Of a stretch of 64,000 nucleotides of DNA, positions 1 through 64,000 are shown piece after piece. The notes under the pieces are model-generated. The model saw nothing but the letters and a program-made list of their open reading frames with translations, made no database searches and was not told the DNA's origin. A program made the translations under genes and the position numbers. Location of the stretch: contig CP073750.1 in the NCBI GenBank assembly GCA_024398135.1, positions 4,022,471 through 4,086,470 of the forward strand, given 5' to 3'. The stretch is from a bacterium SCSIO 12643 (GTDB taxonomy: Bacteria > Bacteroidota > Bacteroidia > Flavobacteriales_G > Salibacteraceae). Position 1 is the first letter of the stretch; each line of letters starts with the position of its first letter.

Positions 1-416
1 AACTTAAAAACGATTACAATGTATGTGTGATGGCTTTAAACTCTCAAGTGGCCCGTAGATTTGATGTATATCATTTCTGGGGAATGCCATTGAACAACTT
101 TGCAGCTATGGTAGACCAGGCTGATTTGGTAATCAGTGCAGATTCCGGTGGCGCGCATTTGGCTGCTACCCTAAAAACCCCGGTTATTGCACTTCAAGGC
201 CCTACCATCGGTCATGTGGTATTTGGACACGATGAATATGCCCACCCTATGCATGTTTCAAAAGAACAGGTTCCATGCGTGGCATGTAATTTCTCAGAAT
301 CTCATGGTTACACTCCAATCTGCAATGATGGCTGCCAGGCCTTATACTTGCTAAGCCCTCTGGAAGTGATGAATAAAGTAAAGGAATTGGTACCGAAGGG
401 TGTGGAGGTAAGTTAG
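1..416 (+). CDS. Glycosyltransferase family 9 (LPS heptosyltransferase-like), C-terminal fragment; gene begins upstream of the window
   Basis: Motif 'ADLVISADSGGAHLAATLKTPVIALQGPT' matches the conserved GT9 C-terminal 'DSGPMHLAAALGTPVVALFGPT' region; ORF is open to the window edge. Confidence 0.6.
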   Translation, partial: LKNDYNVCVMALNSQVARRFDVYHFWGMPLNNFAAMVDQADLVISADSGGAHLAATLKTPVIALQGPTIGHVVFGHDEYAHPMHVSKEQVPCVACNFSESHGYTPICNDGCQALYLLSPLEVMNKVKELVPKGVEVS

Positions 417-487
417 TTGCCTTTAGGCGTACTCTTCGGCTTACTTCTACAAGCTCAGCACAAGACGCTCAGTGTCCGCTATAACGA

Positions 488-958
488 TTAGACATACAAC
501 TCCATTCGAATATTGCAGCGTTCATACGGTGTATCTTCCGGAACCGGGATTTCTTTAAAACCCACTTTATGGTATAACGTGATAGCTGGGGTCAAAACCG
601 TATTAGAATCTAAGAATAGCTTCTCCCATCCACTTTGTCCGGCAAAATGAATGCAGTTATACATCAGCTTTTGACCAATTCTTAACCCCTGATACCTTTC
701 GGTTACCGCCATTTTAGATAATTCATAAACGCCTTCTCCTCTTTGAATCAGAGCCACAGTTCCTACAACTTCTTCTCCCAATAACGCAAAGAATATATAC
801 CCTCCGGCATCCAAAATATATTTCTGAGGTTGTGTCAATACCTCTCTATCATAATCCTCTATATAAAAATACTTCTCTAACCACTCGAAGTTGAGTTGTG
901 TAAAATCATGGGTATATCTCGCATCAAATGGTACGATGCGCACTTTTGATTGATTCAT
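488..958 (-). CDS. GNAT family N-acetyltransferase
   Basis: 156 aa; acetyl-CoA-binding-like core 'ERYQGLRIGQKLM' (R/Q-x-x-G-x-G/A); 6-nt gap to the upstream MarR gene on the same strand. Confidence 0.75.
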   Translation of the reverse strand: MNQSKVRIVPFDARYTHDFTQLNFEWLEKYFYIEDYDREVLTQPQKYILDAGGYIFFALLGEEVVGTVALIQRGEGVYELSKMAVTERYQGLRIGQKLMYNCIHFAGQSGWEKLFLDSNTVLTPAITLYHKVGFKEIPVPEDTPYERCNIRMELYV

Positions 959-963
959 AAAAC

Positions 964-1443
964 TTATGATTTTAATTCTTTTAATGTTCGTTGTTTAAAA
1001 TTGCTTTGGGCAAATCGATTTTCCATTTCAGTGATAAATAGCAACGGATCCAGGCCTTGTAAAGCCTTTTCGATCCCTAACTCACCTGCATCCCAGATCT
1101 TTTCGTATTTGGGCAGCATTTTCTCTGCACGGTCCGATAAATCCAATAATCTCTTACGAGAGTCTTCCGGGTCTTTTTCAGAAACCAGATATCCCGCATT
1201 GAGCATTTTATTCGTTATCGTAATCACCGAAGGATGTGCCATCATTACACACTCTGCAATCTGCGTCACGGTCATAGCCCCTCGTGATTGCAGGAGTTTA
1301 AATACGACAAACCAGTTGGGTTCAATGTCCACATCCAATTCGCTATATAAGCGTCTCCCCTCGTGCATGAGTGTATCGCTGATGCGCTTAAGTCGCATCG
1401 TAAATCCCAGATACCCCAGCTCTTTCACAAAATCGTTTTCCAT
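964..1443 (-). CDS. MarR family transcriptional regulator
   Basis: 159 aa; winged-HTH region 'MTVTQIAECVMMAHPSVITITNKMLNAGYLVSEKDPEDSRKRLLDLSDRAE' is typical of MarR; probably in an operon with the GNAT gene. Confidence 0.8.
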   Translation of the reverse strand: MENDFVKELGYLGFTMRLKRISDTLMHEGRRLYSELDVDIEPNWFVVFKLLQSRGAMTVTQIAECVMMAHPSVITITNKMLNAGYLVSEKDPEDSRKRLLDLSDRAEKMLPKYEKIWDAGELGIEKALQGLDPLLFITEMENRFAQSNFKQRTLKELKS

Positions 1444-1447
1444 AATA

Positions 1448-1489
1448 CGTAGTTAACTACGCAAATATACAAAAACGTAGTCTACTACA
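1448..1489. promoter_or_regulatory. Candidate MarR operator: perfect 14-bp palindrome CGTAGTTAACTACG (1448-1461) plus imperfect palindrome GTAGTCTACTAC (1478-1489)
   Basis: Read directly; both boxes share the CGTAGT half-site and lie 5-45 bp upstream of the MarR start codon (minus strand). Confidence 0.4.
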
Positions 1490-1623
1490 TAATTAATTCC
1501 AGAAAACGCTCAGATTTTCCATCCATTGGAATTATCGACACACACTAAAAACATAACCCATTGATTTATAGTTCAAATTGATTTTGGTACGTGGATTGAA
1601 ATGCTCAGATCAAATAGATAACG

Positions 1624-1809
1624 ATGGATTCTACACAAGCACATCTGAAAGAAGAACTCCTCCGGGAAATATCAGATTCTAATATGTCCTTTCAGCGAAA
1701 AGTAAAGGTTTTAAAGTTAATGGATCAGGCATTTAGAAATCACCTGGGCGTGTTCTTCCTTTCGGATGACGAATTAGAAAATAATGATATGTTGATTCGC
1801 TCTATGTAA
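1624..1809 (+). CDS. Hypothetical small protein (61 aa), weak call
   Basis: ORF only; no recognisable motif. Confidence 0.15.
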   Translation: MDSTQAHLKEELLREISDSNMSFQRKVKVLKLMDQAFRNHLGVFFLSDDELENNDMLIRSM

Positions 1810-1875
1810 AGATTATTTTGTGTCGTGGAGAAACGGAGTGGTTGCTTCATCCCCAACCACTTCGTTTATATTCAC

Positions 1876-1911
1876 AAAAAAAGCTTCATCCCAGGTATTA
1901 GAATGAAGCTT
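1876..1911 (-). terminator. Rho-independent terminator-like hairpin on the minus strand (stem AAGCTTCAT/ATGAAGCTT, 13-nt loop, then U7 on the minus-strand RNA)
   Basis: Inverted repeat 1881-1889 / 1903-1911, with an A7 run at 1876-1882 on the plus strand (U-run for a minus-strand transcript). No annotated minus-strand gene ends here. Confidence 0.4.
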
Positions 1912-2140
1912 CTCAGATATAGTAAAGTAGGCGATGATTAGCTTGTGTATGAACGGATAGTTACTTTACACAACAAGTTTACTAAGCTCCTCTTAACTCC
2001 CCTAGCGTAAAAACACCTGCTTTCAATATGCGTGGTTTTTACCTGAAAAAAACTTCCAAATTCACACAATAAATTAATTTGACTTTGTCTGACAATACGT
2101 TTTATTCATTGAGCGTTACCTTTCCTTAAAACATAAACTC

Positions 2141-2335
2141 ATGAATAAAGTCCTCTATTTCACCCTCATGGCGTGGAGCCTAATGCTATACTCCTGCACA
2201 AAAACAGATCAAAAAAGATGTACGGTTAAAGATGCCTCCGGGCAATCGCTTTACGAAGTCACCGGACAACAAAATTGTCAGGATCAAATCGATACTTCAG
2301 TTGGAGAGTATTGTGATTGTGATACGCAAAACTAA
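2141..2335 (+). CDS. Small secreted/lipoprotein-like protein (64 aa)
   Basis: N-terminal signal peptide 'MNKVLYFTLMAWSLMLYSC'; Cys-rich; followed by a strong terminator. Confidence 0.45.
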   Translation: MNKVLYFTLMAWSLMLYSCTKTDQKRCTVKDASGQSLYEVTGQQNCQDQIDTSVGEYCDCDTQN

Positions 2336-2348
2336 GGCACCATCCATG

Positions 2349-2392
2349 TCAAAGCTCGCATTGTTTCAATGCGAGCTTTTTTATTACTTTTT
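2349..2392 (+). terminator. Rho-independent terminator (12-bp stem AAGCTCGCATTG / CAATGCGAGCTT, then a T-run)
   Basis: Read directly from 'aagctcgcattgtttcaatgcgagcttttttattactttttttac'. Confidence 0.75.
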
Positions 2393-2396
2393 TTAC

Positions 2397-3866
2397 TTAC
2401 AAAACGGAAATCATTCCGGTTTCTAAATTCAGCAAATATGTATTCCCATTGCTAAAACTAATTTGCGCCTCTTTATCATTAATAAATACCACCATTCCAC
2501 TGTAACTCTCAGAAATATCCGAATCTACTTTAATATCAAAACCGGATTGCCCTCCAGTTATATAATAAGTGGATTTGTCAATTTGTAAATCACTAAATTG
2601 CATCTGGTAAGACACTTTTAATGTTTGGCCAGAGCTTTTAGAAAATCGCTCACCGGTATATGAATAAGCACCGCTGTAATACTCAATCGTTAATGAATCT
2701 TCCATTCCGGTCACCGTAAAAAACGCATCTACATCCTGATACGAACTAAAATAGACCGCATCTATTGTTTGGCTGGCTTTCACTTGATAATGTACCATTT
2801 CATAGTCCCCACAAATCTTGGCATAATCTTCATCATAGGTATATTCGGAAGTGACATGTCCATAAATCGAAGTATAATGCGCAGTTCCAGAGTCACTCCA
2901 TTGTTCATTACAATTTACACCTGAATCAATTTCGTGACTCACCGCATATACACTAGAAGCCATTCCATAAGTATTATAAGCCAATGATGTTGCCACAATT
3001 TCTGCGGCTTCAGCTTCAGAGATTCCTGTTGGCTCTGGTTCCGGTTGACTACACGCACCTACTCCTATTCCTACAAATACCAGGATCCAAATACTTAAAT
3101 GAGAAGTTCTCTTTCCCAACTGTTTGATATAATCCAGGAGTGGCTTAAAAATGATCATAAACGGATTGTGTCCGATAAACCCTGTCGTCACCCCATACTT
3201 TACCTGCTCTACCTCTGGTATATAGGTTCCAAAAACACGGTCCCAGATAATCAACATCCCTCCGTAATTTTTATCCAAATACTCCGGGTTCGATCCATGA
3301 TGCACTCTATGAGCTGAGGGTGTATTGAAGAATATTCCTTCCAGAATACCCAATTTACCAATGGTCTCGGTATGTAGTAAAAACTGATAGATTAAACTTA
3401 TCGCCAGACTTCCTACAATAAACTGAGGTGAAAAACCCAGTAAAACCAAAGGAATGTAAAACAACACACTGGTAAACTTTCCCAACCAGTTCAGTCGACC
3501 TGCTGCAGATAAGTTAAACCACATACTAGAATGGTGTGTATGATGTATAGCCCATAATACAGGTATTTCATGACTCAGTCTATGATACCAGTAGTATACC
3601 AATTCCACAATCAGGAATGTGATCAAAAATGTATATCCGGTTTTAGGAATGGTAAAGATTTTATAGGGTTCCACCCATTGAAATAAAAACATTCCCCAGG
3701 CTAATGAAACTGGTTTTAAGAGACGACCCACCACGATGATGAAGAAATTGGAAAGTGTGTCTTTTAGGTTGTAATTCTTTTTATGTTTAAACCACGACCA
3801 GATCACTTCCAATAGAATAAGTAAAATGAATATCAGTGATAATACTTTGGCATATTTCGCTTCCAT
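2397..3866 (-). CDS. Fatty-acid hydroxylase / sterol desaturase superfamily membrane protein fused in frame to a C-terminal lipoprotein-like domain (~240 aa)
   Basis: His boxes 'HRLSH', 'HHTHH', 'HRVHHG'; N-terminal ~245 aa align with the paralog at 53531-54508. Where the paralog stops, this ORF continues through 'KRTSHLSIWILVFVGIGVGACSQ' (signal-peptide/lipobox-like) into a Ser/Tyr-rich domain of unknown function. Confidence 0.7.
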   Translation of the reverse strand: MEAKYAKVLSLIFILLILLEVIWSWFKHKKNYNLKDTLSNFFIIVVGRLLKPVSLAWGMFLFQWVEPYKIFTIPKTGYTFLITFLIVELVYYWYHRLSHEIPVLWAIHHTHHSSMWFNLSAAGRLNWLGKFTSVLFYIPLVLLGFSPQFIVGSLAISLIYQFLLHTETIGKLGILEGIFFNTPSAHRVHHGSNPEYLDKNYGGMLIIWDRVFGTYIPEVEQVKYGVTTGFIGHNPFMIIFKPLLDYIKQLGKRTSHLSIWILVFVGIGVGACSQPEPEPTGISEAEAAEIVATSLAYNTYGMASSVYAVSHEIDSGVNCNEQWSDSGTAHYTSIYGHVTSEYTYDEDYAKICGDYEMVHYQVKASQTIDAVYFSSYQDVDAFFTVTGMEDSLTIEYYSGAYSYTGERFSKSSGQTLKVSYQMQFSDLQIDKSTYYITGGQSGFDIKVDSDISESYSGMVVFINDKEAQISFSNGNTYLLNLETGMISVL

Positions 3867-3937
3867 AATTGTATAATTAATTGTTTGATGGAACGAAATT
3901 ACCTTGCTATAAAGGGCTAAACGGGGATTTTGAAGTG

Positions 3938-3966
3938 AACTGACCGAATCGATAGATTAACTGACC
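3938..3966. promoter_or_regulatory. Direct repeat AACTGACC x2 with 21-bp start-to-start spacing (candidate LytTR-type operator)
   Basis: Copies at 3938-3945 and 3959-3966, between the LytTR regulator gene (3978-4742) and the start of the desaturase-fusion gene (3866). Confidence 0.35.
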
Positions 3967-3977
3967 AGAACCGGTAA

Positions 3978-4742
3978 TTAACTCATTTCATTCATCCAGC
4001 GCTTTAATTCTCTGGACTTTGCCTTACTCATGATAATACGTTCTTCCAGTTCGGGTTTTACATTCAATATGAGCTTCCCCTGGAAATACACTTGCATATT
4101 TTCAATGGCAGATCGCTGTACAATAAGCTGTCTTGTAGCTCTAAAAAACTCACTGGGGTTCACCTCTGCTTCTATTTCATCCAGTTTCTTGTCCAGAATA
4201 TATCCTTTTTGATCAAACGTATATGCTTTTACGATACTGGCTTCCAGCAAAAAGTAAGCGACATCATTGACATTTAGAGGTATCAATTTATCACGTTGTT
4301 GCACCAAATACGTTTTTTTAAACACACGTTTCGAAGGCATTAAGTCCAGAATCATATCACGTAACTTTTGTGAAGCATCTTCCTGGTTGCGTATATCTTC
4401 ATACTTATCTAACGCTTGCGCAACAGATTCTACATCCAATGGCTTCAGTAAATAATCTATGCTATGCACCTTAAATGCCTGAATCGCATATTGATCATAC
4501 GCTGTAGTAAATATGATGGGAATTTTAACCTCTACCTGCTCGAAGATTTCAAATGAAATTCCATCGGCTAAATGAATATCCATAAAAACCAATTCACACT
4601 GAGGATCAGATCGAAAATAATCCACTGCATCTTTCACATTATCAATCACATCTTCTACCTCCATATCTACCGACTGCTTACCCAATAAATACTTTAAGTT
4701 ATCATATGCAGATAACTCATCTTCAATTATTAACACCTTCAT
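3978..4742 (-). CDS. LytTR-family response regulator (REC + LytTR DNA-binding domain)
   Basis: 'MKVLIIEDE...FMDIHLADG...TTAYDQYA...YLLKP' receiver domain; C-terminal LytTR-like region; 4-bp overlap with the upstream kinase. Confidence 0.9.
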   Translation of the reverse strand: MKVLIIEDELSAYDNLKYLLGKQSVDMEVEDVIDNVKDAVDYFRSDPQCELVFMDIHLADGISFEIFEQVEVKIPIIFTTAYDQYAIQAFKVHSIDYLLKPLDVESVAQALDKYEDIRNQEDASQKLRDMILDLMPSKRVFKKTYLVQQRDKLIPLNVNDVAYFLLEASIVKAYTFDQKGYILDKKLDEIEAEVNPSEFFRATRQLIVQRSAIENMQVYFQGKLILNVKPELEERIIMSKAKSRELKRWMNEMS

Positions 4743-5728
4743 ATTATTGGTAGTTTTACAATAAAATTATGTGCATCATTCACGATTTCTATTTCCGTAT
4801 TTTTCAATAACTGATAACGCAAATTTAAATTAGATAAGCCCTTCTCCATACTTTCGACATACCCTGTTCTTAATTGGATTTTATTCTGTACGATTAAGAA
4901 ATTTCCATCATAACGAATTTCAATTTTAAGTGGGTGTCTTTTAGATATTTCATTATGCTTCACTGCGTTTTCAACGAGTAACTGTAGCGCCAATGACGGG
5001 ATTTTTATAGTTCCCAAATCTTCGGGAATCTCCATTAACACCTCAAAATTCTCCTGATAGCGCTGTTGCATCAGATAAATATAGCTTTTTAAAAACTTCA
5101 TCTCTTCCTGTAAAGACACCAGATCCTCATCCGCACTATGTAGAATATAACGATATAGAAATGACAGTTTTTGTATAAACTTCTCCGCGGACCCCTGATC
5201 TTTCCGAACCAATAAACTCAATGAATTCAAAGAATTAAACAAAAAATGTGGATTCATTTGATTCTTTAACGCGGTCAGCTCATTTTGCAATCCTTGTTGT
5301 TTTAACCGCTCCTTTTCTATTGCATCCTTTTTAGATTGATGATTTAAATGGATCGTATAACTTACTACAAGAAGCATAATCAAAATGAGTAAATACACAA
5401 AGGCATCAAAACGTGGACTGATCACGGTATGAAACTCTATAAAATGATCTACCACTCTATAAATCAACCTCCAGACAATAAAAACGCCAAAGCTTAAAAA
5501 TACTTTGGTTAAGATGTTTTTATTTGACCACAAGGAGGTATTGAGCCATAAAATCAGATAACTGAACAGAAATACGGAGATACATCTAAAAATAACGTCA
5601 GCCCAGGACATCTCTAACATTCCAAAATCCTGAATGGGATTATTCAGAATAAATACAATCCGCGGCATGTTAATCAAGATTGAAAAACATAACGCAATGA
5701 ACAGAAGCAACTTATTTTTTATCATCAT
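4739..5728 (-). CDS. LytS/YehU-type membrane sensor histidine kinase (His_kinase domain)
   Basis: Multiple N-terminal TM helices; signature 'NPHFLFNSLNSLS'; 3'-overlap with the regulator gene. Confidence 0.85.
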   Translation of the reverse strand: MMIKNKLLLFIALCFSILINMPRIVFILNNPIQDFGMLEMSWADVIFRCISVFLFSYLILWLNTSLWSNKNILTKVFLSFGVFIVWRLIYRVVDHFIEFHTVISPRFDAFVYLLILIMLLVVSYTIHLNHQSKKDAIEKERLKQQGLQNELTALKNQMNPHFLFNSLNSLSLLVRKDQGSAEKFIQKLSFLYRYILHSADEDLVSLQEEMKFLKSYIYLMQQRYQENFEVLMEIPEDLGTIKIPSLALQLLVENAVKHNEISKRHPLKIEIRYDGNFLIVQNKIQLRTGYVESMEKGLSNLNLRYQLLKNTEIEIVNDAHNFIVKLPII

Positions 5729-5730
5729 AC

Positions 5731-5755
5731 AAAAAAGGCTCGGAAACCGAGCCTT
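5731..5755 (-). terminator. Rho-independent terminator for the minus-strand gene 5776-6156 (stem AGGCTCGG/CCGAGCCT then a U-run)
   Basis: 'aaaaaaggctcggaaaccgagcctt'; A6 on the plus strand gives U6 after the hairpin on the minus-strand RNA. Confidence 0.7.
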
Positions 5756-5775
5756 AAAGTTAATATTATACTACG

Positions 5776-6156
5776 TTAATTTCGCTGTGCTTTCGCGCGT
5801 GACTTAAATTCTTCACGCATTTCAGCCTGTGCTTCTTTGTACACTTTATACTGATCCTTAGTTAGTAAAGCTTTCATTTCTTTGTCTTTATTGCCTTGAA
5901 TAGTTTTCAGTGTTTTATATTTCTCATATCTGGATTTAGATGTATCATCTCGCAAAACCTTCATCTGTTTTGCATATTTAATCGTAATTTCTTCGAATTT
6001 AGGCTTTTGGTCTTCATTTAAATCCAGCTTCTGAAAATATTGCTCAATTCTCGCTTTCGTTTCATCACTAACTTCTCTTTGTGTTTCCTGTGCACATGCT
6101 GTTGTTCCCAGCATTAGCGTAAATAATACGCCCAACATCAATTTTAATGTATTCAT
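5776..6156 (-). CDS. Periplasmic Lys/Glu-rich protein with LTXXQ-like motifs (Spy/CpxP-like fold suspected)
   Basis: Start chosen at the internal Met 'MNTLKLMLGVLFTLMLGTTACAQE' (signal peptide); repeated 'L(N/T)xDQ' motifs ('LNEDQKPKF', 'LTKDQYKVY'). Confidence 0.5.
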   Translation of the reverse strand: MNTLKLMLGVLFTLMLGTTACAQETQREVSDETKARIEQYFQKLDLNEDQKPKFEEITIKYAKQMKVLRDDTSKSRYEKYKTLKTIQGNKDKEMKALLTKDQYKVYKEAQAEMREEFKSRAKAQRN

Positions 6157-6274
6157 TTCAATGTATTTATGATTTGAACACAAAAGTATTTCGAGCACAC
6201 ACCGTGTACCGGCTATTAATCATTCAACTCGCCAAATCTCGATATGAACTAACCAAATCACAATATGAATTGAT

Positions 6275-6871
6275 TTACACGAATACACGCACTCCACCAG
6301 AGTTTAATAATTCCTGAAACTCCGGTGGGCCTTGCGTAATGTTATTTTTAAAATTGTTTAATTCATCTATGGTTTTATCTGACATTAAATCAATCATTTG
6401 ATCAATAACCTCTCCTGAAATCATATATGGGAAATCATGATACATAAAATGTTGGCCATCGCATTGACCATAGATTTGGAACTCTCCACCTTCTACCGGT
6501 TTGTTTCCGGTTACAATACAGTTTTCCAGCCACTTTTCTACTTCCAGGGTTTCTTTTAACTGCTTACGTCTTTCATCAAAGTCCGTATGCTTTGAAAAAT
6601 AAGCTTCAATATTGTTCCTTGATGAAACGGATAATTCCTCATGCATATCCTGTACACAGTCCATACACATCGCATATTCGAATATAGTGGTTCGCGAGTC
6701 AAACCCCACATAACTTTTAAATGCCTTTTCTATGAGGTATAACGTCCCTTCTTCCAATAAATAACGATCACACTTTATACAGTTAGTAAACAGCCCTCCT
6801 GTATCGTATGATCTAAATATGGGTGGAATGGATGTGACATGTAATGGTAGGATCCAGTCGTTTTCTTCCAT
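6275..6871 (-). CDS. Hypothetical protein (198 aa), Cys-containing, last gene of the rtcB-prfH transcription unit
   Basis: No recognisable motif; 14-bp gap to the upstream TPR gene. Confidence 0.4.
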   Translation of the reverse strand: MEENDWILPLHVTSIPPIFRSYDTGGLFTNCIKCDRYLLEEGTLYLIEKAFKSYVGFDSRTTIFEYAMCMDCVQDMHEELSVSSRNNIEAYFSKHTDFDERRKQLKETLEVEKWLENCIVTGNKPVEGGEFQIYGQCDGQHFMYHDFPYMISGEVIDQMIDLMSDKTIDELNNFKNNITQGPPEFQELLNSGGVRVFV

Positions 6872-6885
6872 GGTTAAAATCTTAT

Positions 6886-7395
6886 TTAATTAATCCAATT
6901 ATAAGGTTGTGAATTCGTTATTTTTCTACGAATTCTAGTTATATCATCTTCTATATCTTCAATTACCCCATTGTTAAAAGCATGATCTTTAGCTTGCTCT
7001 AATAAATCAAGAGCTCGTGTAAACAAACGTTGATGCTCATTTAAAAATGCTTCTAAACGCAACAATTCCAAAGGATTGCTTCCTCTGATATCGCGGGTGA
7101 ATTGAATCAAATTTTCAGCTTTTTCATACTCTCTAAAAGTAATCAATAGTTTCGCATAGGTGCAATTTACTTTATAGTTTGTTGGATTGATTGAAATAGC
7201 CATTTGGAAGTATTCTTCCGCTTTTGCGCTTTCATCCAAATACTCCATAAACAAGCGTCCCATCAAATACAACGCCCCTACATGTTCAGGATCGTAACTT
7301 AAAGCGTAGTTTAAGTTTTCAATCGATTCTTCTAAATTGTACGGATAATCGTCTATTGCTTTTAAATAGTATTGATCTGCCAATGTAATTGCCAT
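6886..7395 (-). CDS. Tetratricopeptide-repeat (TPR) protein
   Basis: 169 aa with repeated 'A..Y...G..Y...A..Y' TPR-like helices; 5-bp gap to prfH. Confidence 0.6.
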   Translation of the reverse strand: MAITLADQYYLKAIDDYPYNLEESIENLNYALSYDPEHVGALYLMGRLFMEYLDESAKAEEYFQMAISINPTNYKVNCTYAKLLITFREYEKAENLIQFTRDIRGSNPLELLRLEAFLNEHQRLFTRALDLLEQAKDHAFNNGVIEDIEDDITRIRRKITNSQPYNWIN

Positions 7396-7400
7396 GATTC

Positions 7401-8105
7401 TTAATCTTTAAAATTCAACTTTTTAAGCTCCAGTTTATGTTTTTGCCTTTTGGATTTATAACTCTTAGACTGATAGGTAGATTTAAAATCTGCTCCATTA
7501 AAAACACGTACCGGATTTCCTCTTTGTAGCTCATTGTGGTTTTGCCAGGTGGATTGAATCGTTGCTTTCTTGTCTTCCAATTCACGAATCTTAAGAAGTT
7601 GAATGAGCCTTTCTTTAGCCAACTTCTTATTTTGATGTTGTGATCTGCTCTCTGAAACTTTCACGAACACCCCTGTAGGTATGTGAGTGGCACGTATTGC
7701 GCTACTCACCTTATTGACATGTTGCCCTCCCGGACCACCTGATCGCATGGCTTCATATTTGATCTCACGATCTGAAATCGTAAAGGAAGTCGTGCTTAGA
7801 TCCAATTCATTTACTGCAATAAACCAGTTCTTACGTTTATGGTATTTTCGAAAGGTACTTTGTCCGATCCATTGTATTGTTCCTATCCAGTTTTTACCGA
7901 ATTCCCTGAGCGCGTCTTCCGCTCCGTCCACCTGAATGGCTACAGAATTCAACGTGGTATTCTCCACACCTTTCACCTGATGTAAAACACTATATGTAAA
8001 ACCATTAAAAGCTACTTCCTTAATAAACAGTTTAAGTACTTTAGCCACTACCCAGCTACATTCTGCAGGACCTCTTCCTGCTGTGATTTGAAATATCTTA
8101 TTCAT
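7401..8105 (-). CDS. prfH: Peptide chain release factor H-like protein (GGQ-domain) with an extended Lys-rich C-terminal tail
   Basis: 'MRSGGPGGQHVNKVSSAIRATHIPTG' GGQ motif; sits immediately downstream of rtcB (4-bp gap), the canonical rtcB-prfH arrangement; basic tail 'KSTYQSKSYKSKRQKHKLELKKLNFKD'. Confidence 0.8.
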   Translation of the reverse strand: MNKIFQITAGRGPAECSWVVAKVLKLFIKEVAFNGFTYSVLHQVKGVENTTLNSVAIQVDGAEDALREFGKNWIGTIQWIGQSTFRKYHKRKNWFIAVNELDLSTTSFTISDREIKYEAMRSGGPGGQHVNKVSSAIRATHIPTGVFVKVSESRSQHQNKKLAKERLIQLLKIRELEDKKATIQSTWQNHNELQRGNPVRVFNGADFKSTYQSKSYKSKRQKHKLELKKLNFKD

Positions 8106-8109
8106 TGTT

Positions 8110-9531
8110 CTAATCTTTATTCATACGCACAATTTGCGGGTAAAACTTCCCTTCTACTTGCACGAGTTCACTTTGATATGGCATTATTGCCTCTAAATCT
8201 TTGTACACCATTGGTGCTTCATCTACACCTCCACCAATCAATGTTACACGTTCCTGTTTCAATCTCTTTTTGAGATCACTTCTGGTAAAACACTCTTTGG
8301 CTTTTCGTCTGCTATATCTACGTCCAGCTCCATGTGAGGCTGAGTTTAAGGCATCGGCATTTCCTTTACCTGATACAATGTATCCCGGAGCAGTCATAGA
8401 TGATGGAATAATTCCCCATTCACCACTTTTAGCCGGAGTTGCACCTTTACGGTGGACAATGAATTCCTCACCATTGGATTGTATTTCTTTCCATGCAAAA
8501 TTGTGATGGTTTTCAATCCTCGTAAATGGCTTCAATCCTAATGATTTGGACATTTTCTGATGAATTACATCATGACATGCTTGGGCATAATCTCCTGCCA
8601 GATTCATGGCAATCCAATATTCCATACCCGCTTCAGTATTTAAATCCAACCAGGCCAGGTGTTTTGCTGACTTAGGCAAAATGCAGGTATCCATAGCGAC
8701 TTGTGTATAGTAACTTGCAATCGCTGCACCCAAACCTCTGGAGCCTGAATGCGCTAATACACCAACGTAATTGCCTTCAGGCAGGCCCATGTTATTGGAC
8801 TCGGATAACTCTACTGCTCCTACCTCAACAAAATGATTTCCAGAACCTGAAGTACCCAATTGCCTCATCGCTTTTCCGTGATATTGTCTTAAAAGTTCAA
8901 TTTCATGGAACTCATTCCGATCCAATACTTCATGATCGTCCAATTGATTTTGAATGGTACCAATCCCAAAGTGTGTTTGTTCTTGTAACGCATTTTTGAT
9001 TTTATGCTTATTTCCTGCGATATAATTGGCCGGAACATCATAAATGGTTAAAGACATCCGACAACCAATATCCAGCCCCACACCATATGGAATTACTTCA
9101 TTCTGGGTAGCCAACACCCCTCCTATAGGTAATCCATAACCTACATGTGCATCTGGCATCAAAGCACCATGTTCTGCAACAGGTAACTTCATGACCTGAT
9201 CCATTTGTTTCATGGTATTTTGATCTATAAACTTCTGTCCATAAACCCGATAAGGTTTAGATTCTTTATTCAGTTCAAACACCTTATAATCTAACTCATC
9301 TTCTTCTACATCAGTTAAATGCTCAGCTAACTTTGAAAAAATATGATGTTCCAGATATTCATTTGGATTTGATAATACATGTTCTAATATTTCTAGTTTT
9401 TCTGTTTTTGATAAAAATTTAAAGTCTTTGTGCCTGATCGCTTTTAGAGCCAGACTCTTTGCGACATCAGATACAAAGTCTAATGGCTTTAGATCTCTGA
9501 TCTTAAGTTTTGATGTGCCCATGGCATTCAA
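8110..9531 (-). CDS. rtcB: RtcB-family RNA ligase (RtcB2-type partner of PrfH)
   Basis: 473 aa; conserved RtcB metal-binding/catalytic blocks 'DAHVGYGLPIGGV', 'GSGNHFVE', 'NHHNFAWKE', 'SASHGAGR'. Confidence 0.9.
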   Translation of the reverse strand: MNAMGTSKLKIRDLKPLDFVSDVAKSLALKAIRHKDFKFLSKTEKLEILEHVLSNPNEYLEHHIFSKLAEHLTDVEEDELDYKVFELNKESKPYRVYGQKFIDQNTMKQMDQVMKLPVAEHGALMPDAHVGYGLPIGGVLATQNEVIPYGVGLDIGCRMSLTIYDVPANYIAGNKHKIKNALQEQTHFGIGTIQNQLDDHEVLDRNEFHEIELLRQYHGKAMRQLGTSGSGNHFVEVGAVELSESNNMGLPEGNYVGVLAHSGSRGLGAAIASYYTQVAMDTCILPKSAKHLAWLDLNTEAGMEYWIAMNLAGDYAQACHDVIHQKMSKSLGLKPFTRIENHHNFAWKEIQSNGEEFIVHRKGATPAKSGEWGIIPSSMTAPGYIVSGKGNADALNSASHGAGRRYSRRKAKECFTRSDLKKRLKQERVTLIGGGVDEAPMVYKDLEAIMPYQSELVQVEGKFYPQIVRMNKD

Positions 9532-9845
9532 ATATTTTGTGCAGGTCTATTCCGAAGATCATTAAATCTCCAGATATAAATCCATAACACGGTTATTGAG
9601 CCTGATTAGACTCTTAAAAAAATAAAATGTAAAATGATTCGAAGGGTTGAGATAACCTGATCGAATGAATCAGGAGATATTGAAGCCAGATTCTAAATCT
9701 AAGCCTTCCCGATTACTTTGGTTGTATGTTGAATAAAGTACATCATAACTTGGTCCTCCCTGATCATTAAATTCTACAAAGAGCTACTGGCCGCAAAACT
9801 AACTGCGAATTCATAAAATCAAAATAATTTTTATAAAAAATATTT

Positions 9846-11150
9846 TTAAAGCGCTCTTACCCAGCCCTGAGTCCAGTCATTATCAGGTGAAACCGCTCCT
9901 ATATATTCAGTAGGATCAAACCATGGATACAGCTCCCTAGGGTTTCTTGCTCCATCTTTTTCTATTCCGATATATCCATTCAATGATACCGGATCGGATG
10001 AATTGGTAGGGTCATTTTTGAATTTATCACAATTTTTCCAATTGGTTTGAAAGTTAAATACGCGATTGTTCTTCACTTTTAACGCGGTTAGGTTCATATG
10101 ATAAGTCGTTAACGAATCATTTACTTCAATACCATTACTTCTTGTATCAACACCAGGGCCTTTTACCAACATATTTGTAAATACACCTTTTGTTCCAGCT
10201 CGTAATTTAACACCTGTTGTCGTCCCGTAAACTCTTTCTTTAATAATCATGGTTACGTTAGAGATCATTGGACTTGAATATGGCTCTAAATCATGTTCAT
10301 TTCCATTGTTATCTCCCTCAAATCCACGATCTGAACCTTCATCTCCCTGAACTACGACCAAATGTTGTGCTCTACCTTGCCACCCAAAGGTCCAGTCAAA
10401 CCCATCATCTCGCGCACCGGATGATATCGCGTATTTTATATGTGCAGTTCCGCCAAAAAATTCAAAACCGTCATCGCTACATTTATAAGCTTGTAAATGA
10501 TGTAAATTGGTACCTTTACCTACACCATTAAAGGTAAATCCATTCAGTTCTCCGGTGCACCACTTCCCGGCATACTCCACTCTTACATAACATAACTCTC
10601 CTGAATTATCATTTACATCAGTTCCACCAAACTCACCGGTACCACATTCTCCATAAGCTATAAGTCCATTATTGATTGGTGCTGATCCATTGATGACCAA
10701 ACCACCCCATAATCCCGATTCAGGGTTTTCAACCGGAGATGTAAACACAATTGGCTTTTCAGGAGTTCCACATGCGTAAATTTTAGCTCCACGCTGAACC
10801 GACAAAAATGCACTTCCCTTTGGGTTTCCGTATATATGCGTTCCTGGTTCAATAGTCAAAATACTCCCGGATTCCACATAAACTGCTTCATCCAGCATCC
10901 AGTTATATCCCGAGGTCATTGTAAAATCCGTATTGATTCTTCCGGTAATCACATTGTAATATTTCCCATCAACAAGCTTTTGATCTGTACAAAATGAACT
11001 CGTACCACATGTCGTGGAAAAATTACAACTTCCATCATCTTTTCGAGCTTGAATGTCATAGTTATTCGCCAATGGATCTGTACATCCTCTTCGCTCACAT
11101 CCTGAAGTTATAATCAGAATTATACTCAAAAAAATTACCAATCGATGCAT
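9846..11150 (-). CDS. Surface lipoprotein of unknown function (Gly/Asp-rich, beta-helix-like) downstream of a TonB-dependent receptor
   Basis: Lipoprotein signal 'MHRLVIFLSIILIITSGC'; 56-bp gap after the TonB-dependent receptor gene. Confidence 0.5.
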   Translation of the reverse strand: MHRLVIFLSIILIITSGCERRGCTDPLANNYDIQARKDDGSCNFSTTCGTSSFCTDQKLVDGKYYNVITGRINTDFTMTSGYNWMLDEAVYVESGSILTIEPGTHIYGNPKGSAFLSVQRGAKIYACGTPEKPIVFTSPVENPESGLWGGLVINGSAPINNGLIAYGECGTGEFGGTDVNDNSGELCYVRVEYAGKWCTGELNGFTFNGVGKGTNLHHLQAYKCSDDGFEFFGGTAHIKYAISSGARDDGFDWTFGWQGRAQHLVVVQGDEGSDRGFEGDNNGNEHDLEPYSSPMISNVTMIIKERVYGTTTGVKLRAGTKGVFTNMLVKGPGVDTRSNGIEVNDSLTTYHMNLTALKVKNNRVFNFQTNWKNCDKFKNDPTNSSDPVSLNGYIGIEKDGARNPRELYPWFDPTEYIGAVSPDNDWTQGWVRAL

Positions 11151-11206
11151 CGGCCAAAGGTAACAGGCAAATTTTGAATACAGATTAAACTAAAGTTAAA
11201 TTGCTC

Positions 11207-13585
11207 CTAAAACATTTTTTGACCTGAGAATTCCATCGCTTCTCCTTTTCCAAATGCATAGCTAATTCCTAGTGTTACTCTACGCCCCACTCTCTGACGT
11301 TCGTAGTAACGATCAAAATCCGGAACTTGTGTCCATTCAATTCTTCTATTGGAATTAAACAGATCATTTAAAGTTAAATGTAATACGAATTTCCCTTTGT
11401 GAATCTTCTTTTTCATTCCTAAATCCATCACGGTACGCGCTCTTGTGACGCTTTGTACATCTTCATAATCTGAGCGATAACGAATTCTCACTTCAGCTTC
11501 TATCTGACGTGGTAGTTTAAATTTAGAAGTCCATCTACCCGACCAGAAAAAACTAGAGAAATCAAAGTTTACATCTTCAAACACTCCCGTTCTCTGATAA
11601 TGACTGAAATACGCATTGATCATAATGGTCATCCAACCTATAGACTCCACCTTTCCATTAAACTCAATTCCATTGGTGTAGCTGTTCCCTACGTTTTCAT
11701 AGGTCGTTACAATCAAATCATCAATGGTCTTATTTACCTGAGTCACCACATTTGATGTACTTCTATGGAAAAGTGAAGTGTTTAATGAAGTTTTATTCCA
11801 GATTTTAAGCGAGGTCACTTCTACAGCATGTGTGTATTCAGAAAGCAAATCCGGATTTCCGGTTCTGATACTGTACATATCACGGTATGAGAAAAATGGA
11901 TTCACGTCCCATAGGTCTGGCCTATTGATTCTTCTGGAATATCCTGCTTGTAAACTAAAACTCTTTGAAAACTTATATGTCGTATGGGCACTTGGAAAAA
12001 AGTCCGTGTAATCTTGCGTATTTCTTTCGTTGGTATTTTCCAAAACCGTTTGAATATTGGTATGTTCAACTCTACCTCCTAGTTTTATCCCCAATTTATT
12101 GATCTCCTGATCATAAGTTACATAACCCGCATAAACACTTTGGTTGTAGTCAAATTTGTTGGAGAAATTAATATCATTGATCCAGGTTTCATTTTCCCAG
12201 GAATAAAATGCATAATCATTTACCAGTTGATTCAACTCATACTTCAATCCGGTTTCAATCATCGATTTATCTGATAAAGGATGTGAATAGTCAGTTCGCG
12301 CAGTATAACGCATTTGGTAAAAGTCAGTAGTTGTACGTTGTTTTAAATCATTCTCACTTCCTGCAATAACTTGATTTACAAAATCTGAGGATTGATCTTT
12401 TCCAAAAAAGGAACTTACCATATCAATTGAGAACTTTCTCTTTTTATGAGACTCAAATGATTTCTCATATGTCAATTCATACTCCATTTTGGGATTCACA
12501 GCTTCGGTTAAATCTGTTCTGGAAATCTGAGAGAGTAATAAATCCGGTGACTGAATCGTATTGTAACTCATATCCGCATTTTCATCTTCGATTTCATAAC
12601 CTAAACGCCCGGATATTGTAATCACATTCAAAGGATTGATATAATAATCCATTCCCAAAATCAGATTATAAAACTGCTCATTCTTCTCTCCGGCTCCTTG
12701 CGTATACAGTGTTCTTGGGATACTGTCTTTGTATAAAGTCTCACCTGAATACCGGGAAAGAAATCTTCTGTAACCTACTCCAACTTGCGTAAATAAGTTC
12801 AATTTCTCTGTTCTATGATTTAAGCTAAATCCTAAACTATGATTGTGTGGTACTCCAACATTCAAACTCACTGCCCCGTTGGTACCTTTCTTTTCTGTTT
12901 TCTTTAAAATGATATTGATAATTCCGGAAGTTCCCTCTGCATCATATTTAGCCGATGGATTCGTAATAATCTCCACTTGTTCGATCATATCTGCCGTAAT
13001 GGTACCCAATGAGTTACCATCCGTTAACACGGATGGTTTCCCATTGATAAGAATCAATACCCCTTGATCGCCCCTTAAACTTACTGCCCCTTCAATATTC
13101 ACATCAACCGAAGGCACATTATTCAACACATCTAAAGCGGTCCCGCCAGCACTTATTAAATCCTGACCTACATTAAACACACGTTTATCTGTCTTAAACA
13201 CCGTTTGTGATTTCTCAGCCACCACAGTCATTTCTCCCAATTCATTTTGATTTTGCATCAACTTGATCGCCCCTAATCTCACCTTGCCTTGTTGAATCGC
13301 AAAATCTGTAATTGTTTTAGATTGAAAACCAATAAAATCAACCTTCACATAAAATTGATTCTTTTGGGTAAACATCTTGAATGTCCCTGTGGAGTCAGAT
13401 ATTGTTCCAGTGATCAAACTACTATCGTTTGCATCAAATAACATGATCGTAGCATATTCGACCGGGAGACTTGAAGTGTGTTCGATGATTTTACCGGAAA
13501 CTTCAATCCCGGAAGCATTTGGCCCCTGTGCTTGTATTATGCTACTCATCAAAACAGTCCATGCGAGTACGAATATCTTCTTCAT
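11207..13585 (-). CDS. TonB-dependent outer-membrane receptor (CarboxypepD_reg + plug + beta-barrel)
   Basis: Signal peptide; 'GKIIEHTSSLPVEYATIMLFD' carboxypeptidase-regulatory-like domain; plug 'VPSVDVN...SLRG'; C-terminal aromatic residue. Confidence 0.9.
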   Translation of the reverse strand: MKKIFVLAWTVLMSSIIQAQGPNASGIEVSGKIIEHTSSLPVEYATIMLFDANDSSLITGTISDSTGTFKMFTQKNQFYVKVDFIGFQSKTITDFAIQQGKVRLGAIKLMQNQNELGEMTVVAEKSQTVFKTDKRVFNVGQDLISAGGTALDVLNNVPSVDVNIEGAVSLRGDQGVLILINGKPSVLTDGNSLGTITADMIEQVEIITNPSAKYDAEGTSGIINIILKKTEKKGTNGAVSLNVGVPHNHSLGFSLNHRTEKLNLFTQVGVGYRRFLSRYSGETLYKDSIPRTLYTQGAGEKNEQFYNLILGMDYYINPLNVITISGRLGYEIEDENADMSYNTIQSPDLLLSQISRTDLTEAVNPKMEYELTYEKSFESHKKRKFSIDMVSSFFGKDQSSDFVNQVIAGSENDLKQRTTTDFYQMRYTARTDYSHPLSDKSMIETGLKYELNQLVNDYAFYSWENETWINDINFSNKFDYNQSVYAGYVTYDQEINKLGIKLGGRVEHTNIQTVLENTNERNTQDYTDFFPSAHTTYKFSKSFSLQAGYSRRINRPDLWDVNPFFSYRDMYSIRTGNPDLLSEYTHAVEVTSLKIWNKTSLNTSLFHRSTSNVVTQVNKTIDDLIVTTYENVGNSYTNGIEFNGKVESIGWMTIMINAYFSHYQRTGVFEDVNFDFSSFFWSGRWTSKFKLPRQIEAEVRIRYRSDYEDVQSVTRARTVMDLGMKKKIHKGKFVLHLTLNDLFNSNRRIEWTQVPDFDRYYERQRVGRRVTLGISYAFGKGEAMEFSGQKMF

Positions 13586-13688
13586 GTTATTTTTTCATTT
13601 GCAAGCAAAAAAACGGTGAATTAACTACTTTATAAAAAAAATTCTATGAACGACATTCCTTTATAGACAAACTGTATTTTTAAACTGT

Positions 13689-14771
13689 ATGATGTCGTTT
13701 ATCCTAATCTTTTGGTTGTTGGACGATCATTATTCAAAAATCATTAAAAATCAATTTCTTTTGCACTACATGTCAAAATGGTTTCAGAGATATAAAAAGG
13801 AAATTCTTTACTGGAGTGTATTGATCATTTTGTTGTTTCTATTTGTAGGTTATGACAAAAAGCATCCACAAATCAGATGGTCTGATCTGGCGTTTATTCT
13901 CAATTACTTTGGTGCCTCACTCATCGTTAATTATGTATTAATTCCTCGTTTTTTATATCAAAAAAAATACACCCAATTTTGGATTTATGCGCTATTGATA
14001 CTCATCAACGTTGCGGTGGTTGAGGAATTCGTTTTAGAGCAGATTTTCTATCCTGATACACGTGCACAATATTTTAATGCATTTCTCACCTTTGTGGATG
14101 TTACACCTCCCATGATGTTGTTTGTTGGATTTAAATTCGCCCTGGATGCTTTTGATAAACAAAGTAGGATCGAAAAATTACATCGCATTGCGACTGAAAA
14201 TGAGCTCCAATTTTTAACCGCACAAATCAATCCGCATTTTTTATTTAATAACCTCAACAATATTTATGCACATGCGTTAGAGAATTCTCCTGAAACACCA
14301 CAAATCGTATTACAACTATCAACGATTTTAAGATATATGCTGTATGATTGTCGACAGGATTTTGTATTTCTGAAAGATGAATCTTCTCATTTAGAAGAGT
14401 TTATTAACCTCTATCGAATCCAACATAAAGATGCACGAATCGATTTTAAATCTGAAAACGTTTTATCACATCAAAAAATAGCTCCGCTGATTCTAATTGT
14501 TTTTGTTGAAAATGCTTTTAAACATTCCTTTTCGAGTCAAACGGATTCTATTCAAATCAACATTAATCTTCGAACTGAAAATGGTACATTATTCTTTGAT
14601 TGTGAGAATACTTATGATGAAGTCTCCAACACAGATAATCTATCAAAAGGAATTGGATTGAAAAACGTAAGAAGTCGTTTAAATCTGGTGTATCCGGACC
14701 GTCACCAACTCCAAATCGATCAAGATGAAAACAGATATCATGTATCTTTACAAATTCAAATAACAGAATGA
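13689..14771 (+). CDS. LytS/YehU-type membrane sensor histidine kinase
   Basis: TM helices; 'QINPHFLFNNLNNIYA'; 4-bp overlap (ATGA) with the downstream regulator; start codon uncertain (alternative Met at aa 28). Confidence 0.85.
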   Translation: MMSFILIFWLLDDHYSKIIKNQFLLHYMSKWFQRYKKEILYWSVLIILLFLFVGYDKKHPQIRWSDLAFILNYFGASLIVNYVLIPRFLYQKKYTQFWIYALLILINVAVVEEFVLEQIFYPDTRAQYFNAFLTFVDVTPPMMLFVGFKFALDAFDKQSRIEKLHRIATENELQFLTAQINPHFLFNNLNNIYAHALENSPETPQIVLQLSTILRYMLYDCRQDFVFLKDESSHLEEFINLYRIQHKDARIDFKSENVLSHQKIAPLILIVFVENAFKHSFSSQTDSIQININLRTENGTLFFDCENTYDEVSNTDNLSKGIGLKNVRSRLNLVYPDRHQLQIDQDENRYHVSLQIQITE

Positions 14772-15457
14772 TTCGCTGTATCATCATAGAAGATCAGGAA
14801 CCTGCTCAAAGAATTCTGAAAAGATACATTCAGGAAACTTCTTTTCTGGAGCTGGATCACGTATTCAATAATGGTATTACGGCTTTGGATTATTTGAAAT
14901 CAAGTTCTGTAGATCTCATCTTCCTGGATATTCATTTACCTAAATTATCCGGGATAGACTTTCTGACCATTTTACCTATCGAAACACATGTGATTTTAAC
15001 GACAGCTTTTCCTGATTATGCATTAAAAAGCTACGACTTTGACGTTACAGACTATTTATTGAAACCTTTTTCGTTTGACCGCTTTTCTAAAGCTGTTCTC
15101 AAAGTTCAAAAACTTCATACCCAAAAACCAACAACCCCGGAAGAGTCCAAACCTAACTCTACGCTGGTTAAGACCGGTTATGAGTACATCACTGTTTTAT
15201 TTGATGATATTTTATATATCCAGTCGGATGGAGATTATACCCATGTATATCTTAAAAATCAAAAATTGATGACCTCCTACTCTCTTAAATACTGGCAAAA
15301 CTTGCTTTCTTCCGATTTCTACCAAATTCATCGCTCATTCATCATCAACACCAGATATATCACTAAAATTTCGAGTGGTAAGGTATTTATTCAGGATACA
15401 GCTTTAGCCATTGGACGGGTGTATAAAAAAGGGTTTATTGAAACATACTGTTCTTAA
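14768..15457 (+). CDS. LytTR-family response regulator
   Basis: 'MIRCIIIEDQEPA...FLDIHLP...TTAF...YLLKPF' plus a C-terminal LytTR domain. Confidence 0.9.
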   Translation: MIRCIIIEDQEPAQRILKRYIQETSFLELDHVFNNGITALDYLKSSSVDLIFLDIHLPKLSGIDFLTILPIETHVILTTAFPDYALKSYDFDVTDYLLKPFSFDRFSKAVLKVQKLHTQKPTTPEESKPNSTLVKTGYEYITVLFDDILYIQSDGDYTHVYLKNQKLMTSYSLKYWQNLLSSDFYQIHRSFIINTRYITKISSGKVFIQDTALAIGRVYKKGFIETYCS

Positions 15458-15465
15458 ACAATAAA

Positions 15466-15500
15466 CCCACCGACTCTCAGAATAAGAGCCAGTGGGTCTA
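15466..15500. terminator. Hairpin between convergent genes (acts as a terminator for the minus-strand lipase: stem ACCCAC...GTGGGT then a U-rich tract)
   Basis: 'acccaccgactctcagaataagagccagtgggt'; T-rich on the minus-strand side. Confidence 0.4.
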
Positions 15501-15515
15501 CATACTAACTAAAAA

Positions 15516-16808
15516 TTAATCTATTTCTGAAACAGTTTGCGCGCTTCCGATCTCTTTAAATAATTTGTTCAATACCTGAATACCAAAAATCTGCATGGTA
15601 CCACCTTTCAAATATTCTCTGAGTTTATTCACAAAAATCTCATCTCCGATGTAATTGAAATACGCCTGAACATGTTCTCCGCCAAGTACCATTAAGAACT
15701 TTGCCAGGTATTCCAAATACGGCATCAGCTCAACTATCTGAACTTGTTTATCTACCGCAGGAATGGCACAGATTCTACATAAGCTTTCTCTGGACTCTTT
15801 ATCCGCTTCTAAATCCAGCATTAGTACATCAACAAAACCCTGTACTGCTTTATGTGGTATTTCCTGCACGGGTATACTTGCTTCAAATGTTTGTTCTACA
15901 CTCCAACGTTGATATAAATGTCCATCTGTTAAAGCTTTTTTAGACTTTCCTTTTATCCAATCTATTACAGCATTCACAATAGCTCCATAGCGTGTTTTTG
16001 CATTGGGTAAATATGGTTCAAAAAGGCCATAAATTTGAGTGATCATTTCCGGGTTCCAGGCATGTGGAACTACATCATTTTTATTGTAAACGGAATGTAT
16101 ATCTACATCACCATTCTCCATAAATGTTACAAAATTCGTATCTCCAGGAGTTGGTCCTGCATAGATATAAGACTCAATTTGAATCTCAGGATTTGAACTC
16201 CATAGATTTTGATGATCAGACAGAGCTTGTGCCAATACTGGGGAAATTGCACCGCCCAGACTATGTCCGGTAACCGAAACAGTTTTGATTGTAGGGGTTT
16301 CAGACAAATATTCTTTTAACCAATGATCTAGTTTGACCCCAATCATTTTTTTATCTCTCAGATTCCAGGTATTTTTTAACGCAATAGACGTACCTGTTGC
16401 GATATACCCTTTATCATGATGGGTATCTAAATTAAGCCTGTGGATAATTCCGTTGTTCCAAGGCACCAATGTTTCCGTTTCAACATCCTCCGTAAACCAA
16501 TCATATCTATTAATAAAATTGGTTCCCGCCACTCCGATAATCAACTCTGTTTTTGCTTCATTTTCAAAAATCATTGTGGTATTTCGCGCTTCTTCTTCCG
16601 AGCTACCTAGAATCCACACCTTTAAGCAGGTCCAATTTCCAATCTTTTCGGAAATGGCTTTTTCCTGAAACGCCATATTCATTAATTTACAGCATTCAGT
16701 CTCCGTTTTATATCGGTTAAGTTTTACATGCTTTCCGGATTCGGCATCGGCTAAAAAAGCCATCGCCAACATCATTTTTTCTCGGGTTAATTGATTTGAA
16801 TCATTCAT
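15516..16808 (-). CDS. Class-3 lipase-like alpha/beta hydrolase
   Basis: Nucleophile elbow 'VTGHSLGGAIS' (GHSLG) in a 430-aa protein. Confidence 0.75.
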   Translation of the reverse strand: MNDSNQLTREKMMLAMAFLADAESGKHVKLNRYKTETECCKLMNMAFQEKAISEKIGNWTCLKVWILGSSEEEARNTTMIFENEAKTELIIGVAGTNFINRYDWFTEDVETETLVPWNNGIIHRLNLDTHHDKGYIATGTSIALKNTWNLRDKKMIGVKLDHWLKEYLSETPTIKTVSVTGHSLGGAISPVLAQALSDHQNLWSSNPEIQIESYIYAGPTPGDTNFVTFMENGDVDIHSVYNKNDVVPHAWNPEMITQIYGLFEPYLPNAKTRYGAIVNAVIDWIKGKSKKALTDGHLYQRWSVEQTFEASIPVQEIPHKAVQGFVDVLMLDLEADKESRESLCRICAIPAVDKQVQIVELMPYLEYLAKFLMVLGGEHVQAYFNYIGDEIFVNKLREYLKGGTMQIFGIQVLNKLFKEIGSAQTVSEID

Positions 16809-16929
16809 AATAAAATTGTTAGTGAGTTTGATATTAATTACCCTACAATTTTAAAATCTGATTTGCCATGTTTCTAGGGTATAAATACGTAATTTTTATG
16901 ATAAGTAATTTTACGCACCCACAAAATTA

Positions 16930-17610
16930 TCAACTCATAACTAATGACTTAACTATTTTCCTATGGCGTTCACTCACCGGAATTTCATATTGATCAATTT
17001 TCAACTTATTTGTCGATATTTCACCCACTTTCCTCTTATTCACAATGAATGATCTATGCACCTTAATAAAGTGATCCGGCAATGTCGTTTCTAATGATTT
17101 CAAACTCATCAACGACATGATCTTGTTTCCATTACTTAAATAAAAACGTACATAGTCTTTGATATTTTGAACATATAAAATCTCATTAAAATAGATCTTA
17201 ACCTGCTTGTATTCTGATTTCACATAAATATAGTCAGATTCATCGGATTGATATTTCAAATTAAAGTAGACTCTGGCTTTTTGTATTGCCCCTTCTACTT
17301 GTTCAAAATTGATAGGCTTCATTAAATAATCTAACGCATTTACCGAATAGCTTTTAACCGCATACTCGGCATATGCGGTTGTAAATATAATTCTGGTATC
17401 TTCAGGAATAGACTCAGCCAATTCCATCCCACTAATTTCGGGCATATTGATATCCAAAAAGATAATTTGAATATCGTTGTTATGCACAAATTCTAAAGCT
17501 TTAATAGGATTGAAAAAAACACCCCTTACAAACACATCTGAGATCGCAGATACATGTTCTTGGATCAATGCCTGCGCATACGGCTCATCATCTACAATAA
17601 CACAATTCAT
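16930..17610 (-). CDS. LytTR-family response regulator
   Basis: 'MNCVIVDDEPYA...FLDINMPE...TTAYAEYA...YLMKP' plus LytTR C-terminus. Confidence 0.9.
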   Translation of the reverse strand: MNCVIVDDEPYAQALIQEHVSAISDVFVRGVFFNPIKALEFVHNNDIQIIFLDINMPEISGMELAESIPEDTRIIFTTAYAEYAVKSYSVNALDYLMKPINFEQVEGAIQKARVYFNLKYQSDESDYIYVKSEYKQVKIYFNEILYVQNIKDYVRFYLSNGNKIMSLMSLKSLETTLPDHFIKVHRSFIVNKRKVGEISTNKLKIDQYEIPVSERHRKIVKSLVMS

Positions 17611-17611
17611 C

Positions 17612-18658
17612 CTATACTTTAATTCTTAGTTCAACCATATACTGCTCATCCGTATCATTAATGCTGATATGATAATCATCCGCATCATAAATCAATTGCA
17701 ATCGCTTTCTAACATTCGCTAGCCCTACTCCTCCTTTTTCTTTGTTTACACCTTTAGTATTATCCACATTTAAATACAAATCTTGTCCAACTTGATAAAT
17801 GGCAACCTGAATATTGGCAATTCCATCATTGTTAACCCCATGCTTGAATGCATTTTCTACAAATGCAATAAATATCAGTGGTGGCAAATAAATATATTGA
17901 TCGATATCATCCTCAATATCCAGGACAATCTTACTTTTTTCATTTAGCCTAATTTTCATTAAGCCTATATATTCTCTCATAAAATCTAATTCGTGTTTTA
18001 AATACACTTTAGGATTATCAGAATCATACAACACATACCTCATGATTTGGGATAGTTGTAAAACGGTCTTTCGAGCTTTTTCCTGATCTATTTGAATTAA
18101 GGCATAAATGTTATTCAACGTATTGAAAAACAAATGCGGATTCACCTGGTTTTTAAGAAAAGCCAATTCTGCTTCAATTCTGTCCTGTTCTATTTTTTTT
18201 CTTTCTTCCTCGCGTTTATAGTGCTGTGAAGCAAAAGAGCTAATAACACCAAGTATTACTGCAAATACAGCAATCATGGTAGGAACATCTTCCTTATCGT
18301 CCTCCTCTTCATAATCTTCATGCTCTTCAAAATACTTATCAAGTTTTTTGAAGGTTTGATCAAAATCAATGGCATGTGATATGGATAAATTAACAACATA
18401 AACACTCCCAATAACAATAAATAAGGTCAATATATACGCTCCCACTTTTTTCCTAAATAACAATCTGGGAATCAGCAAGTACACATTGAGATAATAAATC
18501 CCACTTGCTACTAAAATTGATAAGAATAGTTTGATATGGAATTCATGCGGAATCTTTGTGAAAGGGACTGGTAGAGATAAATCTACCAATACAAAAACAC
18601 CCATCCATACCATTACATGTAAGATGACCTTAAACACTTTCTGTTTTAATATTCCCAT
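17612..18658 (-). CDS. LytS/YehU-type membrane sensor histidine kinase
   Basis: TM region; acidic linker; 'QVNPHLFFNTLNNIYA'. Confidence 0.85.
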   Translation of the reverse strand: MGILKQKVFKVILHVMVWMGVFVLVDLSLPVPFTKIPHEFHIKLFLSILVASGIYYLNVYLLIPRLLFRKKVGAYILTLFIVIGSVYVVNLSISHAIDFDQTFKKLDKYFEEHEDYEEEDDKEDVPTMIAVFAVILGVISSFASQHYKREEERKKIEQDRIEAELAFLKNQVNPHLFFNTLNNIYALIQIDQEKARKTVLQLSQIMRYVLYDSDNPKVYLKHELDFMREYIGLMKIRLNEKSKIVLDIEDDIDQYIYLPPLIFIAFVENAFKHGVNNDGIANIQVAIYQVGQDLYLNVDNTKGVNKEKGGVGLANVRKRLQLIYDADDYHISINDTDEQYMVELRIKV

Positions 18659-18662
18659 AAAC

Positions 18663-19451
18663 TTATGGTACAGTTACCAATTGAAAACTTGAATTTCCAC
18701 AGCCGAAATAGCCTAACGCATTATTGGACCAATTTGTTGTTGGATTAGCTGGGGCAGCTCCTCCTCCAAACCCACCATCTCCAATAGCGTTGTCCAAAGT
18801 ATTAAAATATTCATAGTAACTTTTGTGGATAGATCTTAGCTCAACCACTATTGTGTCTCCCGATTCATTTAGATTAGTTAATGTTTCAGTAATCACTTGT
18901 CCATCAAATCCCAAATCACTTCGATATACGCTATTATCACCTGTCAAAGCATCAGAAAATGAATTCACTCTATAAAAATTCTCAATATTAGGTGGATCCT
19001 GAAAACTTACTTTGATCACGCTTTGCTCTGCACCTCCTTCAAACGGATCAGATTCTACCTCAAAAGTAACATTTTCTATAGCGGTTTGATCCGGAATAAC
19101 ACCTTGCGCCACAAACGTTTTACCCCCAACATCCACTCTTAATGTGTAAACCATATTCGAAAGCCCATTAAATTGACTCAGACGATACATACCCAGTTGC
19201 TCATATTGCAGTGTATAAGCGTTTTGATTTTCATCAGTAAGCGTGACGACCGCATTCTCAATGATTTTGGGAGGTGTGGTATCAAAGTAATTTGTAGTTT
19301 GTGTCACTCTAACCTCAAAATCATTCACCCCACCCAAGAGTATCGCCTCAATTACATATTGGGGATTGCTCTCATTTAAGTTTACATTGATCACCTTTTC
19401 GCATGAAACACTACCTAGTAGTATTAACATGAATATTATATTTCTTTTCAT
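18663..19451 (-). CDS. DUF4249-like lipoprotein (usual partner of Bacteroidota TonB-dependent receptors)
   Basis: 'MKRNIIFMLILLGSVSCEKVINVNLNESNPQYVIEAIL' resembles the DUF4249 N-terminus; 4-bp after the receptor gene; family assignment from memory. Confidence 0.55.
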   Translation of the reverse strand: MKRNIIFMLILLGSVSCEKVINVNLNESNPQYVIEAILLGGVNDFEVRVTQTTNYFDTTPPKIIENAVVTLTDENQNAYTLQYEQLGMYRLSQFNGLSNMVYTLRVDVGGKTFVAQGVIPDQTAIENVTFEVESDPFEGGAEQSVIKVSFQDPPNIENFYRVNSFSDALTGDNSVYRSDLGFDGQVITETLTNLNESGDTIVVELRSIHKSYYEYFNTLDNAIGDGGFGGGAAPANPTTNWSNNALGYFGCGNSSFQLVTVP

Positions 19452-19455
19452 TTCT

Positions 19456-21819
19456 TTAAAACTTAAAATTATATGTCACCGAAGGAACAATCGAGAATAA
19501 TGCGGTTTGCACTGCTTCAGACTGAAGCGGGTTATTTTCGTTTTGTCTAAATGTTATGGTATATGCATTTTGTCTTCCATAAACGTTGTAAATTGAAAAA
19601 TTCCAACTGGATTGTACCTTCTTTGCTACTTTTATTGTTTCTCCGGTTTTAGGGTCTTTATGCGATTTGTATTTATCTCCGTCTATGGTTAGCCCAATAT
19701 CCATCCTGTGGTAATCTGGCATTCGATACCCATTTCTCTCTGTATAATATGGTACGTATTGGTTGTTTACGATATACTTCCCGGAAGGAAATGTCACCGC
19801 ATTTCCGGTGTAATACACCCAGTTTGCAGCCAATCGTAGTTTTTCATTAATTCGATACATCGCTACAATGGAAATATCATGAATACGGTCTTGTTTTGCC
19901 GGATAAGCCGAACCTCCATTAATCTCAGGAATCTTCTTGAAACTACGTGAATACGTATACCCTAACCATCCGGTAAATTTGCCTTTGGTTTTCTTTAGCA
20001 AAAACTCAAGTCCATAGGCGTATCCTTTTCCAAATACCAATTGATTTTCAACGGTTTCATTTAAAAATAAATTAGCTCCATCCATATAATCTAGCTGATT
20101 TTGGAAATTCTTGTAATATCCTTCTAATGAGAAAGTATACATATTGTGTTTAAAATTCCTGAAATATCCCAGCGCGAATTGATCTGCAATTAATGGCTTG
20201 ATATTGTTACTACTTGGCACCCAGATATCATTAGGTTGTGCTGATGTAGAATTAGACAACAGATGCATATACTGATAGTTTCTATTATAAGATGACTTGA
20301 TCGAGCTAACATCGTTTAATTGATATTTTAGATTAATTCGTGGTTCAATTCCACCGTATTGTTGAATGCTTTGACCCGCTGAATACTTATCAGCAGAAAC
20401 AGTATTCCCCTGACTATCGAATACATATTTTGTCCCGGGCCCTACCAGATTGAAATGAGAATATCTGATTCCATAGTTGATAGAAAAAACGCCATTGATC
20501 TGACTATTATTTTGGACATAAATAGCACTTTCTAAAGCATTTTTATCATCAAGTTTAAGCGTACTCACCTCTCCTTCGGTTAGAGATCCAGGAAGAAATT
20601 TGTGATAAATCACATTAGCTCCAAATTCCAAAGTATTCTTATCATTAAGGTAATAACCAAAGTCTTGTTTAAAATTCCAATCTCGAATTAATGAGCTGAT
20701 CACCAGAGATTGCGTACCTACGCTTTGATTGATCTTGTAGTTGTAATCACTAAAGATGATGGATGTGTTTGAAAATAATTTATCACTAAAAATATGGTTC
20801 CATCTTAGCGAACCTGTGATATTTCCCCAATCGAAACTAAAGGTATTCCCAAAACCTAAATTATCTCTACCAAAATATCCGGATACATACACCCGATCTT
20901 TTTCGCTGACCTGATAATTAGCCTTGGCCGTAAAATCGTAAAAATATAATTGGTTGTTTCTGAGCGCAGCGTTGTTTGAGAGTTTTAAAAATAAATCTGC
21001 ATAAGTTCTACGTCCCGAAACTACAAATGACCCCTTGTTTTTTACAATGGGGGCTTCCACCGTTAACTTTGATGAAATCAGTCCAATCCCGCCTTTTACC
21101 GCAAGTTCCTTACTGTTTCCGTCAATCGTTTTTATATCCATTACGGAAGAAGCACGCCCACCATATTTGGCTGGCATCCCCCCTTTGTACAATGTAGCAT
21201 CTTTAATCACGTCTGAATTAAACACTGAAAAGAAACCCAATAAATGTGAGGCATTGTATACAGGTGCTTCATCTAGTAATATCAAATTTTGATCAGCTGC
21301 TCCTCCCCTTACAAAAAAGCCACTATTCCCTTCTCCTGCTGATTTAACTCCTGGTGTAAGCTGCATTACCTTGATAATGTCTTTTTCTCCAAAAATTACA
21401 GGAATCGATTCTATTTCCTTTGTAGTAATCTTGGTGACACTCATTTCGTTTTTAGTCACATTTTGATCTTCCTTATCAGCTGTAATCACCAATTCATCCA
21501 ATACTTCAGTATTAGAATTCAACTCCATATTAATCTTTAGATTTTGAGTTAAGGTAATTTCCTTTTTGATTGTTATATAACCCACAAAAGAGTATTCCAG
21601 TGTATAATTCCCTTCTGGAAGTGTAAGTGAGTAAAATCCATACACATTGGACGTTGCGCCAACTCCCGATAGTTCTACAACGCGGACAGTTGCTCCGATT
21701 AAATCTTCTCCATTAGCGGCATCTTTTATATTTCCGCTAATACTATATTTTGTTTGCGCAAAAGCAGAACCGGAACTCAAAAAGAGTATTAAAATATAGG
21801 CTCCAAAAATGTTTCTCAT
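19456..21819 (-). CDS. TonB-dependent outer-membrane receptor (CarboxypepD_reg + plug + barrel; no STN domain)
   Basis: Signal peptide 'MRNIFGAYILILFLSSGSAFAQ'; 'ISGNIKDAANGEDLIGATVRV'; C-terminal 'YNFKF'. Confidence 0.9.
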   Translation of the reverse strand: MRNIFGAYILILFLSSGSAFAQTKYSISGNIKDAANGEDLIGATVRVVELSGVGATSNVYGFYSLTLPEGNYTLEYSFVGYITIKKEITLTQNLKINMELNSNTEVLDELVITADKEDQNVTKNEMSVTKITTKEIESIPVIFGEKDIIKVMQLTPGVKSAGEGNSGFFVRGGAADQNLILLDEAPVYNASHLLGFFSVFNSDVIKDATLYKGGMPAKYGGRASSVMDIKTIDGNSKELAVKGGIGLISSKLTVEAPIVKNKGSFVVSGRRTYADLFLKLSNNAALRNNQLYFYDFTAKANYQVSEKDRVYVSGYFGRDNLGFGNTFSFDWGNITGSLRWNHIFSDKLFSNTSIIFSDYNYKINQSVGTQSLVISSLIRDWNFKQDFGYYLNDKNTLEFGANVIYHKFLPGSLTEGEVSTLKLDDKNALESAIYVQNNSQINGVFSINYGIRYSHFNLVGPGTKYVFDSQGNTVSADKYSAGQSIQQYGGIEPRINLKYQLNDVSSIKSSYNRNYQYMHLLSNSTSAQPNDIWVPSSNNIKPLIADQFALGYFRNFKHNMYTFSLEGYYKNFQNQLDYMDGANLFLNETVENQLVFGKGYAYGLEFLLKKTKGKFTGWLGYTYSRSFKKIPEINGGSAYPAKQDRIHDISIVAMYRINEKLRLAANWVYYTGNAVTFPSGKYIVNNQYVPYYTERNGYRMPDYHRMDIGLTIDGDKYKSHKDPKTGETIKVAKKVQSSWNFSIYNVYGRQNAYTITFRQNENNPLQSEAVQTALFSIVPSVTYNFKF

Positions 21820-21883
21820 AGTTATGTTTTGGAGCTGTTAACGAGGGTTAATTCGATTTCGTTTAATCCATTTTTTAAGAATA

Positions 21884-21914
21884 TACGTTTACCTGTTTTT
21901 CATCTACGTTTGCC
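21884..21914. promoter_or_regulatory. Direct repeat TACGTTT(A/G)CC x2 with 21-bp periodicity in the promoter region of the TonB-receptor/DUF4249/kinase/LytTR gene string
   Basis: Copies at 21884-21893 and 21905-21914, 65-95 bp upstream of the receptor start codon (minus strand). Confidence 0.35.
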
Positions 21915-21987
21915 ATAATACGGCTAAAAAGACGGTTAAATATAGGGGGCTCAATTCAGATTTATCAGCGAATAAACCTAAAGAGGG

Positions 21988-22458
21988 TTAGATGATTCCT
22001 TCATTGGGTCTATAAATGTAATAGCCATTCGTTCCATTATAGACAGAAGTCCCATTAATTATAATACTAGTATAAGGTAAAGTCTCGCTTTTTCTATCTA
22101 TCCCCTGGTCTCTATACAGGTATAAAATTTTCTGGTTGGTATTCCTCCTTCTTGTCTGCTCTAAATAAATCACAAAAACATCATTGGTAACTTTAAATTC
22201 GTAATCGCAATGTGCCAATAGACTTTCTAAGGCTGCATCCATAGATTCATAAGAAGAAGAATCACTTATAACGCAATTCGCTAATAAATTATCACTGAAA
22301 GAAAACTGAAAATCGTATGTTAGTCCAAGGCTATATAACACTTCATTTAAGGGTTCTTGATTTACTTTAATTTCGATGTTTTGAGCGCTTAGGCTCGTCC
22401 ATGCAAAACCACATAAGATAACTGAGCTAAGTAACTTACGTAGAATACTATTTATCAC
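21988..22458 (-). CDS. Stand-alone STN-domain protein (signal peptide + secretin/TonB N-terminal signalling domain, no plug/barrel)
   Basis: 'NIEIKVNQEPLNEVLYSLGLTYDFQFSFSDNLL' STN-like; 1-nt overlap with FecR gene; 168-bp gap to the next receptor gene, which has its own signal peptide. Confidence 0.55.
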   Translation of the reverse strand: MINSILRKLLSSVILCGFAWTSLSAQNIEIKVNQEPLNEVLYSLGLTYDFQFSFSDNLLANCVISDSSSYESMDAALESLLAHCDYEFKVTNDVFVIYLEQTRRRNTNQKILYLYRDQGIDRKSETLPYTSIIINGTSVYNGTNGYYIYRPNEGII

Positions 22459-23339
22459 TATCTCTCTGCTGTTACTTTATAATTCCTTGAATTCAACTTC
22501 GTAAAAGTAAGATTAAAACTTTGACAAATGATATCTAATGCAGTTTCTGGTGATTTAGTTTTATTAAACCTCCCTGTGTATGAATAATTTGAGATATCAT
22601 TTATTTCTTTCGATATGGTAATATCATACTGTATTTCCAGGTTAGTCAATACTTTATCTAATGGTACTTTATTAAAATTAAACTTATTCGACTTCCATGA
22701 TAAAACTTCATTTCCCATATTCTTTTCAATAACACCAACTCCGGTTACCTCATAAACCGCCATTTCTCCAGCCGAGATTCTTAAATCCTTTTGAGATATC
22801 ACAGAAAAAACGCTTACCGCCCCTTCTTCACAATATACTTTATACCCATCATCTCTTGTATTAATATTAAATCGGGTTCCCAGGACTTTTGTTACCCCAT
22901 TATCAGAAACTACTTTAAACGGGCTCCCTTCTTTTACATCAAAAAAAGCCTCTCCGGTTAGCGTCACATTCCTCTGGCTACTCCATGTATAGGGATTATA
23001 TATAACTCTGGAGTCCGCATTCAAATCAACGGTTGATCCATCAGGAAAAACATGAGATTCTCGAGCTCCCCTATCCGCTTTAATTTCTATAGAATAAAAC
23101 TGAATAAACAAAAATCCTCCTGTGATTATCACAACTATAAAAGCGGTTACTAATTTTAACCATAAAGCTGATAAAAACGATGTTTTGGGTTTATGAATCA
23201 CAGCGTTCTCAATTTGCGTGGAAATTTTGTCCCAAATCTCCTCCTTACTCTCATCAAAAGGGATATCAGCGTTCTGAAAGAACTTAAGGTCTTCAGACCC
23301 TTTTGGGCTTTGTGTGGTATTTAAATCGTCAATATTCAT
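22458..23339 (-). CDS. FecR-family anti-sigma factor (single TM, DUF4974-like periplasmic domain)
   Basis: 293 aa; central TM 'LWLKLVTAFIVVIITGGFLF'; position directly after the ECF sigma gene. Confidence 0.75.
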   Translation of the reverse strand: MNIDDLNTTQSPKGSEDLKFFQNADIPFDESKEEIWDKISTQIENAVIHKPKTSFLSALWLKLVTAFIVVIITGGFLFIQFYSIEIKADRGARESHVFPDGSTVDLNADSRVIYNPYTWSSQRNVTLTGEAFFDVKEGSPFKVVSDNGVTKVLGTRFNINTRDDGYKVYCEEGAVSVFSVISQKDLRISAGEMAVYEVTGVGVIEKNMGNEVLSWKSNKFNFNKVPLDKVLTNLEIQYDITISKEINDISNYSYTGRFNKTKSPETALDIICQSFNLTFTKLNSRNYKVTAER

Positions 23340-23825
23340 CTACACTATTATTAATTTTCTTAATTCGGCCAATGCATTGCTCATTCTTTTCTCTACGGCT
23401 TTTACTCCAATACCAAGTCGTTCAGAAATTTCTTTATAGGTTAAATCTTCAAATCTACTCATCAGGAAAACAATTCTTTGTTTTTCTGTAAGCTGGGCAA
23501 GTGCTAACTCATAGTGCTTTTTTAATTCTTTGTATTCCACATAATTGTCATACGAACCTCCGGAAAAACTAAACTTAATTTCTTTTAAATATTCTCCTGC
23601 AACTTTTTCTTTTCTATAATGGCTAACACATAGATCAAAAGCAATTTTATACAAAAGGGCCTTAGTTTTTTTAGGGTGATAATCAAATTGTTTTTCCCAT
23701 ACTTTGATAAATGTTTCCTGGGCAATATCGGTAGCTAAATCAGCATCTCCTGTCCGATAAAACACATACCTCCGGATGGAATCAAAATATTGATTATATA
23801 TTTTTTTAAACTCTTCTTTGTTCAA
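23340..23825 (-). CDS. ECF (sigma-70 family, group IV) RNA polymerase sigma factor
   Basis: Region-2 'DIAQETFIKVWEK' and region-4 'YKEISERLGIGVKAVEKRMSNALAELRK'. Confidence 0.85.
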   Translation of the reverse strand: MNKEEFKKIYNQYFDSIRRYVFYRTGDADLATDIAQETFIKVWEKQFDYHPKKTKALLYKIAFDLCVSHYRKEKVAGEYLKEIKFSFSGGSYDNYVEYKELKKHYELALAQLTEKQRIVFLMSRFEDLTYKEISERLGIGVKAVEKRMSNALAELRKLIIV

Positions 23826-23901
23826 ATTTCAAAAAATTTCCAACATAAAACCCTGACTTTTAAAGTTATAATAAAAATCAGTTATTTATATCAAGTTCAA
23901 A

Positions 23902-24447
23902 CTATTTCTTTAATTTCTTTTTATTCAAACTGAATGTTTTACTTCCACCTTTCCACTTCTTGGTAGCCCATTCATCACAAGTACCGTCACCATAATCAAT
24001 GGTCGCTACCCATTCTCCATTCTTTGAATAATATTTAATAGTTCCTTGAACAATGTAATTACAATCCTCTGTTTTTACCAACGGGTTAATAATTACTTTT
24101 TTGAAATCAGACTTATTTTGCTGTAAACTTAGTTTACTAGATTTACCATTCTTAATAATTGTAGCTTCACTAACATAGCCATTCCCAAAATCAACAATCG
24201 CTAAAACTTCGTTGGATTTTGAATATTCGATAACTCCATCAGAATAACAATCTGAATTGTTTAATGCTAAAGGTGAAACAATATTTGTTTGATAACCTGA
24301 AACAGGTAAAGTTAGGGAAGCTTCATCATATAAAATATCTGCCTCAACAGCAGCTTCGGGAGACAAGCTTTCTTTCTGACAAGACAACAGAGATACAGCA
24401 CAACAGCCTAAAGCCAATATGCCCATCCGGTTTCCAGAATTTTTCAT
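23902..24447 (-). CDS. Hypothetical lipoprotein
   Basis: Lipobox 'LALGCCAVSLLSC'; no recognisable motif. Confidence 0.5.
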   Translation of the reverse strand: MKNSGNRMGILALGCCAVSLLSCQKESLSPEAAVEADILYDEASLTLPVSGYQTNIVSPLALNNSDCYSDGVIEYSKSNEVLAIVDFGNGYVSEATIIKNGKSSKLSLQQNKSDFKKVIINPLVKTEDCNYIVQGTIKYYSKNGEWVATIDYGDGTCDEWATKKWKGGSKTFSLNKKKLKK

Positions 24448-24615
24448 TATGTAATTTTAAGGTTTAATGTTTTCACTCACTTATACTACACCGTTTAAAT
24501 CCTGCCATACCCTACTTTTATTTCAATATTTTTTTTCTCTTTTATGTTTTATTCATTAAAAATTATTTTTAGAAGCATTTAACTATTTATATTTGAGCCA
24601 CATAAAACCTAACAC

Positions 24616-24960
24616 ATGAAAAATCTTATCTTCTTCACGTTAATTTCAATTGGTATTTTTTCTTCCTCATGCGATGAAAGCATTTCTTGTCCGAATATGG
24701 AAGAACATCATCCTGATGCCATTTTAAGATGGACAGGTGACTATGCATTAGATGGCTGCGGTTACATCATCGTTATGGATCAGGTAGAATACAAACCTTT
24801 AAATGAAAATGTAATTGACCCCGGGTTTAAATTGGATTATGATGTAAAGGTTGCGGTTACTTATGAAATTCCACATGATGAAAAAGAAATTGCTTGTGGA
24901 ATGACCAAAGAACCTGTATACAGGGAAGGAATACAGATTATTTCACTCGAAAAGAAATAG
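24616..24960 (+). CDS. Hypothetical small lipoprotein
   Basis: 'MKNLIFFTLISIGIFSSSC' signal/lipobox. Confidence 0.5.
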   Translation: MKNLIFFTLISIGIFSSSCDESISCPNMEEHHPDAILRWTGDYALDGCGYIIVMDQVEYKPLNENVIDPGFKLDYDVKVAVTYEIPHDEKEIACGMTKEPVYREGIQIISLEKK

Positions 24961-24961
24961 T

Positions 24962-25441
24962 CTAGATATTCAAATTCATCCAATCTAGCAAACGCATCAT
25001 TAAACTCTTTTTAGCTTTAAACTCAGGATTACTTTTAAAATCCGCGAGTTGCTTTTCAAAGGTTTCTAAGGAAATAAACTTTTTAAGGTTTAATGACATG
25101 TAATGAACCAAAGCCTCCACCTCATGCCTAGGGAGTCCCAATGCAATTCCCAGATCATGACATAACTGGATTTCCTTTTCATGAGCGTACATATCCATCT
25201 TCATCATGGTTAATATCCTCCAGAAAAACTCTGTTTTTTGCTCATAAGTTTCTGGTGGAACAATAGATACCTGATCCAGATCTTTTTTTAAAGTCGCTAT
25301 CACTCCATGGTCTACTCCAAGAGTATTTGATAGCATGGTAATATTCATCTGCTCAAAATGACTCACAGATCCATCAGCCTGTGCCATTTTAATTAAAGCC
25401 AATATGAGAGATGTGTTCGGGTCTACGGAAATAGAATTCAT
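24962..25441 (-). CDS. TerB-like (tellurite-resistance TerB / DjlA-N-like) domain protein
   Basis: 'LILALIKMAQADGSVSHFEQ' matches the TerB 'A.ADG....E' helix; last gene of the co-directional cluster. Confidence 0.55.
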   Translation of the reverse strand: MNSISVDPNTSLILALIKMAQADGSVSHFEQMNITMLSNTLGVDHGVIATLKKDLDQVSIVPPETYEQKTEFFWRILTMMKMDMYAHEKEIQLCHDLGIALGLPRHEVEALVHYMSLNLKKFISLETFEKQLADFKSNPEFKAKKSLMMRLLDWMNLNI

Positions 25442-25505
25442 ATTAGTTAATTTATTTGTGTGTAATAAGTAAGATCAAGGAGAGTTTTACACTCTCCTTC
25501 TGGAA

Positions 25506-25901
25506 TTAATTTAAGGCCTCTTCCATCTGTTCTTTGGAAAGCACCTTATCCAAATTATCAATACTTAATTGAATCACTTTGGATAATTGTTCGTCAGTAA
25601 AGCCCATCAAACCGCCAATATGTTTGCAGATTTCAACCTCCTCACTATCTGCGGTCATATCTAAGCTCATTAAAGTCAGAATATCATACAACACCTGAAC
25701 TTTCCCGTCACTAGTAACAGGCGGTTCAGACTTAATAGACTCTACATTTAATGCAACCTCATTGAAATCAGCACTGGATAAACCTAACCTGATCGCAACG
25801 GTTTTAATGAATATAACTTCTTCTTGAGTTAATTTATTATCTGCCTTTGCAATCTTGATTAAGTTGGCAATGTGATTTTTCTTAATTTCTTTAGTCACCA
25901 T
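25506..25901 (-). CDS. TerB-like domain protein (second copy)
   Basis: 'IANLIKIAKADNKLTQEEVIFI' TerB-like motif; 24-bp gap after the giant ATPase gene. Confidence 0.6.
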   Translation of the reverse strand: MVTKEIKKNHIANLIKIAKADNKLTQEEVIFIKTVAIRLGLSSADFNEVALNVESIKSEPPVTSDGKVQVLYDILTLMSLDMTADSEEVEICKHIGGLMGFTDEQLSKVIQLSIDNLDKVLSKEQMEEALN

Positions 25902-25925
25902 AGTTTGTATTTTATATTATTAAAT

Positions 25926-28900
25926 TCAATTCTTTGAAAGTTCATTTTTAATTCCAATCAACCCTTCTGATACACGTTCTATCTGGGATAGAATCATGGC
26001 CATTTGGTTTTGATCACCAAAGCCTCTTAACCTCTGATTTTTCTGAAATTTTGTCTTAATCTCACTCCATCGGGAGATATCTTCTTCCCGCATCCAGCCT
26101 ACCATCTCCTTAAATTTCAACAGGTTTGCTTCTGAACTGGTGGTTAAAGTTTGCGATTCACTTTCGTACGCATTTAAAATCAGCAAATCCAATTCTTTAT
26201 CGTTCATAATTGGAACAATCTTTTCCGCAATTTTGTTCATATTCCTATAAGATCCTTGTAGTTTAAATGGCGGCTCTTTTCTAAACTGATCTTCCATTGC
26301 TGCGGACTTAATATATTCCTTATTCACTCGAAGCACGATATCTCTTACCTTGATCAACTTTTTTAATACCGAAACATAATCATTCATGTCTTCAACACTG
26401 TGATTAGACTCAAATTCTAAATCTCCTCTTTCTCCGGTGCTGGCCCAATCCATCAATTGATACAAGTCTTTTTGACTCTTACCTGATAGTTTTCTAAGGG
26501 TTGTATTCGAAGTTAAACAGTTTTCAATGTAACTGGATTCAAATGCTTCATCGGTTTCTCCAATGATATCTCCCAGGTTATAGATATCAGCTCTATTGGC
26601 TAGCATATCAGGAATCTTAAACTTATCACCACTCTCGGTATATGGATTACCAGCCATCACCACACATACCTTCTTCCCTCTTAAATCGTAAGTTTTTGAC
26701 TTTCCTTTATATACGCCTTCAATTTTTCTTTGCGCATCACTTAAGGAAATAAACTTTTGTAAAAACTCCGGATGACAATGTTGGATATCATCCAAATATA
26801 TCATCACATTATCTCCCATTTCCAAACCTAAGTTCAGCTTCTTAATTTCCTCACGCGCAGCAGAATTTGGAGCCATTTCAGGATCAAGAGACGTTGTTTC
26901 ATGTCCCAGTGAAGGACCATTTATTTTTAAGAATATAATGCCCAACCTACTGGCTATATACTCCATTAAGGTTGTCTTACCATACCCTGGAGGTGAAATC
27001 AGCAACAACATACCCATCAAGTCAGTTCTCTTATTATCATCAGATGTACCAATTTGTTTTGCAAGATTATCCCCAATTAATGGCAGATAAACCTGATTTA
27101 TGAGTTTGTTTCTCACAAACGAACTCATCACCTTAGGTTTCAATTCATCAAGTCTTAATTCTTCTTTATAACCTTTAATATATTCACGCTTCAGATGGTT
27201 AAACTGTTGATAAAACGGGATATTATATGTTTCAAACTTTCTTAAACGTCTAACAAAGTCATGATAATTAATGGTTAAGTCTTGCTCTTTAATTCTTGCA
27301 TGAATTCCTTGAAGTCCTTCTAGCTTAGAATTCAGGTCGACATTGATCAATTTTCGCTTTCCATGATCATCACCTATTAAAGCAACGGCTGCTTCGGATA
27401 AGACTTCATCAGCATACTCCAAATGGTTTTCAGCATATGCGCTTAACCAACTTTTAGCGATCGTATATTTTGAAGATGCTTCCCGAAGCTCGGTAATAGA
27501 ATTCGAGAATAATTTTGTCTTCTTATTCTCTTTCAAATAGGTATGAAATGCTTCACTTAAAGCATAAGATTCTTTACTTATGGAAAACTTATTATCATGT
27601 GCCAATTCGGCAAATAAATACCCGGAGATATCATTGCCGTGCACATTATTAAAAATATTACTTTGCTCAATAAACGCTTCAATTTGTTGACCTAATTCCA
27701 ATACCAAAGCATCATACACTTTTGTATCCGGAAAAGCGCTTTGGATATTACCCACGCTCTTGATCTGACTTAAAATCACATTTTTGTAATCCGAATCTAT
27801 TACAAATTGCCAGTAATAGATTGCACAGGCTCTAACCTCCGGAGCATACTTCAGTACACCTCCGCTTTGAATCATCTTTACTAATTCTTTAAGAATTAAC
27901 AAAGCATCATGATCATGTATACCTTTTACATATCCCTCATCATATCGCTTAGATATAACATCCGATATCAACGCTTCATATTTATCCTTAGGCCAGGCTA
28001 GTATTTGTGAAAAGTCAGAAAATTCAGATTCTAACTGCGACAAAATTTGCCAGGCCAAATACTCACTTCGATAGACCTCTTCATTCTCCGAAACTATGGA
28101 TTGATTCCACACAGGTTTGGTCTCCAAAAAATCTTTATCCTGAATTCTTTCGAAAAAGTTTGTACCTGTAATGTGATAATACATATCCTCACCTCTTGGT
28201 ACTATAGAAAGATCTAAACTTTGTTGATTCACAAAAAAACTATGGCGTCCAAATGAGATACTTCCCTCAGCAGAAATCAGTTCTGTTTTATCTTTTAACT
28301 GCCTAACAGCTTCTTCTCCCAATGACTTTAATTTACCCAGTATATCATCAGCCTTTACCGTATCTCCCAGTTCCAATAATTCTTCAACTACATTTCTGAG
28401 TTTATCTACCATTAAATCAGAGGCCAGATACCCATTAATTCCTTCAACGGTTTTTAATGACTTCAAACGATTTTCTACGCCTTTCAGCACCCTATCTGCT
28501 GAAGTTTGGAGTCTGGAAATTCTTTTATTTTTCTTATCAGTTAAGTAAACTTTTCTGGATTCGAAAGCATTATAAATTTCCTCTCGTTTATCGTTTAACT
28601 GACCTAAAAACTCATCAAAATCACTAAATCTACCTTCCAGTTCTTCTAATTGAATCAACAGTTTAGTCAGATATTCGTCACACTTTTGTACCGAGTCAGA
28701 GATATCCAGATAATTTACCATCCCCTGACTAATCAGTTTCAATTGCGATATAAATACAGCCTCTCCTTCAACTACCTGAAGTTCTTTTCTTTTCCGCTTT
28801 ATGGTCGCATATATCTGATTAAATTGCGAATAGATATCAGAGATATTGTTAATGATCTTAGTCGTTTCAGTAGCATCTTCAATCTTTAGATTACTCACAA

Positions 28901-30812
28901 TCTCTATGAGCATTTCTAAATCACGTGATGTTTTTAGAATTTGTTCTTCAAATTCATCCACTTCTACAACCTTGGAGAGCTTAGGTGCATTTTCCTGAAA
29001 CTCTAAGATCCTGTTTTTATAAAAATCCAGTGACTCTGCGCTCAATAAAAACGAAACACACTTCTCAGAAATAAATTCATTCTTTTCTTCAATCTCAGTT
29101 TCGAAATCATCGACCATGTCAAGATCAATGTATCTTAAGTCCTTAAGAGATATAACCTCACCTCTTAAAACCCTTAATTGCGTTAAAATCTCAACAAAAT
29201 CATCAATTCTTTCAAACTTTGAGACATTAATCCTGGACTGGAGTTCTTTGAACTTTACTTCAAAGTCAGACTGTTTCTGCTTTGTATCTTTCTTTATCCG
29301 GGTAACCTTATCAAATTCATCTATTGCCAATGAAGCTGAAGATTTGATTCCATCTAATGGCTCTTTCAGGTTAAATGTTTCCTGTTTATCCAACCAATAA
29401 TACGAATCGGAAATATCAGTAGTTTTCTTCACCAGATCTACATATAAATTGTCATATGTATCTTCTTTTTTTAGCAAATGAAGAACTTCTCCACATTCTG
29501 CCATAACCGTTACAATCTCTTTATTTCCAATTTTAGAAATTAAAGAATCTTTGTTTTCCGGAATGGTAAAGGCTTCATTTTTAAATGGTGTCTCCCATAT
29601 TTGAATTGCATGATGATTTTGTGCTTCTTCCTCTCCCTTGAAATAACACAACTCTCCATTTGGAAAAAGCGTATAACCGTGACATATCGTTGGCGAAAAA
29701 ACTTCCTGAGTAATCACATTATACGTAAGCAAAACATAGTTTCCAGTAACATTATTATGAAAGACATACAGATAATCCTCCCCATTTGATGATGAAATGG
29801 TTTGTTGATACTGCATTTGATCTACATCCAGATCAAATATTTTATACGTACCATTTTGTAAATAATATCCTCTTGGAAAAATCACACCATGATCATTGGG
29901 TAGTAGCACACAAGCCTCTCTAATGGCATCAACGCGCAACGCTTCTGATATTTTTTTGTTAAACAGAATGTATCGATAATCATTCTCTTTATAAGGTTTG
30001 ATCTTCAAAAAGATCAAATTACCCACTATAGCATAACTTATTTCGGCATCATCCAGAGTTTGATCCATAGCTTCCACCGGTTCTTCATATACGCCTCTAC
30101 CTTCATCTGTATTATCTTCAACTTTAATGGTTAAATCACCACCAATAGTTTCAACAAACACCTGGTCCTCAATAGACACATGTGGATGCGCTCCATTTCG
30201 ATACATATCTCTGGTCGTTCGAATCCAAGAAAACTCATGTTGATTCGGAATAACAACCTCATGATCACTTCGGTTATCTATATAAACCAACTTATTGGTT
30301 TCTATTCTCCATTTAAAGGTTTTAATATCATTTTTTCCTTTTCCGATTAGGAAAACCATATACAGAAATGGACCTATCTCTACGAATCTATTAAATTGGG
30401 TCTCTTTATAGTATTTATACAACTGGTTAAAATCATCTAAAAACGTTTCATCACCTATCCAGGATAAACCTTGTAAATGAAATTGGTGATTATCATATTG
30501 ATATACGCTAAAAACATCATTTAACTTAGTCACGGTTCTTAAACCAATATGCACATTATATCCGAAAATGAATTTGTCACCCAGAGAAATCATATCTCTT
30601 GGAACACATTTGTTTTCAGTCGTAATTCGCTCAGTAGTCAATAATTTCATCTCTACTGAACCGAATAACTCTTTTCGCACAGAATTAAGCTGATCTATTC
30701 TTTGCCTTAATTCCACACCATGTTTACCAAGTCTGTTAAGAATGATCTCATACGTTCCCTCTTCTAATTCTGATACTTGAGATTTTTTATTTTCTTCTTG
30801 AGATTCTAACAT
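25926..30812 (-). CDS. Giant (1628 aa) multidomain protein with a C-terminal AAA+ ATPase (AAA_5/MoxR-like) module; N-terminal ~1250 aa of unknown function
   Basis: Walker A 'ISPPGYGKTTLMEY' (encoded ~26966-26992); Walker B 'VMIYLDDIQH'; sensor/Arg-finger-like 'VVMAGNPYTESGDKFKIPDMLANRADIYNL'; long coiled-coil/helical stretches upstream. Confidence 0.7.
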   Translation of the reverse strand: MLESQEENKKSQVSELEEGTYEIILNRLGKHGVELRQRIDQLNSVRKELFGSVEMKLLTTERITTENKCVPRDMISLGDKFIFGYNVHIGLRTVTKLNDVFSVYQYDNHQFHLQGLSWIGDETFLDDFNQLYKYYKETQFNRFVEIGPFLYMVFLIGKGKNDIKTFKWRIETNKLVYIDNRSDHEVVIPNQHEFSWIRTTRDMYRNGAHPHVSIEDQVFVETIGGDLTIKVEDNTDEGRGVYEEPVEAMDQTLDDAEISYAIVGNLIFLKIKPYKENDYRYILFNKKISEALRVDAIREACVLLPNDHGVIFPRGYYLQNGTYKIFDLDVDQMQYQQTISSSNGEDYLYVFHNNVTGNYVLLTYNVITQEVFSPTICHGYTLFPNGELCYFKGEEEAQNHHAIQIWETPFKNEAFTIPENKDSLISKIGNKEIVTVMAECGEVLHLLKKEDTYDNLYVDLVKKTTDISDSYYWLDKQETFNLKEPLDGIKSSASLAIDEFDKVTRIKKDTKQKQSDFEVKFKELQSRINVSKFERIDDFVEILTQLRVLRGEVISLKDLRYIDLDMVDDFETEIEEKNEFISEKCVSFLLSAESLDFYKNRILEFQENAPKLSKVVEVDEFEEQILKTSRDLEMLIEIVSNLKIEDATETTKIINNISDIYSQFNQIYATIKRKRKELQVVEGEAVFISQLKLISQGMVNYLDISDSVQKCDEYLTKLLIQLEELEGRFSDFDEFLGQLNDKREEIYNAFESRKVYLTDKKNKRISRLQTSADRVLKGVENRLKSLKTVEGINGYLASDLMVDKLRNVVEELLELGDTVKADDILGKLKSLGEEAVRQLKDKTELISAEGSISFGRHSFFVNQQSLDLSIVPRGEDMYYHITGTNFFERIQDKDFLETKPVWNQSIVSENEEVYRSEYLAWQILSQLESEFSDFSQILAWPKDKYEALISDVISKRYDEGYVKGIHDHDALLILKELVKMIQSGGVLKYAPEVRACAIYYWQFVIDSDYKNVILSQIKSVGNIQSAFPDTKVYDALVLELGQQIEAFIEQSNIFNNVHGNDISGYLFAELAHDNKFSISKESYALSEAFHTYLKENKKTKLFSNSITELREASSKYTIAKSWLSAYAENHLEYADEVLSEAAVALIGDDHGKRKLINVDLNSKLEGLQGIHARIKEQDLTINYHDFVRRLRKFETYNIPFYQQFNHLKREYIKGYKEELRLDELKPKVMSSFVRNKLINQVYLPLIGDNLAKQIGTSDDNKRTDLMGMLLLISPPGYGKTTLMEYIASRLGIIFLKINGPSLGHETTSLDPEMAPNSAAREEIKKLNLGLEMGDNVMIYLDDIQHCHPEFLQKFISLSDAQRKIEGVYKGKSKTYDLRGKKVCVVMAGNPYTESGDKFKIPDMLANRADIYNLGDIIGETDEAFESSYIENCLTSNTTLRKLSGKSQKDLYQLMDWASTGERGDLEFESNHSVEDMNDYVSVLKKLIKVRDIVLRVNKEYIKSAAMEDQFRKEPPFKLQGSYRNMNKIAEKIVPIMNDKELDLLILNAYESESQTLTTSSEANLLKFKEMVGWMREEDISRWSEIKTKFQKNQRLRGFGDQNQMAMILSQIERVSEGLIGIKNELSKN

Positions 30813-30932
30813 TTAGGTGTCATTTATACATTATTGAAATGAACATAGAGTATTAAATTGATGGACATACCATGGTCTCCCTTGAAACGAAATTCATGGT
30901 TAATCCATCAAAATCAACGATATAAAATTGAT

Positions 30933-33077
30933 CTATGAGATTCCCAATGAACTTGGTGTCACATTATCAATACCTGTTGTTTTAGCCATTTTTAATAGCT
31001 CTTCAAGCATTCCTTTTTCTTTGGAGTCATTAGTTTGTTGCATCATTTTAAAGATCAACATAGACACCGATAGGTTCTTTAAATCTTCAGAATCGATACC
31101 AAACTGTCGAATAAGGTTTTGTATCTTCTCCTTTAAGGAACTTCCTTCTATATCATCTAAAAAATGAGATTTTAGTCCCTTTAAAGTTTCACTGTTATCA
31201 ATAGCCCTATCTACAGATTTCCCATTTGAAATCGCTCCAATAATCTTATCAAAGAATACCGTTTCACCACCCACAATATCAATCTTAGCAGTTTTCAATG
31301 CATTGGAAATCACCTCTGCCTGTGCATCAGCTATATCTTTTTGAATTTGAATTTGAGCCAACTCCACCTGTTTCGCTTTATCCAATTCCAGTTTAAACTC
31401 TTCGTGTTCTTTACCAACACCATCCAGTTTCTTCATTGCTTCAGCTTTTTCGTGAATTCCCATCGCTTCCACATGATATTTTTCTTTGCTTACTGACGCT
31501 TCAGCCATTCCTTTCTTCTCATCAGCAACAGCTTTCGCTTCAATCACCTGTGCTTCTGCTGAACCTAATTCAATATCAGATTTAGCTTGTGCAAATGATT
31601 TCGCCTCAATTCCTTTAGCCTCTGCAAACGCTTTAGCTTCAATAACTGAAGCCTCTGCTTCTCCTTGCTTTTCTCTAGCTTCAGCTTTGGCTTCTAACAC
31701 TTTGGCTTCCGCAATTCCATGTGCTGCTTCTTTCGCTGCCTCTGCATCAGCTAGTGTTTTAATTGCTTCTGCTTTTTGAACAGAAGAATCTTGCTCGGCC
31801 TTAGCATCAATAAGAACTTTTTCAGCTCTAAATTCAGCGGCTTTTTTACCTGCCTCTGCGGCTTTAATCTGTTGCACTAAATCGGCTTCAGCTAACTCTT
31901 CAGCTTTTGTAATTGCAACCAGTTTTTCACGATCTGCCTGAGCCTTGGTTTTCGTATCCTTAATACTCTCCTCTTCAACAACTACGGTTTTCTCAATAGA
32001 AACTCTTTCTCGAATAACCTCCTGAACGTTTTTCTTTTCTTCCTCAATTGACTTTTCTTTCTCAATTTGAGCAAGAGTTACAATTCGTTCTCTTTCTGTT
32101 ACTTCAAGCATTCTATCTTTTTCTACTTTCTCTGTCTCAACAGCCTTAGTACGTTCTTTGTTTTTGGCAGCAACGATTACTTCTCGATCTTTATTTTGCT
32201 CTGCAATTTGAATTTCTTCTTCGGTAATAATTCTAGCCTTTTCCGCCTTCAGCCTTTCTTCCTGCTCCACTTTAGCTATTTCAGCTTCCTCTCTGGACTT
32301 GATATTCGCAACTTCTCTTTTCTGCTTTTCCTCCGTTTCTGCAAGTTGTTTTTCTAACTGTAAGATGGTTTCTCTTGCTTCTACGTTTTGTTTTGTGATC
32401 GTTTTCTCCTTTTCTTTCTCAATCAAATTGGATTGAATTTTTTCTTTTGAAGTGATTTCAATAATCTTCTTGATACCTTCAGCATCCAGAATATTTTTCT
32501 CATCCATATGATCTAAAGGCGTTTGCTCCAAATAATCAATTGCCGCATCATCCAGGATATAACCATTTAAATCTGTTCCTAAACTATTCAGAATTTCTTC
32601 TCTGAAATCATCACGTTTATTATATAAGTCTGCAAAATCAAACTTCTTACCTACTGTTTTAAGGGCTTCTGAGAACTTCGAATCAAACAGATTGTTTAAC
32701 ATTTCCTGATCTGAAGCCCTCACACAACCAACTGACTGTGCTACCTGAATCACATCATCAGAGGTTTTATTTACACGTACAAAAAACGCAACTTTGATAT
32801 CCGCACGCATGTTATCCTGACATACTAATCCATCCGAACCATGTCTTTCAATCAATATCGTTTTCAACGAAATATCCATCATTTCCAAACGATGCAATAC
32901 AGGAATGACCATGATACCATTAAAAGATACTTTGGTTCCTCCAACTCCGGTTCTCACCAGTGCCTGGCCTTGCGAGGCTTTTCTATACCATTTGGCAATC
33001 ATGGCAAATAAGCCTATTACCACCACAACTAGAATAACAATTCCAGTGAATACAGTATTCTGTAACATTTCCATCAT
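30933..33077 (-). CDS. Flotillin-family protein (SPFH/band-7 domain + long Glu/Ala/Lys coiled coil), YqiK-like
   Basis: N-terminal TM; SPFH-like 'GGTKVSFNG...RADIKVAFFVRV'; EA-rich repeats 'EAKAEAREKQGEAEASVIEAKAFAEAKGIEAK'. Confidence 0.85.
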   Translation of the reverse strand: MMEMLQNTVFTGIVILVVVVIGLFAMIAKWYRKASQGQALVRTGVGGTKVSFNGIMVIPVLHRLEMMDISLKTILIERHGSDGLVCQDNMRADIKVAFFVRVNKTSDDVIQVAQSVGCVRASDQEMLNNLFDSKFSEALKTVGKKFDFADLYNKRDDFREEILNSLGTDLNGYILDDAAIDYLEQTPLDHMDEKNILDAEGIKKIIEITSKEKIQSNLIEKEKEKTITKQNVEARETILQLEKQLAETEEKQKREVANIKSREEAEIAKVEQEERLKAEKARIITEEEIQIAEQNKDREVIVAAKNKERTKAVETEKVEKDRMLEVTERERIVTLAQIEKEKSIEEEKKNVQEVIRERVSIEKTVVVEEESIKDTKTKAQADREKLVAITKAEELAEADLVQQIKAAEAGKKAAEFRAEKVLIDAKAEQDSSVQKAEAIKTLADAEAAKEAAHGIAEAKVLEAKAEAREKQGEAEASVIEAKAFAEAKGIEAKSFAQAKSDIELGSAEAQVIEAKAVADEKKGMAEASVSKEKYHVEAMGIHEKAEAMKKLDGVGKEHEEFKLELDKAKQVELAQIQIQKDIADAQAEVISNALKTAKIDIVGGETVFFDKIIGAISNGKSVDRAIDNSETLKGLKSHFLDDIEGSSLKEKIQNLIRQFGIDSEDLKNLSVSMLIFKMMQQTNDSKEKGMLEELLKMAKTTGIDNVTPSSLGIS

Positions 33078-33105
33078 AATTTTATTTTTTAGCGTTAATT
33101 AAATT

Positions 33106-33768
33106 TTAGTCAATTGTTTCATAGGGCTCCACGATGTAAAAACTTGCGTCTTTCTCGTGGTTAACAACCAACATTTTTTGCCCTCTTTTGATATGTCCTC
33201 TTTTTGTTTTTATGTTAATTCTGTAATTCGATCCGGATAATAAAACTTCACCTTGTCCTAGTTTTTGATCACTTGCACTAATGATCACTTTACCTACAGT
33301 TCCTAATAAATCTTGTGTATTCTCAGTTTCCTTATCTAATATGCTAAAGATCTTAACAAAGGGATAAGTAGACGGTTTAGCAATTAATAAGCTTACTATA
33401 AAGTTTGGAATTAAGAATACAAGTGATAAAATGAATGAAGTATTTCCCAGAATATAATTGGTCATAATAGAAATCACCCACATTGGTAAAATCAAAAAAG
33501 TTAAAAAGACCATTAAAGGGATTTTATCCAAATTAAAAAATGCCAATATGTTGTTTATCCAGGAAATAGAAGCTTCACTCCCTCCATCAACCTCTGCATC
33601 CGCATCCAGATCAATGTCCGAATCTAAATCAATATCTACATCGATATCAAATGAGCTAATATCCACCGCGCCTAATATAACCAGGAGCCAATAAAACACT
33701 ACAAATACCAATAAAGCCGTAGGGATAAAATTCACTGCCGAAAAAGCAGCATGAAATAATTCAAGCAT
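33106..33768 (-). CDS. NfeD/YqiJ-like membrane protein (TM helices + acidic linker + C-terminal OB-fold-like domain)
   Basis: Two TM blocks flank the acidic 'DIDVDIDLDSDIDLDADAEVDGG'; C-terminus 'GTVGKVIISASDQKLGQGEVLLSGSNYRINIKTKRGHIKRGQKMLVV'; directly upstream of flotillin, as in the E. coli yqiJK operon. Confidence 0.65.
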   Translation of the reverse strand: MLELFHAAFSAVNFIPTALLVFVVFYWLLVILGAVDISSFDIDVDIDLDSDIDLDADAEVDGGSEASISWINNILAFFNLDKIPLMVFLTFLILPMWVISIMTNYILGNTSFILSLVFLIPNFIVSLLIAKPSTYPFVKIFSILDKETENTQDLLGTVGKVIISASDQKLGQGEVLLSGSNYRINIKTKRGHIKRGQKMLVVNHEKDASFYIVEPYETID

Positions 33769-33826
33769 TTAAATTTTAAATTTCATTTTATTAAGAAAAC
33801 AAGGGAGTTCAGGTCTGGAATATGTC

Positions 33827-34534
33827 TTACTTATCTAAACCCATTTTTGCTTTTAGAGCTGCCAGTTCATCACTTGCTTTAAGTTGATCTGCACCATCCA
33901 AAGCTTTTTCAATATCTTCATCAACAGACCTACTCTCATTTGCAATTACACCGTATGATTCTGCCAACGCTTCTTCCTGCGCCACTTTATCTTTCATTCT
34001 TTCTAATAAAGAAACAGTATCCGTAGAATCAATTTGAGCCAATTGCTTGTTCAAATTCTTGGTTGCTGTACTCACTTTCACACGTGCTTTAAGCGTTTTC
34101 AGCTCAGACTCCCATTTGCTGATATTAGACTTTATAGTCTTCACATTTGTTTCCAGCTGACTTACCGATTTTTCAAATCGATTTTTTTCTGTCAAAGCAT
34201 GAGCTGCATGTTTAATATTTTCTTCTTTAAGCACTAATGCTTCCGTAGCCAATCTATCGGCTTCACTAGCATCTAACTCATTATTCTGAGCTCTTTTCAA
34301 AAGCAACATCGCTTTACCTTCATAATCTTTCGACTTTTCTATATAAGACTCATGATCATTTCTGGCTCTAATCGCCATGGCTTTTACTTCTGCCAAAGCT
34401 TTAAGACTCTTATCCAGGTCTTCTTTCATATCACGAATTCCCTGCTCAGTAAGTTTTATAGGATCTTCTAATTTATCAACCGCAGAATGTGCTTCCGCCT
34501 GCCCTATCTTGAATAATCTATTAAATAAATTCAT
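33827..34534 (-). CDS. PspA/IM30 (Vipp1/ESCRT-III superfamily) protein
   Basis: 'MNLFNRLFKIGQAEAHSAVDKLEDPIKLTEQGIRDMKEDL' is the characteristic PspA N-terminus; all-helical coiled coil. Confidence 0.85.
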   Translation of the reverse strand: MNLFNRLFKIGQAEAHSAVDKLEDPIKLTEQGIRDMKEDLDKSLKALAEVKAMAIRARNDHESYIEKSKDYEGKAMLLLKRAQNNELDASEADRLATEALVLKEENIKHAAHALTEKNRFEKSVSQLETNVKTIKSNISKWESELKTLKARVKVSTATKNLNKQLAQIDSTDTVSLLERMKDKVAQEEALAESYGVIANESRSVDEDIEKALDGADQLKASDELAALKAKMGLDK

Positions 34535-34546
34535 AGCTAAGTTTTT

Positions 34547-34942
34547 TTAGTTTTTTGAAATCTGTATTAGTTCCTCTGAATACTCTGACAACAGTAGTGT
34601 CAACGAGTTTATTGAACCTTCTAACTCATTAATATCTAAGTTCGAAATTTGCAAAGTATCCCTGAATATCAATTTTTCACCTGATTCATCCAAGACAAAT
34701 GCGCCATGAATAATATCTCTATTCTTTTGCAATAATTTTTTGAATATCACCGGATCAGTATCTTTGACATCCAATAAATGTTGTTCCATAATCAAAATAG
34801 GATCGGCACAACCAATTACAAGATTTTTAATCCCGATACTCTCATCCTCTACAACCAAGATATTATCATTCGAATTTTCTAGGGTAACAGAATGGCCAAG
34901 ATCAATTAGGTAATTTTTAACTTTCTCGAAGCTGTCTTTCAT
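34547..34942 (-). CDS. YjfI-like (DUF2170-type) small protein, frequent upstream partner of PspA-family YjfJ
   Basis: 131 aa; 12-bp gap to the PspA gene; assignment from size, position and memory of the E. coli yjfI-yjfJ arrangement. Confidence 0.4.
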   Translation of the reverse strand: MKDSFEKVKNYLIDLGHSVTLENSNDNILVVEDESIGIKNLVIGCADPILIMEQHLLDVKDTDPVIFKKLLQKNRDIIHGAFVLDESGEKLIFRDTLQISNLDINELEGSINSLTLLLSEYSEELIQISKN

Positions 34943-35122
34943 TTCTGGTTATTTTTTAATAATTAAACTTTTCTAGAGCAGCATCAAATCTAAGATTTTT
35001 TTCTGCTCTTTGGGTATATACTTAAAGCTATTTATCAAGAACATAATGCTCTAATATTTACGCCCTTTTTTTCCGTTCCTTAAACATTAATGCTAAATTT
35101 GTTTTACAATTATACTATTTTT

Positions 35123-35150
35123 ATTAGCATATGCAAAAATAATTAGCATA
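35123..35150. promoter_or_regulatory. Operator-like repeats upstream of the XRE regulator: ATTAGCATA x2 (19-bp spacing) including palindrome GCATATGC
   Basis: Copies at 35123-35131 and 35142-35150; palindrome 35127-35134; 12-40 bp upstream of the ATG at 35162. Confidence 0.35.
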
Positions 35151-35161
35151 AATTTATCCAC

Positions 35162-35821
35162 ATGTCAAAAATTGGAAAAAACATCAAAAAGATACGCGCC
35201 ACCAAAAACCTCAGTCAAGCTGCATTCGCTGAAATATTTGGCTTAACCAGAGCCAGTGTTGGTGCTTACGAAGAAGGAAGAGCTGAACCCAAAACAGACA
35301 TAATTCTTCAAATTGCTAAACATTTTAGCATTCCTATTGAAACTCTGCTATCAAAAGAACTAACGGTTAATCAGTTATCAAATTTTAAAATACAAACTTC
35401 AAAAACCGATACTCCAACTAAACCCGTACTGTTTATTAATAACTGGAATTGGAGCTCGTTTATTGAAAAGCAAATTGTGACAGATCAATTTACCGTTTAC
35501 TTCCCCAATCAATTTATTAATGGAGATATTGCATTTGAAATTAACACGCATATTCAATCAAATTTTAATGTTGGTGACATCATAATATGTGAACATAATA
35601 ATTCTATAAACATTCCCGGACTTTATTTATTTATAGCAAAAGATCAGGCTTTTATTTCTGAGTCAAGTAGAATCAAAAAAGAAAACATTAGCTTTGATCA
35701 GGCTTTCCTGGTCAAACAGAAAATAGAAACCATTTCACCCCAAACCTCCTCAAACCTTGAAGATCGAATAGCTCAAATGGAGATTCAAATGGAAAAACTA
35801 ATCCAAAAACTCAATAAATGA
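35162..35821 (+). CDS. XRE-family HTH transcriptional regulator with a C-terminal uncharacterised beta-rich domain (CI/LexA-like architecture)
   Basis: 'IKKIRATKNLSQAAFAEIFGLTRASVGAYEEGRAEPKTDIILQIAKHFSIPIETLL' HTH_XRE; 4-bp overlap (ATGA) with the nuclease gene. Confidence 0.75.
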   Translation: MSKIGKNIKKIRATKNLSQAAFAEIFGLTRASVGAYEEGRAEPKTDIILQIAKHFSIPIETLLSKELTVNQLSNFKIQTSKTDTPTKPVLFINNWNWSSFIEKQIVTDQFTVYFPNQFINGDIAFEINTHIQSNFNVGDIIICEHNNSINIPGLYLFIAKDQAFISESSRIKKENISFDQAFLVKQKIETISPQTSSNLEDRIAQMEIQMEKLIQKLNK

Positions 35822-36507
35822 ACACTGTAATCCAACTTATTAAAGATTCTATCGAGGATCATGCGCTGACGAGAAGTGAAAAACGAATTTTAAAAGAAAC
35901 CATTATCGAGAAGCGCTTTGACAAGCGTGAACTTCATATTTTAAGAAGTGAAATTTTTAAAATTGCCAGAAGCCAAACCGACTTGATCCCCACCCCGAAT
36001 CTAATCGACTGGATAGAATCGGTTACAAAGCTTACATTGGTTTTAGATGATGAAAAAATTGAAAAATCTCGGGTCTATTTTAGTCCGGGTAGTGAATGTA
36101 AAAATGCCATTATTCATCATATTCAACAAGCCAGATCCAATCTTAAAATTTGCCTTTTCACCATAAGTGACAATGACATTAGCTCCGAAATTGTTGATGC
36201 GCACCTAAGAGGCATTAATGTTCAAATTATAACCGATGACCAAAAAATGTACGATATGGGATCAGATATTCGTTTGTTTCGAAAGCGAAACATCCCCATC
36301 AAAGTAGATTGTCATTACGGACACATGCATCACAAATTTTGTATTATTGACAATGAGCATGTTATTACAGGCAGTTACAATTGGACAAAAAGTGCGGAGG
36401 ACCGAAATTATGAAAACATTATTATCAACACAGAACTCAACATTATCAAAGCCTTTGAAAATGAATTCAATGAACTTTGGATGGAATTAGAATCAATTAA
36501 TAAATAG
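35818..36507 (+). CDS. Phospholipase-D-superfamily nuclease (single HKD motif, Nuc/Zucchini-like) with a ~100-aa N-terminal extension
   Basis: HKD signature 'HHKFCIIDNEHVITGSYNWT' (H-x-K-x4-D-x6-GSxN). Confidence 0.75.
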   Translation: MNTVIQLIKDSIEDHALTRSEKRILKETIIEKRFDKRELHILRSEIFKIARSQTDLIPTPNLIDWIESVTKLTLVLDDEKIEKSRVYFSPGSECKNAIIHHIQQARSNLKICLFTISDNDISSEIVDAHLRGINVQIITDDQKMYDMGSDIRLFRKRNIPIKVDCHYGHMHHKFCIIDNEHVITGSYNWTKSAEDRNYENIIINTELNIIKAFENEFNELWMELESINK

Positions 36508-39339
36508 TTGATATTTAAAATTCACACGAAATTAGGGCGAATCAAAACAAATAACTTGCGTATCAACCTTTTAACTAATATTCGATTATATGATAGCAAA
36601 AAATTTGCTTTAATCATCTTTATGCTATTGGGTTTTAATGGGTATTCGCAAGATATCCCCCCTTCCGTTTACTATTTCAATTATTCTGTAAGTGATGGTT
36701 TACCCAGTGCAGAAACATACGATGTATATCACGATTCAAAGGGATATATCTGGGTTGGTACAGATAAAGGTATTGCGCAATACGATGGTCATCGGTTTAA
36801 TGTTTACACTACAAATGACGGTTTAACAGATAATACGGTTTTACAATTTCATCAGGATGTTAAAGACCGCCTATGGATGATTACCTATAATCGCAAACTT
36901 TGCTACCTGGAAGATGGAGATTTTTTACCGTACGAATACAATGACACAATTGTTAAATACCTGTCTGAATACTACTTAGGCAATACCATTACAAATTTCA
37001 CTATTGACTCTAAAAACAATGTGCATCTCGATCTGACCAACTTCATTAGCCTGGATATTGACTCCAATGGAACTGCCCGCATTTTTGAGTCTAGTTACAA
37101 ACCGGAAATACAGACTATTTTCGAGAACATTTCATCTATCCCCTCGATTTTAGAACAATCAAACTATATTCTAAACTTGAATTATTTCAAACGCAAATTC
37201 ACAGTAAAGAATCATCGAGGAGAACTCATAAACATTTATAAAAGAACAAAACACACCATAGTTTCTGGAAGTGATGGCGTACACTTTTATGACCCCATAT
37301 CCTTCCAAATCAAAAAGTCTATCTTAAGTCAATATTCAATTACCGGAATCTCTTCCGATTTTGAATCCGGATATTGGTTCTCCACGCTAAACTCCGGTAT
37401 CATTTACGTGCCTAATCTTAATATCACCTTTTACTCCACTAAAAATGAAGGGATGAGTTCTAACATCCATTATGTCATTCCTCAAAACCAAAACATCATT
37501 TTCGGATTTACAGATATGAGTCAATATGAAATAGATCAAAAATCTCGAAATCTTAAACGCGTATCTAAAGAACTAAACGTTTCTAAAGTTCCAAATAAAA
37601 TCCATAAAATTGGGATAAAATTTGAATATGCGACTAGACTCCCTCCTCTTAAACCTACCAGTAGAGCTATCTTAAAACTTCAACCCAATTTAATTTTATA
37701 CGCACCACACAATTCTGGGTTAAGCTTCTGGAATATTGAAAAATCTCAGGAAGAAAAAGAAAAACATATAGACTCACCAAAAATCAATAAAATATTCAAG
37801 GACTATAAGAATAACATTTGGACAGGAACCAAGTCTGGCTTGTACAAACTTGATACCATTAAAAATGTTTTAGAACTACAAACCAACCACTCTTTACTGC
37901 AAAATATAGCTGTACAGGATATCACGGAGACATCCGATTCTGTTATTATTATTGCAACTCGCGTAAATGGACTATTACTCAAATACCAAAGCTCAATAAT
38001 CTCATATAGAACTAATAATGGATTATTAAGCAATACGATTAATCAGATAATTTTTGACTCAACGCATCAAATTCTTTGGGTTGCCACAAACAAAGGTGTC
38101 AACGGTTTAAAATGGAAAAACAAATCGTTTACCAAAAGCTACAAACTTTCCACAAATAGCGGGATCAACTCTCCAGATATTCGCCATATTTGGATACAAT
38201 CTGACACATTGTTTTTAGCTTCAAATTCTGGGGTTTCTTTTATAAAATATGATGATTTAGACAAAAACAATTCTCCTCCCAAAATCTATATCAAGAATAT
38301 TTTAATCAACAATATTCCAACAGATCAATTTGTTAACCCAATTCTCTCACCCCATCAAAACAATTTAAACTTCCAATTTCAAGGAATCTCCTATCATTCG
38401 TTTAATAGTATCCAATACAAATACAAACTAGCCGGTTTGGATTCAAACTGGCAAACTTCAAAAAATCCTGATCTTCATTATTTAGCCATCCCTCCAGGAA
38501 AATACACATTAAGAATAAAAGCCATTAACGTAGATGGCATAGAAAGCGAATCTATTCAAATCCCATTTACCATTCTAACTCCTTTTTGGAAAACCTGGTG
38601 GTTTACTTTTCTTACTATATGTTTTGTTGTCACGGTTACAGTAATCATAGTAAGGCGTCAATTTGTTAAACACAAAGCAAAAGCCAAACTTCAAATTGAC
38701 CTACAAAAGTTTAAAGCCATGAATTTACAATCCAAAATGAACCCTCATTTCATTTTTAATTCTTTAAATTCCATTCAGCATTTTATTATGGCTAACAATA
38801 CTGAAAAAGCTAATGACTATCTTTTAGATTTTTCTGCACTAATCCGGCAAGTACTTAAAAACTCCGATTCTCCTGAAATTACTCTGATTAATGAAATAGA
38901 CACGATTCAACTCTACATAGATTTAGAGCTTAAAAGACTAAATGGGTCCTTTGATTTTAAAATTGAAATTGGCCCGGATATTGATGAAAATAAATGCCTC
39001 ATTCCTGCTCTATTGATTCAACCATATGTGGAAAATGCTATATGGCATGGAAAATTACATCAAACTACAAATGGGATGGTGATTATAAGAATAAAAAAAC
39101 AAGAAGAGACATTGTATTTTGAAATTGAAGATAACGGTGTAGGCTACTATAAAACAACACTAAAAAAGACATCCAAATCTTATGGAACCGGGGTAACTAA
39201 AGAAAGAATTAAATTAATTACTTCTTTAAATACTAAATTATCTGAAGTTACGATATTAAAAGCACAGAACCTAGAATGTACTAAGCCATATGAAGGCACT
39301 TTAATAAAATTTAATTTACCGTATAAACTAGCTACTTAA
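36508..39339 (+). CDS. Large sensor kinase: periplasmic two-component-regulator beta-propeller repeats + Y_Y_Y domain + TM + LytS-type His_kinase domain
   Basis: Repeated 'G...W.GT..GL..YD' propeller units; TM 'WWFTFLTICFVVTVTVIIV'; 'MNPHFIFNSLNSIQHF'. The start codon is uncertain: the ORF opens with TTG, and the first in-frame ATG is at 36625. Confidence 0.8.
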   Translation: MIFKIHTKLGRIKTNNLRINLLTNIRLYDSKKFALIIFMLLGFNGYSQDIPPSVYYFNYSVSDGLPSAETYDVYHDSKGYIWVGTDKGIAQYDGHRFNVYTTNDGLTDNTVLQFHQDVKDRLWMITYNRKLCYLEDGDFLPYEYNDTIVKYLSEYYLGNTITNFTIDSKNNVHLDLTNFISLDIDSNGTARIFESSYKPEIQTIFENISSIPSILEQSNYILNLNYFKRKFTVKNHRGELINIYKRTKHTIVSGSDGVHFYDPISFQIKKSILSQYSITGISSDFESGYWFSTLNSGIIYVPNLNITFYSTKNEGMSSNIHYVIPQNQNIIFGFTDMSQYEIDQKSRNLKRVSKELNVSKVPNKIHKIGIKFEYATRLPPLKPTSRAILKLQPNLILYAPHNSGLSFWNIEKSQEEKEKHIDSPKINKIFKDYKNNIWTGTKSGLYKLDTIKNVLELQTNHSLLQNIAVQDITETSDSVIIIATRVNGLLLKYQSSIISYRTNNGLLSNTINQIIFDSTHQILWVATNKGVNGLKWKNKSFTKSYKLSTNSGINSPDIRHIWIQSDTLFLASNSGVSFIKYDDLDKNNSPPKIYIKNILINNIPTDQFVNPILSPHQNNLNFQFQGISYHSFNSIQYKYKLAGLDSNWQTSKNPDLHYLAIPPGKYTLRIKAINVDGIESESIQIPFTILTPFWKTWWFTFLTICFVVTVTVIIVRRQFVKHKAKAKLQIDLQKFKAMNLQSKMNPHFIFNSLNSIQHFIMANNTEKANDYLLDFSALIRQVLKNSDSPEITLINEIDTIQLYIDLELKRLNGSFDFKIEIGPDIDENKCLIPALLIQPYVENAIWHGKLHQTTNGMVIIRIKKQEETLYFEIEDNGVGYYKTTLKKTSKSYGTGVTKERIKLITSLNTKLSEVTILKAQNLECTKPYEGTLIKFNLPYKLAT

Positions 39340-39341
39340 TA

Positions 39342-40049
39342 ATGGGTCACACACATACTGCTGTTATAATTGATGACGAATTACATGCCGCGAATAACCT
39401 GGAGCTTATTCTAAACAAATATTGCCCGCAAGTTTCCGTAATAGGAAAGGCGCATACGCTTAGCGATGGTTATCGACTTATTTCCAGAAATGAGCCACAA
39501 ATTGTTTTTTTAGACATCTCGTTATCAGCAGATGAAACCGGGTTTGATCTCATTGATTTACTTCCTCAAAAAAATTTCCATGTCATATTTGTTACTGCAC
39601 ATGATAACTTTGGAATGGAAGCATTAAAAAGGCATGCTTTTGATTACATTCTCAAACCTATTGATTATCGTGAATTGGTTAAATGCATCCATGACTTAAC
39701 GAAAGTGACGCAAAAAGCCAAATCCAACAAACCTAAACTCATCCCTATTCCCTCTTTAGACGGAACTCACCTTATTCATCCTTCAGATATTTTATTTTGC
39801 CAGGCCGATGGTAGTTATACTAAGTTTTATTTAGAGGGTAATAAATCGTTAATTCTATCTAAGTCTATAAAACACGCGGAACAACTTCTGGTTTCCAATG
39901 AATTTCTACGTATTCATAGATCATATATCATCAATACGTCAAAGGTTAATAAACTGCATACCCATGATGGGAAATATGTTGAAATTCAATCTCATATTAT
40001 TCCTATTTCCAAATCCAACCTGGAAAAACTCTCTCAATTGTACTTATAA
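39342..40049 (+). CDS. LytTR-family response regulator
   Basis: 'VIIDDELHAANNL...FLDISLS...VTAHDNFGMEALK...YILKP' plus LytTR C-terminus; 2-bp gap after the kinase. Confidence 0.85.
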   Translation: MGHTHTAVIIDDELHAANNLELILNKYCPQVSVIGKAHTLSDGYRLISRNEPQIVFLDISLSADETGFDLIDLLPQKNFHVIFVTAHDNFGMEALKRHAFDYILKPIDYRELVKCIHDLTKVTQKAKSNKPKLIPIPSLDGTHLIHPSDILFCQADGSYTKFYLEGNKSLILSKSIKHAEQLLVSNEFLRIHRSYIINTSKVNKLHTHDGKYVEIQSHIIPISKSNLEKLSQLYL

Positions 40050-40051
40050 GA

Positions 40052-40107
40052 TTCATTTATGAATTGAAACTAAACCTTCATGAAGTCACCCTATCAATTC
40101 ATGAAGT
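40052..40107. promoter_or_regulatory. Array of palindromic TTCAT(N0-2)ATGAA boxes; TTCATGAAGT x2 with exactly 21-bp periodicity (candidate LytTR operator upstream of the T9SS cargo gene)
   Basis: Boxes at 40052-40063 (TTCATTTATGAA), 40077-40086 and 40098-40107 (TTCATGAAGT); downstream of the regulator stop and ~150 bp upstream of the 40260 ATG. Confidence 0.4.
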
Positions 40108-40259
40108 AGTGCCCACATTTAGTTTTCATAGCCCATACATTGCAGTAGCTAATTTTAACATTAGGTTACTAAATCGGGTTAACCTCCCATTATGACTACA
40201 ATTGGAGCATGCGGAAAATCCCAAAAAGAGTACGCTACCTATATTTTTAAATTAACATT

Positions 40260-41792
40260 ATGAAAACTAAAAACTTAATCTCGGCTTTTATTGGAGCCTT
40301 TATTTTACTATCTCAAGTTTCTTTTGGACAAATATCCAATGGAACCTTTTCAAATGGAAACACCGACTTTACAAGTGAATACTTGCAGCAATCATCTCCT
40401 TTTCAAGGTGAATATGATATTGTTACAACCAGCTATGGAATCAGTGGATGGAATGTATTTTCAGGTAATGGGAAATTCATGATAATTGATGGATATAATG
40501 ATGAAGATGCGCCCAAAATAGTTTGGGAAATGTCCAACACATTTACGGCAACGACAAGTAATTATACGTTTAATTATGATATAATTACAAGAATATTCAG
40601 TGGACAACCAATGGATATAGATTTAACCATAGAACTTGTCAACAATTCTACAAACGCTGTTGAATATAGTGTCAATAAGGATGAAGGTCAACTTAATATC
40701 TGGACATCAAGAAACACTAACCTCCCATGTACCATAGGAAACATTTACAGAATAAGAATTGTCCAACGAAACACTAATGAACAATTCAATGATTTTGCCT
40801 TAGACAATATTTCAATGTGTGAAGGCTTAAATAACCCTTCATTTACTATAAACGATGAAAATGACAATCCATTAAACATCTGTAATTCACATGATATCAG
40901 ACTTAATATCACTAAAGACCCTAATGCAACTAATTACTTCGTATCAATTTTAGACCTAACAACGCAAACAGAACATATGAGATGGTTAACCAGCAATGAA
41001 ATGACCCAATCTGGATTAGCCAACTTCAATCTGACACAAATGGCAGCCAATTCTGCCTATTCATCAATAAATCCTCTCACTTCTTCTCCAAACATGCCAT
41101 TAATCATTGGACGATGTTATTCGGTAAAAGTTGTTGCTCAGAATGAATGTTCTTCATGGGTCTCTACGATTCGTGAATTTTGCCTTGGTGAAGAGTGTAA
41201 TGTCCATTCCAGAATAAGTATGGAAGACTTATGTAATCCGATTCGTTTATATGCGGCTGGAGCATCATCAGGAACTAGTTATTTCTGGAGTTTTGGAGAT
41301 GGGACATCATCTACATTACAAAACCCAGTACATCAATATGCGCAATCAGGAACCTATACTATTACTCTTCTGGTACATAAAAACACCCTATGCGGTACAT
41401 GTTGTGACGCAACATCCATGGAAGTTAATATCAATTGTGGCGAATTTAACGGAGAAACATTAACCTGGGCAGCTGGCGGCAAGGAATTCAAAACTGTTCC
41501 TACTGGTGCAATTAATACCGAAGAAGGAGAAACTGATGACTTCAAAGTTTACCCTAACCCAGCGAACGAACAAACACAAATTTCTTTTCTTTTAGATCAA
41601 AAAGAAACAGTTAGCTTGATGATTTATAATAGTACCGGCAAACTTATTTCAACGATTGTAAATCAATCTGTACTTGCAGAAGGTCCTGCAAAATTCGATA
41701 TCAACACAAGTACTCTACCGGCAGGAATGTATCACGTAATTCTTACTACGGAAACACAGCGCCAAACCAGATCTTTTACGATAACCAAATAA
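40260..41792 (+). CDS. Secreted protein with PKD domain and T9SS type-A C-terminal sorting domain
   Basis: Signal peptide; PKD 'YFWSFGDGTSSTLQNPVHQYAQSGTYTITL'; CTD 'FKVYPNPANEQTQISF...LPAGMYHVILTTE'. Confidence 0.8.
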   Translation: MKTKNLISAFIGAFILLSQVSFGQISNGTFSNGNTDFTSEYLQQSSPFQGEYDIVTTSYGISGWNVFSGNGKFMIIDGYNDEDAPKIVWEMSNTFTATTSNYTFNYDIITRIFSGQPMDIDLTIELVNNSTNAVEYSVNKDEGQLNIWTSRNTNLPCTIGNIYRIRIVQRNTNEQFNDFALDNISMCEGLNNPSFTINDENDNPLNICNSHDIRLNITKDPNATNYFVSILDLTTQTEHMRWLTSNEMTQSGLANFNLTQMAANSAYSSINPLTSSPNMPLIIGRCYSVKVVAQNECSSWVSTIREFCLGEECNVHSRISMEDLCNPIRLYAAGASSGTSYFWSFGDGTSSTLQNPVHQYAQSGTYTITLLVHKNTLCGTCCDATSMEVNINCGEFNGETLTWAAGGKEFKTVPTGAINTEEGETDDFKVYPNPANEQTQISFLLDQKETVSLMIYNSTGKLISTIVNQSVLAEGPAKFDINTSTLPAGMYHVILTTETQRQTRSFTITK

Positions 41793-41807
41793 TGACTTAA
41801 TCAAAAA

Positions 41808-41835
41808 AGCGAATCCAAATTGGATTCGCTTTTTA
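41808..41835 (+). terminator. Rho-independent terminator (stem AGCGAATCCA/TGGATTCGCT, loop AAT, T5)
   Basis: Read directly: 'aaaaaagcgaatccaaattggattcgcttttta'. Confidence 0.8.
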
Positions 41836-41938
41836 TACCCTAAGCAAAGAAAGCACCAACCTGGCACTCTCTTCACTGCTTAAGTGTATCGTAGGTGGTT
41901 ACAATCAACCATTCTTCACTCACATTATCATAGAATGA

Positions 41939-42463
41939 TCAATTGAATATTTGTTTAATCGCGTTTCTCGATAATTGTAAATCCATAAACTCCAGATGTT
42001 CTACAATGGTTTGATGGGAACCAAACTTTATATAAACAGGCTCAATATCTGTGTTTATAGATATGAAGAATCCCTCTTCAGCTATTGAAATTGATTTGAT
42101 GGGTTGCACTGTAATATCATCCACTACCCTAAAACCTGCGTAAATTATCTTTTTATCTGCATAAAAATATTCTAAACAATCTCCGGATATTCTCCTATTT
42201 CCAGGTCTGTGTTTGGCCAACCATTTCTCATATCCTTGTGGCTTGCTGATAAGTTTATTCTTCCCGTTGGTATGCACAAACATTCCCAAATGAATTTTTA
42301 AATTCAACAATTTTGAGTAATAATATGTAGCCAAAATGTACTCATCCTTGTTTAATTCTCTTTTGGCTAATCTCAGAAACATCCTTTGGGTAAACTCTCT
42401 CATGGATATTTGCACTTTCAAATCTGTTTTATCGGATTTTTTATTTAGGTTGACTCCATTCAT
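41939..42463 (-). CDS. Hypothetical protein (174 aa)
   Basis: ORF only; 28-bp gap to the upstream 110-aa ORF on the same strand. Confidence 0.35.
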   Translation of the reverse strand: MNGVNLNKKSDKTDLKVQISMREFTQRMFLRLAKRELNKDEYILATYYYSKLLNLKIHLGMFVHTNGKNKLISKPQGYEKWLAKHRPGNRRISGDCLEYFYADKKIIYAGFRVVDDITVQPIKSISIAEEGFFISINTDIEPVYIKFGSHQTIVEHLEFMDLQLSRNAIKQIFN

Positions 42464-42491
42464 AACTCTAAATTTTGATAGGATTAAACAA

Positions 42492-42824
42492 TTATTTCTT
42501 CATCTGCTTCTTTACCTGTATAACCTCATATTCATTATCAGGTGATCTTTTTACCGAGTAGTTTTTTAAGCCATCCGGAGTACTATCCAGTAACATAGCA
42601 ATAACATCTAACTTTCCACAGGGTATATCCTGCTTACTCTCCATGGTGATATGACAATAGGAATGAAAAGCTGTTCTGCTAATGTTGTTTACTTGTAGAG
42701 CTATATTAAATGAACGTTTCTTTTTGGCGGATAAATTATCATACAGTTTACGAATGCTAAACTTATACCGTGTGGTTCCTCTAAAAGCTAATGTGCGCGG
42801 TTTTACTATGGTTTTTTTAGGCAT
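42492..42824 (-). CDS. Hypothetical basic protein (110 aa)
   Basis: ORF only; Lys/Arg-rich N-terminus. Confidence 0.35.
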   Translation of the reverse strand: MPKKTIVKPRTLAFRGTTRYKFSIRKLYDNLSAKKKRSFNIALQVNNISRTAFHSYCHITMESKQDIPCGKLDVIAMLLDSTPDGLKNYSVKRSPDNEYEVIQVKKQMKK

Positions 42825-42956
42825 AATTTTATATTTGTTCTGTATTCGGATTCAGAATACCGACACAAATGTAATATTTATTTCATAATGAAACTAATAT
42901 TGCATTTATGTTTCTGCCTATTTTTTGAATTTTATTTTTTAAATACCTGTATCATA

Positions 42957-43283
42957 ATGGATTACAACAGCATTAAACTCCGCATCAAACAACTTCTAAA
43001 AGCACGATCCATTACATCTAAACAAATGGCTGAAGATATAGGTTATACACCTCAAGGCTATCGCGGTTGGTTCTTAAATAAAACACTTCGCGTTCAAACT
43101 ATTTTTGACATTGCAGAGTATCTAAGTGTAGATCCGCGCCTGATCCTTTTTGGAGAGAATTCACCATCCGTTCATTCCGCAAGTGAAGACAGAGATCGTT
43201 ATGCGCCACAATACATTGAGGATCGTATCTCTGAGCTTGAGGAAAAAGTGCAACAATTAGAATCGCGCATTGCACCAGAATAA
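42957..43283 (+). CDS. Small HTH-like DNA-binding protein with C-terminal coiled coil (paralog A)
   Basis: Start taken at 'MDYNSIKLRIKQLLKARSITSKQMAEDIGYTPQGYRGWF'; roughly 45-50% identical, by eye, to the gene at 43494; C-terminus 'IEDRISELEEKVQQLESRI'. Confidence 0.5.
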   Translation: MDYNSIKLRIKQLLKARSITSKQMAEDIGYTPQGYRGWFLNKTLRVQTIFDIAEYLSVDPRLILFGENSPSVHSASEDRDRYAPQYIEDRISELEEKVQQLESRIAPE

Positions 43284-43493
43284 AACTTCAACAACTACAT
43301 CATTTAAATTGCTTTCACCCTTCAATAATACAACATTTATTTCATATTAACCTTAAAAACCAACGTTCGTTACCAAACTTAATCTATATTTGTTCTGAAT
43401 ATAGTTTCTGTTTTTAGACCAAAAACTTATCAATTCATTGTAATATCTAAAATACAGGCTCAATTTATTGAGCATATTTATAATCATTTTTTT

Positions 43494-43814
43494 ATGGATT
43501 ATCTCAAGATAAAAGATCGAATCACACAAATTCTTAAAATAAAAGGACTTACAACAAAACAGATGGCCTCTGATTTAGGGTTTACTCCTCAGGGTTATCG
43601 GTTATGGTTTGTAGAAGGCACTCTTAGAGTTAGAACAGTGATAGATATCTCTCAGTATTTAGACATTGATCCTGCTGACTTATTATTTCCTCCTTTTGAA
43701 GATTCTATCCCAGTATTTTATGAGGCGAGACCGTCTTATAAAAACTCTTATGTAGAAGATAGAATTTCAACTCTGGAACGAAGAGTTCAATTACTAGAAA
43801 AATCAATTGAATAG
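43494..43814 (+). CDS. Small HTH-like DNA-binding protein with C-terminal coiled coil (paralog B)
   Basis: 'MDYLKIKDRITQILKIKGLTTKQMASDLGFTPQGYRLWF...VEDRISTLERRVQLLEKSI'. Confidence 0.5.
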   Translation: MDYLKIKDRITQILKIKGLTTKQMASDLGFTPQGYRLWFVEGTLRVRTVIDISQYLDIDPADLLFPPFEDSIPVFYEARPSYKNSYVEDRISTLERRVQLLEKSIE

Positions 43815-44052
43815 TAAATGAATTTTTAATACTTTGAAGCTCTAACAAAATCAACACTATACTACTAATTATGAGACACAATTACTGACTTAATCTGGAT
43901 TATAAAACGGAATAGGTAATTTTACACATTTACCAAAATACGTATAAACACGTATTTTAATTCCAATATTTTTTATTTCTATTTGTCACAGATCGCACCA
44001 AAAACTGGTGCCACACTATACTAATATTATTAACTTATTCAAATCACACACT

Positions 44053-44742
44053 ATGAGTAATGAAAACAATTTGAATCAAATCAGGGAAGGTCTTGCCCGA
44101 TGGAAAAGTGACCGTTGTAATGTAGCCACAGCTACTTCCCTACTAAACCAGGGGAACAATCTTATCATCCCACGTGCAGTTTACGAAAACTGGAGTGATG
44201 ATGCAACCAATGTTCACATCTATCTTGCCGTAAGCACCTCCGGTGAATTGGAATTCTATGTAATCGATGCTTTTCACGATTATCAGGGTAATGTTCCTGT
44301 AGACAGATTAGCCGATTATGCAACAAAATGCACCTACAATAATGGGCTTAATCCTATGGCTACGATTCCACATTTTGAAAATCAAGAAAATCCAAATCCG
44401 GATGCTTTAACCCCTCAAGAAGGTTTAGAGTATTTTTTCAGATGGGAAATGAACAAAAACAGCTGGTTACAACAAAACGTTGTTACCAACCCGACACCGG
44501 AGAATCCAGGGATTTTCCAGCTTTTCATCGTACCAATGCAAGATTTCAAGTATATTTTCGATGATTTGGTTAATGAAAATGCAATTATGACCATTTCATT
44601 AAAAGAAGATAATACACCAGACATGGTATGTTGGGGTGATGCGTTTAAGAAATTTGAAACTTTAGCGGATGTATCTCTTGTGGCTCCTCCATTCCATAAT
44701 GGAAGTCTGGTAGAGTATCAGTTAATTGTAGGCGTGAATTAA
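44053..44742 (+). CDS. Hypothetical protein (start uncertain; ORF opens at 44008)
   Basis: ORF only. Confidence 0.35.
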   Translation: MSNENNLNQIREGLARWKSDRCNVATATSLLNQGNNLIIPRAVYENWSDDATNVHIYLAVSTSGELEFYVIDAFHDYQGNVPVDRLADYATKCTYNNGLNPMATIPHFENQENPNPDALTPQEGLEYFFRWEMNKNSWLQQNVVTNPTPENPGIFQLFIVPMQDFKYIFDDLVNENAIMTISLKEDNTPDMVCWGDAFKKFETLADVSLVAPPFHNGSLVEYQLIVGVN

Positions 44743-44751
44743 TATTTTTCA

Positions 44752-46184
44752 ATGCTTAATACAGTAATGACATATCTAACCTTAATTGCTCCAGCTGTGC
44801 TTACAGTTGGAGTAATTTTGGGTTTAATCAAATATTCCAAAGCGGGTAATAAAGAGAAACTTATTCTGGTATATCTGACTTTAGCGCTTGTATTGGAAAT
44901 CACCTCTCGTTACTGGTTTATTACATCAAATCACAATCTGTTTATTCTTTCTATATCCACGTTTGTCGAATTTGTATTTTTCTCCATTTTATATCAAAAG
45001 TTCTTTTTCTTAGAGCCAAAAAAATGGATCAATTACGGACTTCTTGCGTTCTCGTTCTATCTCATTTACACGTTAATTTCTTTATCTTTTCATATTCCAA
45101 TGATCAATGGGGAGCCATCGGATTTTAACGAATTCAATTTATACCACAGACTTTTAGCTGATAGTGTAATCTTACTACTATCTTTCTTATACATTAAGGA
45201 AACACTAACCTCAGAATCTATAATTCCGCTACGCGAATACACCACAAATACCATCATAATTTTATATCTCATTGTAGATATGTTTATGTCATTAACCATA
45301 AAATTTATGGTAAACGAAAACGTATCGTTAGTATTCTTCTTTTGGGCCTTGCGTTTAGTCTTTCTTTTATTACTATACGTTAACCTAATTTTGACGGTAT
45401 GGCAGAATGGCAGACAGCAGAAACTCAAGCAATTTGGCTAGCAGTAGGCTTAGGATTTATATTGGTTCTTATTGGCTTCTTCATTATGTTCACCCGAATC
45501 TACCTCAGAAAGCGGATGAGCGATACCAGGAGAATTGCAAATATGCAGGTGGAACATCAAAAGAAACTCCTAAGCGATAGTATCAAAGTCCAAGAAATTG
45601 AACGCGAAAGAATTGCAGCAGATCTACATGATGAGCTGATCTCAAAACTCAACATTGTTATGCTTCTTACGTATTCAAATAAAAGTACTACCAACAATAA
45701 AGATGCTGCTGATTTGCTCAAATATTGTATTGATGCTGCCAGACGAATTTCTCATGATTTAAGTCCTCCACTGATTAATGAAAACAAATTTCTGGAGTTT
45801 GTAGAAGATATGATTTCGCATTACAGAAAGGCTTTTAAAATCAATTATTACGTTTCGGAACATGAAGAAATAGAAGTTGAAAGCAATATGAAGCTTCAAT
45901 TGATCCGAATTATGCAGGAAGTTTTAAACAATATTTTAAAACACGCAGAGGCAAATACCATAAATTTTATGGTACGCATTACTTCAAATGCAATGGGCAT
46001 TATCATCAAAGATGATGGAATTGGTTTTGATACAGACACTCATAAATCGGGACTTGGATTAAGTAATATTGAAATGCGAACACAAATGCTTAACGGAAAA
46101 TATAAACTCCGCTCCAGGCTCAATAAAGGAACGTCTTATTTCTTTCTTTTTTTACCACAAACAATCAATCAAAATGAAAAGTAA
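44752..46184 (+). pseudogene. Membrane sensor histidine kinase (multi-TM sensor + HisKA_3 + HATPase), split into two overlapping ORFs by an 8-bp tandem duplication frameshift
   Basis: ORF 44752-45441 (multi-TM) and ORF 45399-46184 ('ERERIAADLHDELISKL' HisKA_3, HATPase 'DDGIGFD...GLGLSNIEMR') overlap out of frame. ATGGCAGA occurs twice in tandem at 45399-45406 and 45407-45414, and deleting one copy joins the two frames. Confidence 0.6.
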
Positions 46185-46851
46185 AATCAATATTGCCATT
46201 GTAGATGACGAAATCCTCATCGTTCAGCTACTGGCCGAATATTTCAGTCGACAAATGGACATTAATGTTTGCCTGACTGCATATGGAGGAAATGAATTCA
46301 TGAAGAAACTCAATGAGGTAGACATTATACCTGATGTTGTTCTTCTGGATTTGAGAATGAAGGATGAAGAAGGCGTTAAAATAGGCGGAGAGCTCAAAGA
46401 AAAATATCCGGATATTAAAGTCATCATTATTTCATCCTACTACCAAAAATCTTTTATTGGTTATATGGTTCGAAATGGCATTGATGCTTTTCTACCAAAG
46501 GGTTTAAACCCAGATGATTTAAAAGAAATCATTAAAACGGTAATGACTAAAGGCCACTATTTTACAAAAGAACATGTTGAGGTGATGCGTCATCAAATTG
46601 CTGGAAACGCACCAAAACCCAAGTTTGACAGCAACGTACTCTCTGAACGTGAAAAAGAAGTTTTACTTGCCATTTGTAGACAGTCTACTGCTCAGGAAAT
46701 TGCTGATCAGTTATTTATCACACGTAGAACTGTTGAAGGACACAAAAACAGTTTAATGGCCAAGACGGGTGCGCGTAACAGTGCAGGATTAGTTATTTAC
46801 GCCATTCAATACGAAATATTCAACCCAAATGAGTTGATGTTTTTCTGTTAA
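46174..46851 (+). CDS. NarL/FixJ-family response regulator (REC + LuxR-type HTH)
   Basis: 'KINIAIVDDEILIV...LLDLRMKDEEG' plus 'LSEREKEVLLAICRQSTAQEIADQLFITRRTVEGHKNSLMAKTG'; start taken at the internal Met, overlapping the kinase stop. Confidence 0.85.
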   Translation: MKSKINIAIVDDEILIVQLLAEYFSRQMDINVCLTAYGGNEFMKKLNEVDIIPDVVLLDLRMKDEEGVKIGGELKEKYPDIKVIIISSYYQKSFIGYMVRNGIDAFLPKGLNPDDLKEIIKTVMTKGHYFTKEHVEVMRHQIAGNAPKPKFDSNVLSEREKEVLLAICRQSTAQEIADQLFITRRTVEGHKNSLMAKTGARNSAGLVIYAIQYEIFNPNELMFFC

Positions 46852-48107
46852 AACTCCTCCTCTTCTGCTCCCGGTAACTCTAATGATTTAACAGTTTGAA
46901 TAGCATTACCCGCAATTCCTTTGATTGAACCATACATATCAATGGTGTTGGTAATTACCTTTTCAATCTGCTTATCTCTTTGTTTCCAAATTCTTTGCAT
47001 AGATCTTTTTTCGCTTTCAAGATCTGATTTCATTTGAGTAAAACCTTCTACTATGGCCTCAATTTGCATTTTGAAGGTATTACTGGTCAGGAAATCATAA
47101 AGCATCACCATTTTATCACCTTTATTCTCCTGTGAACTTATGGCTGCATTGATCTGAATAATAGACTCTCTTAAAACCGCACACAACCCTTTAAACTCTT
47201 CATAATTACAAATCCAAATGCCATCTTTCATTCCCATTCGCTCCATATCAGAAGGCATCACTTTAGTCACCAAAACCCCAATGTTAGCTCCCTTTTCTCT
47301 AATATCCGCTTTAAACTTTTCTATCCAGGAAGGTTGAAAATCTTTCGTTCGTTTACTTTCATAATAGATGGTTCCACAATTTTGAACCGATCTGGTATTG
47401 ATGGTTTGCAAACAATCTCCCCCTCTAGCTCCTTTCTTAATTTCAACAACAGTATCCAACGGGAATTTACTCATCAACCATTCTTCGATTGCCAATTCCT
47501 GAACCTCTCCTTGCAGTTGCATAGAACCCTGTTCCTGTTTACGCTTCATTTCTTCAGTAAGTCGCTTCTGATCTTCTAACTGTTTTTGCATTTCCTTGAA
47601 CCGTAGTTCATTTCGCTCTTCTTCCGACTTCCTGATTTTCTCCTTCTCGGCAATCAGTGCTTCACTTAGTTTCTTCTGTGCTTCCGCTTCAAGAGATTCC
47701 TTGAGTTCCCCCTTTTCACGCTTAAGCTTCTCAATTTCCGCTTTTGATCTGTTTAAATCTTTAATCTTTTCAGATTTTTCATTCAGTTCTTTTTGCAACG
47801 CCTGAAACTGTTCAGATTGTTCATCCTGAAGTTTTGTCTTTAGCTTGTTCTCAATAGATTTACGTTCTTCTTTCAGTTGTTTTTCCAAACGCTCCTGAAA
47901 CATATCATTGGCTTGCTTCTTTGCTTTTTGAAAATCTTCTTTGGCCTTATTAAGCTCTTTAAATTGGGTTTCGTACTTCTTTCTTTCTGCGGCCAACTGA
48001 GATTGAAATTTCTGTTTAATCTCCTCCTCTAACTGATGTGCCAGAATATCCTGTACATCTATTGAAGTTCCACAATTAGGACATTTGACTTGGTTTTCAT
48101 TTTTCAT
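46848..48107 (-). CDS. DUF2130-like protein (N-terminal Zn-ribbon CPNC, long coiled coil, C-terminal nuclease-like domain)
   Basis: 'MKNENQVKCPNCGTSIDV' then ~170 aa of coiled coil, then a globular C-terminus; family name from memory. Confidence 0.55.
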   Translation of the reverse strand: MKNENQVKCPNCGTSIDVQDILAHQLEEEIKQKFQSQLAAERKKYETQFKELNKAKEDFQKAKKQANDMFQERLEKQLKEERKSIENKLKTKLQDEQSEQFQALQKELNEKSEKIKDLNRSKAEIEKLKREKGELKESLEAEAQKKLSEALIAEKEKIRKSEEERNELRFKEMQKQLEDQKRLTEEMKRKQEQGSMQLQGEVQELAIEEWLMSKFPLDTVVEIKKGARGGDCLQTINTRSVQNCGTIYYESKRTKDFQPSWIEKFKADIREKGANIGVLVTKVMPSDMERMGMKDGIWICNYEEFKGLCAVLRESIIQINAAISSQENKGDKMVMLYDFLTSNTFKMQIEAIVEGFTQMKSDLESEKRSMQRIWKQRDKQIEKVITNTIDMYGSIKGIAGNAIQTVKSLELPGAEEEEF

Positions 48108-48189
48108 TTGAAGCGCTATTAATCACAATCAACTCCAAAATTAAACTTAGTTTGAATTATGATGGTTACATGCTGCACTATTCTTATAT

Positions 48190-48233
48190 AAAAAAGAAAA
48201 TGCCTTAAAGTTCTAATAAGAACCTTAAGGCAT
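48190..48233 (-). terminator. Rho-independent terminator for the minus-strand thioredoxin-family gene (14-bp imperfect stem, then a U-run on the minus strand)
   Basis: 'aaaaaagaaaatgccttaaagttctaataagaaccttaaggcat'. Confidence 0.65.
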
Positions 48234-48277
48234 CTCTATTCACATCACCTCAAAACGTACATCCCTAATAAAACATC

Positions 48278-48931
48278 TTAAGCACTCTCTTTCATAGTTT
48301 CAAATTCCTCTTTACTCTTCACCATGCCTGAGTTTAACACATCTATTATATCTTCTTCAACAGCCATCCCTTTATCTTTGGTATACCATACATGCAGTTT
48401 TTTAGCAAAATCATGTTTGTCAAAATCCGGATGAGTGGCTTTGTAATCATCCACCATTTTTTGAATCATTTTAGGACGAGGGCCCCAATGCTTTAACTCC
48501 TCACCTGTCTCCTCATTTATAGCCACCAAAATAGGTATCGCTTTTCCGCCATTGGTTAAATACTTATCCATGATTTCCGGATTATCATCTCTCAACAACA
48601 CTTTTAAATCAATTCGATCTGAAACTTCAGCCATTTTTGCAATTACAGGTACAGTTTGAGATGCATCTCCACACCACCCTTCAGTAATTAAGTACCAGGT
48701 CCAATTTCCCTTTATTTGATTTAATACAGCTTTAAAATCTTCACTTACCTGATACTTATTTTCTAATCTGTTAAATCTGTGAAGATTCATTTTTGTGGTA
48801 TCCAATAATACTTCTGACTGTATTGGTCCTGTTACTTTTCCCTCCTCATAAAGAGACTTCACAAGGTTCCTATACGCATCGTAGGTATAAAGTTTACTGG
48901 CCTGACTAAATATATTGTTTATGTATTTCAT
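48278..48931 (-). CDS. Thioredoxin-fold family protein (WCGD redox motif)
   Basis: 'WYLITEGWCGDASQTVP'. Confidence 0.7.
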   Translation of the reverse strand: MKYINNIFSQASKLYTYDAYRNLVKSLYEEGKVTGPIQSEVLLDTTKMNLHRFNRLENKYQVSEDFKAVLNQIKGNWTWYLITEGWCGDASQTVPVIAKMAEVSDRIDLKVLLRDDNPEIMDKYLTNGGKAIPILVAINEETGEELKHWGPRPKMIQKMVDDYKATHPDFDKHDFAKKLHVWYTKDKGMAVEEDIIDVLNSGMVKSKEEFETMKESA

Positions 48932-49073
48932 TTCGGTTTACATTGATAATGCAAACTTACCACCACTTACTATTTACAATTTGTAACCCAGCTTACATTC
49001 TATGCACTTCATATATGATTTTTCTAATATAACAGACTTATTATTTCTTAAGGCATAATATTACATTTGCCGC

Positions 49074-49634
49074 ATGGATGAATTCATAGAAGTAATCAAG
49101 ACCTACATTCAATTATCATCGGAAGCTGAGACCGAAATACGTAAAGTTGCTGTAACAGAATCTCTTCCCAAAGGGCACCTTATTGTTGATGAAGGTGTTA
49201 CATGTAGAAAGCTTTATTTTCTCACAAAAGGAACTGTAAGAAGTTATTTCTATCAGAAAGGAAAAGATGTGACTTATTGGATTTATCCGGAAAACAATAT
49301 GTTCACTTCCTGGTCCAGCTATTTGATGAAAAAGGCTTCATCTGAATTTATTGAGACCACCGATGATTGTGAAACCGTTTATATATCATACGATAATTGG
49401 CAAAACCTATATAATAACTTCCCAGAATTAGATCGATTTGGAAGACTGGTTATGGAAGAACAAATTGCACTGATAAACGATTTTTATATGGGTTATTACT
49501 TTCTATCAGCGAAAGAAAAATACGATTTGGTCATTTCCGTGTTCCCGGATATTACGCAAAGAGCCAATTTGGGACACATTGCTTCTATGTTGGGAATCTC
49601 TCAAGAAACATTGAGTAGAATTAGAGGGAAATAA
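49074..49634 (+). CDS. Crp/Fnr-family transcriptional regulator (cNMP-binding + HTH)
   Basis: 186 aa; C-terminal HTH 'RANLGHIASMLGISQETLSRIRG'. Confidence 0.8.
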   Translation: MDEFIEVIKTYIQLSSEAETEIRKVAVTESLPKGHLIVDEGVTCRKLYFLTKGTVRSYFYQKGKDVTYWIYPENNMFTSWSSYLMKKASSEFIETTDDCETVYISYDNWQNLYNNFPELDRFGRLVMEEQIALINDFYMGYYFLSAKEKYDLVISVFPDITQRANLGHIASMLGISQETLSRIRGK

Positions 49635-49636
49635 AA

Positions 49637-49664
49637 AAGGCCTTAATGAAATTAAGACCTTTTA
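49637..49664. terminator. Hairpin terminator between convergent genes (stem GGCCTTAAT/ATTAAGACC, then a T-run)
   Basis: 'aaaaaaggccttaatgaaattaagaccttttaaaa'. Confidence 0.55.
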
Positions 49665-49685
49665 AAACCAGAGTGCTATGGTCGA

Positions 49686-50549
49686 TTAAAACACTCTTAC
49701 GATATTAAATCCAAAAAAGATATCACCTGTAGACCAATCCCCTTCCGCATTGCTAATAAAACCTGGTTCATTAGTAGATTGTGCATTGGAAAACAATAGC
49801 TGAAACACATGACCTCCGGTTTCTAGATCCAAACCAATCGTCAACGGATCTTTATATACAGATTCGCTTGCTCTACTGAAGTTGTATACATAATCAACGT
49901 TTAAAGAAAGTCTGGTATTTAATTTAAATCTCCCTCCAAAACCCAGTGCATATTGATTATGATCTTGAAATTTCTCTAAAACCAAATTCTGTCTCACATA
50001 AGTAGGTGCCAACTCTAAGGATAATTTATTGCTAAATCGCTTTGAAATCAAAACCTGAGACGCATAGCTCAATCGATCTTCAAATAACATGTGTGGATAT
50101 CTCTCTGTGGTCAGTTCAGTATTCACATTGATTGTAGTATACCCTACTACATTCACAGGGAATTTATCCGATTGTGACATCAATCTAAACTTCAATGCAC
50201 CCGCATAAGTCTTTCTCAAAGATTCTCTACTGACACTTAATTGTACTCCTTCAAACAACCCGTAAGCCATCTGAATTTTGGTATTGGCATTATCTAATCC
50301 AAAGAAGGTAGAAATACCATCTTTTAACGAACCAAATCGGTGTGAGACATACATGTACCAATCTCCTTTTGCGGCCACCTTTGTTGATTGTAAATTACCA
50401 ATCTTCATTGCCTTAAATGCCGGATATTCAAAAACCTCTTCTTCAGAACTGTTTTCTAACTCATCCAACAAATCGTCCTGCGCATATATTGAACTCCAAC
50501 TCAATACGCTTAATAATATCACAAATAATGTTCTTGTCATTTTAAACAA
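49686..50549 (-). CDS. Outer-membrane beta-barrel protein (DUF5777-like)
   Basis: Signal peptide; alternating amphipathic strands; C-terminal 'FGFNIVRVF'; family assignment from memory. Confidence 0.5.
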   Translation of the reverse strand: MFKMTRTLFVILLSVLSWSSIYAQDDLLDELENSSEEEVFEYPAFKAMKIGNLQSTKVAAKGDWYMYVSHRFGSLKDGISTFFGLDNANTKIQMAYGLFEGVQLSVSRESLRKTYAGALKFRLMSQSDKFPVNVVGYTTINVNTELTTERYPHMLFEDRLSYASQVLISKRFSNKLSLELAPTYVRQNLVLEKFQDHNQYALGFGGRFKLNTRLSLNVDYVYNFSRASESVYKDPLTIGLDLETGGHVFQLLFSNAQSTNEPGFISNAEGDWSTGDIFFGFNIVRVF

Positions 50550-50562
50550 ATTTTGGTTGGTT

Positions 50563-51123
50563 TTACTTTTTTGGACGTAGATTATAGTCCAGATTTATTT
50601 CAATGGTATCCGCGATCTTTTCTTTCACAATCCCGGGAATATCAATTTTAAAATCATCCGGATCAACCTTGAATTGAGATGCCAAAACAATCTTATCTTC
50701 CACTTTAGATAACATAATCCACACTTCAATATCTTTGGTCACCCCATGCATACTCAGTTTTCCCCTCACTTTGAATTTACTGATTCCATCCGTGACTTTA
50801 TTGATATCAAAGTTTTCTATTTTACCTTTAAATGTAGCCTTCGGAAATTGATCAGACTCCATATAATTTTCATTGAAGTGCTCTTCCATTAGTGCTACTT
50901 CAAAATGAAACGATTTAATAAAAACCAAAGCCGCTACTTCTCCGGTTCCAACATCCAAAATGGCTGTGGTATTATGATTGACTGCTTCTACCGGTTCAAA
51001 TGCTTCAACAGACCCTTTAAATTCTGTAATCCCGGATTTGGTATAATATTTCTGCGCCTGGGCACTCCAATTCAGTCCCAAACAAACTGTTAACGCTATC
51101 ACTATTTTATTAATTTTCATCAT
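50563..51123 (-). CDS. YceI-family (polyisoprenoid-binding) periplasmic protein
   Basis: 186 aa with signal peptide; YceI-like 'ILDVGTGEVAALVFIKSFHFE...KATFKGKI...RGKLSMHGVTKDIE'. Confidence 0.8.
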   Translation of the reverse strand: MMKINKIVIALTVCLGLNWSAQAQKYYTKSGITEFKGSVEAFEPVEAVNHNTTAILDVGTGEVAALVFIKSFHFEVALMEEHFNENYMESDQFPKATFKGKIENFDINKVTDGISKFKVRGKLSMHGVTKDIEVWIMLSKVEDKIVLASQFKVDPDDFKIDIPGIVKEKIADTIEINLDYNLRPKK

Positions 51124-51124
51124 C

Positions 51125-51481
51125 TTATTTTTCTAAAAACCCATCGGCTACCCATTTATCCATAATCTGTCTCTGATTTGCAGGTAATATTCCTGCAGGA
51201 GGCATTGGACTGGTTACACTATTCATTCTTTCAATCAGATTACCTTTTTCGGTTGCAAATCTGGTATCCTGATAATTATCTAAACTTAATCCTGCACTTG
51301 GTGCTGCTCCCGCATGACATGTTACACAATTGTTATACATCAGCGCCTGTACATCAGGATCGTATTTAATAGTATCAGTAATCGGAGGAGTTACTCCGGG
51401 TGATTCATCAATAATGGCTTTAGTACAACTACTTAATCCTATAACCAACATGACAAATGGTACAATTAACTTTCTAAGCAT
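51125..51481 (-). CDS. c-type cytochrome lipoprotein (single CxxCH haem site)
   Basis: Lipobox 'LVIGLSSC'; haem-binding 'CVTCH'; downstream Met ligand candidate 'SPMPP'. Confidence 0.65.
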   Translation of the reverse strand: MLRKLIVPFVMLVIGLSSCTKAIIDESPGVTPPITDTIKYDPDVQALMYNNCVTCHAGAAPSAGLSLDNYQDTRFATEKGNLIERMNSVTSPMPPAGILPANQRQIMDKWVADGFLEK

Positions 51482-51485
51482 ATTT

Positions 51486-52640
51486 CTAATTTTGAACAGT
51501 AATGTTATCTATGGTAATCTGTTGTTGATCTAATGGATTTATGGTTATCGATTGACTTATATGCGTGACATCTCCCGCTGAGGGTGCACCATCTTCATTC
51601 ACATCAGCTACAATCGTTACGTAGTATGTTCCAGGATGTAAATAGGTTACAATAAACTGATCTTCATTCGCATCCAGTTGAGGAAACATTAATACCGAAT
51701 TGAAATTGTTAAAATCCAAATACCCCATAGAATCAGTAAGCGGATCTTCCGATAGGTAAACGAAAAGCGTTTTATTCTCAATCAAAGCAGTTTTTACCAT
51801 ATCAATTTGTAAATAAGACAAATATGGCTGCTCATCGATTCGATACGGATCAAGTGCTTCGTATGCCAGAGATATAACATCACTATTATCCGTTCCCTGA
51901 GCCAAAAATGAGGCTGAAGATGCTTCAGAAGCGCCTGGATTTACATATAAATCCTCTGTTTTAAACTCTGCAGAAAAGTCCTTGGATACTTCATTTTTAG
52001 GGAATCCAAATTGTGCCGCTGCATTTTGCGCCAACGATGTTGATCTTCTTTCTGCTTTAAATGTCATGTGACGAGAAGCCGGAGCATTTAATCCTAATCT
52101 GCTGGTATATGCGTTCCAGTAAATACTATCCTGCTTAAAACGTAATTCCATCTTCATAACATTAGCGCCACCAACTGCATCCACAAAGCGATAGTATTTA
52201 CCATCAAAATCGGTATGTGTACTATCCAAAACGAAATAACTGGTACGATATATTCCATTTAAAACGCCACCATTTCTAGCCATTATGGTACGCGTATTTT
52301 TAAAATCTGTGACAAAAAATGTAGTGAACAGGTTTCCGAAAGTTCCTCCTTCAAAAATCCCATGTACATGGTTCGATGAAATTGCTCTATAATCAAATGC
52401 AAACCATGGATAATCGTCTGCAATTACCCGATTAATTCCAACCCAGTGGCCTTGCATATTTTCCATAAAATCAAACCCTTTGGTATTAATATCCAAGGGT
52501 ACTACTTCAGATTTAGCTGGGGGTTTACCTGGGTCTACAGGTTGTTTTACATCAGCAATATTTCTGATTTCCTGCTTGTTGCAACTCATTATTCCTATAC
52601 AAGTCACGACAATGCACATCAACATTTTTGTTTTATTCAT
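51486..52640 (-). CDS. Hypothetical lipoprotein (384 aa)
   Basis: Lipobox 'IGIMSC'; 8-bp overlap with the upstream lipoprotein gene. Confidence 0.45.
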   Translation of the reverse strand: MNKTKMLMCIVVTCIGIMSCNKQEIRNIADVKQPVDPGKPPAKSEVVPLDINTKGFDFMENMQGHWVGINRVIADDYPWFAFDYRAISSNHVHGIFEGGTFGNLFTTFFVTDFKNTRTIMARNGGVLNGIYRTSYFVLDSTHTDFDGKYYRFVDAVGGANVMKMELRFKQDSIYWNAYTSRLGLNAPASRHMTFKAERRSTSLAQNAAAQFGFPKNEVSKDFSAEFKTEDLYVNPGASEASSASFLAQGTDNSDVISLAYEALDPYRIDEQPYLSYLQIDMVKTALIENKTLFVYLSEDPLTDSMGYLDFNNFNSVLMFPQLDANEDQFIVTYLHPGTYYVTIVADVNEDGAPSAGDVTHISQSITINPLDQQQITIDNITVQN

Positions 52641-53043
52641 AATCTTCAGATTGGTTTTGATTTATTCTCACCCACGTCTCGGTAATGGGCTTTCTCATTT
52701 GGTATGTAGTTACATTTAAAGTGTCTTCGTGTACAAGTTTTAGTTTCGGTAGCTTATTGGAATTAGCTGATGTAGTCGCTCCACTCACCATATCCACAAA
52801 GTCTTCATCTTTTTGCTGGATATTTTGAAACAGATATTTCTCTTTTTTCCCATTAAATCGATAACGATATATGTCATCATCATAGAACAAAATCTGAGTT
52901 TTCAACTCCCCATCTTTTTTTATTATTTGATAAACTGCTTTATAGAATGGACTTTCTACCTGCCACTTCCCAATCAATTTATTTGTTGAGGAATTACAAG
53001 AAATAAGTCCCGTAAGAAATAATATGTAATACCAATATTTCAT
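52633..53043 (-). CDS. Hypothetical small lipoprotein (lipocalin-like size)
   Basis: 'MKYWYYILFLTGLISC'. Confidence 0.45.
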   Translation of the reverse strand: MKYWYYILFLTGLISCNSSTNKLIGKWQVESPFYKAVYQIIKKDGELKTQILFYDDDIYRYRFNGKKEKYLFQNIQQKDEDFVDMVSGATTSANSNKLPKLKLVHEDTLNVTTYQMRKPITETWVRINQNQSEDYE

Positions 53044-53158
53044 TTGTTAGGTTTTGTTGAGGCAAACGTATATCGGCATTTAAGTTTAATTTTTGACCTA
53101 TGTCAAAATCGAAATCAAGCGGAAACAAAACTTACTTTTGTAGTCTAACAAACTATAC

Positions 53159-53404
53159 ATGAATCAGTATCTATCGAAATGGCGTACGATTGGTATGCTT
53201 ATATTTCTCTATATAGCTATTTTAAAGGATTGGCAGTGGATTTGGGGAATTCTGTTTTCAATCTGGGTAATCGAAAATTTAAAATCGCAATCTACCTATC
53301 TTATCGAACCTATTGAGCGAAAAGACACTCCGGTACTTTATTGGAGTATGGTAGTTACCTGGACCTTACTTGCTATATATTCTTTTTCATCCATCTTTAT
53401 TTAA
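53159..53404 (+). CDS. Hypothetical small membrane protein (81 aa, 2-3 TM)
   Basis: ORF only; hydrophobic. Confidence 0.3.
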   Translation: MNQYLSKWRTIGMLIFLYIAILKDWQWIWGILFSIWVIENLKSQSTYLIEPIERKDTPVLYWSMVVTWTLLAIYSFSSIFI

Positions 53405-53530
53405 ATACTTTTTCAGCCGCTTAAATCGTTTTTGATTTAGGTCAAAAATATCTTCAACCCCATTGGTCAACTTTGCATCGATGATGAATGACTCCTCATT
53501 TTTCATCTGATTTACAACAAAGTACACATT

Positions 53531-54508
53531 ATGACCAATTCTAAATTATTTATTCGTGCCGCATCAATGCTCCTATTTTTGGGTGCATTACCACACATAC
53601 TTCCAAAATTCATTTCCTTACCGGAACTCAATTTTTATGATGTTGAATTTTTCTTTTACGTTTTTAATGATCTAAGCCTCATCTATATCATCGTTCCTTT
53701 CTTTATTCTAGAGCTTGGCAGGTATTTATACTTAAAAAGATTAGATAAAGATGTCATGCTAGATTCTATGTCTAATGTCATCACATTTGGCGCATATTTA
53801 ATCATAGAATATGTGCTTGGAATTTTAGCCATCACTAAAATCTACTACTGGGTACACATGCACTTTAGTTTACCCTACCTACCTCTAAATATATTCAACA
53901 TTATATTCGTCATTTTACTGGCTGATTTCGCGTATTACTGGGATCATAGAATGATGCACCGTATCGGAATTGGATGGGCCACTCATACGGTACACCATAG
54001 TTCTGAGCATTTTAACATGTCCGTGGCTTATCGCTTTGGTCCCATGGACGCCATATTTCCAATTATATTTTCTCTTCCTATTGTTATGTTAGGATTTGAC
54101 CCTATTCTCGTCTTAAGCGCAGAAGTCTTTGTACAGGTATTTCAAACTTTATTACATACCGAAATCATTAAAAAACTTCCACGTCCGTTTGAATTCATTT
54201 TTAACACTCCGTCTCACCATAGAGTACATCACGGTTCAAATAGAGAATACTGGGACAAGAACTATGCTGGTATTTTGATAATCTGGGATCGAATGTTTGG
54301 CACTTTCGAACCTGAAGTAGCCCCTGTAAAATATGGCATCTCTGAACCTTTAAATAGCGTTAATCCCGTAAAGGTATTCTTTCATGGAATCACCCGATTT
54401 TATCAAAAATTCAATAACACATCAGGATTTACCAACAAACTACTTCTCTTCATTAAACCACCTGATTGGAGTCCTAAAGAACGTAACACATTAACAAATG
54501 AAAAATAG
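53531..54508 (+). CDS. Fatty-acid hydroxylase / sterol desaturase superfamily membrane protein
   Basis: His boxes 'HRMMH', 'HTVHH', 'HRVHHG'; paralog of the N-terminal half of 2397-3866. Confidence 0.8.
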   Translation: MTNSKLFIRAASMLLFLGALPHILPKFISLPELNFYDVEFFFYVFNDLSLIYIIVPFFILELGRYLYLKRLDKDVMLDSMSNVITFGAYLIIEYVLGILAITKIYYWVHMHFSLPYLPLNIFNIIFVILLADFAYYWDHRMMHRIGIGWATHTVHHSSEHFNMSVAYRFGPMDAIFPIIFSLPIVMLGFDPILVLSAEVFVQVFQTLLHTEIIKKLPRPFEFIFNTPSHHRVHHGSNREYWDKNYAGILIIWDRMFGTFEPEVAPVKYGISEPLNSVNPVKVFFHGITRFYQKFNNTSGFTNKLLLFIKPPDWSPKERNTLTNEK

Positions 54509-55676
54509 AACTGATATCCTACCTGTAGAGGCCTATACTTCAAATGAATGGTTCAAACTTGAGCTTAAACATATATTTAGTACTACATGGCAATTTGCAG
54601 GATTGGTTGAAGACGTATCAAAACCCGGTGACTATATTACCGTGCAGGCAGGTCTAAACAATATCTTCGTGATGATGGGACACGATCATAACGTTCGTGC
54701 ATTTCATAACATTTGCAGACATAGAGGCACCCAACTACTACAATCGGTAGGCAAAAGTCAAAAAGCGATTACCTGTCCATATCACGATTGGGTTTATGAC
54801 ATTGATGGAAATTTGATCAGTATTCCGGAACAACAAACCGAGTTTCCAGATCTCAAAACACCACTACGAGATTGTGGTTTAAATTTACATCATGCTTCGG
54901 TTGGAATTTTTAAAGGGATGTTATTTGTTCATCCGGATGCACAACCAGAAACAAGTTTAGAAGAATATTTTGCTGAGGTACAACCGTTTTTAGGCCCACA
55001 TAAAGTAGAAAGTTTAGTTGAATATACAGAGGAGGATGGGCAACCACTCTATTCTAAAGTCATTCATGCCAATTGGAAAATAATCGTTGATAATTATATC
55101 GATCACTATCATTTATCACATCTCCATAAAAATACTTTGGATATGTACGATCATAAAAATGCGCGTTTTGGCTGGGCCGGTCCACATTACTGGTTCTATG
55201 AAAGTCTTATTCCTGCTTATGAAAAAGATGTAGAAAATTTATCTCCATACGTATTAATTGACTCTGTTCCGGAGAATCAAATGGGTGCATATGTGCCCTG
55301 GTTTTTCCCCAATATAGGAATTAGTGAAAGTGAAAGTACATGGAGTACTTTTCATGTTTTGCCTTTGGCTCCTAATAAGACACTTGTAACAATAAGAACA
55401 AAGGTTATGGATGTTTCAGAAGCCAAAGCTGCCAAACAATATTTAAAATCAGGGTTGCACAGTTTTTGGAAAAAATATGAGAATAAATTCTCAGAGGATG
55501 ATCCTGAACCAATGAAATCAGGAGATTTTATGCAAGAAGATATCTATGCTTGCGAACAACTACAGAAATCTCTTCAATCACCATATTATAGTGTAGGTGC
55601 AATCGCTCAAAAAGGTGAATATGCAATTGTGAAATTCCAACACCTTATTCGGGAATGGCTGGATAAATATTCCTAA
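54498..55676 (+). CDS. Rieske [2Fe-2S] non-haem iron oxygenase, alpha-subunit type
   Basis: Rieske 'CRHRG-x17-CPYHDW'; mononuclear-iron motif 'DHYHLSHLH'; 11-bp overlap with the desaturase gene. Confidence 0.8.
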   Translation: MKNRTDILPVEAYTSNEWFKLELKHIFSTTWQFAGLVEDVSKPGDYITVQAGLNNIFVMMGHDHNVRAFHNICRHRGTQLLQSVGKSQKAITCPYHDWVYDIDGNLISIPEQQTEFPDLKTPLRDCGLNLHHASVGIFKGMLFVHPDAQPETSLEEYFAEVQPFLGPHKVESLVEYTEEDGQPLYSKVIHANWKIIVDNYIDHYHLSHLHKNTLDMYDHKNARFGWAGPHYWFYESLIPAYEKDVENLSPYVLIDSVPENQMGAYVPWFFPNIGISESESTWSTFHVLPLAPNKTLVTIRTKVMDVSEAKAAKQYLKSGLHSFWKKYENKFSEDDPEPMKSGDFMQEDIYACEQLQKSLQSPYYSVGAIAQKGEYAIVKFQHLIREWLDKYS

Positions 55677-55687
55677 GAGCAAAAAAA

Positions 55688-55716
55688 GGGATTCTGCTTA
55701 CAGAATCCCTTTTTTA
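55688..55716. terminator. Bidirectional Rho-independent terminator (stem GGGATTCTG/CAGAATCCC flanked by A7 and T6)
   Basis: 'aaaaaaagggattctgcttacagaatcccttttttatt' between the convergent Rieske and Dps genes. Confidence 0.8.
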
Positions 55717-55723
55717 TTATTCT

Positions 55724-56188
55724 TTAGCTTAAATAAGCCGTATACATCCAAACGAGCTTTTCTTGCTCTCTAATATAATCACTCATTAAAGCTTGTGTTC
55801 CTTCATCATCGGCTTCTCCACTACTCTCAAGAATTACTCTCTGTTTCATGATCACCGTTTTAAACGCTTCTAAAACTGATGAAACTGTTTCTTCACTTCC
55901 TGTAGCATTTGTAACAGTTTTAATATCAGAAGCTTCTAAATAGTCTGCAAAGCTATGCATCGGTGTATGTCCTAACGTTAAAACACGTTCTGCGATTTCA
56001 TCAATTTTTACTTGAAGATCATTATATAACTCTTCGAACTTTACATGAAGCTCAAAAAACTTATTTCCCTTAATATTCCAGTGAAATCCACGAACATTCA
56101 TATAAAACAATTGGTAATTTGCCAATAGATCGTTTAACTGATTTGACAAGTTTTCTGACTTTTCTTTGCTTAATCCTATGCTATTCAT
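55724..56188 (-). CDS. dps: Dps-family DNA-binding ferritin-like protein
   Basis: 'MNVRGFHWNIKGNKFFELHVKFEELY...KIDEIAERV' ferroxidase-site pattern; start taken at internal 'MNSIGL'. Confidence 0.85.
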   Translation of the reverse strand: MNSIGLSKEKSENLSNQLNDLLANYQLFYMNVRGFHWNIKGNKFFELHVKFEELYNDLQVKIDEIAERVLTLGHTPMHSFADYLEASDIKTVTNATGSEETVSSVLEAFKTVIMKQRVILESSGEADDEGTQALMSDYIREQEKLVWMYTAYLS

Positions 56189-56436
56189 AATTCTATATTT
56201 TTCAGTTTGGTGACACAAAGTTGCACATCATTTATGTATAATTTTAATTTATCAAATTACTTTTACTATATATATTATTTATTTTAATAATACTTATTTC
56301 GATTCTATAAAAATATCAAATAATCCATTCCTTAATTCATCTATTTTCATGACTTTCAACCATAAATAAATATCTTTGACAAGGTCGTTCAACATGTCTG
56401 TGACATAGGCAAAATCAGCTATACCAGTTCATTAGT

Positions 56437-57891
56437 ATGAATCCTTTAATGCGTAATCTTATTCTAATCATGTCCATACTTGTTAGTATTTTCATGCATT
56501 ACGAGCATCTCAATAAAGACCTGGTTAGTATTCATGTTTGGCGACAAACACAAACGCAATCAACAATCAACAACTTCTTCGAGGAAGACATGAACATCTT
56601 TCGACCGACCAGAAACGATCGTGGCAATACGGATGGTTTATTTAGAATGGAGTTTCCGCTGATGCAATGGTCGGTTGCAGCTCTATACAAAGTATTTGGA
56701 CAGAAAATCATTATCACCAGAGTCTTTATGCTGATTATCGGTTTTCTATCCATTATCGGAATGTACCATTTACTATATGCTCTGTTTTACAACATGACTT
56801 TAGCTACAATTGGAGCCTGGGGCTTTAGCTTTTCGCCAAGCTTTTATTATTACACTATAAACCCTCTTCCAGATAATATGGCTCTATGTTTTGCTATTTG
56901 GGGAACAGCACTTTTCTTTTATTGGTATCAAAACCAAAAGAGTTCATATCTCATTTTTAGTGGTCTACTATTTAGTCTTGCTGCATTATGCAAACTACCA
57001 TTCATTATCTATTTCTCTATTCCTGCTGGTTATATTATGATCAAATGGAATATAAAAGACTTAAAAAAATTGACCTCGATAGCGCTCCGAGCTTTCTTAT
57101 TTGTTCCACTTCCAGTTCTTTGGTACCTAACTGTAATTCCTCAATGGCATGGAAACGTAATCGTCAGCGGATTCTTTGGACATTCTACTTCTCTGACCCA
57201 ATTATTAGACTATTACCAGCATAATTTGATATCAACTATGCCGGAGTTACTCCTCAATTATGGTTCGCTTCTATTTTTCCTTGCAGGATTTTACTTTTTA
57301 TGGAAAAGACGTGCTTATAAAAATCCAAAGTTTATTTTGGTTCTAACACTTAGTCTCGCTGCACTGACCTATTACTTTTACGAAGCTGTAGCCATTGAAA
57401 AAGTGCACGATTACTACCTGTTCCCATTTTATCCACTATTGTTTATTCTGGTAGGCTATGGTGCATTTCATTTGTTTCATTCCACTGCAAAAAACTACCG
57501 ATACTTTTATATATTTCTATTGCTCATCCTCCCTGTTACATGCTATTTACGCATGCATGAACGATGGGATACCGAATCACCAGGATTCAATCCAGATTTG
57601 TTCGCTTATAAGCAAGAATTGAGAGATTCTGTTCCCAAAGACGCATTAGTGGTTGCTGGGAACGACCATTCCCGTTTCATTTTCTTTTATTACATCGATA
57701 AAAAAGGTTGGGGATATCAGGATGATCAACTTACCGGAAAACAACTCCAAAAAATGATTCAAGAGGGAGCTACTTATCTGTATTCTGATTCCAGATTGAT
57801 AGATGAAAACGTAGAAATCAAACCTCTTATTGAAGAACTTATTTTAGAAAGAGGTTCAATCCGTATTTTTAAACTTAAAACTTCCTTATAA
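56437..57891 (+). CDS. GT-C-fold membrane glycosyltransferase (ArnT/PMT, GT39-like), 484 aa, ~12 TM
   Basis: Polytopic; first loop contains acidic 'EEDMNIFRPTRNDRGNTDG'; tentative. Confidence 0.45.
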   Translation: MNPLMRNLILIMSILVSIFMHYEHLNKDLVSIHVWRQTQTQSTINNFFEEDMNIFRPTRNDRGNTDGLFRMEFPLMQWSVAALYKVFGQKIIITRVFMLIIGFLSIIGMYHLLYALFYNMTLATIGAWGFSFSPSFYYYTINPLPDNMALCFAIWGTALFFYWYQNQKSSYLIFSGLLFSLAALCKLPFIIYFSIPAGYIMIKWNIKDLKKLTSIALRAFLFVPLPVLWYLTVIPQWHGNVIVSGFFGHSTSLTQLLDYYQHNLISTMPELLLNYGSLLFFLAGFYFLWKRRAYKNPKFILVLTLSLAALTYYFYEAVAIEKVHDYYLFPFYPLLFILVGYGAFHLFHSTAKNYRYFYIFLLLILPVTCYLRMHERWDTESPGFNPDLFAYKQELRDSVPKDALVVAGNDHSRFIFFYYIDKKGWGYQDDQLTGKQLQKMIQEGATYLYSDSRLIDENVEIKPLIEELILERGSIRIFKLKTSL

Positions 57892-57895
57892 TATC

Positions 57896-58744
57896 TTAGT
57901 GCTCCCCACCCAATAACTCACTGGCTTCCATTACAATTAATCTTGCTTGCGCATCATACTCGTGCACTAAATCTGTCAAGGCACTAATTTGATTTCGGTT
58001 AATTACGATAAACATAATGTCTTTATAATCTTCGAGATTAAAGTCTCTTCCTTTCACAATTGTCCCTCCTACACCAAACGACTGTTTAATGACCTGACTT
58101 AAGCTATCCAGACTTTTTATTGATGAAATATGTACGATTTTCTGAGTTTGCTTACCTGTCAAAACCAGATCAATTACTTTGGAAGCAGCATAAATACTGA
58201 TCATACTCCACAAAGCTAACTCCACACTGTTAAATACAATTCCAGCGGAAATCACTACAATCGAATCTAATAGTAGGATAACATTTCCTGTTTTAATATC
58301 AATCTTAGAAGTGACAATCTTTGCAATAATGGTTCCTCCACCCGCAGATCCACCGCCCTTAAAAATAAATCCAAGCCCAATCCCAACAGCCACACCACCA
58401 TACAATGTCGCTAGTAAAGGCTCCGTACTTAATGTAGGAATTTGAACGATCTCTCCCAAAACATCAATAAACAAAGCAATAAAAGCGATTGCAGCAATGG
58501 TTTTAAACGCAAAATGTTTCCCCAGATATTTAATACTCACCAAAAGCAACGGTACATTAATCAACGCCATTAGACCACCAATCGGCAAATCAATAATGTA
58601 ATGCAAAACTATCGCCAATCCGGCAGTACCACCGGTAGCAATTTGATTAGGCGCTAAAAACCCCACCATTCCCAGTGCCAGCATAAAGCTTCCTATCAAT
58701 ATAAAAGAGTAACTTTTAACGGTCTGTACTCCATCCACTTTCAT
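57896..58744 (-). CDS. YitT-family membrane protein (DUF161 + DUF2179)
   Basis: 'GGTAGLAIVLHYI...GGGSAGGGTIIAKI' glycine-rich membrane repeats and a C-terminal soluble domain. Confidence 0.75.
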   Translation of the reverse strand: MKVDGVQTVKSYSFILIGSFMLALGMVGFLAPNQIATGGTAGLAIVLHYIIDLPIGGLMALINVPLLLVSIKYLGKHFAFKTIAAIAFIALFIDVLGEIVQIPTLSTEPLLATLYGGVAVGIGLGFIFKGGGSAGGGTIIAKIVTSKIDIKTGNVILLLDSIVVISAGIVFNSVELALWSMISIYAASKVIDLVLTGKQTQKIVHISSIKSLDSLSQVIKQSFGVGGTIVKGRDFNLEDYKDIMFIVINRNQISALTDLVHEYDAQARLIVMEASELLGGEH

Positions 58745-58798
58745 TAGCTTGCAAAATTTGACGCGAAACTACGGCATCCGGTAAGTTGAAATTATGAC

Positions 58799-59710
58799 TT
58801 GTGTTATGTTTGCGTCATGTATCATTTTCCTATTGAATACCACGAACCATTATTCAGGCCGCCCAGCGAAGGACGTTCTTTGATTATTCAAATCACATTA
58901 GGTTGCTCCTGGAACAAGTGTTCTTTTTGTGAAATGTATACATCTAAAAAATTCAAGCCCAGAAAGGAATTAGATATATTTCAGGATATCGAAGCTTTTA
59001 TTCCGTATGCTTCTCAAATCACCAAAGTATTTTTAGCCGATGGTGATCCATTGGTTTTGTCCACAGTAAGATTATTACGCATCCTGGACAAACTACAAGC
59101 TACATTCCCAAATTTGAGACGGATTTCCACTTATGCATCTCCTAGCAATTTGGCTCGGAAATCTCATCAGGAACTTCGCGAGTTGAAAGATGCAGGACTT
59201 ACATTACTTTATGTCGGTATCGAATCGGGTGATAGCGAGGTCCTTCATGCCATTCAGAAGGGAGAAACTTTCCAAACTACCATAGAGGGGCTAAACAAAT
59301 CTAAAAACGCTGGAATGGATAGCTCTGTGATGATCATTAATGGTGTTGGAGGTCAGTTACTCACTAAACAACATGCAATTCACTCTGCACAAGTGCTAAA
59401 TGAAACCCAACCAAAATTCGCTTCCACTCTGGTGCTTACTGCACATAAAGGGCTGGCACATTATCAGAACAAATATTTAGGTGAATTCATCCCGTTGACT
59501 ACTCTGGAATTGTTTGAAGAGCTTGAACTTTTTATGCAACATTTGGAACTGGATCAAACGATTTTCCGTAGTGATCATGCTTCCAATCAATTGGTTCTTA
59601 AAGGTGTTTTAGGTCGAGACAAAGAATTATTTCTAAAACAAATTCACGATGCGATTCAAAACCCAAATACATCCGCGCATATTCGCCCTAAAATTCCAAA
59701 TGCCTATTAA
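58799..59710 (+). CDS. Radical SAM-type protein (atypical Cx4Cx2C cluster motif)
   Basis: 'GCSWNKCSFCEM' near the N-terminus; 'LYVGIESGD' TIM-barrel-like; the start may be the internal 'MYHFPIEY'. Confidence 0.6.
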   Translation: MCYVCVMYHFPIEYHEPLFRPPSEGRSLIIQITLGCSWNKCSFCEMYTSKKFKPRKELDIFQDIEAFIPYASQITKVFLADGDPLVLSTVRLLRILDKLQATFPNLRRISTYASPSNLARKSHQELRELKDAGLTLLYVGIESGDSEVLHAIQKGETFQTTIEGLNKSKNAGMDSSVMIINGVGGQLLTKQHAIHSAQVLNETQPKFASTLVLTAHKGLAHYQNKYLGEFIPLTTLELFEELELFMQHLELDQTIFRSDHASNQLVLKGVLGRDKELFLKQIHDAIQNPNTSAHIRPKIPNAY

Positions 59711-59713
59711 GGT

Positions 59714-61819
59714 TTACAGCGTCATTGTCAATTGTACTCTTTTACGCTCCAAATCTACTCCTATAACCTTAACTCTTACCTGCTGATTTAACTGAACGTG
59801 ATCATAAATATTTGAAACATATGAATCTGATATCTGTGACACATGTACCAGGCCAGATTCTTTGATTCCTATGTTTACAAATGCACCAAAATTGGTAATG
59901 TTATTTACAGTACCTGTTAGCTGCATGCCTTCTTTTAAATCTTCAATTTTTTCGATCTGATTTGACACCATTTCTTTTAAAGGTGTTCTCGGATCACGCG
60001 TTGGCTTTTTTAATTCTTTCAGAATAAATTCAATGGTCAATTTCCCATATTTTTCTTCGAGAAATTGAATACTTTGCACATTACATTTTTGGATCTCCAA
60101 ATTTTGCAATGACATTTTGTTTAGCTTAGATAACTCTTCTACAATCACATATGTTTCAGGGTGTATAATCGTATTATCCAAAGTATTTTTACCGTTTTCA
60201 ATTCTTAAAAAACCAGCAGCTTGTTGATAGGTTTTCTTACCCATTTTGGGTACTTTCAATAGCTGTTTTCGCTCCTGATAATCTCCATGTTCTTCTCTAA
60301 AAGCAACAATATTTTTGGCTATGGTTCCTCCCAATCCTGAAACATGTGCCAAAATAGCATATGATGCAGTATTTAATTCTACTCCCACGTGATTCACACA
60401 GTGCGCTACCACATCATCTAATTTTTGACGCAACAAAGGTTGATTCACATCATGTTGATATTGCCCCACTCCTATAGATTTCGCATCGATTTTGACCAAT
60501 TCCGCCAAAGGATCCATAAGTCTACGTCCAATAGAAATGGCGCCTCGCACAGTTAAATCCAGCTCTCCGAATTCTTCTCGGGCAATCTCCGATGCCGAAT
60601 AAATACTCGCCCCAGCTTCATTCACCGAAAAAACCTAAATATCAGAGTTTTTAAACAATTTCCTACACAAACGTTCTGTTTCAATTCCAGCCGTTCCATT
60701 TCCGACAGCGATAGCTTGAACCTTATGCTTTTTTGTCAAATTCAATAACGTTTGTTCCGCCTCATGTATTTTGTTTTGCGGAGGATGTGGAAATATCGTA
60801 GAATGGGTAATAAAATCTCCATTTTTATTTAATGCTGCGACCTTACAACCCGTTCTAAATCCTGGATCAATCGCTAAAGTATTCTTCGCTCCCAACGGGG
60901 ACTGCAACAATAATTGTTTCAAGTTTTCTGCAAATACTTCAATAGAATCCAGATCTGCTTTCTCTTTAAGTTCTTTTTTAATCTCCGATTCAAAATTCGG
61001 CTGTAGAATTCGCTTATATGCTTCGATAATAGCCTTATCTACATATGAATTGGTTGCGTAATTACGATATACACCACGCTCTATAGAACCATATGCTCTA
61101 TCTTCATCTACTTCAATTTTAAAGTTCAGAAGCCCCTCTTTTTCCCCTCTAAAAACAGCCAAAACCCGATGCGAAGCCATACGTTGAATTCGTTCGGAAA
61201 AATCAAAATAGTCTTTAAACTTCTCTGCTTCTTTAGCTTTTCCTCGCTTCACCTGTGCAACCGCCACACTATATTTCTGAAACTGTTGTCTCAATCGGTC
61301 TCTAATCCATAGATTCTCAGAAATCCATTCGGCCAGAATACTTACCGCACCATCTAAAGCGTCTTTTTGATCCTCGACCTTTCCACGAACAAACCCAAAG
61401 GCCTTATCTTCAATATCCGAATCACGATGCGATTTTTGAATATATATAGCCAATGGTTTTAGTCCATTTTCAATGGCTTTCTGTCCCTTTGATTGCCTTT
61501 TTTTCTTAAATGGCAAATACAAATCTTCCAACTCATTTAACAGCTGAGCCGATTCTATTTTTCGCTTTAAAGCATCAGTCAGCTTTCCTTGCTCCTCAAT
61601 ACTTTTAAGAATAGAATCCTTTCGCGTATTAAAGGTTTCCCAGTAATGACTTCTTTCTTTAATTTGAATGAGTTGAACTTCGTCCAACCCTTTGGTTAAC
61701 TCTTTTCTATATCTCGCTATAAAAGGAATAGTTGCGCCATCGTCTAGTAATTCAAATACTTTGGCAATAACTCCTTCGGTAAGATTTAATTCTTTACCGA
61801 CTTTTGACTGAACGTCCAT
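59714..61819 (-). pseudogene. tex: tex (S1-domain transcription accessory protein) interrupted by an in-frame TAG at 60635-60637
   Basis: N-part 'ARYRKELTKGLDE...VGNGTAGIETERL' (YqgF/Tex N-terminus) and C-part '(V)NEAGASIYSASEIAREEF...HhH...S1' are in the same frame: '...KNSDI-TAG-VFSVNEAGASIY'. The track's second ORF starts at an in-frame GTG. Confidence 0.8.
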
Positions 61820-61840
61820 GAAAATTACGTCTATAACGAA

Positions 61841-62248
61841 TTAAGGCATATAAATCTGATCCAACACACGCACACTATCCACCTCAATAACCAAAGGTTT
61901 GTCTGTTCCTTTAAAGGAAATAAACACACTGTTGGATACATTTTTTAAATCCATTTTTTCCGCAGATTCTGTATACTGTGCCTTGTATATATTTCTTGCA
62001 GAGTCTTTTAAATGAATTTTAGCCTTATGTAGATGATGTGTTAAACTATCCGGTTGAATTTTATCTGAATGAATTTCAATCTTCATCAAGAATTCAAAAA
62101 CGCTTTTGCCGCCTTCAATTCCTGAAACCATCTCTTGCACTGTGACATCTTTTACTTTCACTTTTGCTTGTTCTCCCACAATTCCATTCTGTGAGGTACA
62201 GCCCATCACAACAAGCCATACCATCATTAAAAATCCAATTTTCTTCAT
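61841..62248 (-). CDS. Hypothetical small lipoprotein
   Basis: 'MKKIGFLMMVWLVVMGC'. Confidence 0.45.
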   Translation of the reverse strand: MKKIGFLMMVWLVVMGCTSQNGIVGEQAKVKVKDVTVQEMVSGIEGGKSVFEFLMKIEIHSDKIQPDSLTHHLHKAKIHLKDSARNIYKAQYTESAEKMDLKNVSNSVFISFKGTDKPLVIEVDSVRVLDQIYMP

Positions 62249-62258
62249 GGATGCAATA

Positions 62259-64000
62259 TTACTCTAAAATGAACTGAATTCTCGCTTTTTTATCACCTGA
62301 AGAAACGGAAAGAATATAATTCCCACTAACTCCTTCAAAGTTTACTTTAAAGTCGTTTCCGCTATCAAAAGTATGATACACTCTTCTGCCTTGAGTATCA
62401 TAAATTTCAATATTCACATCATTAAACTGACTTCCTAAATCAATGTAAAATTGTCCATCATTAGGATTAGGATATAAGTTCACCTCTGTTTCAAATGAAT
62501 TCTCAATTACACTGTTGATGTTTTGTGCAGTACGTACTTGATATTGATATCTATAACTTTCAGTCGTATCGTTGTTTTGGCCTACAGCATATACTTTAAA
62601 ATAAATATCTGTTCCCTTTCCATAATTGGTAAATGCACTATCTGTCACCCAGGTACTATCCATCGTATTACTCATAGTCAATATTTTATTTAAGTCTGTG
62701 GTCCCATTAGACCATTTTACAAAAGCAGATTTTACATTTTGATCGTAAGAAATTATAGATGTCACATATTGATCATCTCCCGCTTTAGGAGCAATATCTG
62801 TTGGTGTATCTGTAATACTGGTATAAAGAATTGCTGGGTAATCTGCTCTCCCTTTTAGGTGGTATTCCCATAAACCACGTCCCCAGGTGGCTGCTTTTAA
62901 AGTATTTGATCCATATTGTATCTCTAAATCCCTTACCGTAACATTGGGTAAATTGGTATTGTATAATTCCCATTGCGTAGCATTCATTGATTTCACATAC
63001 ACACCGATCTCTGCTCCTAAATAGATAAACGAACTATCTGAATGATCTATCACCACCGATCTAATTGGCATATCATTTAAATTATAAGTGATATTACTCC
63101 AGGTCTGTCCCAAATCATGTGAGATATACACCTTTTTTGAATCTGCCTGATATCTGTTATATGTCACAATCATGGTAGAATCATTGTGTGGATCAAATGC
63201 AATATCGGTAATGGCATAATTCGGCAATCCAATAAAAGAGCTTCTGGAAGTGACCCAATGATCTTCAGTAATCATCAAATTATTTCCGCTGGAAACAGCC
63301 ATTATATCAGAATTATTCTCTGCTATTGCAGCTACTTCAAGCAATCCAATACCCGGATTACCTATTTCATACCATGTATCACCAAATTCATCTGATTGAT
63401 AGATTTTTTCAGCAAAATGATATACACGCATTTGATGGTTTGGACTGTACAGTAATGGTGCCTGCCAGTCAGCTTCTCCAGAACCATTATCCGGATTATT
63501 CGCTCCAAAGCGCGTTTGCCCTCCATCCTTGGTAATTTGGCGGGTTCCAAACTGCCAACTACCTATCATCCATTCTGGGTTTAAAGTTTGCACAATCGCT
63601 TCCATTCCATCTCCTCCATTCCACTCAATCCAACCGTTCTCATTCAATACACTGGTTCCATTATCTTGCGAACCTGCCATATACACATCATAATGGCTTT
63701 GACTTACACCACTAGCATAAAACTCGCGAATTCCGGTTCCATCATTTAACCTGCTCCAGGTCGCACCATTATCATCTGTTTTTGCCAGATATCCATCCGT
63801 GCCCACATAGAACACACCATTTACACTCTCTGCAGTTCGTAAATCTGCATGGGTATAATCATTTGTGGGGTTGCTATTGGCCCAGGCTGCAATTTCCGTA
63901 AATGTGACTCCACCATCAGTACTTCCCATGAGGTTTAAATAACCATATACCATATTGCTCGTATCCAAATCTGAAACCGCAAAACCATCACAACTCTCGG
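62259..64000 (-). CDS. BNR/Asp-box repeat (sialidase/VPS10-like beta-propeller) protein with T9SS C-terminal sorting domain; 5' end beyond the window
   Basis: BNR motifs 'SHDLGQTW', 'TDDNGATW', 'STDGGVTF'; CTD 'VNLYPNPNDGQFYIDL...ILSVSSGDKKARIQFILE'; ORF open to the window edge. Confidence 0.7.
   Translation of the reverse strand, partial: ESCDGFAVSDLDTSNMVYGYLNLMGSTDGGVTFTEIAAWANSNPTNDYTHADLRTAESVNGVFYVGTDGYLAKTDDNGATWSRLNDGTGIREFYASGVSQSHYDVYMAGSQDNGTSVLNENGWIEWNGGDGMEAIVQTLNPEWMIGSWQFGTRQITKDGGQTRFGANNPDNGSGEADWQAPLLYSPNHQMRVYHFAEKIYQSDEFGDTWYEIGNPGIGLLEVAAIAENNSDIMAVSSGNNLMITEDHWVTSRSSFIGLPNYAITDIAFDPHNDSTMIVTYNRYQADSKKVYISHDLGQTWSNITYNLNDMPIRSVVIDHSDSSFIYLGAEIGVYVKSMNATQWELYNTNLPNVTVRDLEIQYGSNTLKAATWGRGLWEYHLKGRADYPAILYTSITDTPTDIAPKAGDDQYVTSIISYDQNVKSAFVKWSNGTTDLNKILTMSNTMDSTWVTDSAFTNYGKGTDIYFKVYAVGQNNDTTESYRYQYQVRTAQNINSVIENSFETEVNLYPNPNDGQFYIDLGSQFNDVNIEIYDTQGRRVYHTFDSGNDFKVNFEGVSGNYILSVSSGDKKARIQFILE

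Follow-up and report, generated by a model that had tools for sequence, protein, structure and literature searches.

What does a giant AAA+ ATPase do between a flotillin gene and a pair of TerB genes? The question is raised by a cluster of seven co-directional genes in the window studied here, a 64,000-nucleotide stretch of contig CP073750.1 from the Bacteroidota bacterium SCSIO 12643. A sequence-only reading had taken it for a functional membrane cluster belonging to no recognized system, had likened it to ESCRT-III with its AAA+ disassemblase, and had suggested a role in membrane repair, membrane remodelling, or abortive infection. The conserved functional cluster, the MoxR-like ATPase, and the place of TerB in it stand; its novelty, the ESCRT-III/Vps4 analogy as organizing principle, and the defence idea are not supported. 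We favor, with a probability of about 0.6, a reading in which the seven-gene operon and a divergent HTH–PLD gene pair constitute a dispensable, inducible membrane-maintenance module, whose ATPase would act at or on a flotillin scaffold. The relevant features are as follows (the seven minus-strand genes are from the ORF list):

34547–34942, minus strand: gene 1, CesT/Tir-type protein
33827–34534, minus strand: gene 2, PspA
33106–33768, minus strand: gene 3, YqiJ/NfeD-like protein
30933–33077, minus strand: gene 4, flotillin-like protein
30813–30932, minus strand: largest internal gap, 120 nt, with a stem-loop (MFE −26.2 kcal/mol, z = −2.1)
25926–30812, minus strand: gene 5, giant AAA+ ATPase
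25506–25901, minus strand: gene 6, TerB-like protein 1
24962–25441, minus strand: gene 7, TerB-like protein 2
34943–35161, unstranded: AT-rich divergent control region (GC 24.7%) with a −7 box and three repeats
35162–35821, plus strand: 219-aa regulator with an Xre/Cro-type HTH and, C-terminally, a degenerate S24-like domain (HTH_3, 5e-11)
35818–36507, plus strand: PLD-like single-HKD hydrolase, 229 aa (PLDc_2, 2.6e-30)
25346–36546, unstranded: 11.2-kb gain/loss unit, from PLD to TerB1 plus the first 32 codons of TerB2, missing in the relative L087

All seven minus-strand ORFs were recovered at exactly the coordinates first proposed, and the gaps, put at 12–120 bp, measure 12, 58, 28, 120, 24, and 64 nt in gene order. 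The shared direction and close spacing (ORF list and gap measurement) suggest that the seven genes form one operon and are co-transcribed. At its 3′ end, the operon abuts a convergent gene, a lipoprotein-like ORF (24616–24960, plus strand), whose stop lies 1 nt from that of TerB-like protein 2. The flanking genes encode an ECF sigma/FecR pair, TonB-type receptors, and two-component regulators, and the GC content of the cluster is the same as that of the host.

HMM searches upheld, overall, the domain labels assigned from sequence (PspA, NfeD, flotillin, AAA_5/MoxR, and two TerB). Gene 1 (131 aa), called YjfI-like, retains that label in role but not in family: DUF2170/YjfI is unmatched, and the protein matches CesT_Tir_1 (PF22550) over its full length (5.1e-53), so it is placed in another family, CesT/Tir. 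We regard this chaperone-like protein as the PspA partner; its gene occurs in 23 of 42 Bacteroidota loci, in each just upstream of PspA. Gene 2 (235 aa) matches PspA_IM30 (4.1e-37) and aligns full-length (residues 1–231) to solved Vipp1/PspA structures (3e-14), which identifies its predicted product as a PspA/IM30-family, ESCRT-III-fold protein. Hydropathy gives the 220-aa product of gene 3 four hydrophobic segments, and its C-terminal domain is rich in beta structure; alone, it has no significant Pfam match (YqiJ_N, E = 0.28), 31 of its 39 homologues match YqiJ_N (best, 3.6e-8), and the family profile weakly matches Bacillus subtilis YuaF (2k14, E = 0.27), pointing to a YqiJ/YuaF-type NfeD-like membrane protein. 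The putative flotillin label of gene 4 (714 aa) rests on a single N-terminal Band_7/SPFH match (1.8e-9; 38.3 bits vs. a cut-off of 23.6). A hydrophobic segment within residues 1–19 and the SPFH domain are accompanied by a long E/A/K-rich region; the family profile matches Escherichia coli QmcA (8z5g, 1e-3), and Band_7 is found individually, at E ≤ 0.01, in 2 of 33 homologues. The membrane character claimed for the cluster is borne out by these two membrane proteins, YqiJ/NfeD and flotillin, plus the PspA/Vipp1-family product. TerB-like proteins 1 (131 aa; TerB, 1.1e-6) and 2 (159 aa; TerB, 1.1e-8; DUF533, 3e-4) both exceed the TerB gathering score and share 27% identity.

The ATPase itself (1628 aa) matches DUF3686 (1.5e-180), DUF7902, AAA, and AAA_5 in Pfam. 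It has no hydrophobic segment by hydropathy and is therefore predicted to be soluble. The Pfam matches and AF2 models (pLDDT 81 and 77) give the following predicted layout:

Residues 18–50: predicted helix
Residues 56–407: predicted beta-propeller (DUF3686)
Residues 424–844: predicted helical bundles, including DUF7902
Residues 851–889: predicted small beta domain
Residues 915–1146: predicted helical domain
Residues about 1235 to 1420: predicted MoxR-like AAA+ module, followed by a C-terminal helical region

The MoxR-like label proved sound, with AAA_5 above its Pfam cut-off and the MoxR-type ATPases NorQ and CbbQ as the top Foldseek matches to the AAA+ module (TM 0.5–0.6, normalized to target), followed by MCM, RuvB, and Lon. 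The module carries a beta-hairpin ahead of sensor 1, unlike classical-clade Vps4, and its sensor-1 region reads NP...G...IP...L.NR. Invariant in 12 homologues are the Walker A motif GYGKTT, a Walker B DD (1341–1342), the sensor-1 N1389, and R1407. Walker B is usually DE; with DD instead, hydrolysis may be slow or switch-like.

The AT-rich 219-bp region upstream of gene 1, at 24.7% GC vs. 35.1% for the cluster, was also correctly called. A Bacteroidota-type −7 box, TAGATTTG, starts at 34992 on the minus strand, 50 nt before the CesT ATG; non-coding minus-strand TAnnTTTG boxes are confined to this region, with none in any internal gap of the operon. The region also holds the inverted repeats I1/I2 and, at about 35086–35156, adjoining the HTH start, three TGCTAA/TTAGCA repeats, a motif counted 27 times across 23 homologous intergenic regions vs. 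3.5 ± 1.8 times in shuffles. We read the −7 box and the repeats as a candidate promoter and operator. The stem-loop in the 120-nt gap may conceivably act within the operon as an attenuator or as a stability element; the matching gap of the relatives L081 and L083 contains palindromes as well, but different ones.

The same gain/loss unit takes in the divergent HTH and PLD genes (35162–36507), a point overlooked in the sequence-only reading. These two genes are probably co-transcribed, since they overlap by 4 nt. The HTH protein, a presumed repressor of the operon, retains the S24-like ‘GD...’ block in alignment, with the catalytic Ser position not conserved; it appears as ‘cHTH+Protease’ in Ravi et al. 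2024 (PMC11237479). The PLD-like hydrolase shows the HxKxxxxD...GSxN motif in translation (HHKFCIID...GSYNWT) and has no hydrophobic segment by hydropathy.

To place these genes in an evolutionary context, we compared 84 related loci; the ATPase is present in more than 500 species. Seventy loci were informative for NfeD–flotillin linkage and 65 for PspA, HTH, and PLD counts (42 Bacteroidota and 23 elsewhere). In 67 of 70, NfeD immediately precedes the flotillin gene, and the NfeD–flotillin pair immediately precedes the ATPase on the same strand. At three Bacteroidota loci (L052, L055, and L057), the ATPase has no adjacent flotillin/NfeD. This linkage spans at least five phyla (Bacteroidota, Planctomycetota, Verrucomicrobiota, Desulfobacterota, and Calditrichota) and is also found in Pseudomonas pQBR103 and Streptomyces; the gene order is repeated in dozens of genomes, which puts the arrangement well outside what chance would give. 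The core held fixed in evolution consists of YqiJ/NfeD and flotillin together with the giant ATPase, rather than of PspA and the ATPase. Within the neighborhoods compared, PspA occurs at 26 of 42 Bacteroidota loci and 0 of 23 others, and an HTH homologue is encoded divergently at 24 of those 26, with none at any compared locus without PspA. PspA, its CesT partner, and the CI-like HTH are a Bacteroidota-specific add-on across the 65 loci; PspA is also found in the ATPase operon on the Pseudomonas megaplasmid pQBR103. A PLD homologue adjoins the system in 8 of 65 loci, including two Planctomycetota loci where it lies upstream of NfeD on the same strand.

A second layer of addition, limited to a narrow clade, is the TerB pair. 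Its genes come after the ATPase in the window and in L083, L085, L090, and L092, and are close by in L084; the TerB2 family is tiny (25 clusters), and, of nine contexts inspected, six are ATPase-linked and two are shortened remnants where the cluster was deleted. The inclusion of TerB in the cluster is, therefore, true in this lineage.

The module is also gained or lost as a unit. In L087, a relative with ~82% identity and conserved synteny on either flank, ~140 nt replaces the 11.2-kb block containing PLD, HTH, CesT, PspA, NfeD, flotillin, ATPase, TerB1, and the TerB2 start, the 3′ three-quarters of TerB2 lying outside the indel. A second relative without the cluster keeps a TerB2 remnant of different length.

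In mechanistic terms, the membrane-maintenance reading can be laid out as follows. The HTH protein would keep the divergent promoters repressed until they are released by a signal from the envelope. Flotillin and its NfeD partner would form, on the cytosolic side of the cytoplasmic membrane, an SPFH scaffold onto which the soluble ATPase would dock via its propeller and helical arms; AAA+ ATPases are typically hexamers, and this one, presumably a hexamer too, would reach about 1.1 MDa. It would spend ATP to assemble, remodel, or dismantle the scaffold, or clients held there, a scaffold–ATPase pairing with a precedent in HflK/C–FtsH (an SPFH scaffold and an AAA+ machine). PspA, carried by the CesT-like chaperone, would reach the same patch of membrane and seal or stabilize it. 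The TerB proteins may serve the ATPase as adaptors or sensors close to the membrane, and the PLD enzyme would alter local phospholipid.

It is unlikely that the locus encodes, instead, a bacterial ESCRT-III/Vps4 analogue, in which the ATPase would be dedicated to disassembling or recycling PspA polymers and flotillin/NfeD would only mark the site. PspA has the ESCRT-III fold and shares the operon in 26 of 42 Bacteroidota loci and pQBR103, the sequence around Walker A is similar to that of p97, VAT, and Rix7, which are classical AAA proteins, and the role is vacant, as no Vps4-like ATPase is known in bacteria according to a 2025 review (PMC7619361). However, the AAA+ fold is nearest the MoxR type rather than the classical clade, the N-terminus is a beta-propeller with no MIT-like domain, and a neighboring PspA is missing in 16 of 42 Bacteroidota loci and all 23 others (the rest of these genomes may encode one). 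With flotillin/NfeD at 67 of 70 loci, ESCRT-III/Vps4 is not supported as the organizing principle.

An anti-phage or abortive-infection system, in which flotillin, PspA, and TerB would be membrane sensors that trigger the ATPase together with a PLD effector (nuclease or phospholipase), is distinctly improbable. Known defence systems do include TerB domains and PLD-family enzymes (Shango includes a TerB protein), close relatives differ in whether they carry the module, and one copy resides on megaplasmid pQBR103. Against this, PADLOC models gave no significant match to the seven proteins (the TerB region had a weak, sub-threshold match to candidate PDC-S48, E = 7e-4), 50,697 phage records held no homologue, the flanks are regulatory and TonB-type rather than defence genes, GC matches the host, PLD is present in just 8 of 65 loci, and the ATPase, ~50% identical across phyla in fixed synteny, is unlike fast-evolving defence genes. 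The defence proposal thus gained no positive support.

Very improbable is a DNA-repair ATPase that lies by chance beside membrane genes. The Pfam description of DUF3686 and NCBI product names read ‘DNA repair ATPase’, a name with no experimental basis traceable in the searched literature; weak RuvB_N/RuvB matches lie around Walker A, and RuvB and MCM are among the fold matches. The RuvB similarity is of a kind generic to AAA+ P-loops and falls far short of the family cut-offs (21.8 bits vs. 282), Pfam and structure models detected no DNA-binding or nuclease domain, and the flotillin/NfeD linkage is incompatible with chance. Finally, the idea that housekeeping membrane genes with no relation to one another came to lie side by side in this genome by chance, suggested by the separate yjfIJ-like and yqiJK-like pairs of E. 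coli (consistent with Ravi et al.), is to all intents ruled out by the recurring gene order across several phyla and the loss of the 11.2-kb block as a unit.

Several known systems share parts of this organization. Shango (TerB, helicase, and ATPase) and the ter tellurite-resistance cluster also encode a TerB-domain protein with an ATPase, but the locus has no helicase, no TerA/C/D/Z genes, and no significant PADLOC match. Structurally, the AAA+ module is matched best by NorQ/CbbQ; MoxR ATPases are usually partnered by VWA proteins, whereas no VWA partner gene is present at the cluster, Walker B is DD, and ~1200 extra residues precede the module. As in archaeal and eukaryotic ESCRT-III/Vps4 and proteobacterial PspA–PspF, an ESCRT-III-fold protein is encoded with an AAA+ ATPase; unlike them, the ATPase is not a PspF-type enhancer-binding protein, lacks an MIT domain, and belongs to another clade than Vps4, and PspA is missing from the locus in most lineages. 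E. coli yqiJ–yqiK and B. subtilis yuaF–floT have the same YqiJ/YuaF-type protein directly upstream of a flotillin-like SPFH protein, but, as described, come without the giant ATPase, PspA, CesT, and TerB. In HflK/C–FtsH and other SPFH/AAA+ pairings, a membrane-anchored SPFH oligomer is coupled to an AAA+ protein, as it is here genetically and, by analogy, physically, and stomatin operons similarly pair an SPFH protein with an NfeD-type partner; FtsH differs in that the present ATPase is soluble, MoxR-like rather than classical, free of a protease domain, and extended by ~1200 residues of propeller and helical domains.

The closest counterpart is a Bacteroidetes neighborhood, its divergent HTH included, that comparative genomics has already described (Ravi et al. 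2024, mSystems, section 19 and Table S3; PMC11237479), so the cluster is not the unrecognized system it was taken for; the searched literature held no experimental work on this type of neighborhood. Their Dokdonia donghaensis example (ANH61663.1) comprises a divergent cHTH+protease, CesT/Tir, PspA, YqiJ/YuaF, Band-7/flotillin, and a beta-propeller/coiled-coil AAA+ ATPase, i.e., the same genes, order, regulator, and phylum, with an HKD/PLD gene as an occasional member. Here, by contrast, two TerB-like genes, unmentioned in the paper and the supplement consulted, close the operon, and PLD, reported there for some Proteobacteria, is probably co-transcribed with the regulator. That work centers on PspA, whereas our counts center on flotillin/NfeD and the ATPase.

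The seven minus-strand genes picked out by the sequence-only reading were recovered on the ORF listing of the window with exact coordinates, and scans backed all of its domain labels, except that gene 1 is not DUF2170/YjfI itself. Gaps of 12, 58, 28, 120, 24 and 64 nt separate the genes from gene 1 to gene 7. The 219-nt region upstream is AT-rich, as had been claimed, with 24.7% GC against 35.1% in the cluster. Together with a divergent pair on the plus strand, the seven genes make up the module considered here.

Features of the module (window coordinates)
34547-34942, minus strand, gene 1, CesT_Tir_1 protein, CesT (PF22550, 5e-53)
33827-34534, minus strand, gene 2, PspA/IM30 protein, PspA (PspA_IM30, 4e-37; end-to-end alignment with solved Vipp1/PspA structures, 3e-14)
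33106-33768, minus strand, gene 3, YqiJ/YuaF-type membrane protein, NfeD
30933-33077, minus strand, gene 4, SPFH/Band_7 flotillin-like protein (Band_7, 38.3 bits, above the cut-off of 23.6)
25926-30812, minus strand, gene 5, giant ATPase of 1628 aa (DUF3686, 1.5e-180, with DUF7902 and an AAA/AAA_5 module)
25506-25901, minus strand, gene 6, TerB-like protein, TerB1
24962-25441, minus strand, gene 7, TerB-like protein, TerB2
34943-35161, control region between the divergent transcription units
35162-35821, plus strand, HTH protein
35818-36507, plus strand, PLD-like protein

The CesT gene lies immediately upstream of the PspA gene, 12 nt away, and NfeD precedes flotillin on the same strand by 28 nt. 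The two TerB-like proteins each score above the gathering threshold and are 27% identical to one another. For gene 3, the protein's own Pfam match is sub-threshold (YqiJ_N, E = 0.28), 31 of 39 homologues match YqiJ_N (best 3.6e-8), the family profile weakly matches B. subtilis YuaF, and the hydropathy plot has four hydrophobic segments. The translation of gene 4 has a hydrophobic segment at the N-terminus and a long E/A/K-rich middle region; the Pfam scan detected no Flot domain, and a PDB search with the single sequence gave no match. The 120-nt gap between flotillin and the ATPase (30813-30932, minus strand) contains a stem-loop of -26.2 kcal/mol (z = -2.1), which could fix the ratio of flotillin to ATPase by attenuation or through RNA stability; in two homologous loci, L081 and L083, the same gap holds palindromes unrelated to that of the window. 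A 9-bp GC-containing hairpin, AAGGAGAGT...ACTCTCCTT, followed by only a weak T tract, is found in the TerB1-TerB2 gap (25477-25499, minus strand).

AlphaFold (AF2) models of the ATPase, built from 31-sequence alignments (pLDDT 81 and 77), predict a helix at residues 18-50, a beta-propeller at 56-407, long helical bundles at 424-844 (~420 residues), a small beta domain at 851-889, a helical domain at 915-1146, one AAA+ module, and a helical C-terminal region. Hydropathy analysis identified no hydrophobic segment in the protein, and a fold search with the N-terminal 1150 residues returned only generic propeller or propeller-solenoid matches (TM < 0.15). The proposed AAA_5/MoxR-like class was borne out: AAA_5 scores 28.2 bits, where the cut-off is 22, and Foldseek ranks the MoxR-type NorQ and CbbQ first, then MCM, RuvB, and Lon. 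The 12 aligned homologues all share the Walker A motif GYGKTT, sensor-1 N1389, and R1407, and all have DD (residues 1341-1342) instead of DE as Walker B. Sequence similarity to p97, VAT, and Rix7 is restricted to the surroundings of Walker A. In the AF2 model, a beta-hairpin separates Walker B from sensor 1; read as a pre-sensor-1 hairpin, it would place the module outside the classical clade, to which Vps4 belongs. The family is called ‘DNA repair ATPase’ in the Pfam description of DUF3686 and in NCBI product names, a label contradicted by gene context and backed only by generic P-loop similarity to RuvB.

Pattern scanning of a collection with one genome for each species confirmed 584 ATPase homologues. 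Eighty of these loci, all at ~50% ATPase identity, were analyzed, spanning Bacteroidota, Planctomycetota, Verrucomicrobiota, Desulfobacterota, and Calditrichota; the window proteins were mapped onto their six-frame ORFs and those of four more loci, and NfeD and flotillin were scored only where the upstream DNA extended for 3.5 kb or more. NfeD and flotillin lie directly upstream of the ATPase, on the same strand, in 67 of 70 loci, i.e., 42/45 in Bacteroidota and 25/25 in other or unassigned phyla (18/18 Planctomycetota, 7/7 others). In contrast, PspA adjoins the ATPase in 26/42 Bacteroidota loci, CesT in 23/42, and the divergent HTH in 24/42 (always with PspA, at 24 of the 26 PspA loci), and each of the three in 0/23 loci from other or unassigned phyla. 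A PLD homologue occurs anywhere in the locus in 6/42 and 2/23, the latter both Planctomycetota, and TerB lies downstream of the ATPase in 3/44 and 0/28, respectively. Measured against the refuting condition set by the sequence-only reading, ATPase homologues normally lacking flotillin/PspA/TerB neighbors, the outcome is mixed: the link to flotillin/NfeD is near-universal, that to PspA is lineage-specific, and that to TerB is rare. The conserved partner of the ATPase is flotillin/NfeD, not PspA.

These frequencies bear on the analogy, also drawn from sequence, between PspA with its ATPase and ESCRT-III with the AAA+ disassemblase Vps4. One half of the analogy stands, as an ESCRT-III-fold polymer subunit is present, namely PspA, judged by its alignment to Vipp1/PspA structures. 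The other half is weakened: the predicted fold of the ATPase matches NorQ, CbbQ, MCM, RuvB, and Lon and carries the hairpin between Walker B and sensor 1, its N-terminus is modeled as a beta-propeller, and the neighborhood counts for PspA are not those of a Vps4-like pairing.

Three Bacteroidota loci with ~10 kb of DNA upstream of the ATPase (L052, L055, and L057) have no detectable flotillin/NfeD; they are perhaps second copies, or the loci have been rearranged. No additional conserved gene was found between flotillin and the ATPase, where inserts differ from locus to locus, and downstream of the ATPase only a DUF4178/DUF350 module recurs, in four loci. A polyamine/DUF4178/DUF350 (YjfL-like) module stands directly 3' of the ATPase or the TerB pair at L090:9554-15431, L092:1914-8076, L006, L011, L070, and L075; through this linkage, two operon classes associated with PspA become a single supercluster, and the two are fused in the opposite order on pQBR103 (L088). 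Assembly GCA_002163335.1 holds two paralogous clusters, L081 and L090: one combines CesT and the TerB pair with a downstream polyamine module, and the other has PspA, lacks CesT and TerB, and adjoins spermine synthase genes.

More widely, there are more than 3,900 homologues of the ATPase, and an NCBI protein from bacterium SCSIO 12643 is 100% identical to the window's ATPase. Full-length homologues of 33-49% identity occur in plasmid-collection records of Proteus, Vibrio, Halomonas, Pseudomonas, Streptomyces, Deinococcus, and Nonomuraea, although several of these records are megabase-sized and probably chromosomes or chromids. For instance, the gene order on pQBR103 of P. fluorescens SBW25 is YjfI-PspA-rhomboid-DUF2491-DUF350-DUF1190-glutathionylspermidine synthase-hypothetical-SPFH-ATPase, and that in Streptomyces is hypothetical-flotillin-ATPase.

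Natural deletion variants delimit the module. Locus L087 shares ~82% identity with the window and keeps its synteny on either side, yet 11.2 kb of the window (25346-36546) is replaced by ~140 nt (L087:9852-9991). The missing block comprises PLD, HTH, CesT, PspA, NfeD, flotillin, ATPase, and TerB1, together with the initial 32 codons of TerB2; the truncation of TerB2 argues for deletion in L087 rather than insertion in the window. Locus L091 also keeps the flanking synteny and lacks the cluster, with a TerB2 remnant of 141 aa against 124 aa in L087; the differing remnant lengths fit a second, independent deletion. Since the nine genes were lost jointly, they act as one dispensable unit, and the HTH-PLD pair is tied to the operon; knock-outs should therefore be viable. 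Recent horizontal transfer was considered and rejected, as the GC content of the module equals that of the window and the indel junction has no integrase or repeats; no mobility genes flank the module. Both L087 and L091 come from metagenomic genomes, and L091 is also without the adjacent histidine kinase/LytTR pair. Outside the module, two lipoprotein-like small ORFs (24616-24960, plus strand, 114 aa; 23902-24447, minus strand, 181 aa), each with a signal peptide and a Cys and neither with a Pfam match, are conserved beside the TerB2 remnant in both relatives.

Few ATPase loci have the TerB pair, but seen from the TerB family side the linkage is strong. Only 25 clusters among 5.8 billion proteins make up the TerB2 family. 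Among the nine contexts examined, window included, the pair is immediately 3' of the ATPase in the window, L083, L085, L090, and L092; it lies 3 kb downstream in Cryomorpha ignava (L084), truncated remnants persist in L087 and L091, which lost the cluster, and TerB stands alone in L086. What separates the TerB pair from the ATPase in Cryomorpha ignava is an insertion (L084:12851-14609) that encodes an HTH_17/PIN_3 toxin-antitoxin pair and an acetyltransferase. In L090 and L092, the TerB pair is followed by genes for AdoMet decarboxylase, an ion channel, DUF4178, DUF350, and spermine synthase, which Ravi et al. describe as another PspA-associated module (PMC11237479). The idea that TerB generally partners the ATPase was rejected, as phmmer and Pfam searches of 34 small downstream ORFs and 27 C-terminal extensions found it only in L015. 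Conserved C-terminal extensions of ~140-190 aa, absent in Bacteroidota, occur on the ATPases of 24 loci, mostly Planctomycetota (L017, L020-L022, L024, L026, L031-L034, L036, L040, L041, L043, L045, L050, L051, L053, L056, L058, L059, and L061-L063); these tails have no Pfam match and were discarded as fused TerB domains.

Transcription may be read from a single upstream promoter region. The Bacteroidota-type -7 box has the consensus TAnnTTTG, which was used because the sigma-70 consensus does not suit Bacteroidota; a sigma-70 scan showed no enrichment, with 34 promoter-like sites against 40.8 expected. A match, TAGATTTG, precedes the CesT start by 50 nt, TAnnTTTG is not present in any internal gap of the operon, and the CesT upstream regions of relatives carry TAGATTTG or TAAATTTG. 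Terminator-like sites showed no enrichment (7 against 4.8 expected). Beside the HTH start codon (35086-35156), TGCTAA/TTAGCA repeats are clustered, and 23 homologous HTH-CesT intergenic regions, those of the window and 22 other loci, contain 27 occurrences against 3.5 +/- 1.8 in shuffles, making the repeat a candidate operator or part of the divergent regulator's promoter. The HTH protein (HTH_3, 5e-11) has a C-terminal domain resembling S24 (LexA/CI-like). Because the position of the catalytic serine is not conserved across homologues, and is deleted in the window copy, the protein seems more likely to be a ligand- or partner-controlled repressor than a self-cleaving one.

The gene set, the operon-like layout, the conserved core, and the class of the ATPase are established; the mechanism beyond them is inferred. 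The flotillin/NfeD scaffold would be the platform or substrate of the ATPase, by analogy with SPFH-AAA+ pairings such as HflK/C-FtsH; PspA and its CesT partner would be an ESCRT-III-like membrane-sealing arm added in Bacteroidota, the TerB proteins would serve as membrane-proximal adaptors or sensors, and PLD would modify local lipid. Tentatively, at a probability of about 30%, the ATPase would be the missing ATP-driven remodeler of flotillin (SPFH) scaffolds in bacteria, comparable to HflK/C-FtsH but lacking a protease, and conserved across seven or more phyla; in Bacteroidota it would be wired to PspA as one machine that couples flotillin microdomains to ESCRT-III-like membrane repair, with the TerB pair of this clade as previously unrecognized membrane-proximal adaptors or sensors dedicated to it. 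The earlier suggestion of abortive infection or anti-phage defense lacks any positive signal: PADLOC-DB v2 gave nothing significant, only marginal matches to unrelated models (E 4.5e-4 to 4.8e-3), the flanks are an ECF sigma/FecR pair, TonB-type receptors, and histidine kinases rather than a defense island, and no phage homologues were found; one copy does sit on the megaplasmid pQBR103.

The findings bear on the assembly and disassembly of flotillin and PspA structures in bacteria; a 2025 review knows of no Vps4-like ATPase in bacteria (PMC7619361). For ATP-driven dynamics of flotillin and PspA, the operon family offers a concrete, well-defined, and widespread candidate that can be tested, and the hypothesis is sharpened by placing flotillin/NfeD, rather than PspA, opposite the ATPase. 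Related clusters exist in cultured, maybe more workable organisms, such as P. fluorescens SBW25 with pQBR103; Proteus mirabilis and Vibrio campbellii are likewise candidates, on ATPase homology alone. The TerB pair, a small and nearly system-specific family, could show what TerB domains do. This is not the discovery of a new kind of system, and databases mislabel its ATPase.

Among known systems, Shango consists of TerB, a helicase, and an ATPase, and the required helicase was not found in the window cluster. The ter tellurite-resistance cluster shares TerB domains only, as TerA, TerC, TerD, and TerZ are missing here. MoxR-family systems have the AAA_5 fold in common with the module but not the adjacent VWA partner, as none of the 15 proteins scanned has a VWA domain. 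As in the yqiJK and yuaF-floT operons, an NfeD-type gene immediately precedes an SPFH gene on the same strand. No experimental study of the system or its ATPase was found in the literature searched (DUF3686, PF12458, ‘DNA repair ATPase’, and YqiK/YqiJ with ATPase). Ravi et al. (2024; PMC11237479, section 19) described a four-part operon class of CesT/Tir-PspA, YqiJ, flotillin, and AAA+ ATPase, with an HKD phospholipase D as an occasional extra member. The window has the same layout, including the CesT-PspA pair, multi-TM YqiJ/YuaF protein, flotillin, propeller/helical AAA+ protein, and divergent cHTH+protease regulator, and the claim of an unrecognized system therefore fails, even though the class still carries no name. 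TerB is absent from the text of that paper and its supplement. Thus, the system is real and conserved and its kind is known in silico, and the window copy is a clade-specific variant with a TerB pair and an HTH-linked PLD.

Follow-up and report, generated by a model that had tools for sequence, protein, structure and literature searches.

A large AAA+ ATPase annotated for DNA repair lies in a conserved gene cluster with flotillin and NfeD-like membrane proteins

What does a very large ATPase that carries a DNA repair name do when it is encoded among genes for membrane proteins? The question is raised by the 1628 aa product of a gene on the minus strand (25926..30812) of the window, the 64,000 nucleotide stretch of DNA from bacterium SCSIO 12643 that was analyzed here. 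The gene is annotated in NCBI as 'DNA repair ATPase', and the reading frame given in the original prediction was confirmed from the ORF list and translation, with an ATG start. Its sequence matches that of an NCBI protein (P0001) of 'bacterium SCSIO 12643' with 100% identity, and at least 3917 homologs are collinear with it across the full length; it is therefore a genuine gene and not a chance ORF. The top 120 listed homologs had query coverages of 99-100% and lengths mostly between 1620 and 1700 aa. A genome scan showed that members from different phyla are 43-55% identical over approximately 1600 residues, and tractable carriers include the P. fluorescens SBW25 plasmid pQBR103, Proteus mirabilis, Vibrio campbellii, Streptomyces and Flavobacteriia. 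No matches were returned when the window was scanned against Rfam and for tRNA genes.

Domain architecture of the ATPase

Two AlphaFold models (pLDDT 83.8 and 80.8) cover the ATPase and suggest, from the N to the C terminus, a propeller-like beta head, a spectrin-repeat-like rod, a middle domain made up largely of helices and a single AAA+ module. The original prediction had described the N-terminal 1250 or so residues as lacking any motif that could be named, which proved incorrect, as Pfam places DUF3686 (PF12458) at aa 34-472 (E=1.5e-180, profile positions 1-448 of 448) and DUF7902 (PF25472) at aa 594-677 (E=1.8e-24), both domains of unknown function. Its description of a beta-rich N-terminus followed by long helices agrees with the AlphaFold2 model of aa 1-880 (pLDDT 83.8), in which approximately 29 strands fall within aa 56-407 and long helices occupy aa 424-844.

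The DUF3686 region (29397..30713, minus strand) is modeled as an N-terminal helix (aa 18-50) and the beta-rich head. A Foldseek search with the whole aa 1-880 model gave propeller-type matches for the head, and an hhalign self-comparison found no internal repeats in it; its fold is tentatively described as propeller-like. Invariant residues on the surface of the head include H211, E221, K230, E232, N234, E244, N343-G-E-D346, H401 and W406. The rod (aa 424-844; 28281..29543, minus strand) includes DUF7902 (28782-29033) as well as the stretch EEKNEFISEKCV quoted in the original prediction (aa 575-586), and in the model it resembles tandem spectrin-type three-helix bundles. The middle domain (aa 852-1230; 27123..28259, minus strand), consisting of short beta elements and a helical domain, is the least conserved part of the ATPase, and no recognizable relatives of it were found.

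The ATPase proper was correctly assigned to the C terminus, but it had been allotted only the last 300 or so residues, whereas the AAA+ module, counting the lid and the C-terminal helices, extends from aa ~1235-1260 to aa 1628, a length of approximately 370-390 residues. The alpha/beta core (aa 1260-1420; 26553..27035, minus strand) contains all of the motifs that had been quoted. The Walker A motif SPPGYGKTT lies at 26970-26993, with GYGKTT (aa 1276-1281) at 26970-26987 rather than at ~26966-26992 as first given. The Walker B motif MIYLDD (aa 1337-1342) lies at 26787-26804 and VVMAGNP at aa 1384-1390, and a hairpin modeled at aa 1363-1376, ahead of beta4, is compatible with a pre-sensor-1 hairpin, here assigned to 26679-26729. 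Sensor-1 N1389 and a candidate arginine finger, R1407, the latter within IPDMLANRADIYNL (aa 1400-1413), are encoded at 26574-26663. The lid and C-terminal helical domain (aa 1421-1628; 25929..26552, minus strand), delimited from the AF2 model and invariant columns, carries an invariant R1511-x-E-P-x-F-x-L-Q-G-S-Y-R1523 (26244-26282), a candidate sensor 2. The Pfam AAA and AAA_5 matches lie at aa 1269-1392, all AAA Pfam matches fall within aa 1257-1392, and the AAA_5 score exceeds the Pfam cut-off. A single G-x-G-K-[ST] motif was found in the whole ATPase, giving one AAA+ module per chain.

These elements are very strongly conserved. Across 74 full-length homologs from seven phyla, Walker A, the 'DD' of Walker B, N1389, R1407, R1511 and R1523 are invariant, so that the two sites that the original prediction had singled out for checking, the acidic residues of Walker B and the arginine finger (candidate R1407), are intact, and the AAA core shows a mean of 79% identity to the window residue. 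The motifs are also unaltered in members that are only 29-40% identical, from Pseudomonas, Vibrio, Streptomyces and a metagenome. The position of the catalytic glutamate of Walker B is occupied by an invariant aspartate ('DD'), which is unusual and differs from the 'DE' of MoxR proteins. The beta2-alpha2 loop reads N-G-P-A-[IL]-G-H-x-V-T-S-L-D-P and is without an aromatic pore-loop motif.

The assignment to the MoxR-like ATPases was supported by the spacing from Walker B through the candidate pre-sensor-1 hairpin and 'NP' to 'R-A-D', which is like that of MoxR. In structural comparisons of the modeled AAA+ module the nearest structures were the MoxR proteins NorQ and CbbQ, followed by midasin and dynein; Walker A, Walker B, the sensor-1 asparagine and the arginine finger are present in an AAA+ fold to which MoxR structures lie closest. 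A pre-sensor-1 beta-hairpin and a helix-2 insert are features that define the MoxR clade. No beta-hairpin was seen between beta2 (aa 1293-1298) and the helix at aa 1317-1332, in a part of the model that is only moderately confident. NorQ and CbbQ are proteins of approximately 250-270 residues, compared with 1628 for the window ATPase.

The original prediction had also likened the protein to dynein and midasin. This holds for the long helical rod, but in midasin/Rea1 and dynein each chain strings together six AAA modules and the stalk emerges from within the ring, whereas the window ATPase has a single module and an N-terminal, spectrin-like rod. With the rest of the chain consisting of a beta head and helical domains, a dynein- or midasin-like multi-AAA architecture was ruled out. 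Searches of the PDB with the single sequence and with a 60-sequence profile gave matches only over approximately 40 residues around the P-loop (p97, Rix7, RuvB), and there is therefore no solved relative by sequence.

DUF3686 at the N terminus, DUF7902 in the central helices and a single C-terminal AAA+ module place the window ATPase in a known family. A computational study (PMC11237479, mSystems 2024) described the same architecture and operon and predicted a role in sub-membrane dynamics; its 'Betapropeller + Coiled-coil + AAA-ATPase' proteins (example Dokdonia donghaensis ANH61663.1) have the same domain order. The window ATPase is thus an ordinary member of a widespread family, for which both the architecture and the operon were known from published work. 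Our literature search found no experimental work on any member of the family.

Conserved neighbors of the ATPase gene

Directly upstream of the ATPase gene lies a gene for a flotillin-type SPFH protein of 714 aa (30933..33077, minus strand; Pfam Band_7 E=1.8e-9), in which an N-terminal TM segment and the Band_7 domain are followed by a long E/A/K-rich coiled coil and a conserved C-terminal region (approximately aa 590-714). In the 63 loci with enough upstream sequence, a flotillin homolog on the same strand and no more than 3 kb upstream of the ATPase was present in 60, and an adjacent flotillin gene was missing in three. In RefSeq the counterparts from Streptomyces and Pseudomonas are entered as 'flotillin family' and 'SPFH domain' proteins, and the pairwise identities of ATPases and flotillins correlate (r=0.70).

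The next gene upstream encodes a YqiJ/YuaF (NfeD2)-like membrane protein of 220 aa (33106..33768, minus strand). No significant Pfam match was found with the window protein itself, but 14 of 43 family members match YqiJ_N (best 3.6e-8) and two of 43 match NfeD, and the sole PDB match of the family profile, a weak one (E=0.22), is B. subtilis YuaF (2k14). The gene is present in 55 of the 63 loci. The triad of NfeD-like, flotillin and ATPase genes is kept in a 29%-identical member, on P. fluorescens pQBR103 and on a Streptomyces plasmid. Operons of NfeD2 and SPFH2 (flotillin) are established (PMC2636767), and FloA-NfeD has been described as an ATP-independent holdase for unfolded proteins with no direct energy cost (PMC11222466).

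Further upstream are genes for a PspA/IM30 homolog (bacterial ESCRT-III) of 235 aa (33827..34534, minus strand; Pfam PspA_IM30 E=4.1e-37) and, as the first gene of the cluster, a CesT/Tir-like chaperone-fold protein of 131 aa (34547..34942, minus strand; Pfam CesT_Tir_1 E=5.1e-53). Of 62 loci, 19 (mostly from Bacteroidota) have a co-oriented PspA gene upstream and 18 have a CesT/Tir-like gene; a CesT/Tir-PspA dyad is described in PMC11237479. Divergent from these genes is one for a 219 aa HTH_3 (XRE/Cro-type) protein (35162..35821, plus strand; Pfam HTH_3 E=5.2e-11), a candidate regulator of the cluster, with a homolog divergent from CesT-PspA in 18 loci and a counterpart that appears as 'CHTH+Protease' in Table S3 of PMC11237479. 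The start of a gene for a 229 aa PLD-like (HKD) protein (35818..36507, plus strand; Pfam PLDc_2 E=2.6e-30) overlaps the HTH gene stop by 4 nt; homologs of this gene were seen in four of 80 loci, and some versions of the published operon carry a PLD (HKD) hydrolase (PMC11237479). The gene order of that operon, a divergent cHTH followed by CesT/Tir, PspA, YqiJ/YuaF-like, Band-7/flotillin and ATPase genes, is the order found in the window, and its phylum-level setting is shared as well.

On the other side of the ATPase gene, 24 nt downstream, lies a gene for a TerB-domain protein of 131 aa (25506..25901, minus strand; Pfam TerB E=1.1e-6), followed by one for a second TerB-domain protein of 159 aa (24962..25441, minus strand; Pfam TerB E=1.1e-8). 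Among 62 neighbor ORFs sampled from 80 other loci, each located just downstream of the ATPase or between flotillin and ATPase, none matched TerB, and the pair recurred only in a close relative, Cryomorpha ignava, approximately 3.4 kb downstream. TerB was consequently rejected as a conserved partner, and the pair is a lineage-specific addition. A scan of the cluster for promoters and terminators gave nothing above shuffled expectation; it is uninformative, because the sigma-70 consensus was applied to a Bacteroidota-like genome.

Possible function of the ATPase and its partners

The genomic context, with its NfeD-like, flotillin, PspA and CesT/Tir-like genes, is the strongest clue to function, and one on which the original prediction did not draw. 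Gene adjacency shows a functional link, without singling out a substrate or a direction (assembly versus disassembly). We propose, with about an even chance of being right, that the ATPase is the ATP-consuming component of a conserved sub-membrane module for membrane stress and repair that remodels a scaffold or its clients and whose core comprises NfeD2 (YqiJ/YuaF-like), flotillin and the ATPase; the Bacteroidota version, including that of the window, would add the CesT/Tir-like protein and PspA. Since each chain has a single AAA+ module, the ATPase would have to oligomerize, and the AAA+ domains of separate chains would join into a probably hexameric ring, from which the rods would project, with the beta heads at their tips binding a partner. 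The heads could contact the flotillin oligomer at its conserved, cytoplasmic C-terminal region; other candidate partners are NfeD, polymers of PspA and clients held by flotillin. ATP binding and hydrolysis would alter the conformation of the ring and move the arms, and under envelope stress this movement may free clients or act on the scaffold of flotillin and NfeD (and PspA) by building it, taking it apart or resetting it. The lack of an aromatic pore-loop motif and the invariant 'DD' of Walker B suggest, as far as sequence can tell, a slow, switch-like or lever-type remodeler and not a processive polypeptide threader. A parallel exists in HflK/C-FtsH and other SPFH-AAA+ partnerships, where an SPFH scaffold is likewise associated with an AAA+ enzyme; in the module described here the association is known from gene order and includes an NfeD partner. 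FtsH, however, is a membrane-anchored classical AAA protease inside the HflK/C cage, and neither a TM segment nor a protease domain was detected in the window ATPase.

Counting against the scaffold-remodeling proposal are the three loci without an adjacent flotillin gene and the finding of no VWA partner among the scanned neighbors, though characterized MoxR-type ATPases usually have one. MoxR proteins generally have a VWA partner, and the lack of one among these neighbors weighs against the possibility that the protein is a classical MoxR-type maturation chaperone, serving cofactor insertion or enzyme activation in the manner of NorQ, CbbQ and RavA and unrelated to membrane scaffolds. The closest solved structures, NorQ and CbbQ, and the AAA_5 score above its cut-off point that way, but no VWA family appears among recurrent neighbors in 80 loci or among window proteins scanned between 19456 and 40049, no candidate client enzyme recurs, the conserved neighbors are flotillin and NfeD, the helix-2 insert is not visible in the model, and MoxR proteins have nothing equivalent to the approximately 1250 additional N-terminal residues; we consider this quite improbable. 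Unlikely, in our judgment, is that the ATPase is a functional analog of Vps4 that acts mainly on the PspA (ESCRT-III) polymer, disassembling or recycling it, with flotillin and NfeD being only a membrane platform. As with Vps4 and ESCRT-III in archaea and eukaryotes, the AAA+ ATPase is encoded beside an ESCRT-III superfamily protein, which it could remodel analogously; PspA and its CesT/Tir-like partner are clustered with it here and in approximately 30% of loci, PspA genes also lie near it on pQBR103 and in one further locus (L081), and according to a review (PMC7619361) a Vps4-like ATPase "appears absent in bacteria". The PspA linkage is, however, facultative and far less conserved than flotillin adjacency. 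Vps4 moreover belongs to the classical AAA clade and has aromatic pore loops as well as an MIT domain at its N terminus, whereas no MIT-like domain or aromatic pore loop was detected in the window ATPase, which structural comparison places outside the classical clade.

A DNA repair ATPase resembling SMC, SbcC or RecN, that is, a coiled-coil ATPase acting on DNA, seems barely credible. It is favored only by names (Pfam DUF3686 'ATPase involved in DNA repair', NCBI 'DNA repair ATPase') and by weak, P-loop-only matches to RuvB. In NCBIfam these matches are confined to approximately 45 residues around Walker A, and their scores of 20-22 bits fall below the cut-offs (282-299). A P-loop and long stretches of helix are indeed common to both, but SMC, SbcC and RecN are ABC-type proteins in which an antiparallel coiled coil separates N- and C-terminal half-heads, whereas the sole P-loop here is C-terminal in an AAA+ fold and the helices form spectrin-like bundles. 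No match to SMC, RecN or SbcC families was found in Pfam or NCBIfam, and no N-terminal P-loop was found; an SMC-like architecture was rejected. The gene neighbors are membrane-stress genes. No repair gene recurs nearby in 80 loci, where the conserved partners are membrane proteins, and we found no literature linking the DUF3686 family to DNA repair. In all likelihood the name is a legacy annotation that no evidence supports, probably originating from the resemblance to SMC, SbcC and RecN. Very improbable, too, is that the genes belong to a mobile module for defense or abortive infection, in which the membrane scaffold proteins would act as sensors or effectors. Members of the module are sometimes plasmid-borne (Hymenobacter, P. 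fluorescens pQBR103, Streptomyces, Deinococcus), flanks are variable and occasionally contain toxin-antitoxin, PD-(D/E)XK or AbiEii genes, and the adjacent PLD-like protein gives weak DrmC-type matches. Against this, PADLOC models gave nothing beyond P-loop noise (E ~5e-4) for the ATPase, flotillin, NfeD, PspA or CesT genes, no ATPase homolog was found in a phage collection, and the extreme sequence conservation across phyla is unlike that of fast-evolving defense genes.

Flotillins, NfeD proteins and PspA are studied in bacteria as membrane organizers and repair factors, and the 'DNA repair ATPase' label, present on many of the database entries examined, diverts attention from the membrane connection of this family. 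The papers that our search found on bacterial flotillin, NfeD and cages do not mention an AAA+ ATPase. A gap is framed by the reported lack of a bacterial Vps4-like ATPase (PMC7619361) and by FloA-NfeD working at no direct energy cost (PMC11222466). Because it is very large, strongly conserved and almost always encoded directly after flotillin, the family is an obvious and testable candidate for an ATP-dependent step. It is possible, although we think it unlikely, that it provides the missing energy source for bacterial flotillin/ESCRT-III remodeling, as an AAA+ ring with six rigid, spectrin-like arms tipped with propeller-like heads. The ring would grip flotillin cages and/or PspA polymers and, with the slow, switch-like ATP turnover expected of 'DD', build them up, reshape them or strip them away when membranes are repaired or form vesicles. 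If so, it would be a bacterial counterpart, in role and not in ancestry, of Vps4 or of NSF-type scaffold recyclers. The combination of a propeller-like head with helical arms would recall the membrane-coat proteins built from a beta-propeller and helical repeats.

Family membership and AAA+ module of the ATPase

The open reading frame (ORF) list and translation place the ATPase at 25926-30812 on the minus strand of the window, with 1628 residues, and the NCBI entry "DNA repair ATPase [bacterium SCSIO 12643]" is 100% identical to it. A homolog search returned at least 3917 proteins that are collinear with it end to end. Among the matches listed its nearest relatives came from Bacteroidota, and full-length homologs were also present in Proteus, Vibrio, Photobacterium, Halomonas, Nonomuraea and Deinococcus; none was found in the phage collection searched. 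Pfam DUF3686, annotated as "ATPase involved in DNA repair", matched residues 34-472 (E value 1.5e-180) and DUF7902 matched residues 594-677 (E value 1.8e-24), which contradicts the original prediction of some 1250 N-terminal residues without a motif. Pfam AAA and AAA_5 gave weak matches to residues 1269-1392, and the NCBIfam scan yielded nothing beyond RuvB P-loop matches under threshold.

The ORF and the motifs quoted in that prediction were recovered, with GYGKTT at residues 1276-1281 (window 26970-26987), MIYLDD at residues 1337-1342 (window 26787-26804) and VVMAGNP...IPDMLANRADIYNL at residues 1384-1413; a motif scan found a single P-loop. The order DDIQH-x2-PEFLQKFISL-x-D-x2-R-[hairpin]-VVMAGNP-x17-R-A-D agrees with the MoxR/AAA_5 layout, and the AlphaFold2 model contains a pre-sensor-1 hairpin at residues 1363-1376, with no helix-2 insert visible and beta1 (residues 1259-1275) of low confidence. 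Since the P-loop stretch by sequence alone resembles classical AAA or RuvB, assignment to a MoxR/AAA_5-like clade is only moderately supported. The expected beta1 before the P-loop (window 26970-27035) has a pLDDT below 50 despite being nearly invariant in sequence (R-T-D-L-M-G-M-L-L-L-I-S-P-P); the strand may become ordered only once the protein oligomerises or binds nucleotide, or this may be a limitation of the modelling.

In an alignment of 74 full-length homologs from seven phyla, the AAA core averaged 79% identity to the window residue, and Walker A G1276, G1278, K1279 and T1280, Walker B D1341-D1342, N1389, R1407, R1362, R1511 and R1523 were invariant in 74/74, so that the Walker B acidic residues and the candidate arginine finger R1407 do not vary; the original prediction had left the integrity of Walker B and the arginine finger to such an alignment. 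Members from Pseudomonas, Vibrio, Streptomyces and a metagenome that share only 29-40% identity also keep the motifs unchanged. In these members and in all 74 homologs Walker B reads DD, not DE, directly followed by an invariant I-Q-H; this is a family trait and not decay. The AAA+ chemistry is intact by sequence and extremely conserved. Threading AAA+ enzymes bear an aromatic pore loop between beta2 and alpha2; the beta2-alpha2 loop of the ATPase is conserved as N-G-P-A-[IL]-G-H-x-V-T-S-L-D-P, without an aromatic pore-loop motif.

N-terminal head and rod

AlphaFold2 models were built in two pieces from a 60-sequence alignment, with a pLDDT of 83.8 for residues 1-880 and 80.8 for residues 861-1628. 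A disordered, variable tail (residues 1-16) and an N-terminal helix (18-50) precede a beta-rich head of about 29 strands (56-407), a rod of long helices (424-844), and a small beta element with a helical domain (852-1230), the least conserved region of the protein; a long helix (1183-1219) leads into the single AAA+ module, which is followed by a helical lid and C-terminal domain. The rod is spectrin-repeat-like and not a two-stranded coiled coil.

The strand number of the modelled head is compatible with seven four-stranded blades. Foldseek matched the model containing the head to propeller-containing IFT-A, Elp1, clathrin heavy chain, ulvan lyase, CyRPA, Vps18 and prolyl oligopeptidase (E values 3e-7 to 1e-3), with poor superposition (TM at most 0.34), and profile self-comparison of the head found no internal repeats; for these two reasons we call it propeller-like, unconfirmed. 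When 1.84 billion representative proteins were scanned for the head domain, 737 clusters matched, of which the full-length ones were all 1600-1900 amino acids long with the head at the N-terminus. The head domain is specific to this architecture, and the large rod-and-head apparatus is unique to the family.

Gene cluster and its linkage across genomes

The cluster is transcribed from the minus strand in the order CesT_Tir_1 (34547-34942; Pfam E value 5e-53), PspA/IM30 (33827-34534; E value 4e-37), a 220-aa multi-TM protein (33106-33768), a 714-aa Band_7/flotillin protein (30933-33077), the ATPase, and two TerB-domain genes (25506-25901, starting 24 nt past the ATPase stop, and 24962-25441). 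Pfam YqiJ_N matched 14 of 43 orthologs of the 220-aa protein, and B. subtilis YuaF was the sole, weak PDB match to its family profile (E value 0.22), which assigns it by sequence to the YqiJ/YuaF (NfeD2) family. Divergent from CesT-PspA, an HTH_3 regulator and a single-HKD PLD-like gene overlap by 4 nt (35162-36507, plus strand); the latter matched PLDc_2 (E value 2.6e-30) and, weakly, DrmC-type PADLOC profiles (E value 3.5e-11).

This operon has been described exactly in a survey of phage shock protein systems (mSystems 2024; PMC11237479), in some versions with a PLD (HKD) hydrolase, and Dokdonia donghaensis has the same gene order as the window (Table S3 therein). Shortened flotillin-YqiJ/YuaF(-ATPase) operons are widespread according to that survey, whose main text makes no mention of TerB, and the definition of NfeD2-SPFH2 operons dates from 2009 (PMC2636767).

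At least 584 species were matched, and 80 loci, one genome per species, were compared from Bacteroidota, Planctomycetota, Verrucomicrobiota, Kiritimatiellota, Omnitrophota, Desulfobacterota and Clostridia. Among loci with sufficient upstream sequence, a same-strand flotillin gene lay within 3 kb upstream of the ATPase in 60/63, and an NfeD-like gene was present in 55/63; PspA was present in 19/62 and CesT in 18/62, mostly in Bacteroidota and usually with a divergent HTH gene. Linkage of NfeD2 and flotillin to the ATPase is near-obligatory, that of PspA and CesT facultative. The NfeD-like, flotillin and ATPase genes stay together around a 29%-identical ATPase and on a Streptomyces linear plasmid, and pairwise identities of ATPase and flotillin are correlated (r=0.70), which fits their being inherited and transferred together. 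Genes directly downstream of the ATPase, or between flotillin and ATPase, differ among loci. No TerB was found in 62 sampled neighbour ORFs from the 80 other loci, and the PLD-like gene had a homolog in only 4/80; the lineage-specific TerB pair and this divergent gene are the sole local peculiarities of the window cluster. The Cryomorpha ignava locus has a TerB pair about 3.4 kb downstream of the ATPase ortholog (L083:14668-15540), with HTH, PIN and acetyltransferase genes, apparently insertions, lying in between.

On the P. fluorescens SBW25 plasmid pQBR103 (L084, 1-12190) the NfeD-like, SPFH and ATPase genes lie directly behind a yjf-type polyamine operon of PspA, rhomboid, DUF2491, DUF350, DUF1190 and glutathionylspermidine synthase, and in a further locus (L082:1-8887) two spermine-synthase genes and an amine oxidase adjoin PspA divergently. 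Both arrangements repeat the PspA-polyamine link of PMC11237479.

Possible function and neighbouring genes

Genomic context, which the original prediction left unused, is the main clue to function. S. aureus FloA-NfeD is an ATP-independent holdase for unfolded proteins (PMC11222466). ATPase chains may oligomerise through the AAA+ domain, their arms would engage assemblies of flotillin/NfeD (and PspA), or the clients of these, and ATP-dependent conformational change could remodel them under envelope stress. Lack of an aromatic pore loop, together with the DD Walker B, weakly favors a slow lever or switch over processive threading. The AAA_5/MoxR-like assignment and the large size with long helices were correctly anticipated; the likeness to dynein and midasin was not, as those are multi-AAA motors and this protein has one P-loop.

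The most plausible of four rivals is a PspA-specific Vps4 analog; according to a 2025 review, a Vps4-like ATPase appears absent in bacteria (PMC7619361). Facultative PspA linkage makes this rival less general. Next comes a classical MoxR maturation chaperone, for which neither a VWA partner nor a client enzyme was found among the neighbouring genes scanned. A defence module ranks below it, with conservation too high and neither PADLOC nor phage signal. DNA repair is least plausible: only the database name speaks for it, architecture and gene context contradict it, and our literature search found no experimental paper on the family and none tying it to DNA repair. That name is misleading. No confident match to a characterised family in unrelated context, the counter-evidence named in the original prediction, emerged, the matching family being itself uncharacterised. 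The window ATPase is a typical representative of a family that is published but experimentally untouched; this instance is not new, but the family lends itself well to experiment.

Directly 3' of the PLD-like gene lie a 943-aa sensor kinase (Reg_prop/Y_Y_Y/His_kinase) and a LytTR response regulator (36508-40049, plus strand), which could control the adjoining stress cluster or be unrelated. Two small proteins whose N-termini resemble a signal peptide or a lipoprotein (181 aa, 23902-24447, minus, and 114 aa, 24616-24960, plus; Cys-rich) had no Pfam match and no homolog among the 80 related loci. A trans-envelope signalling unit typical of Bacteroidota, probably unrelated, lies downstream of the cluster (19456-23825, minus) and consists of an ECF sigma factor, an anti-sigma protein of FecR-like type, a short ORF with FecR_C only and a TonB-dependent receptor. 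Long antisense ORFs inside the flotillin gene (31486-31779 and 32067-32357, plus; also in L040, L048, L054 and L074), which in some related loci exceed 700 aa, most likely arise as artefacts of the repetitive, E/A/K-rich sequence that encodes the coiled coil, and can hide the true flotillin gene when ORFs are mapped greedily.
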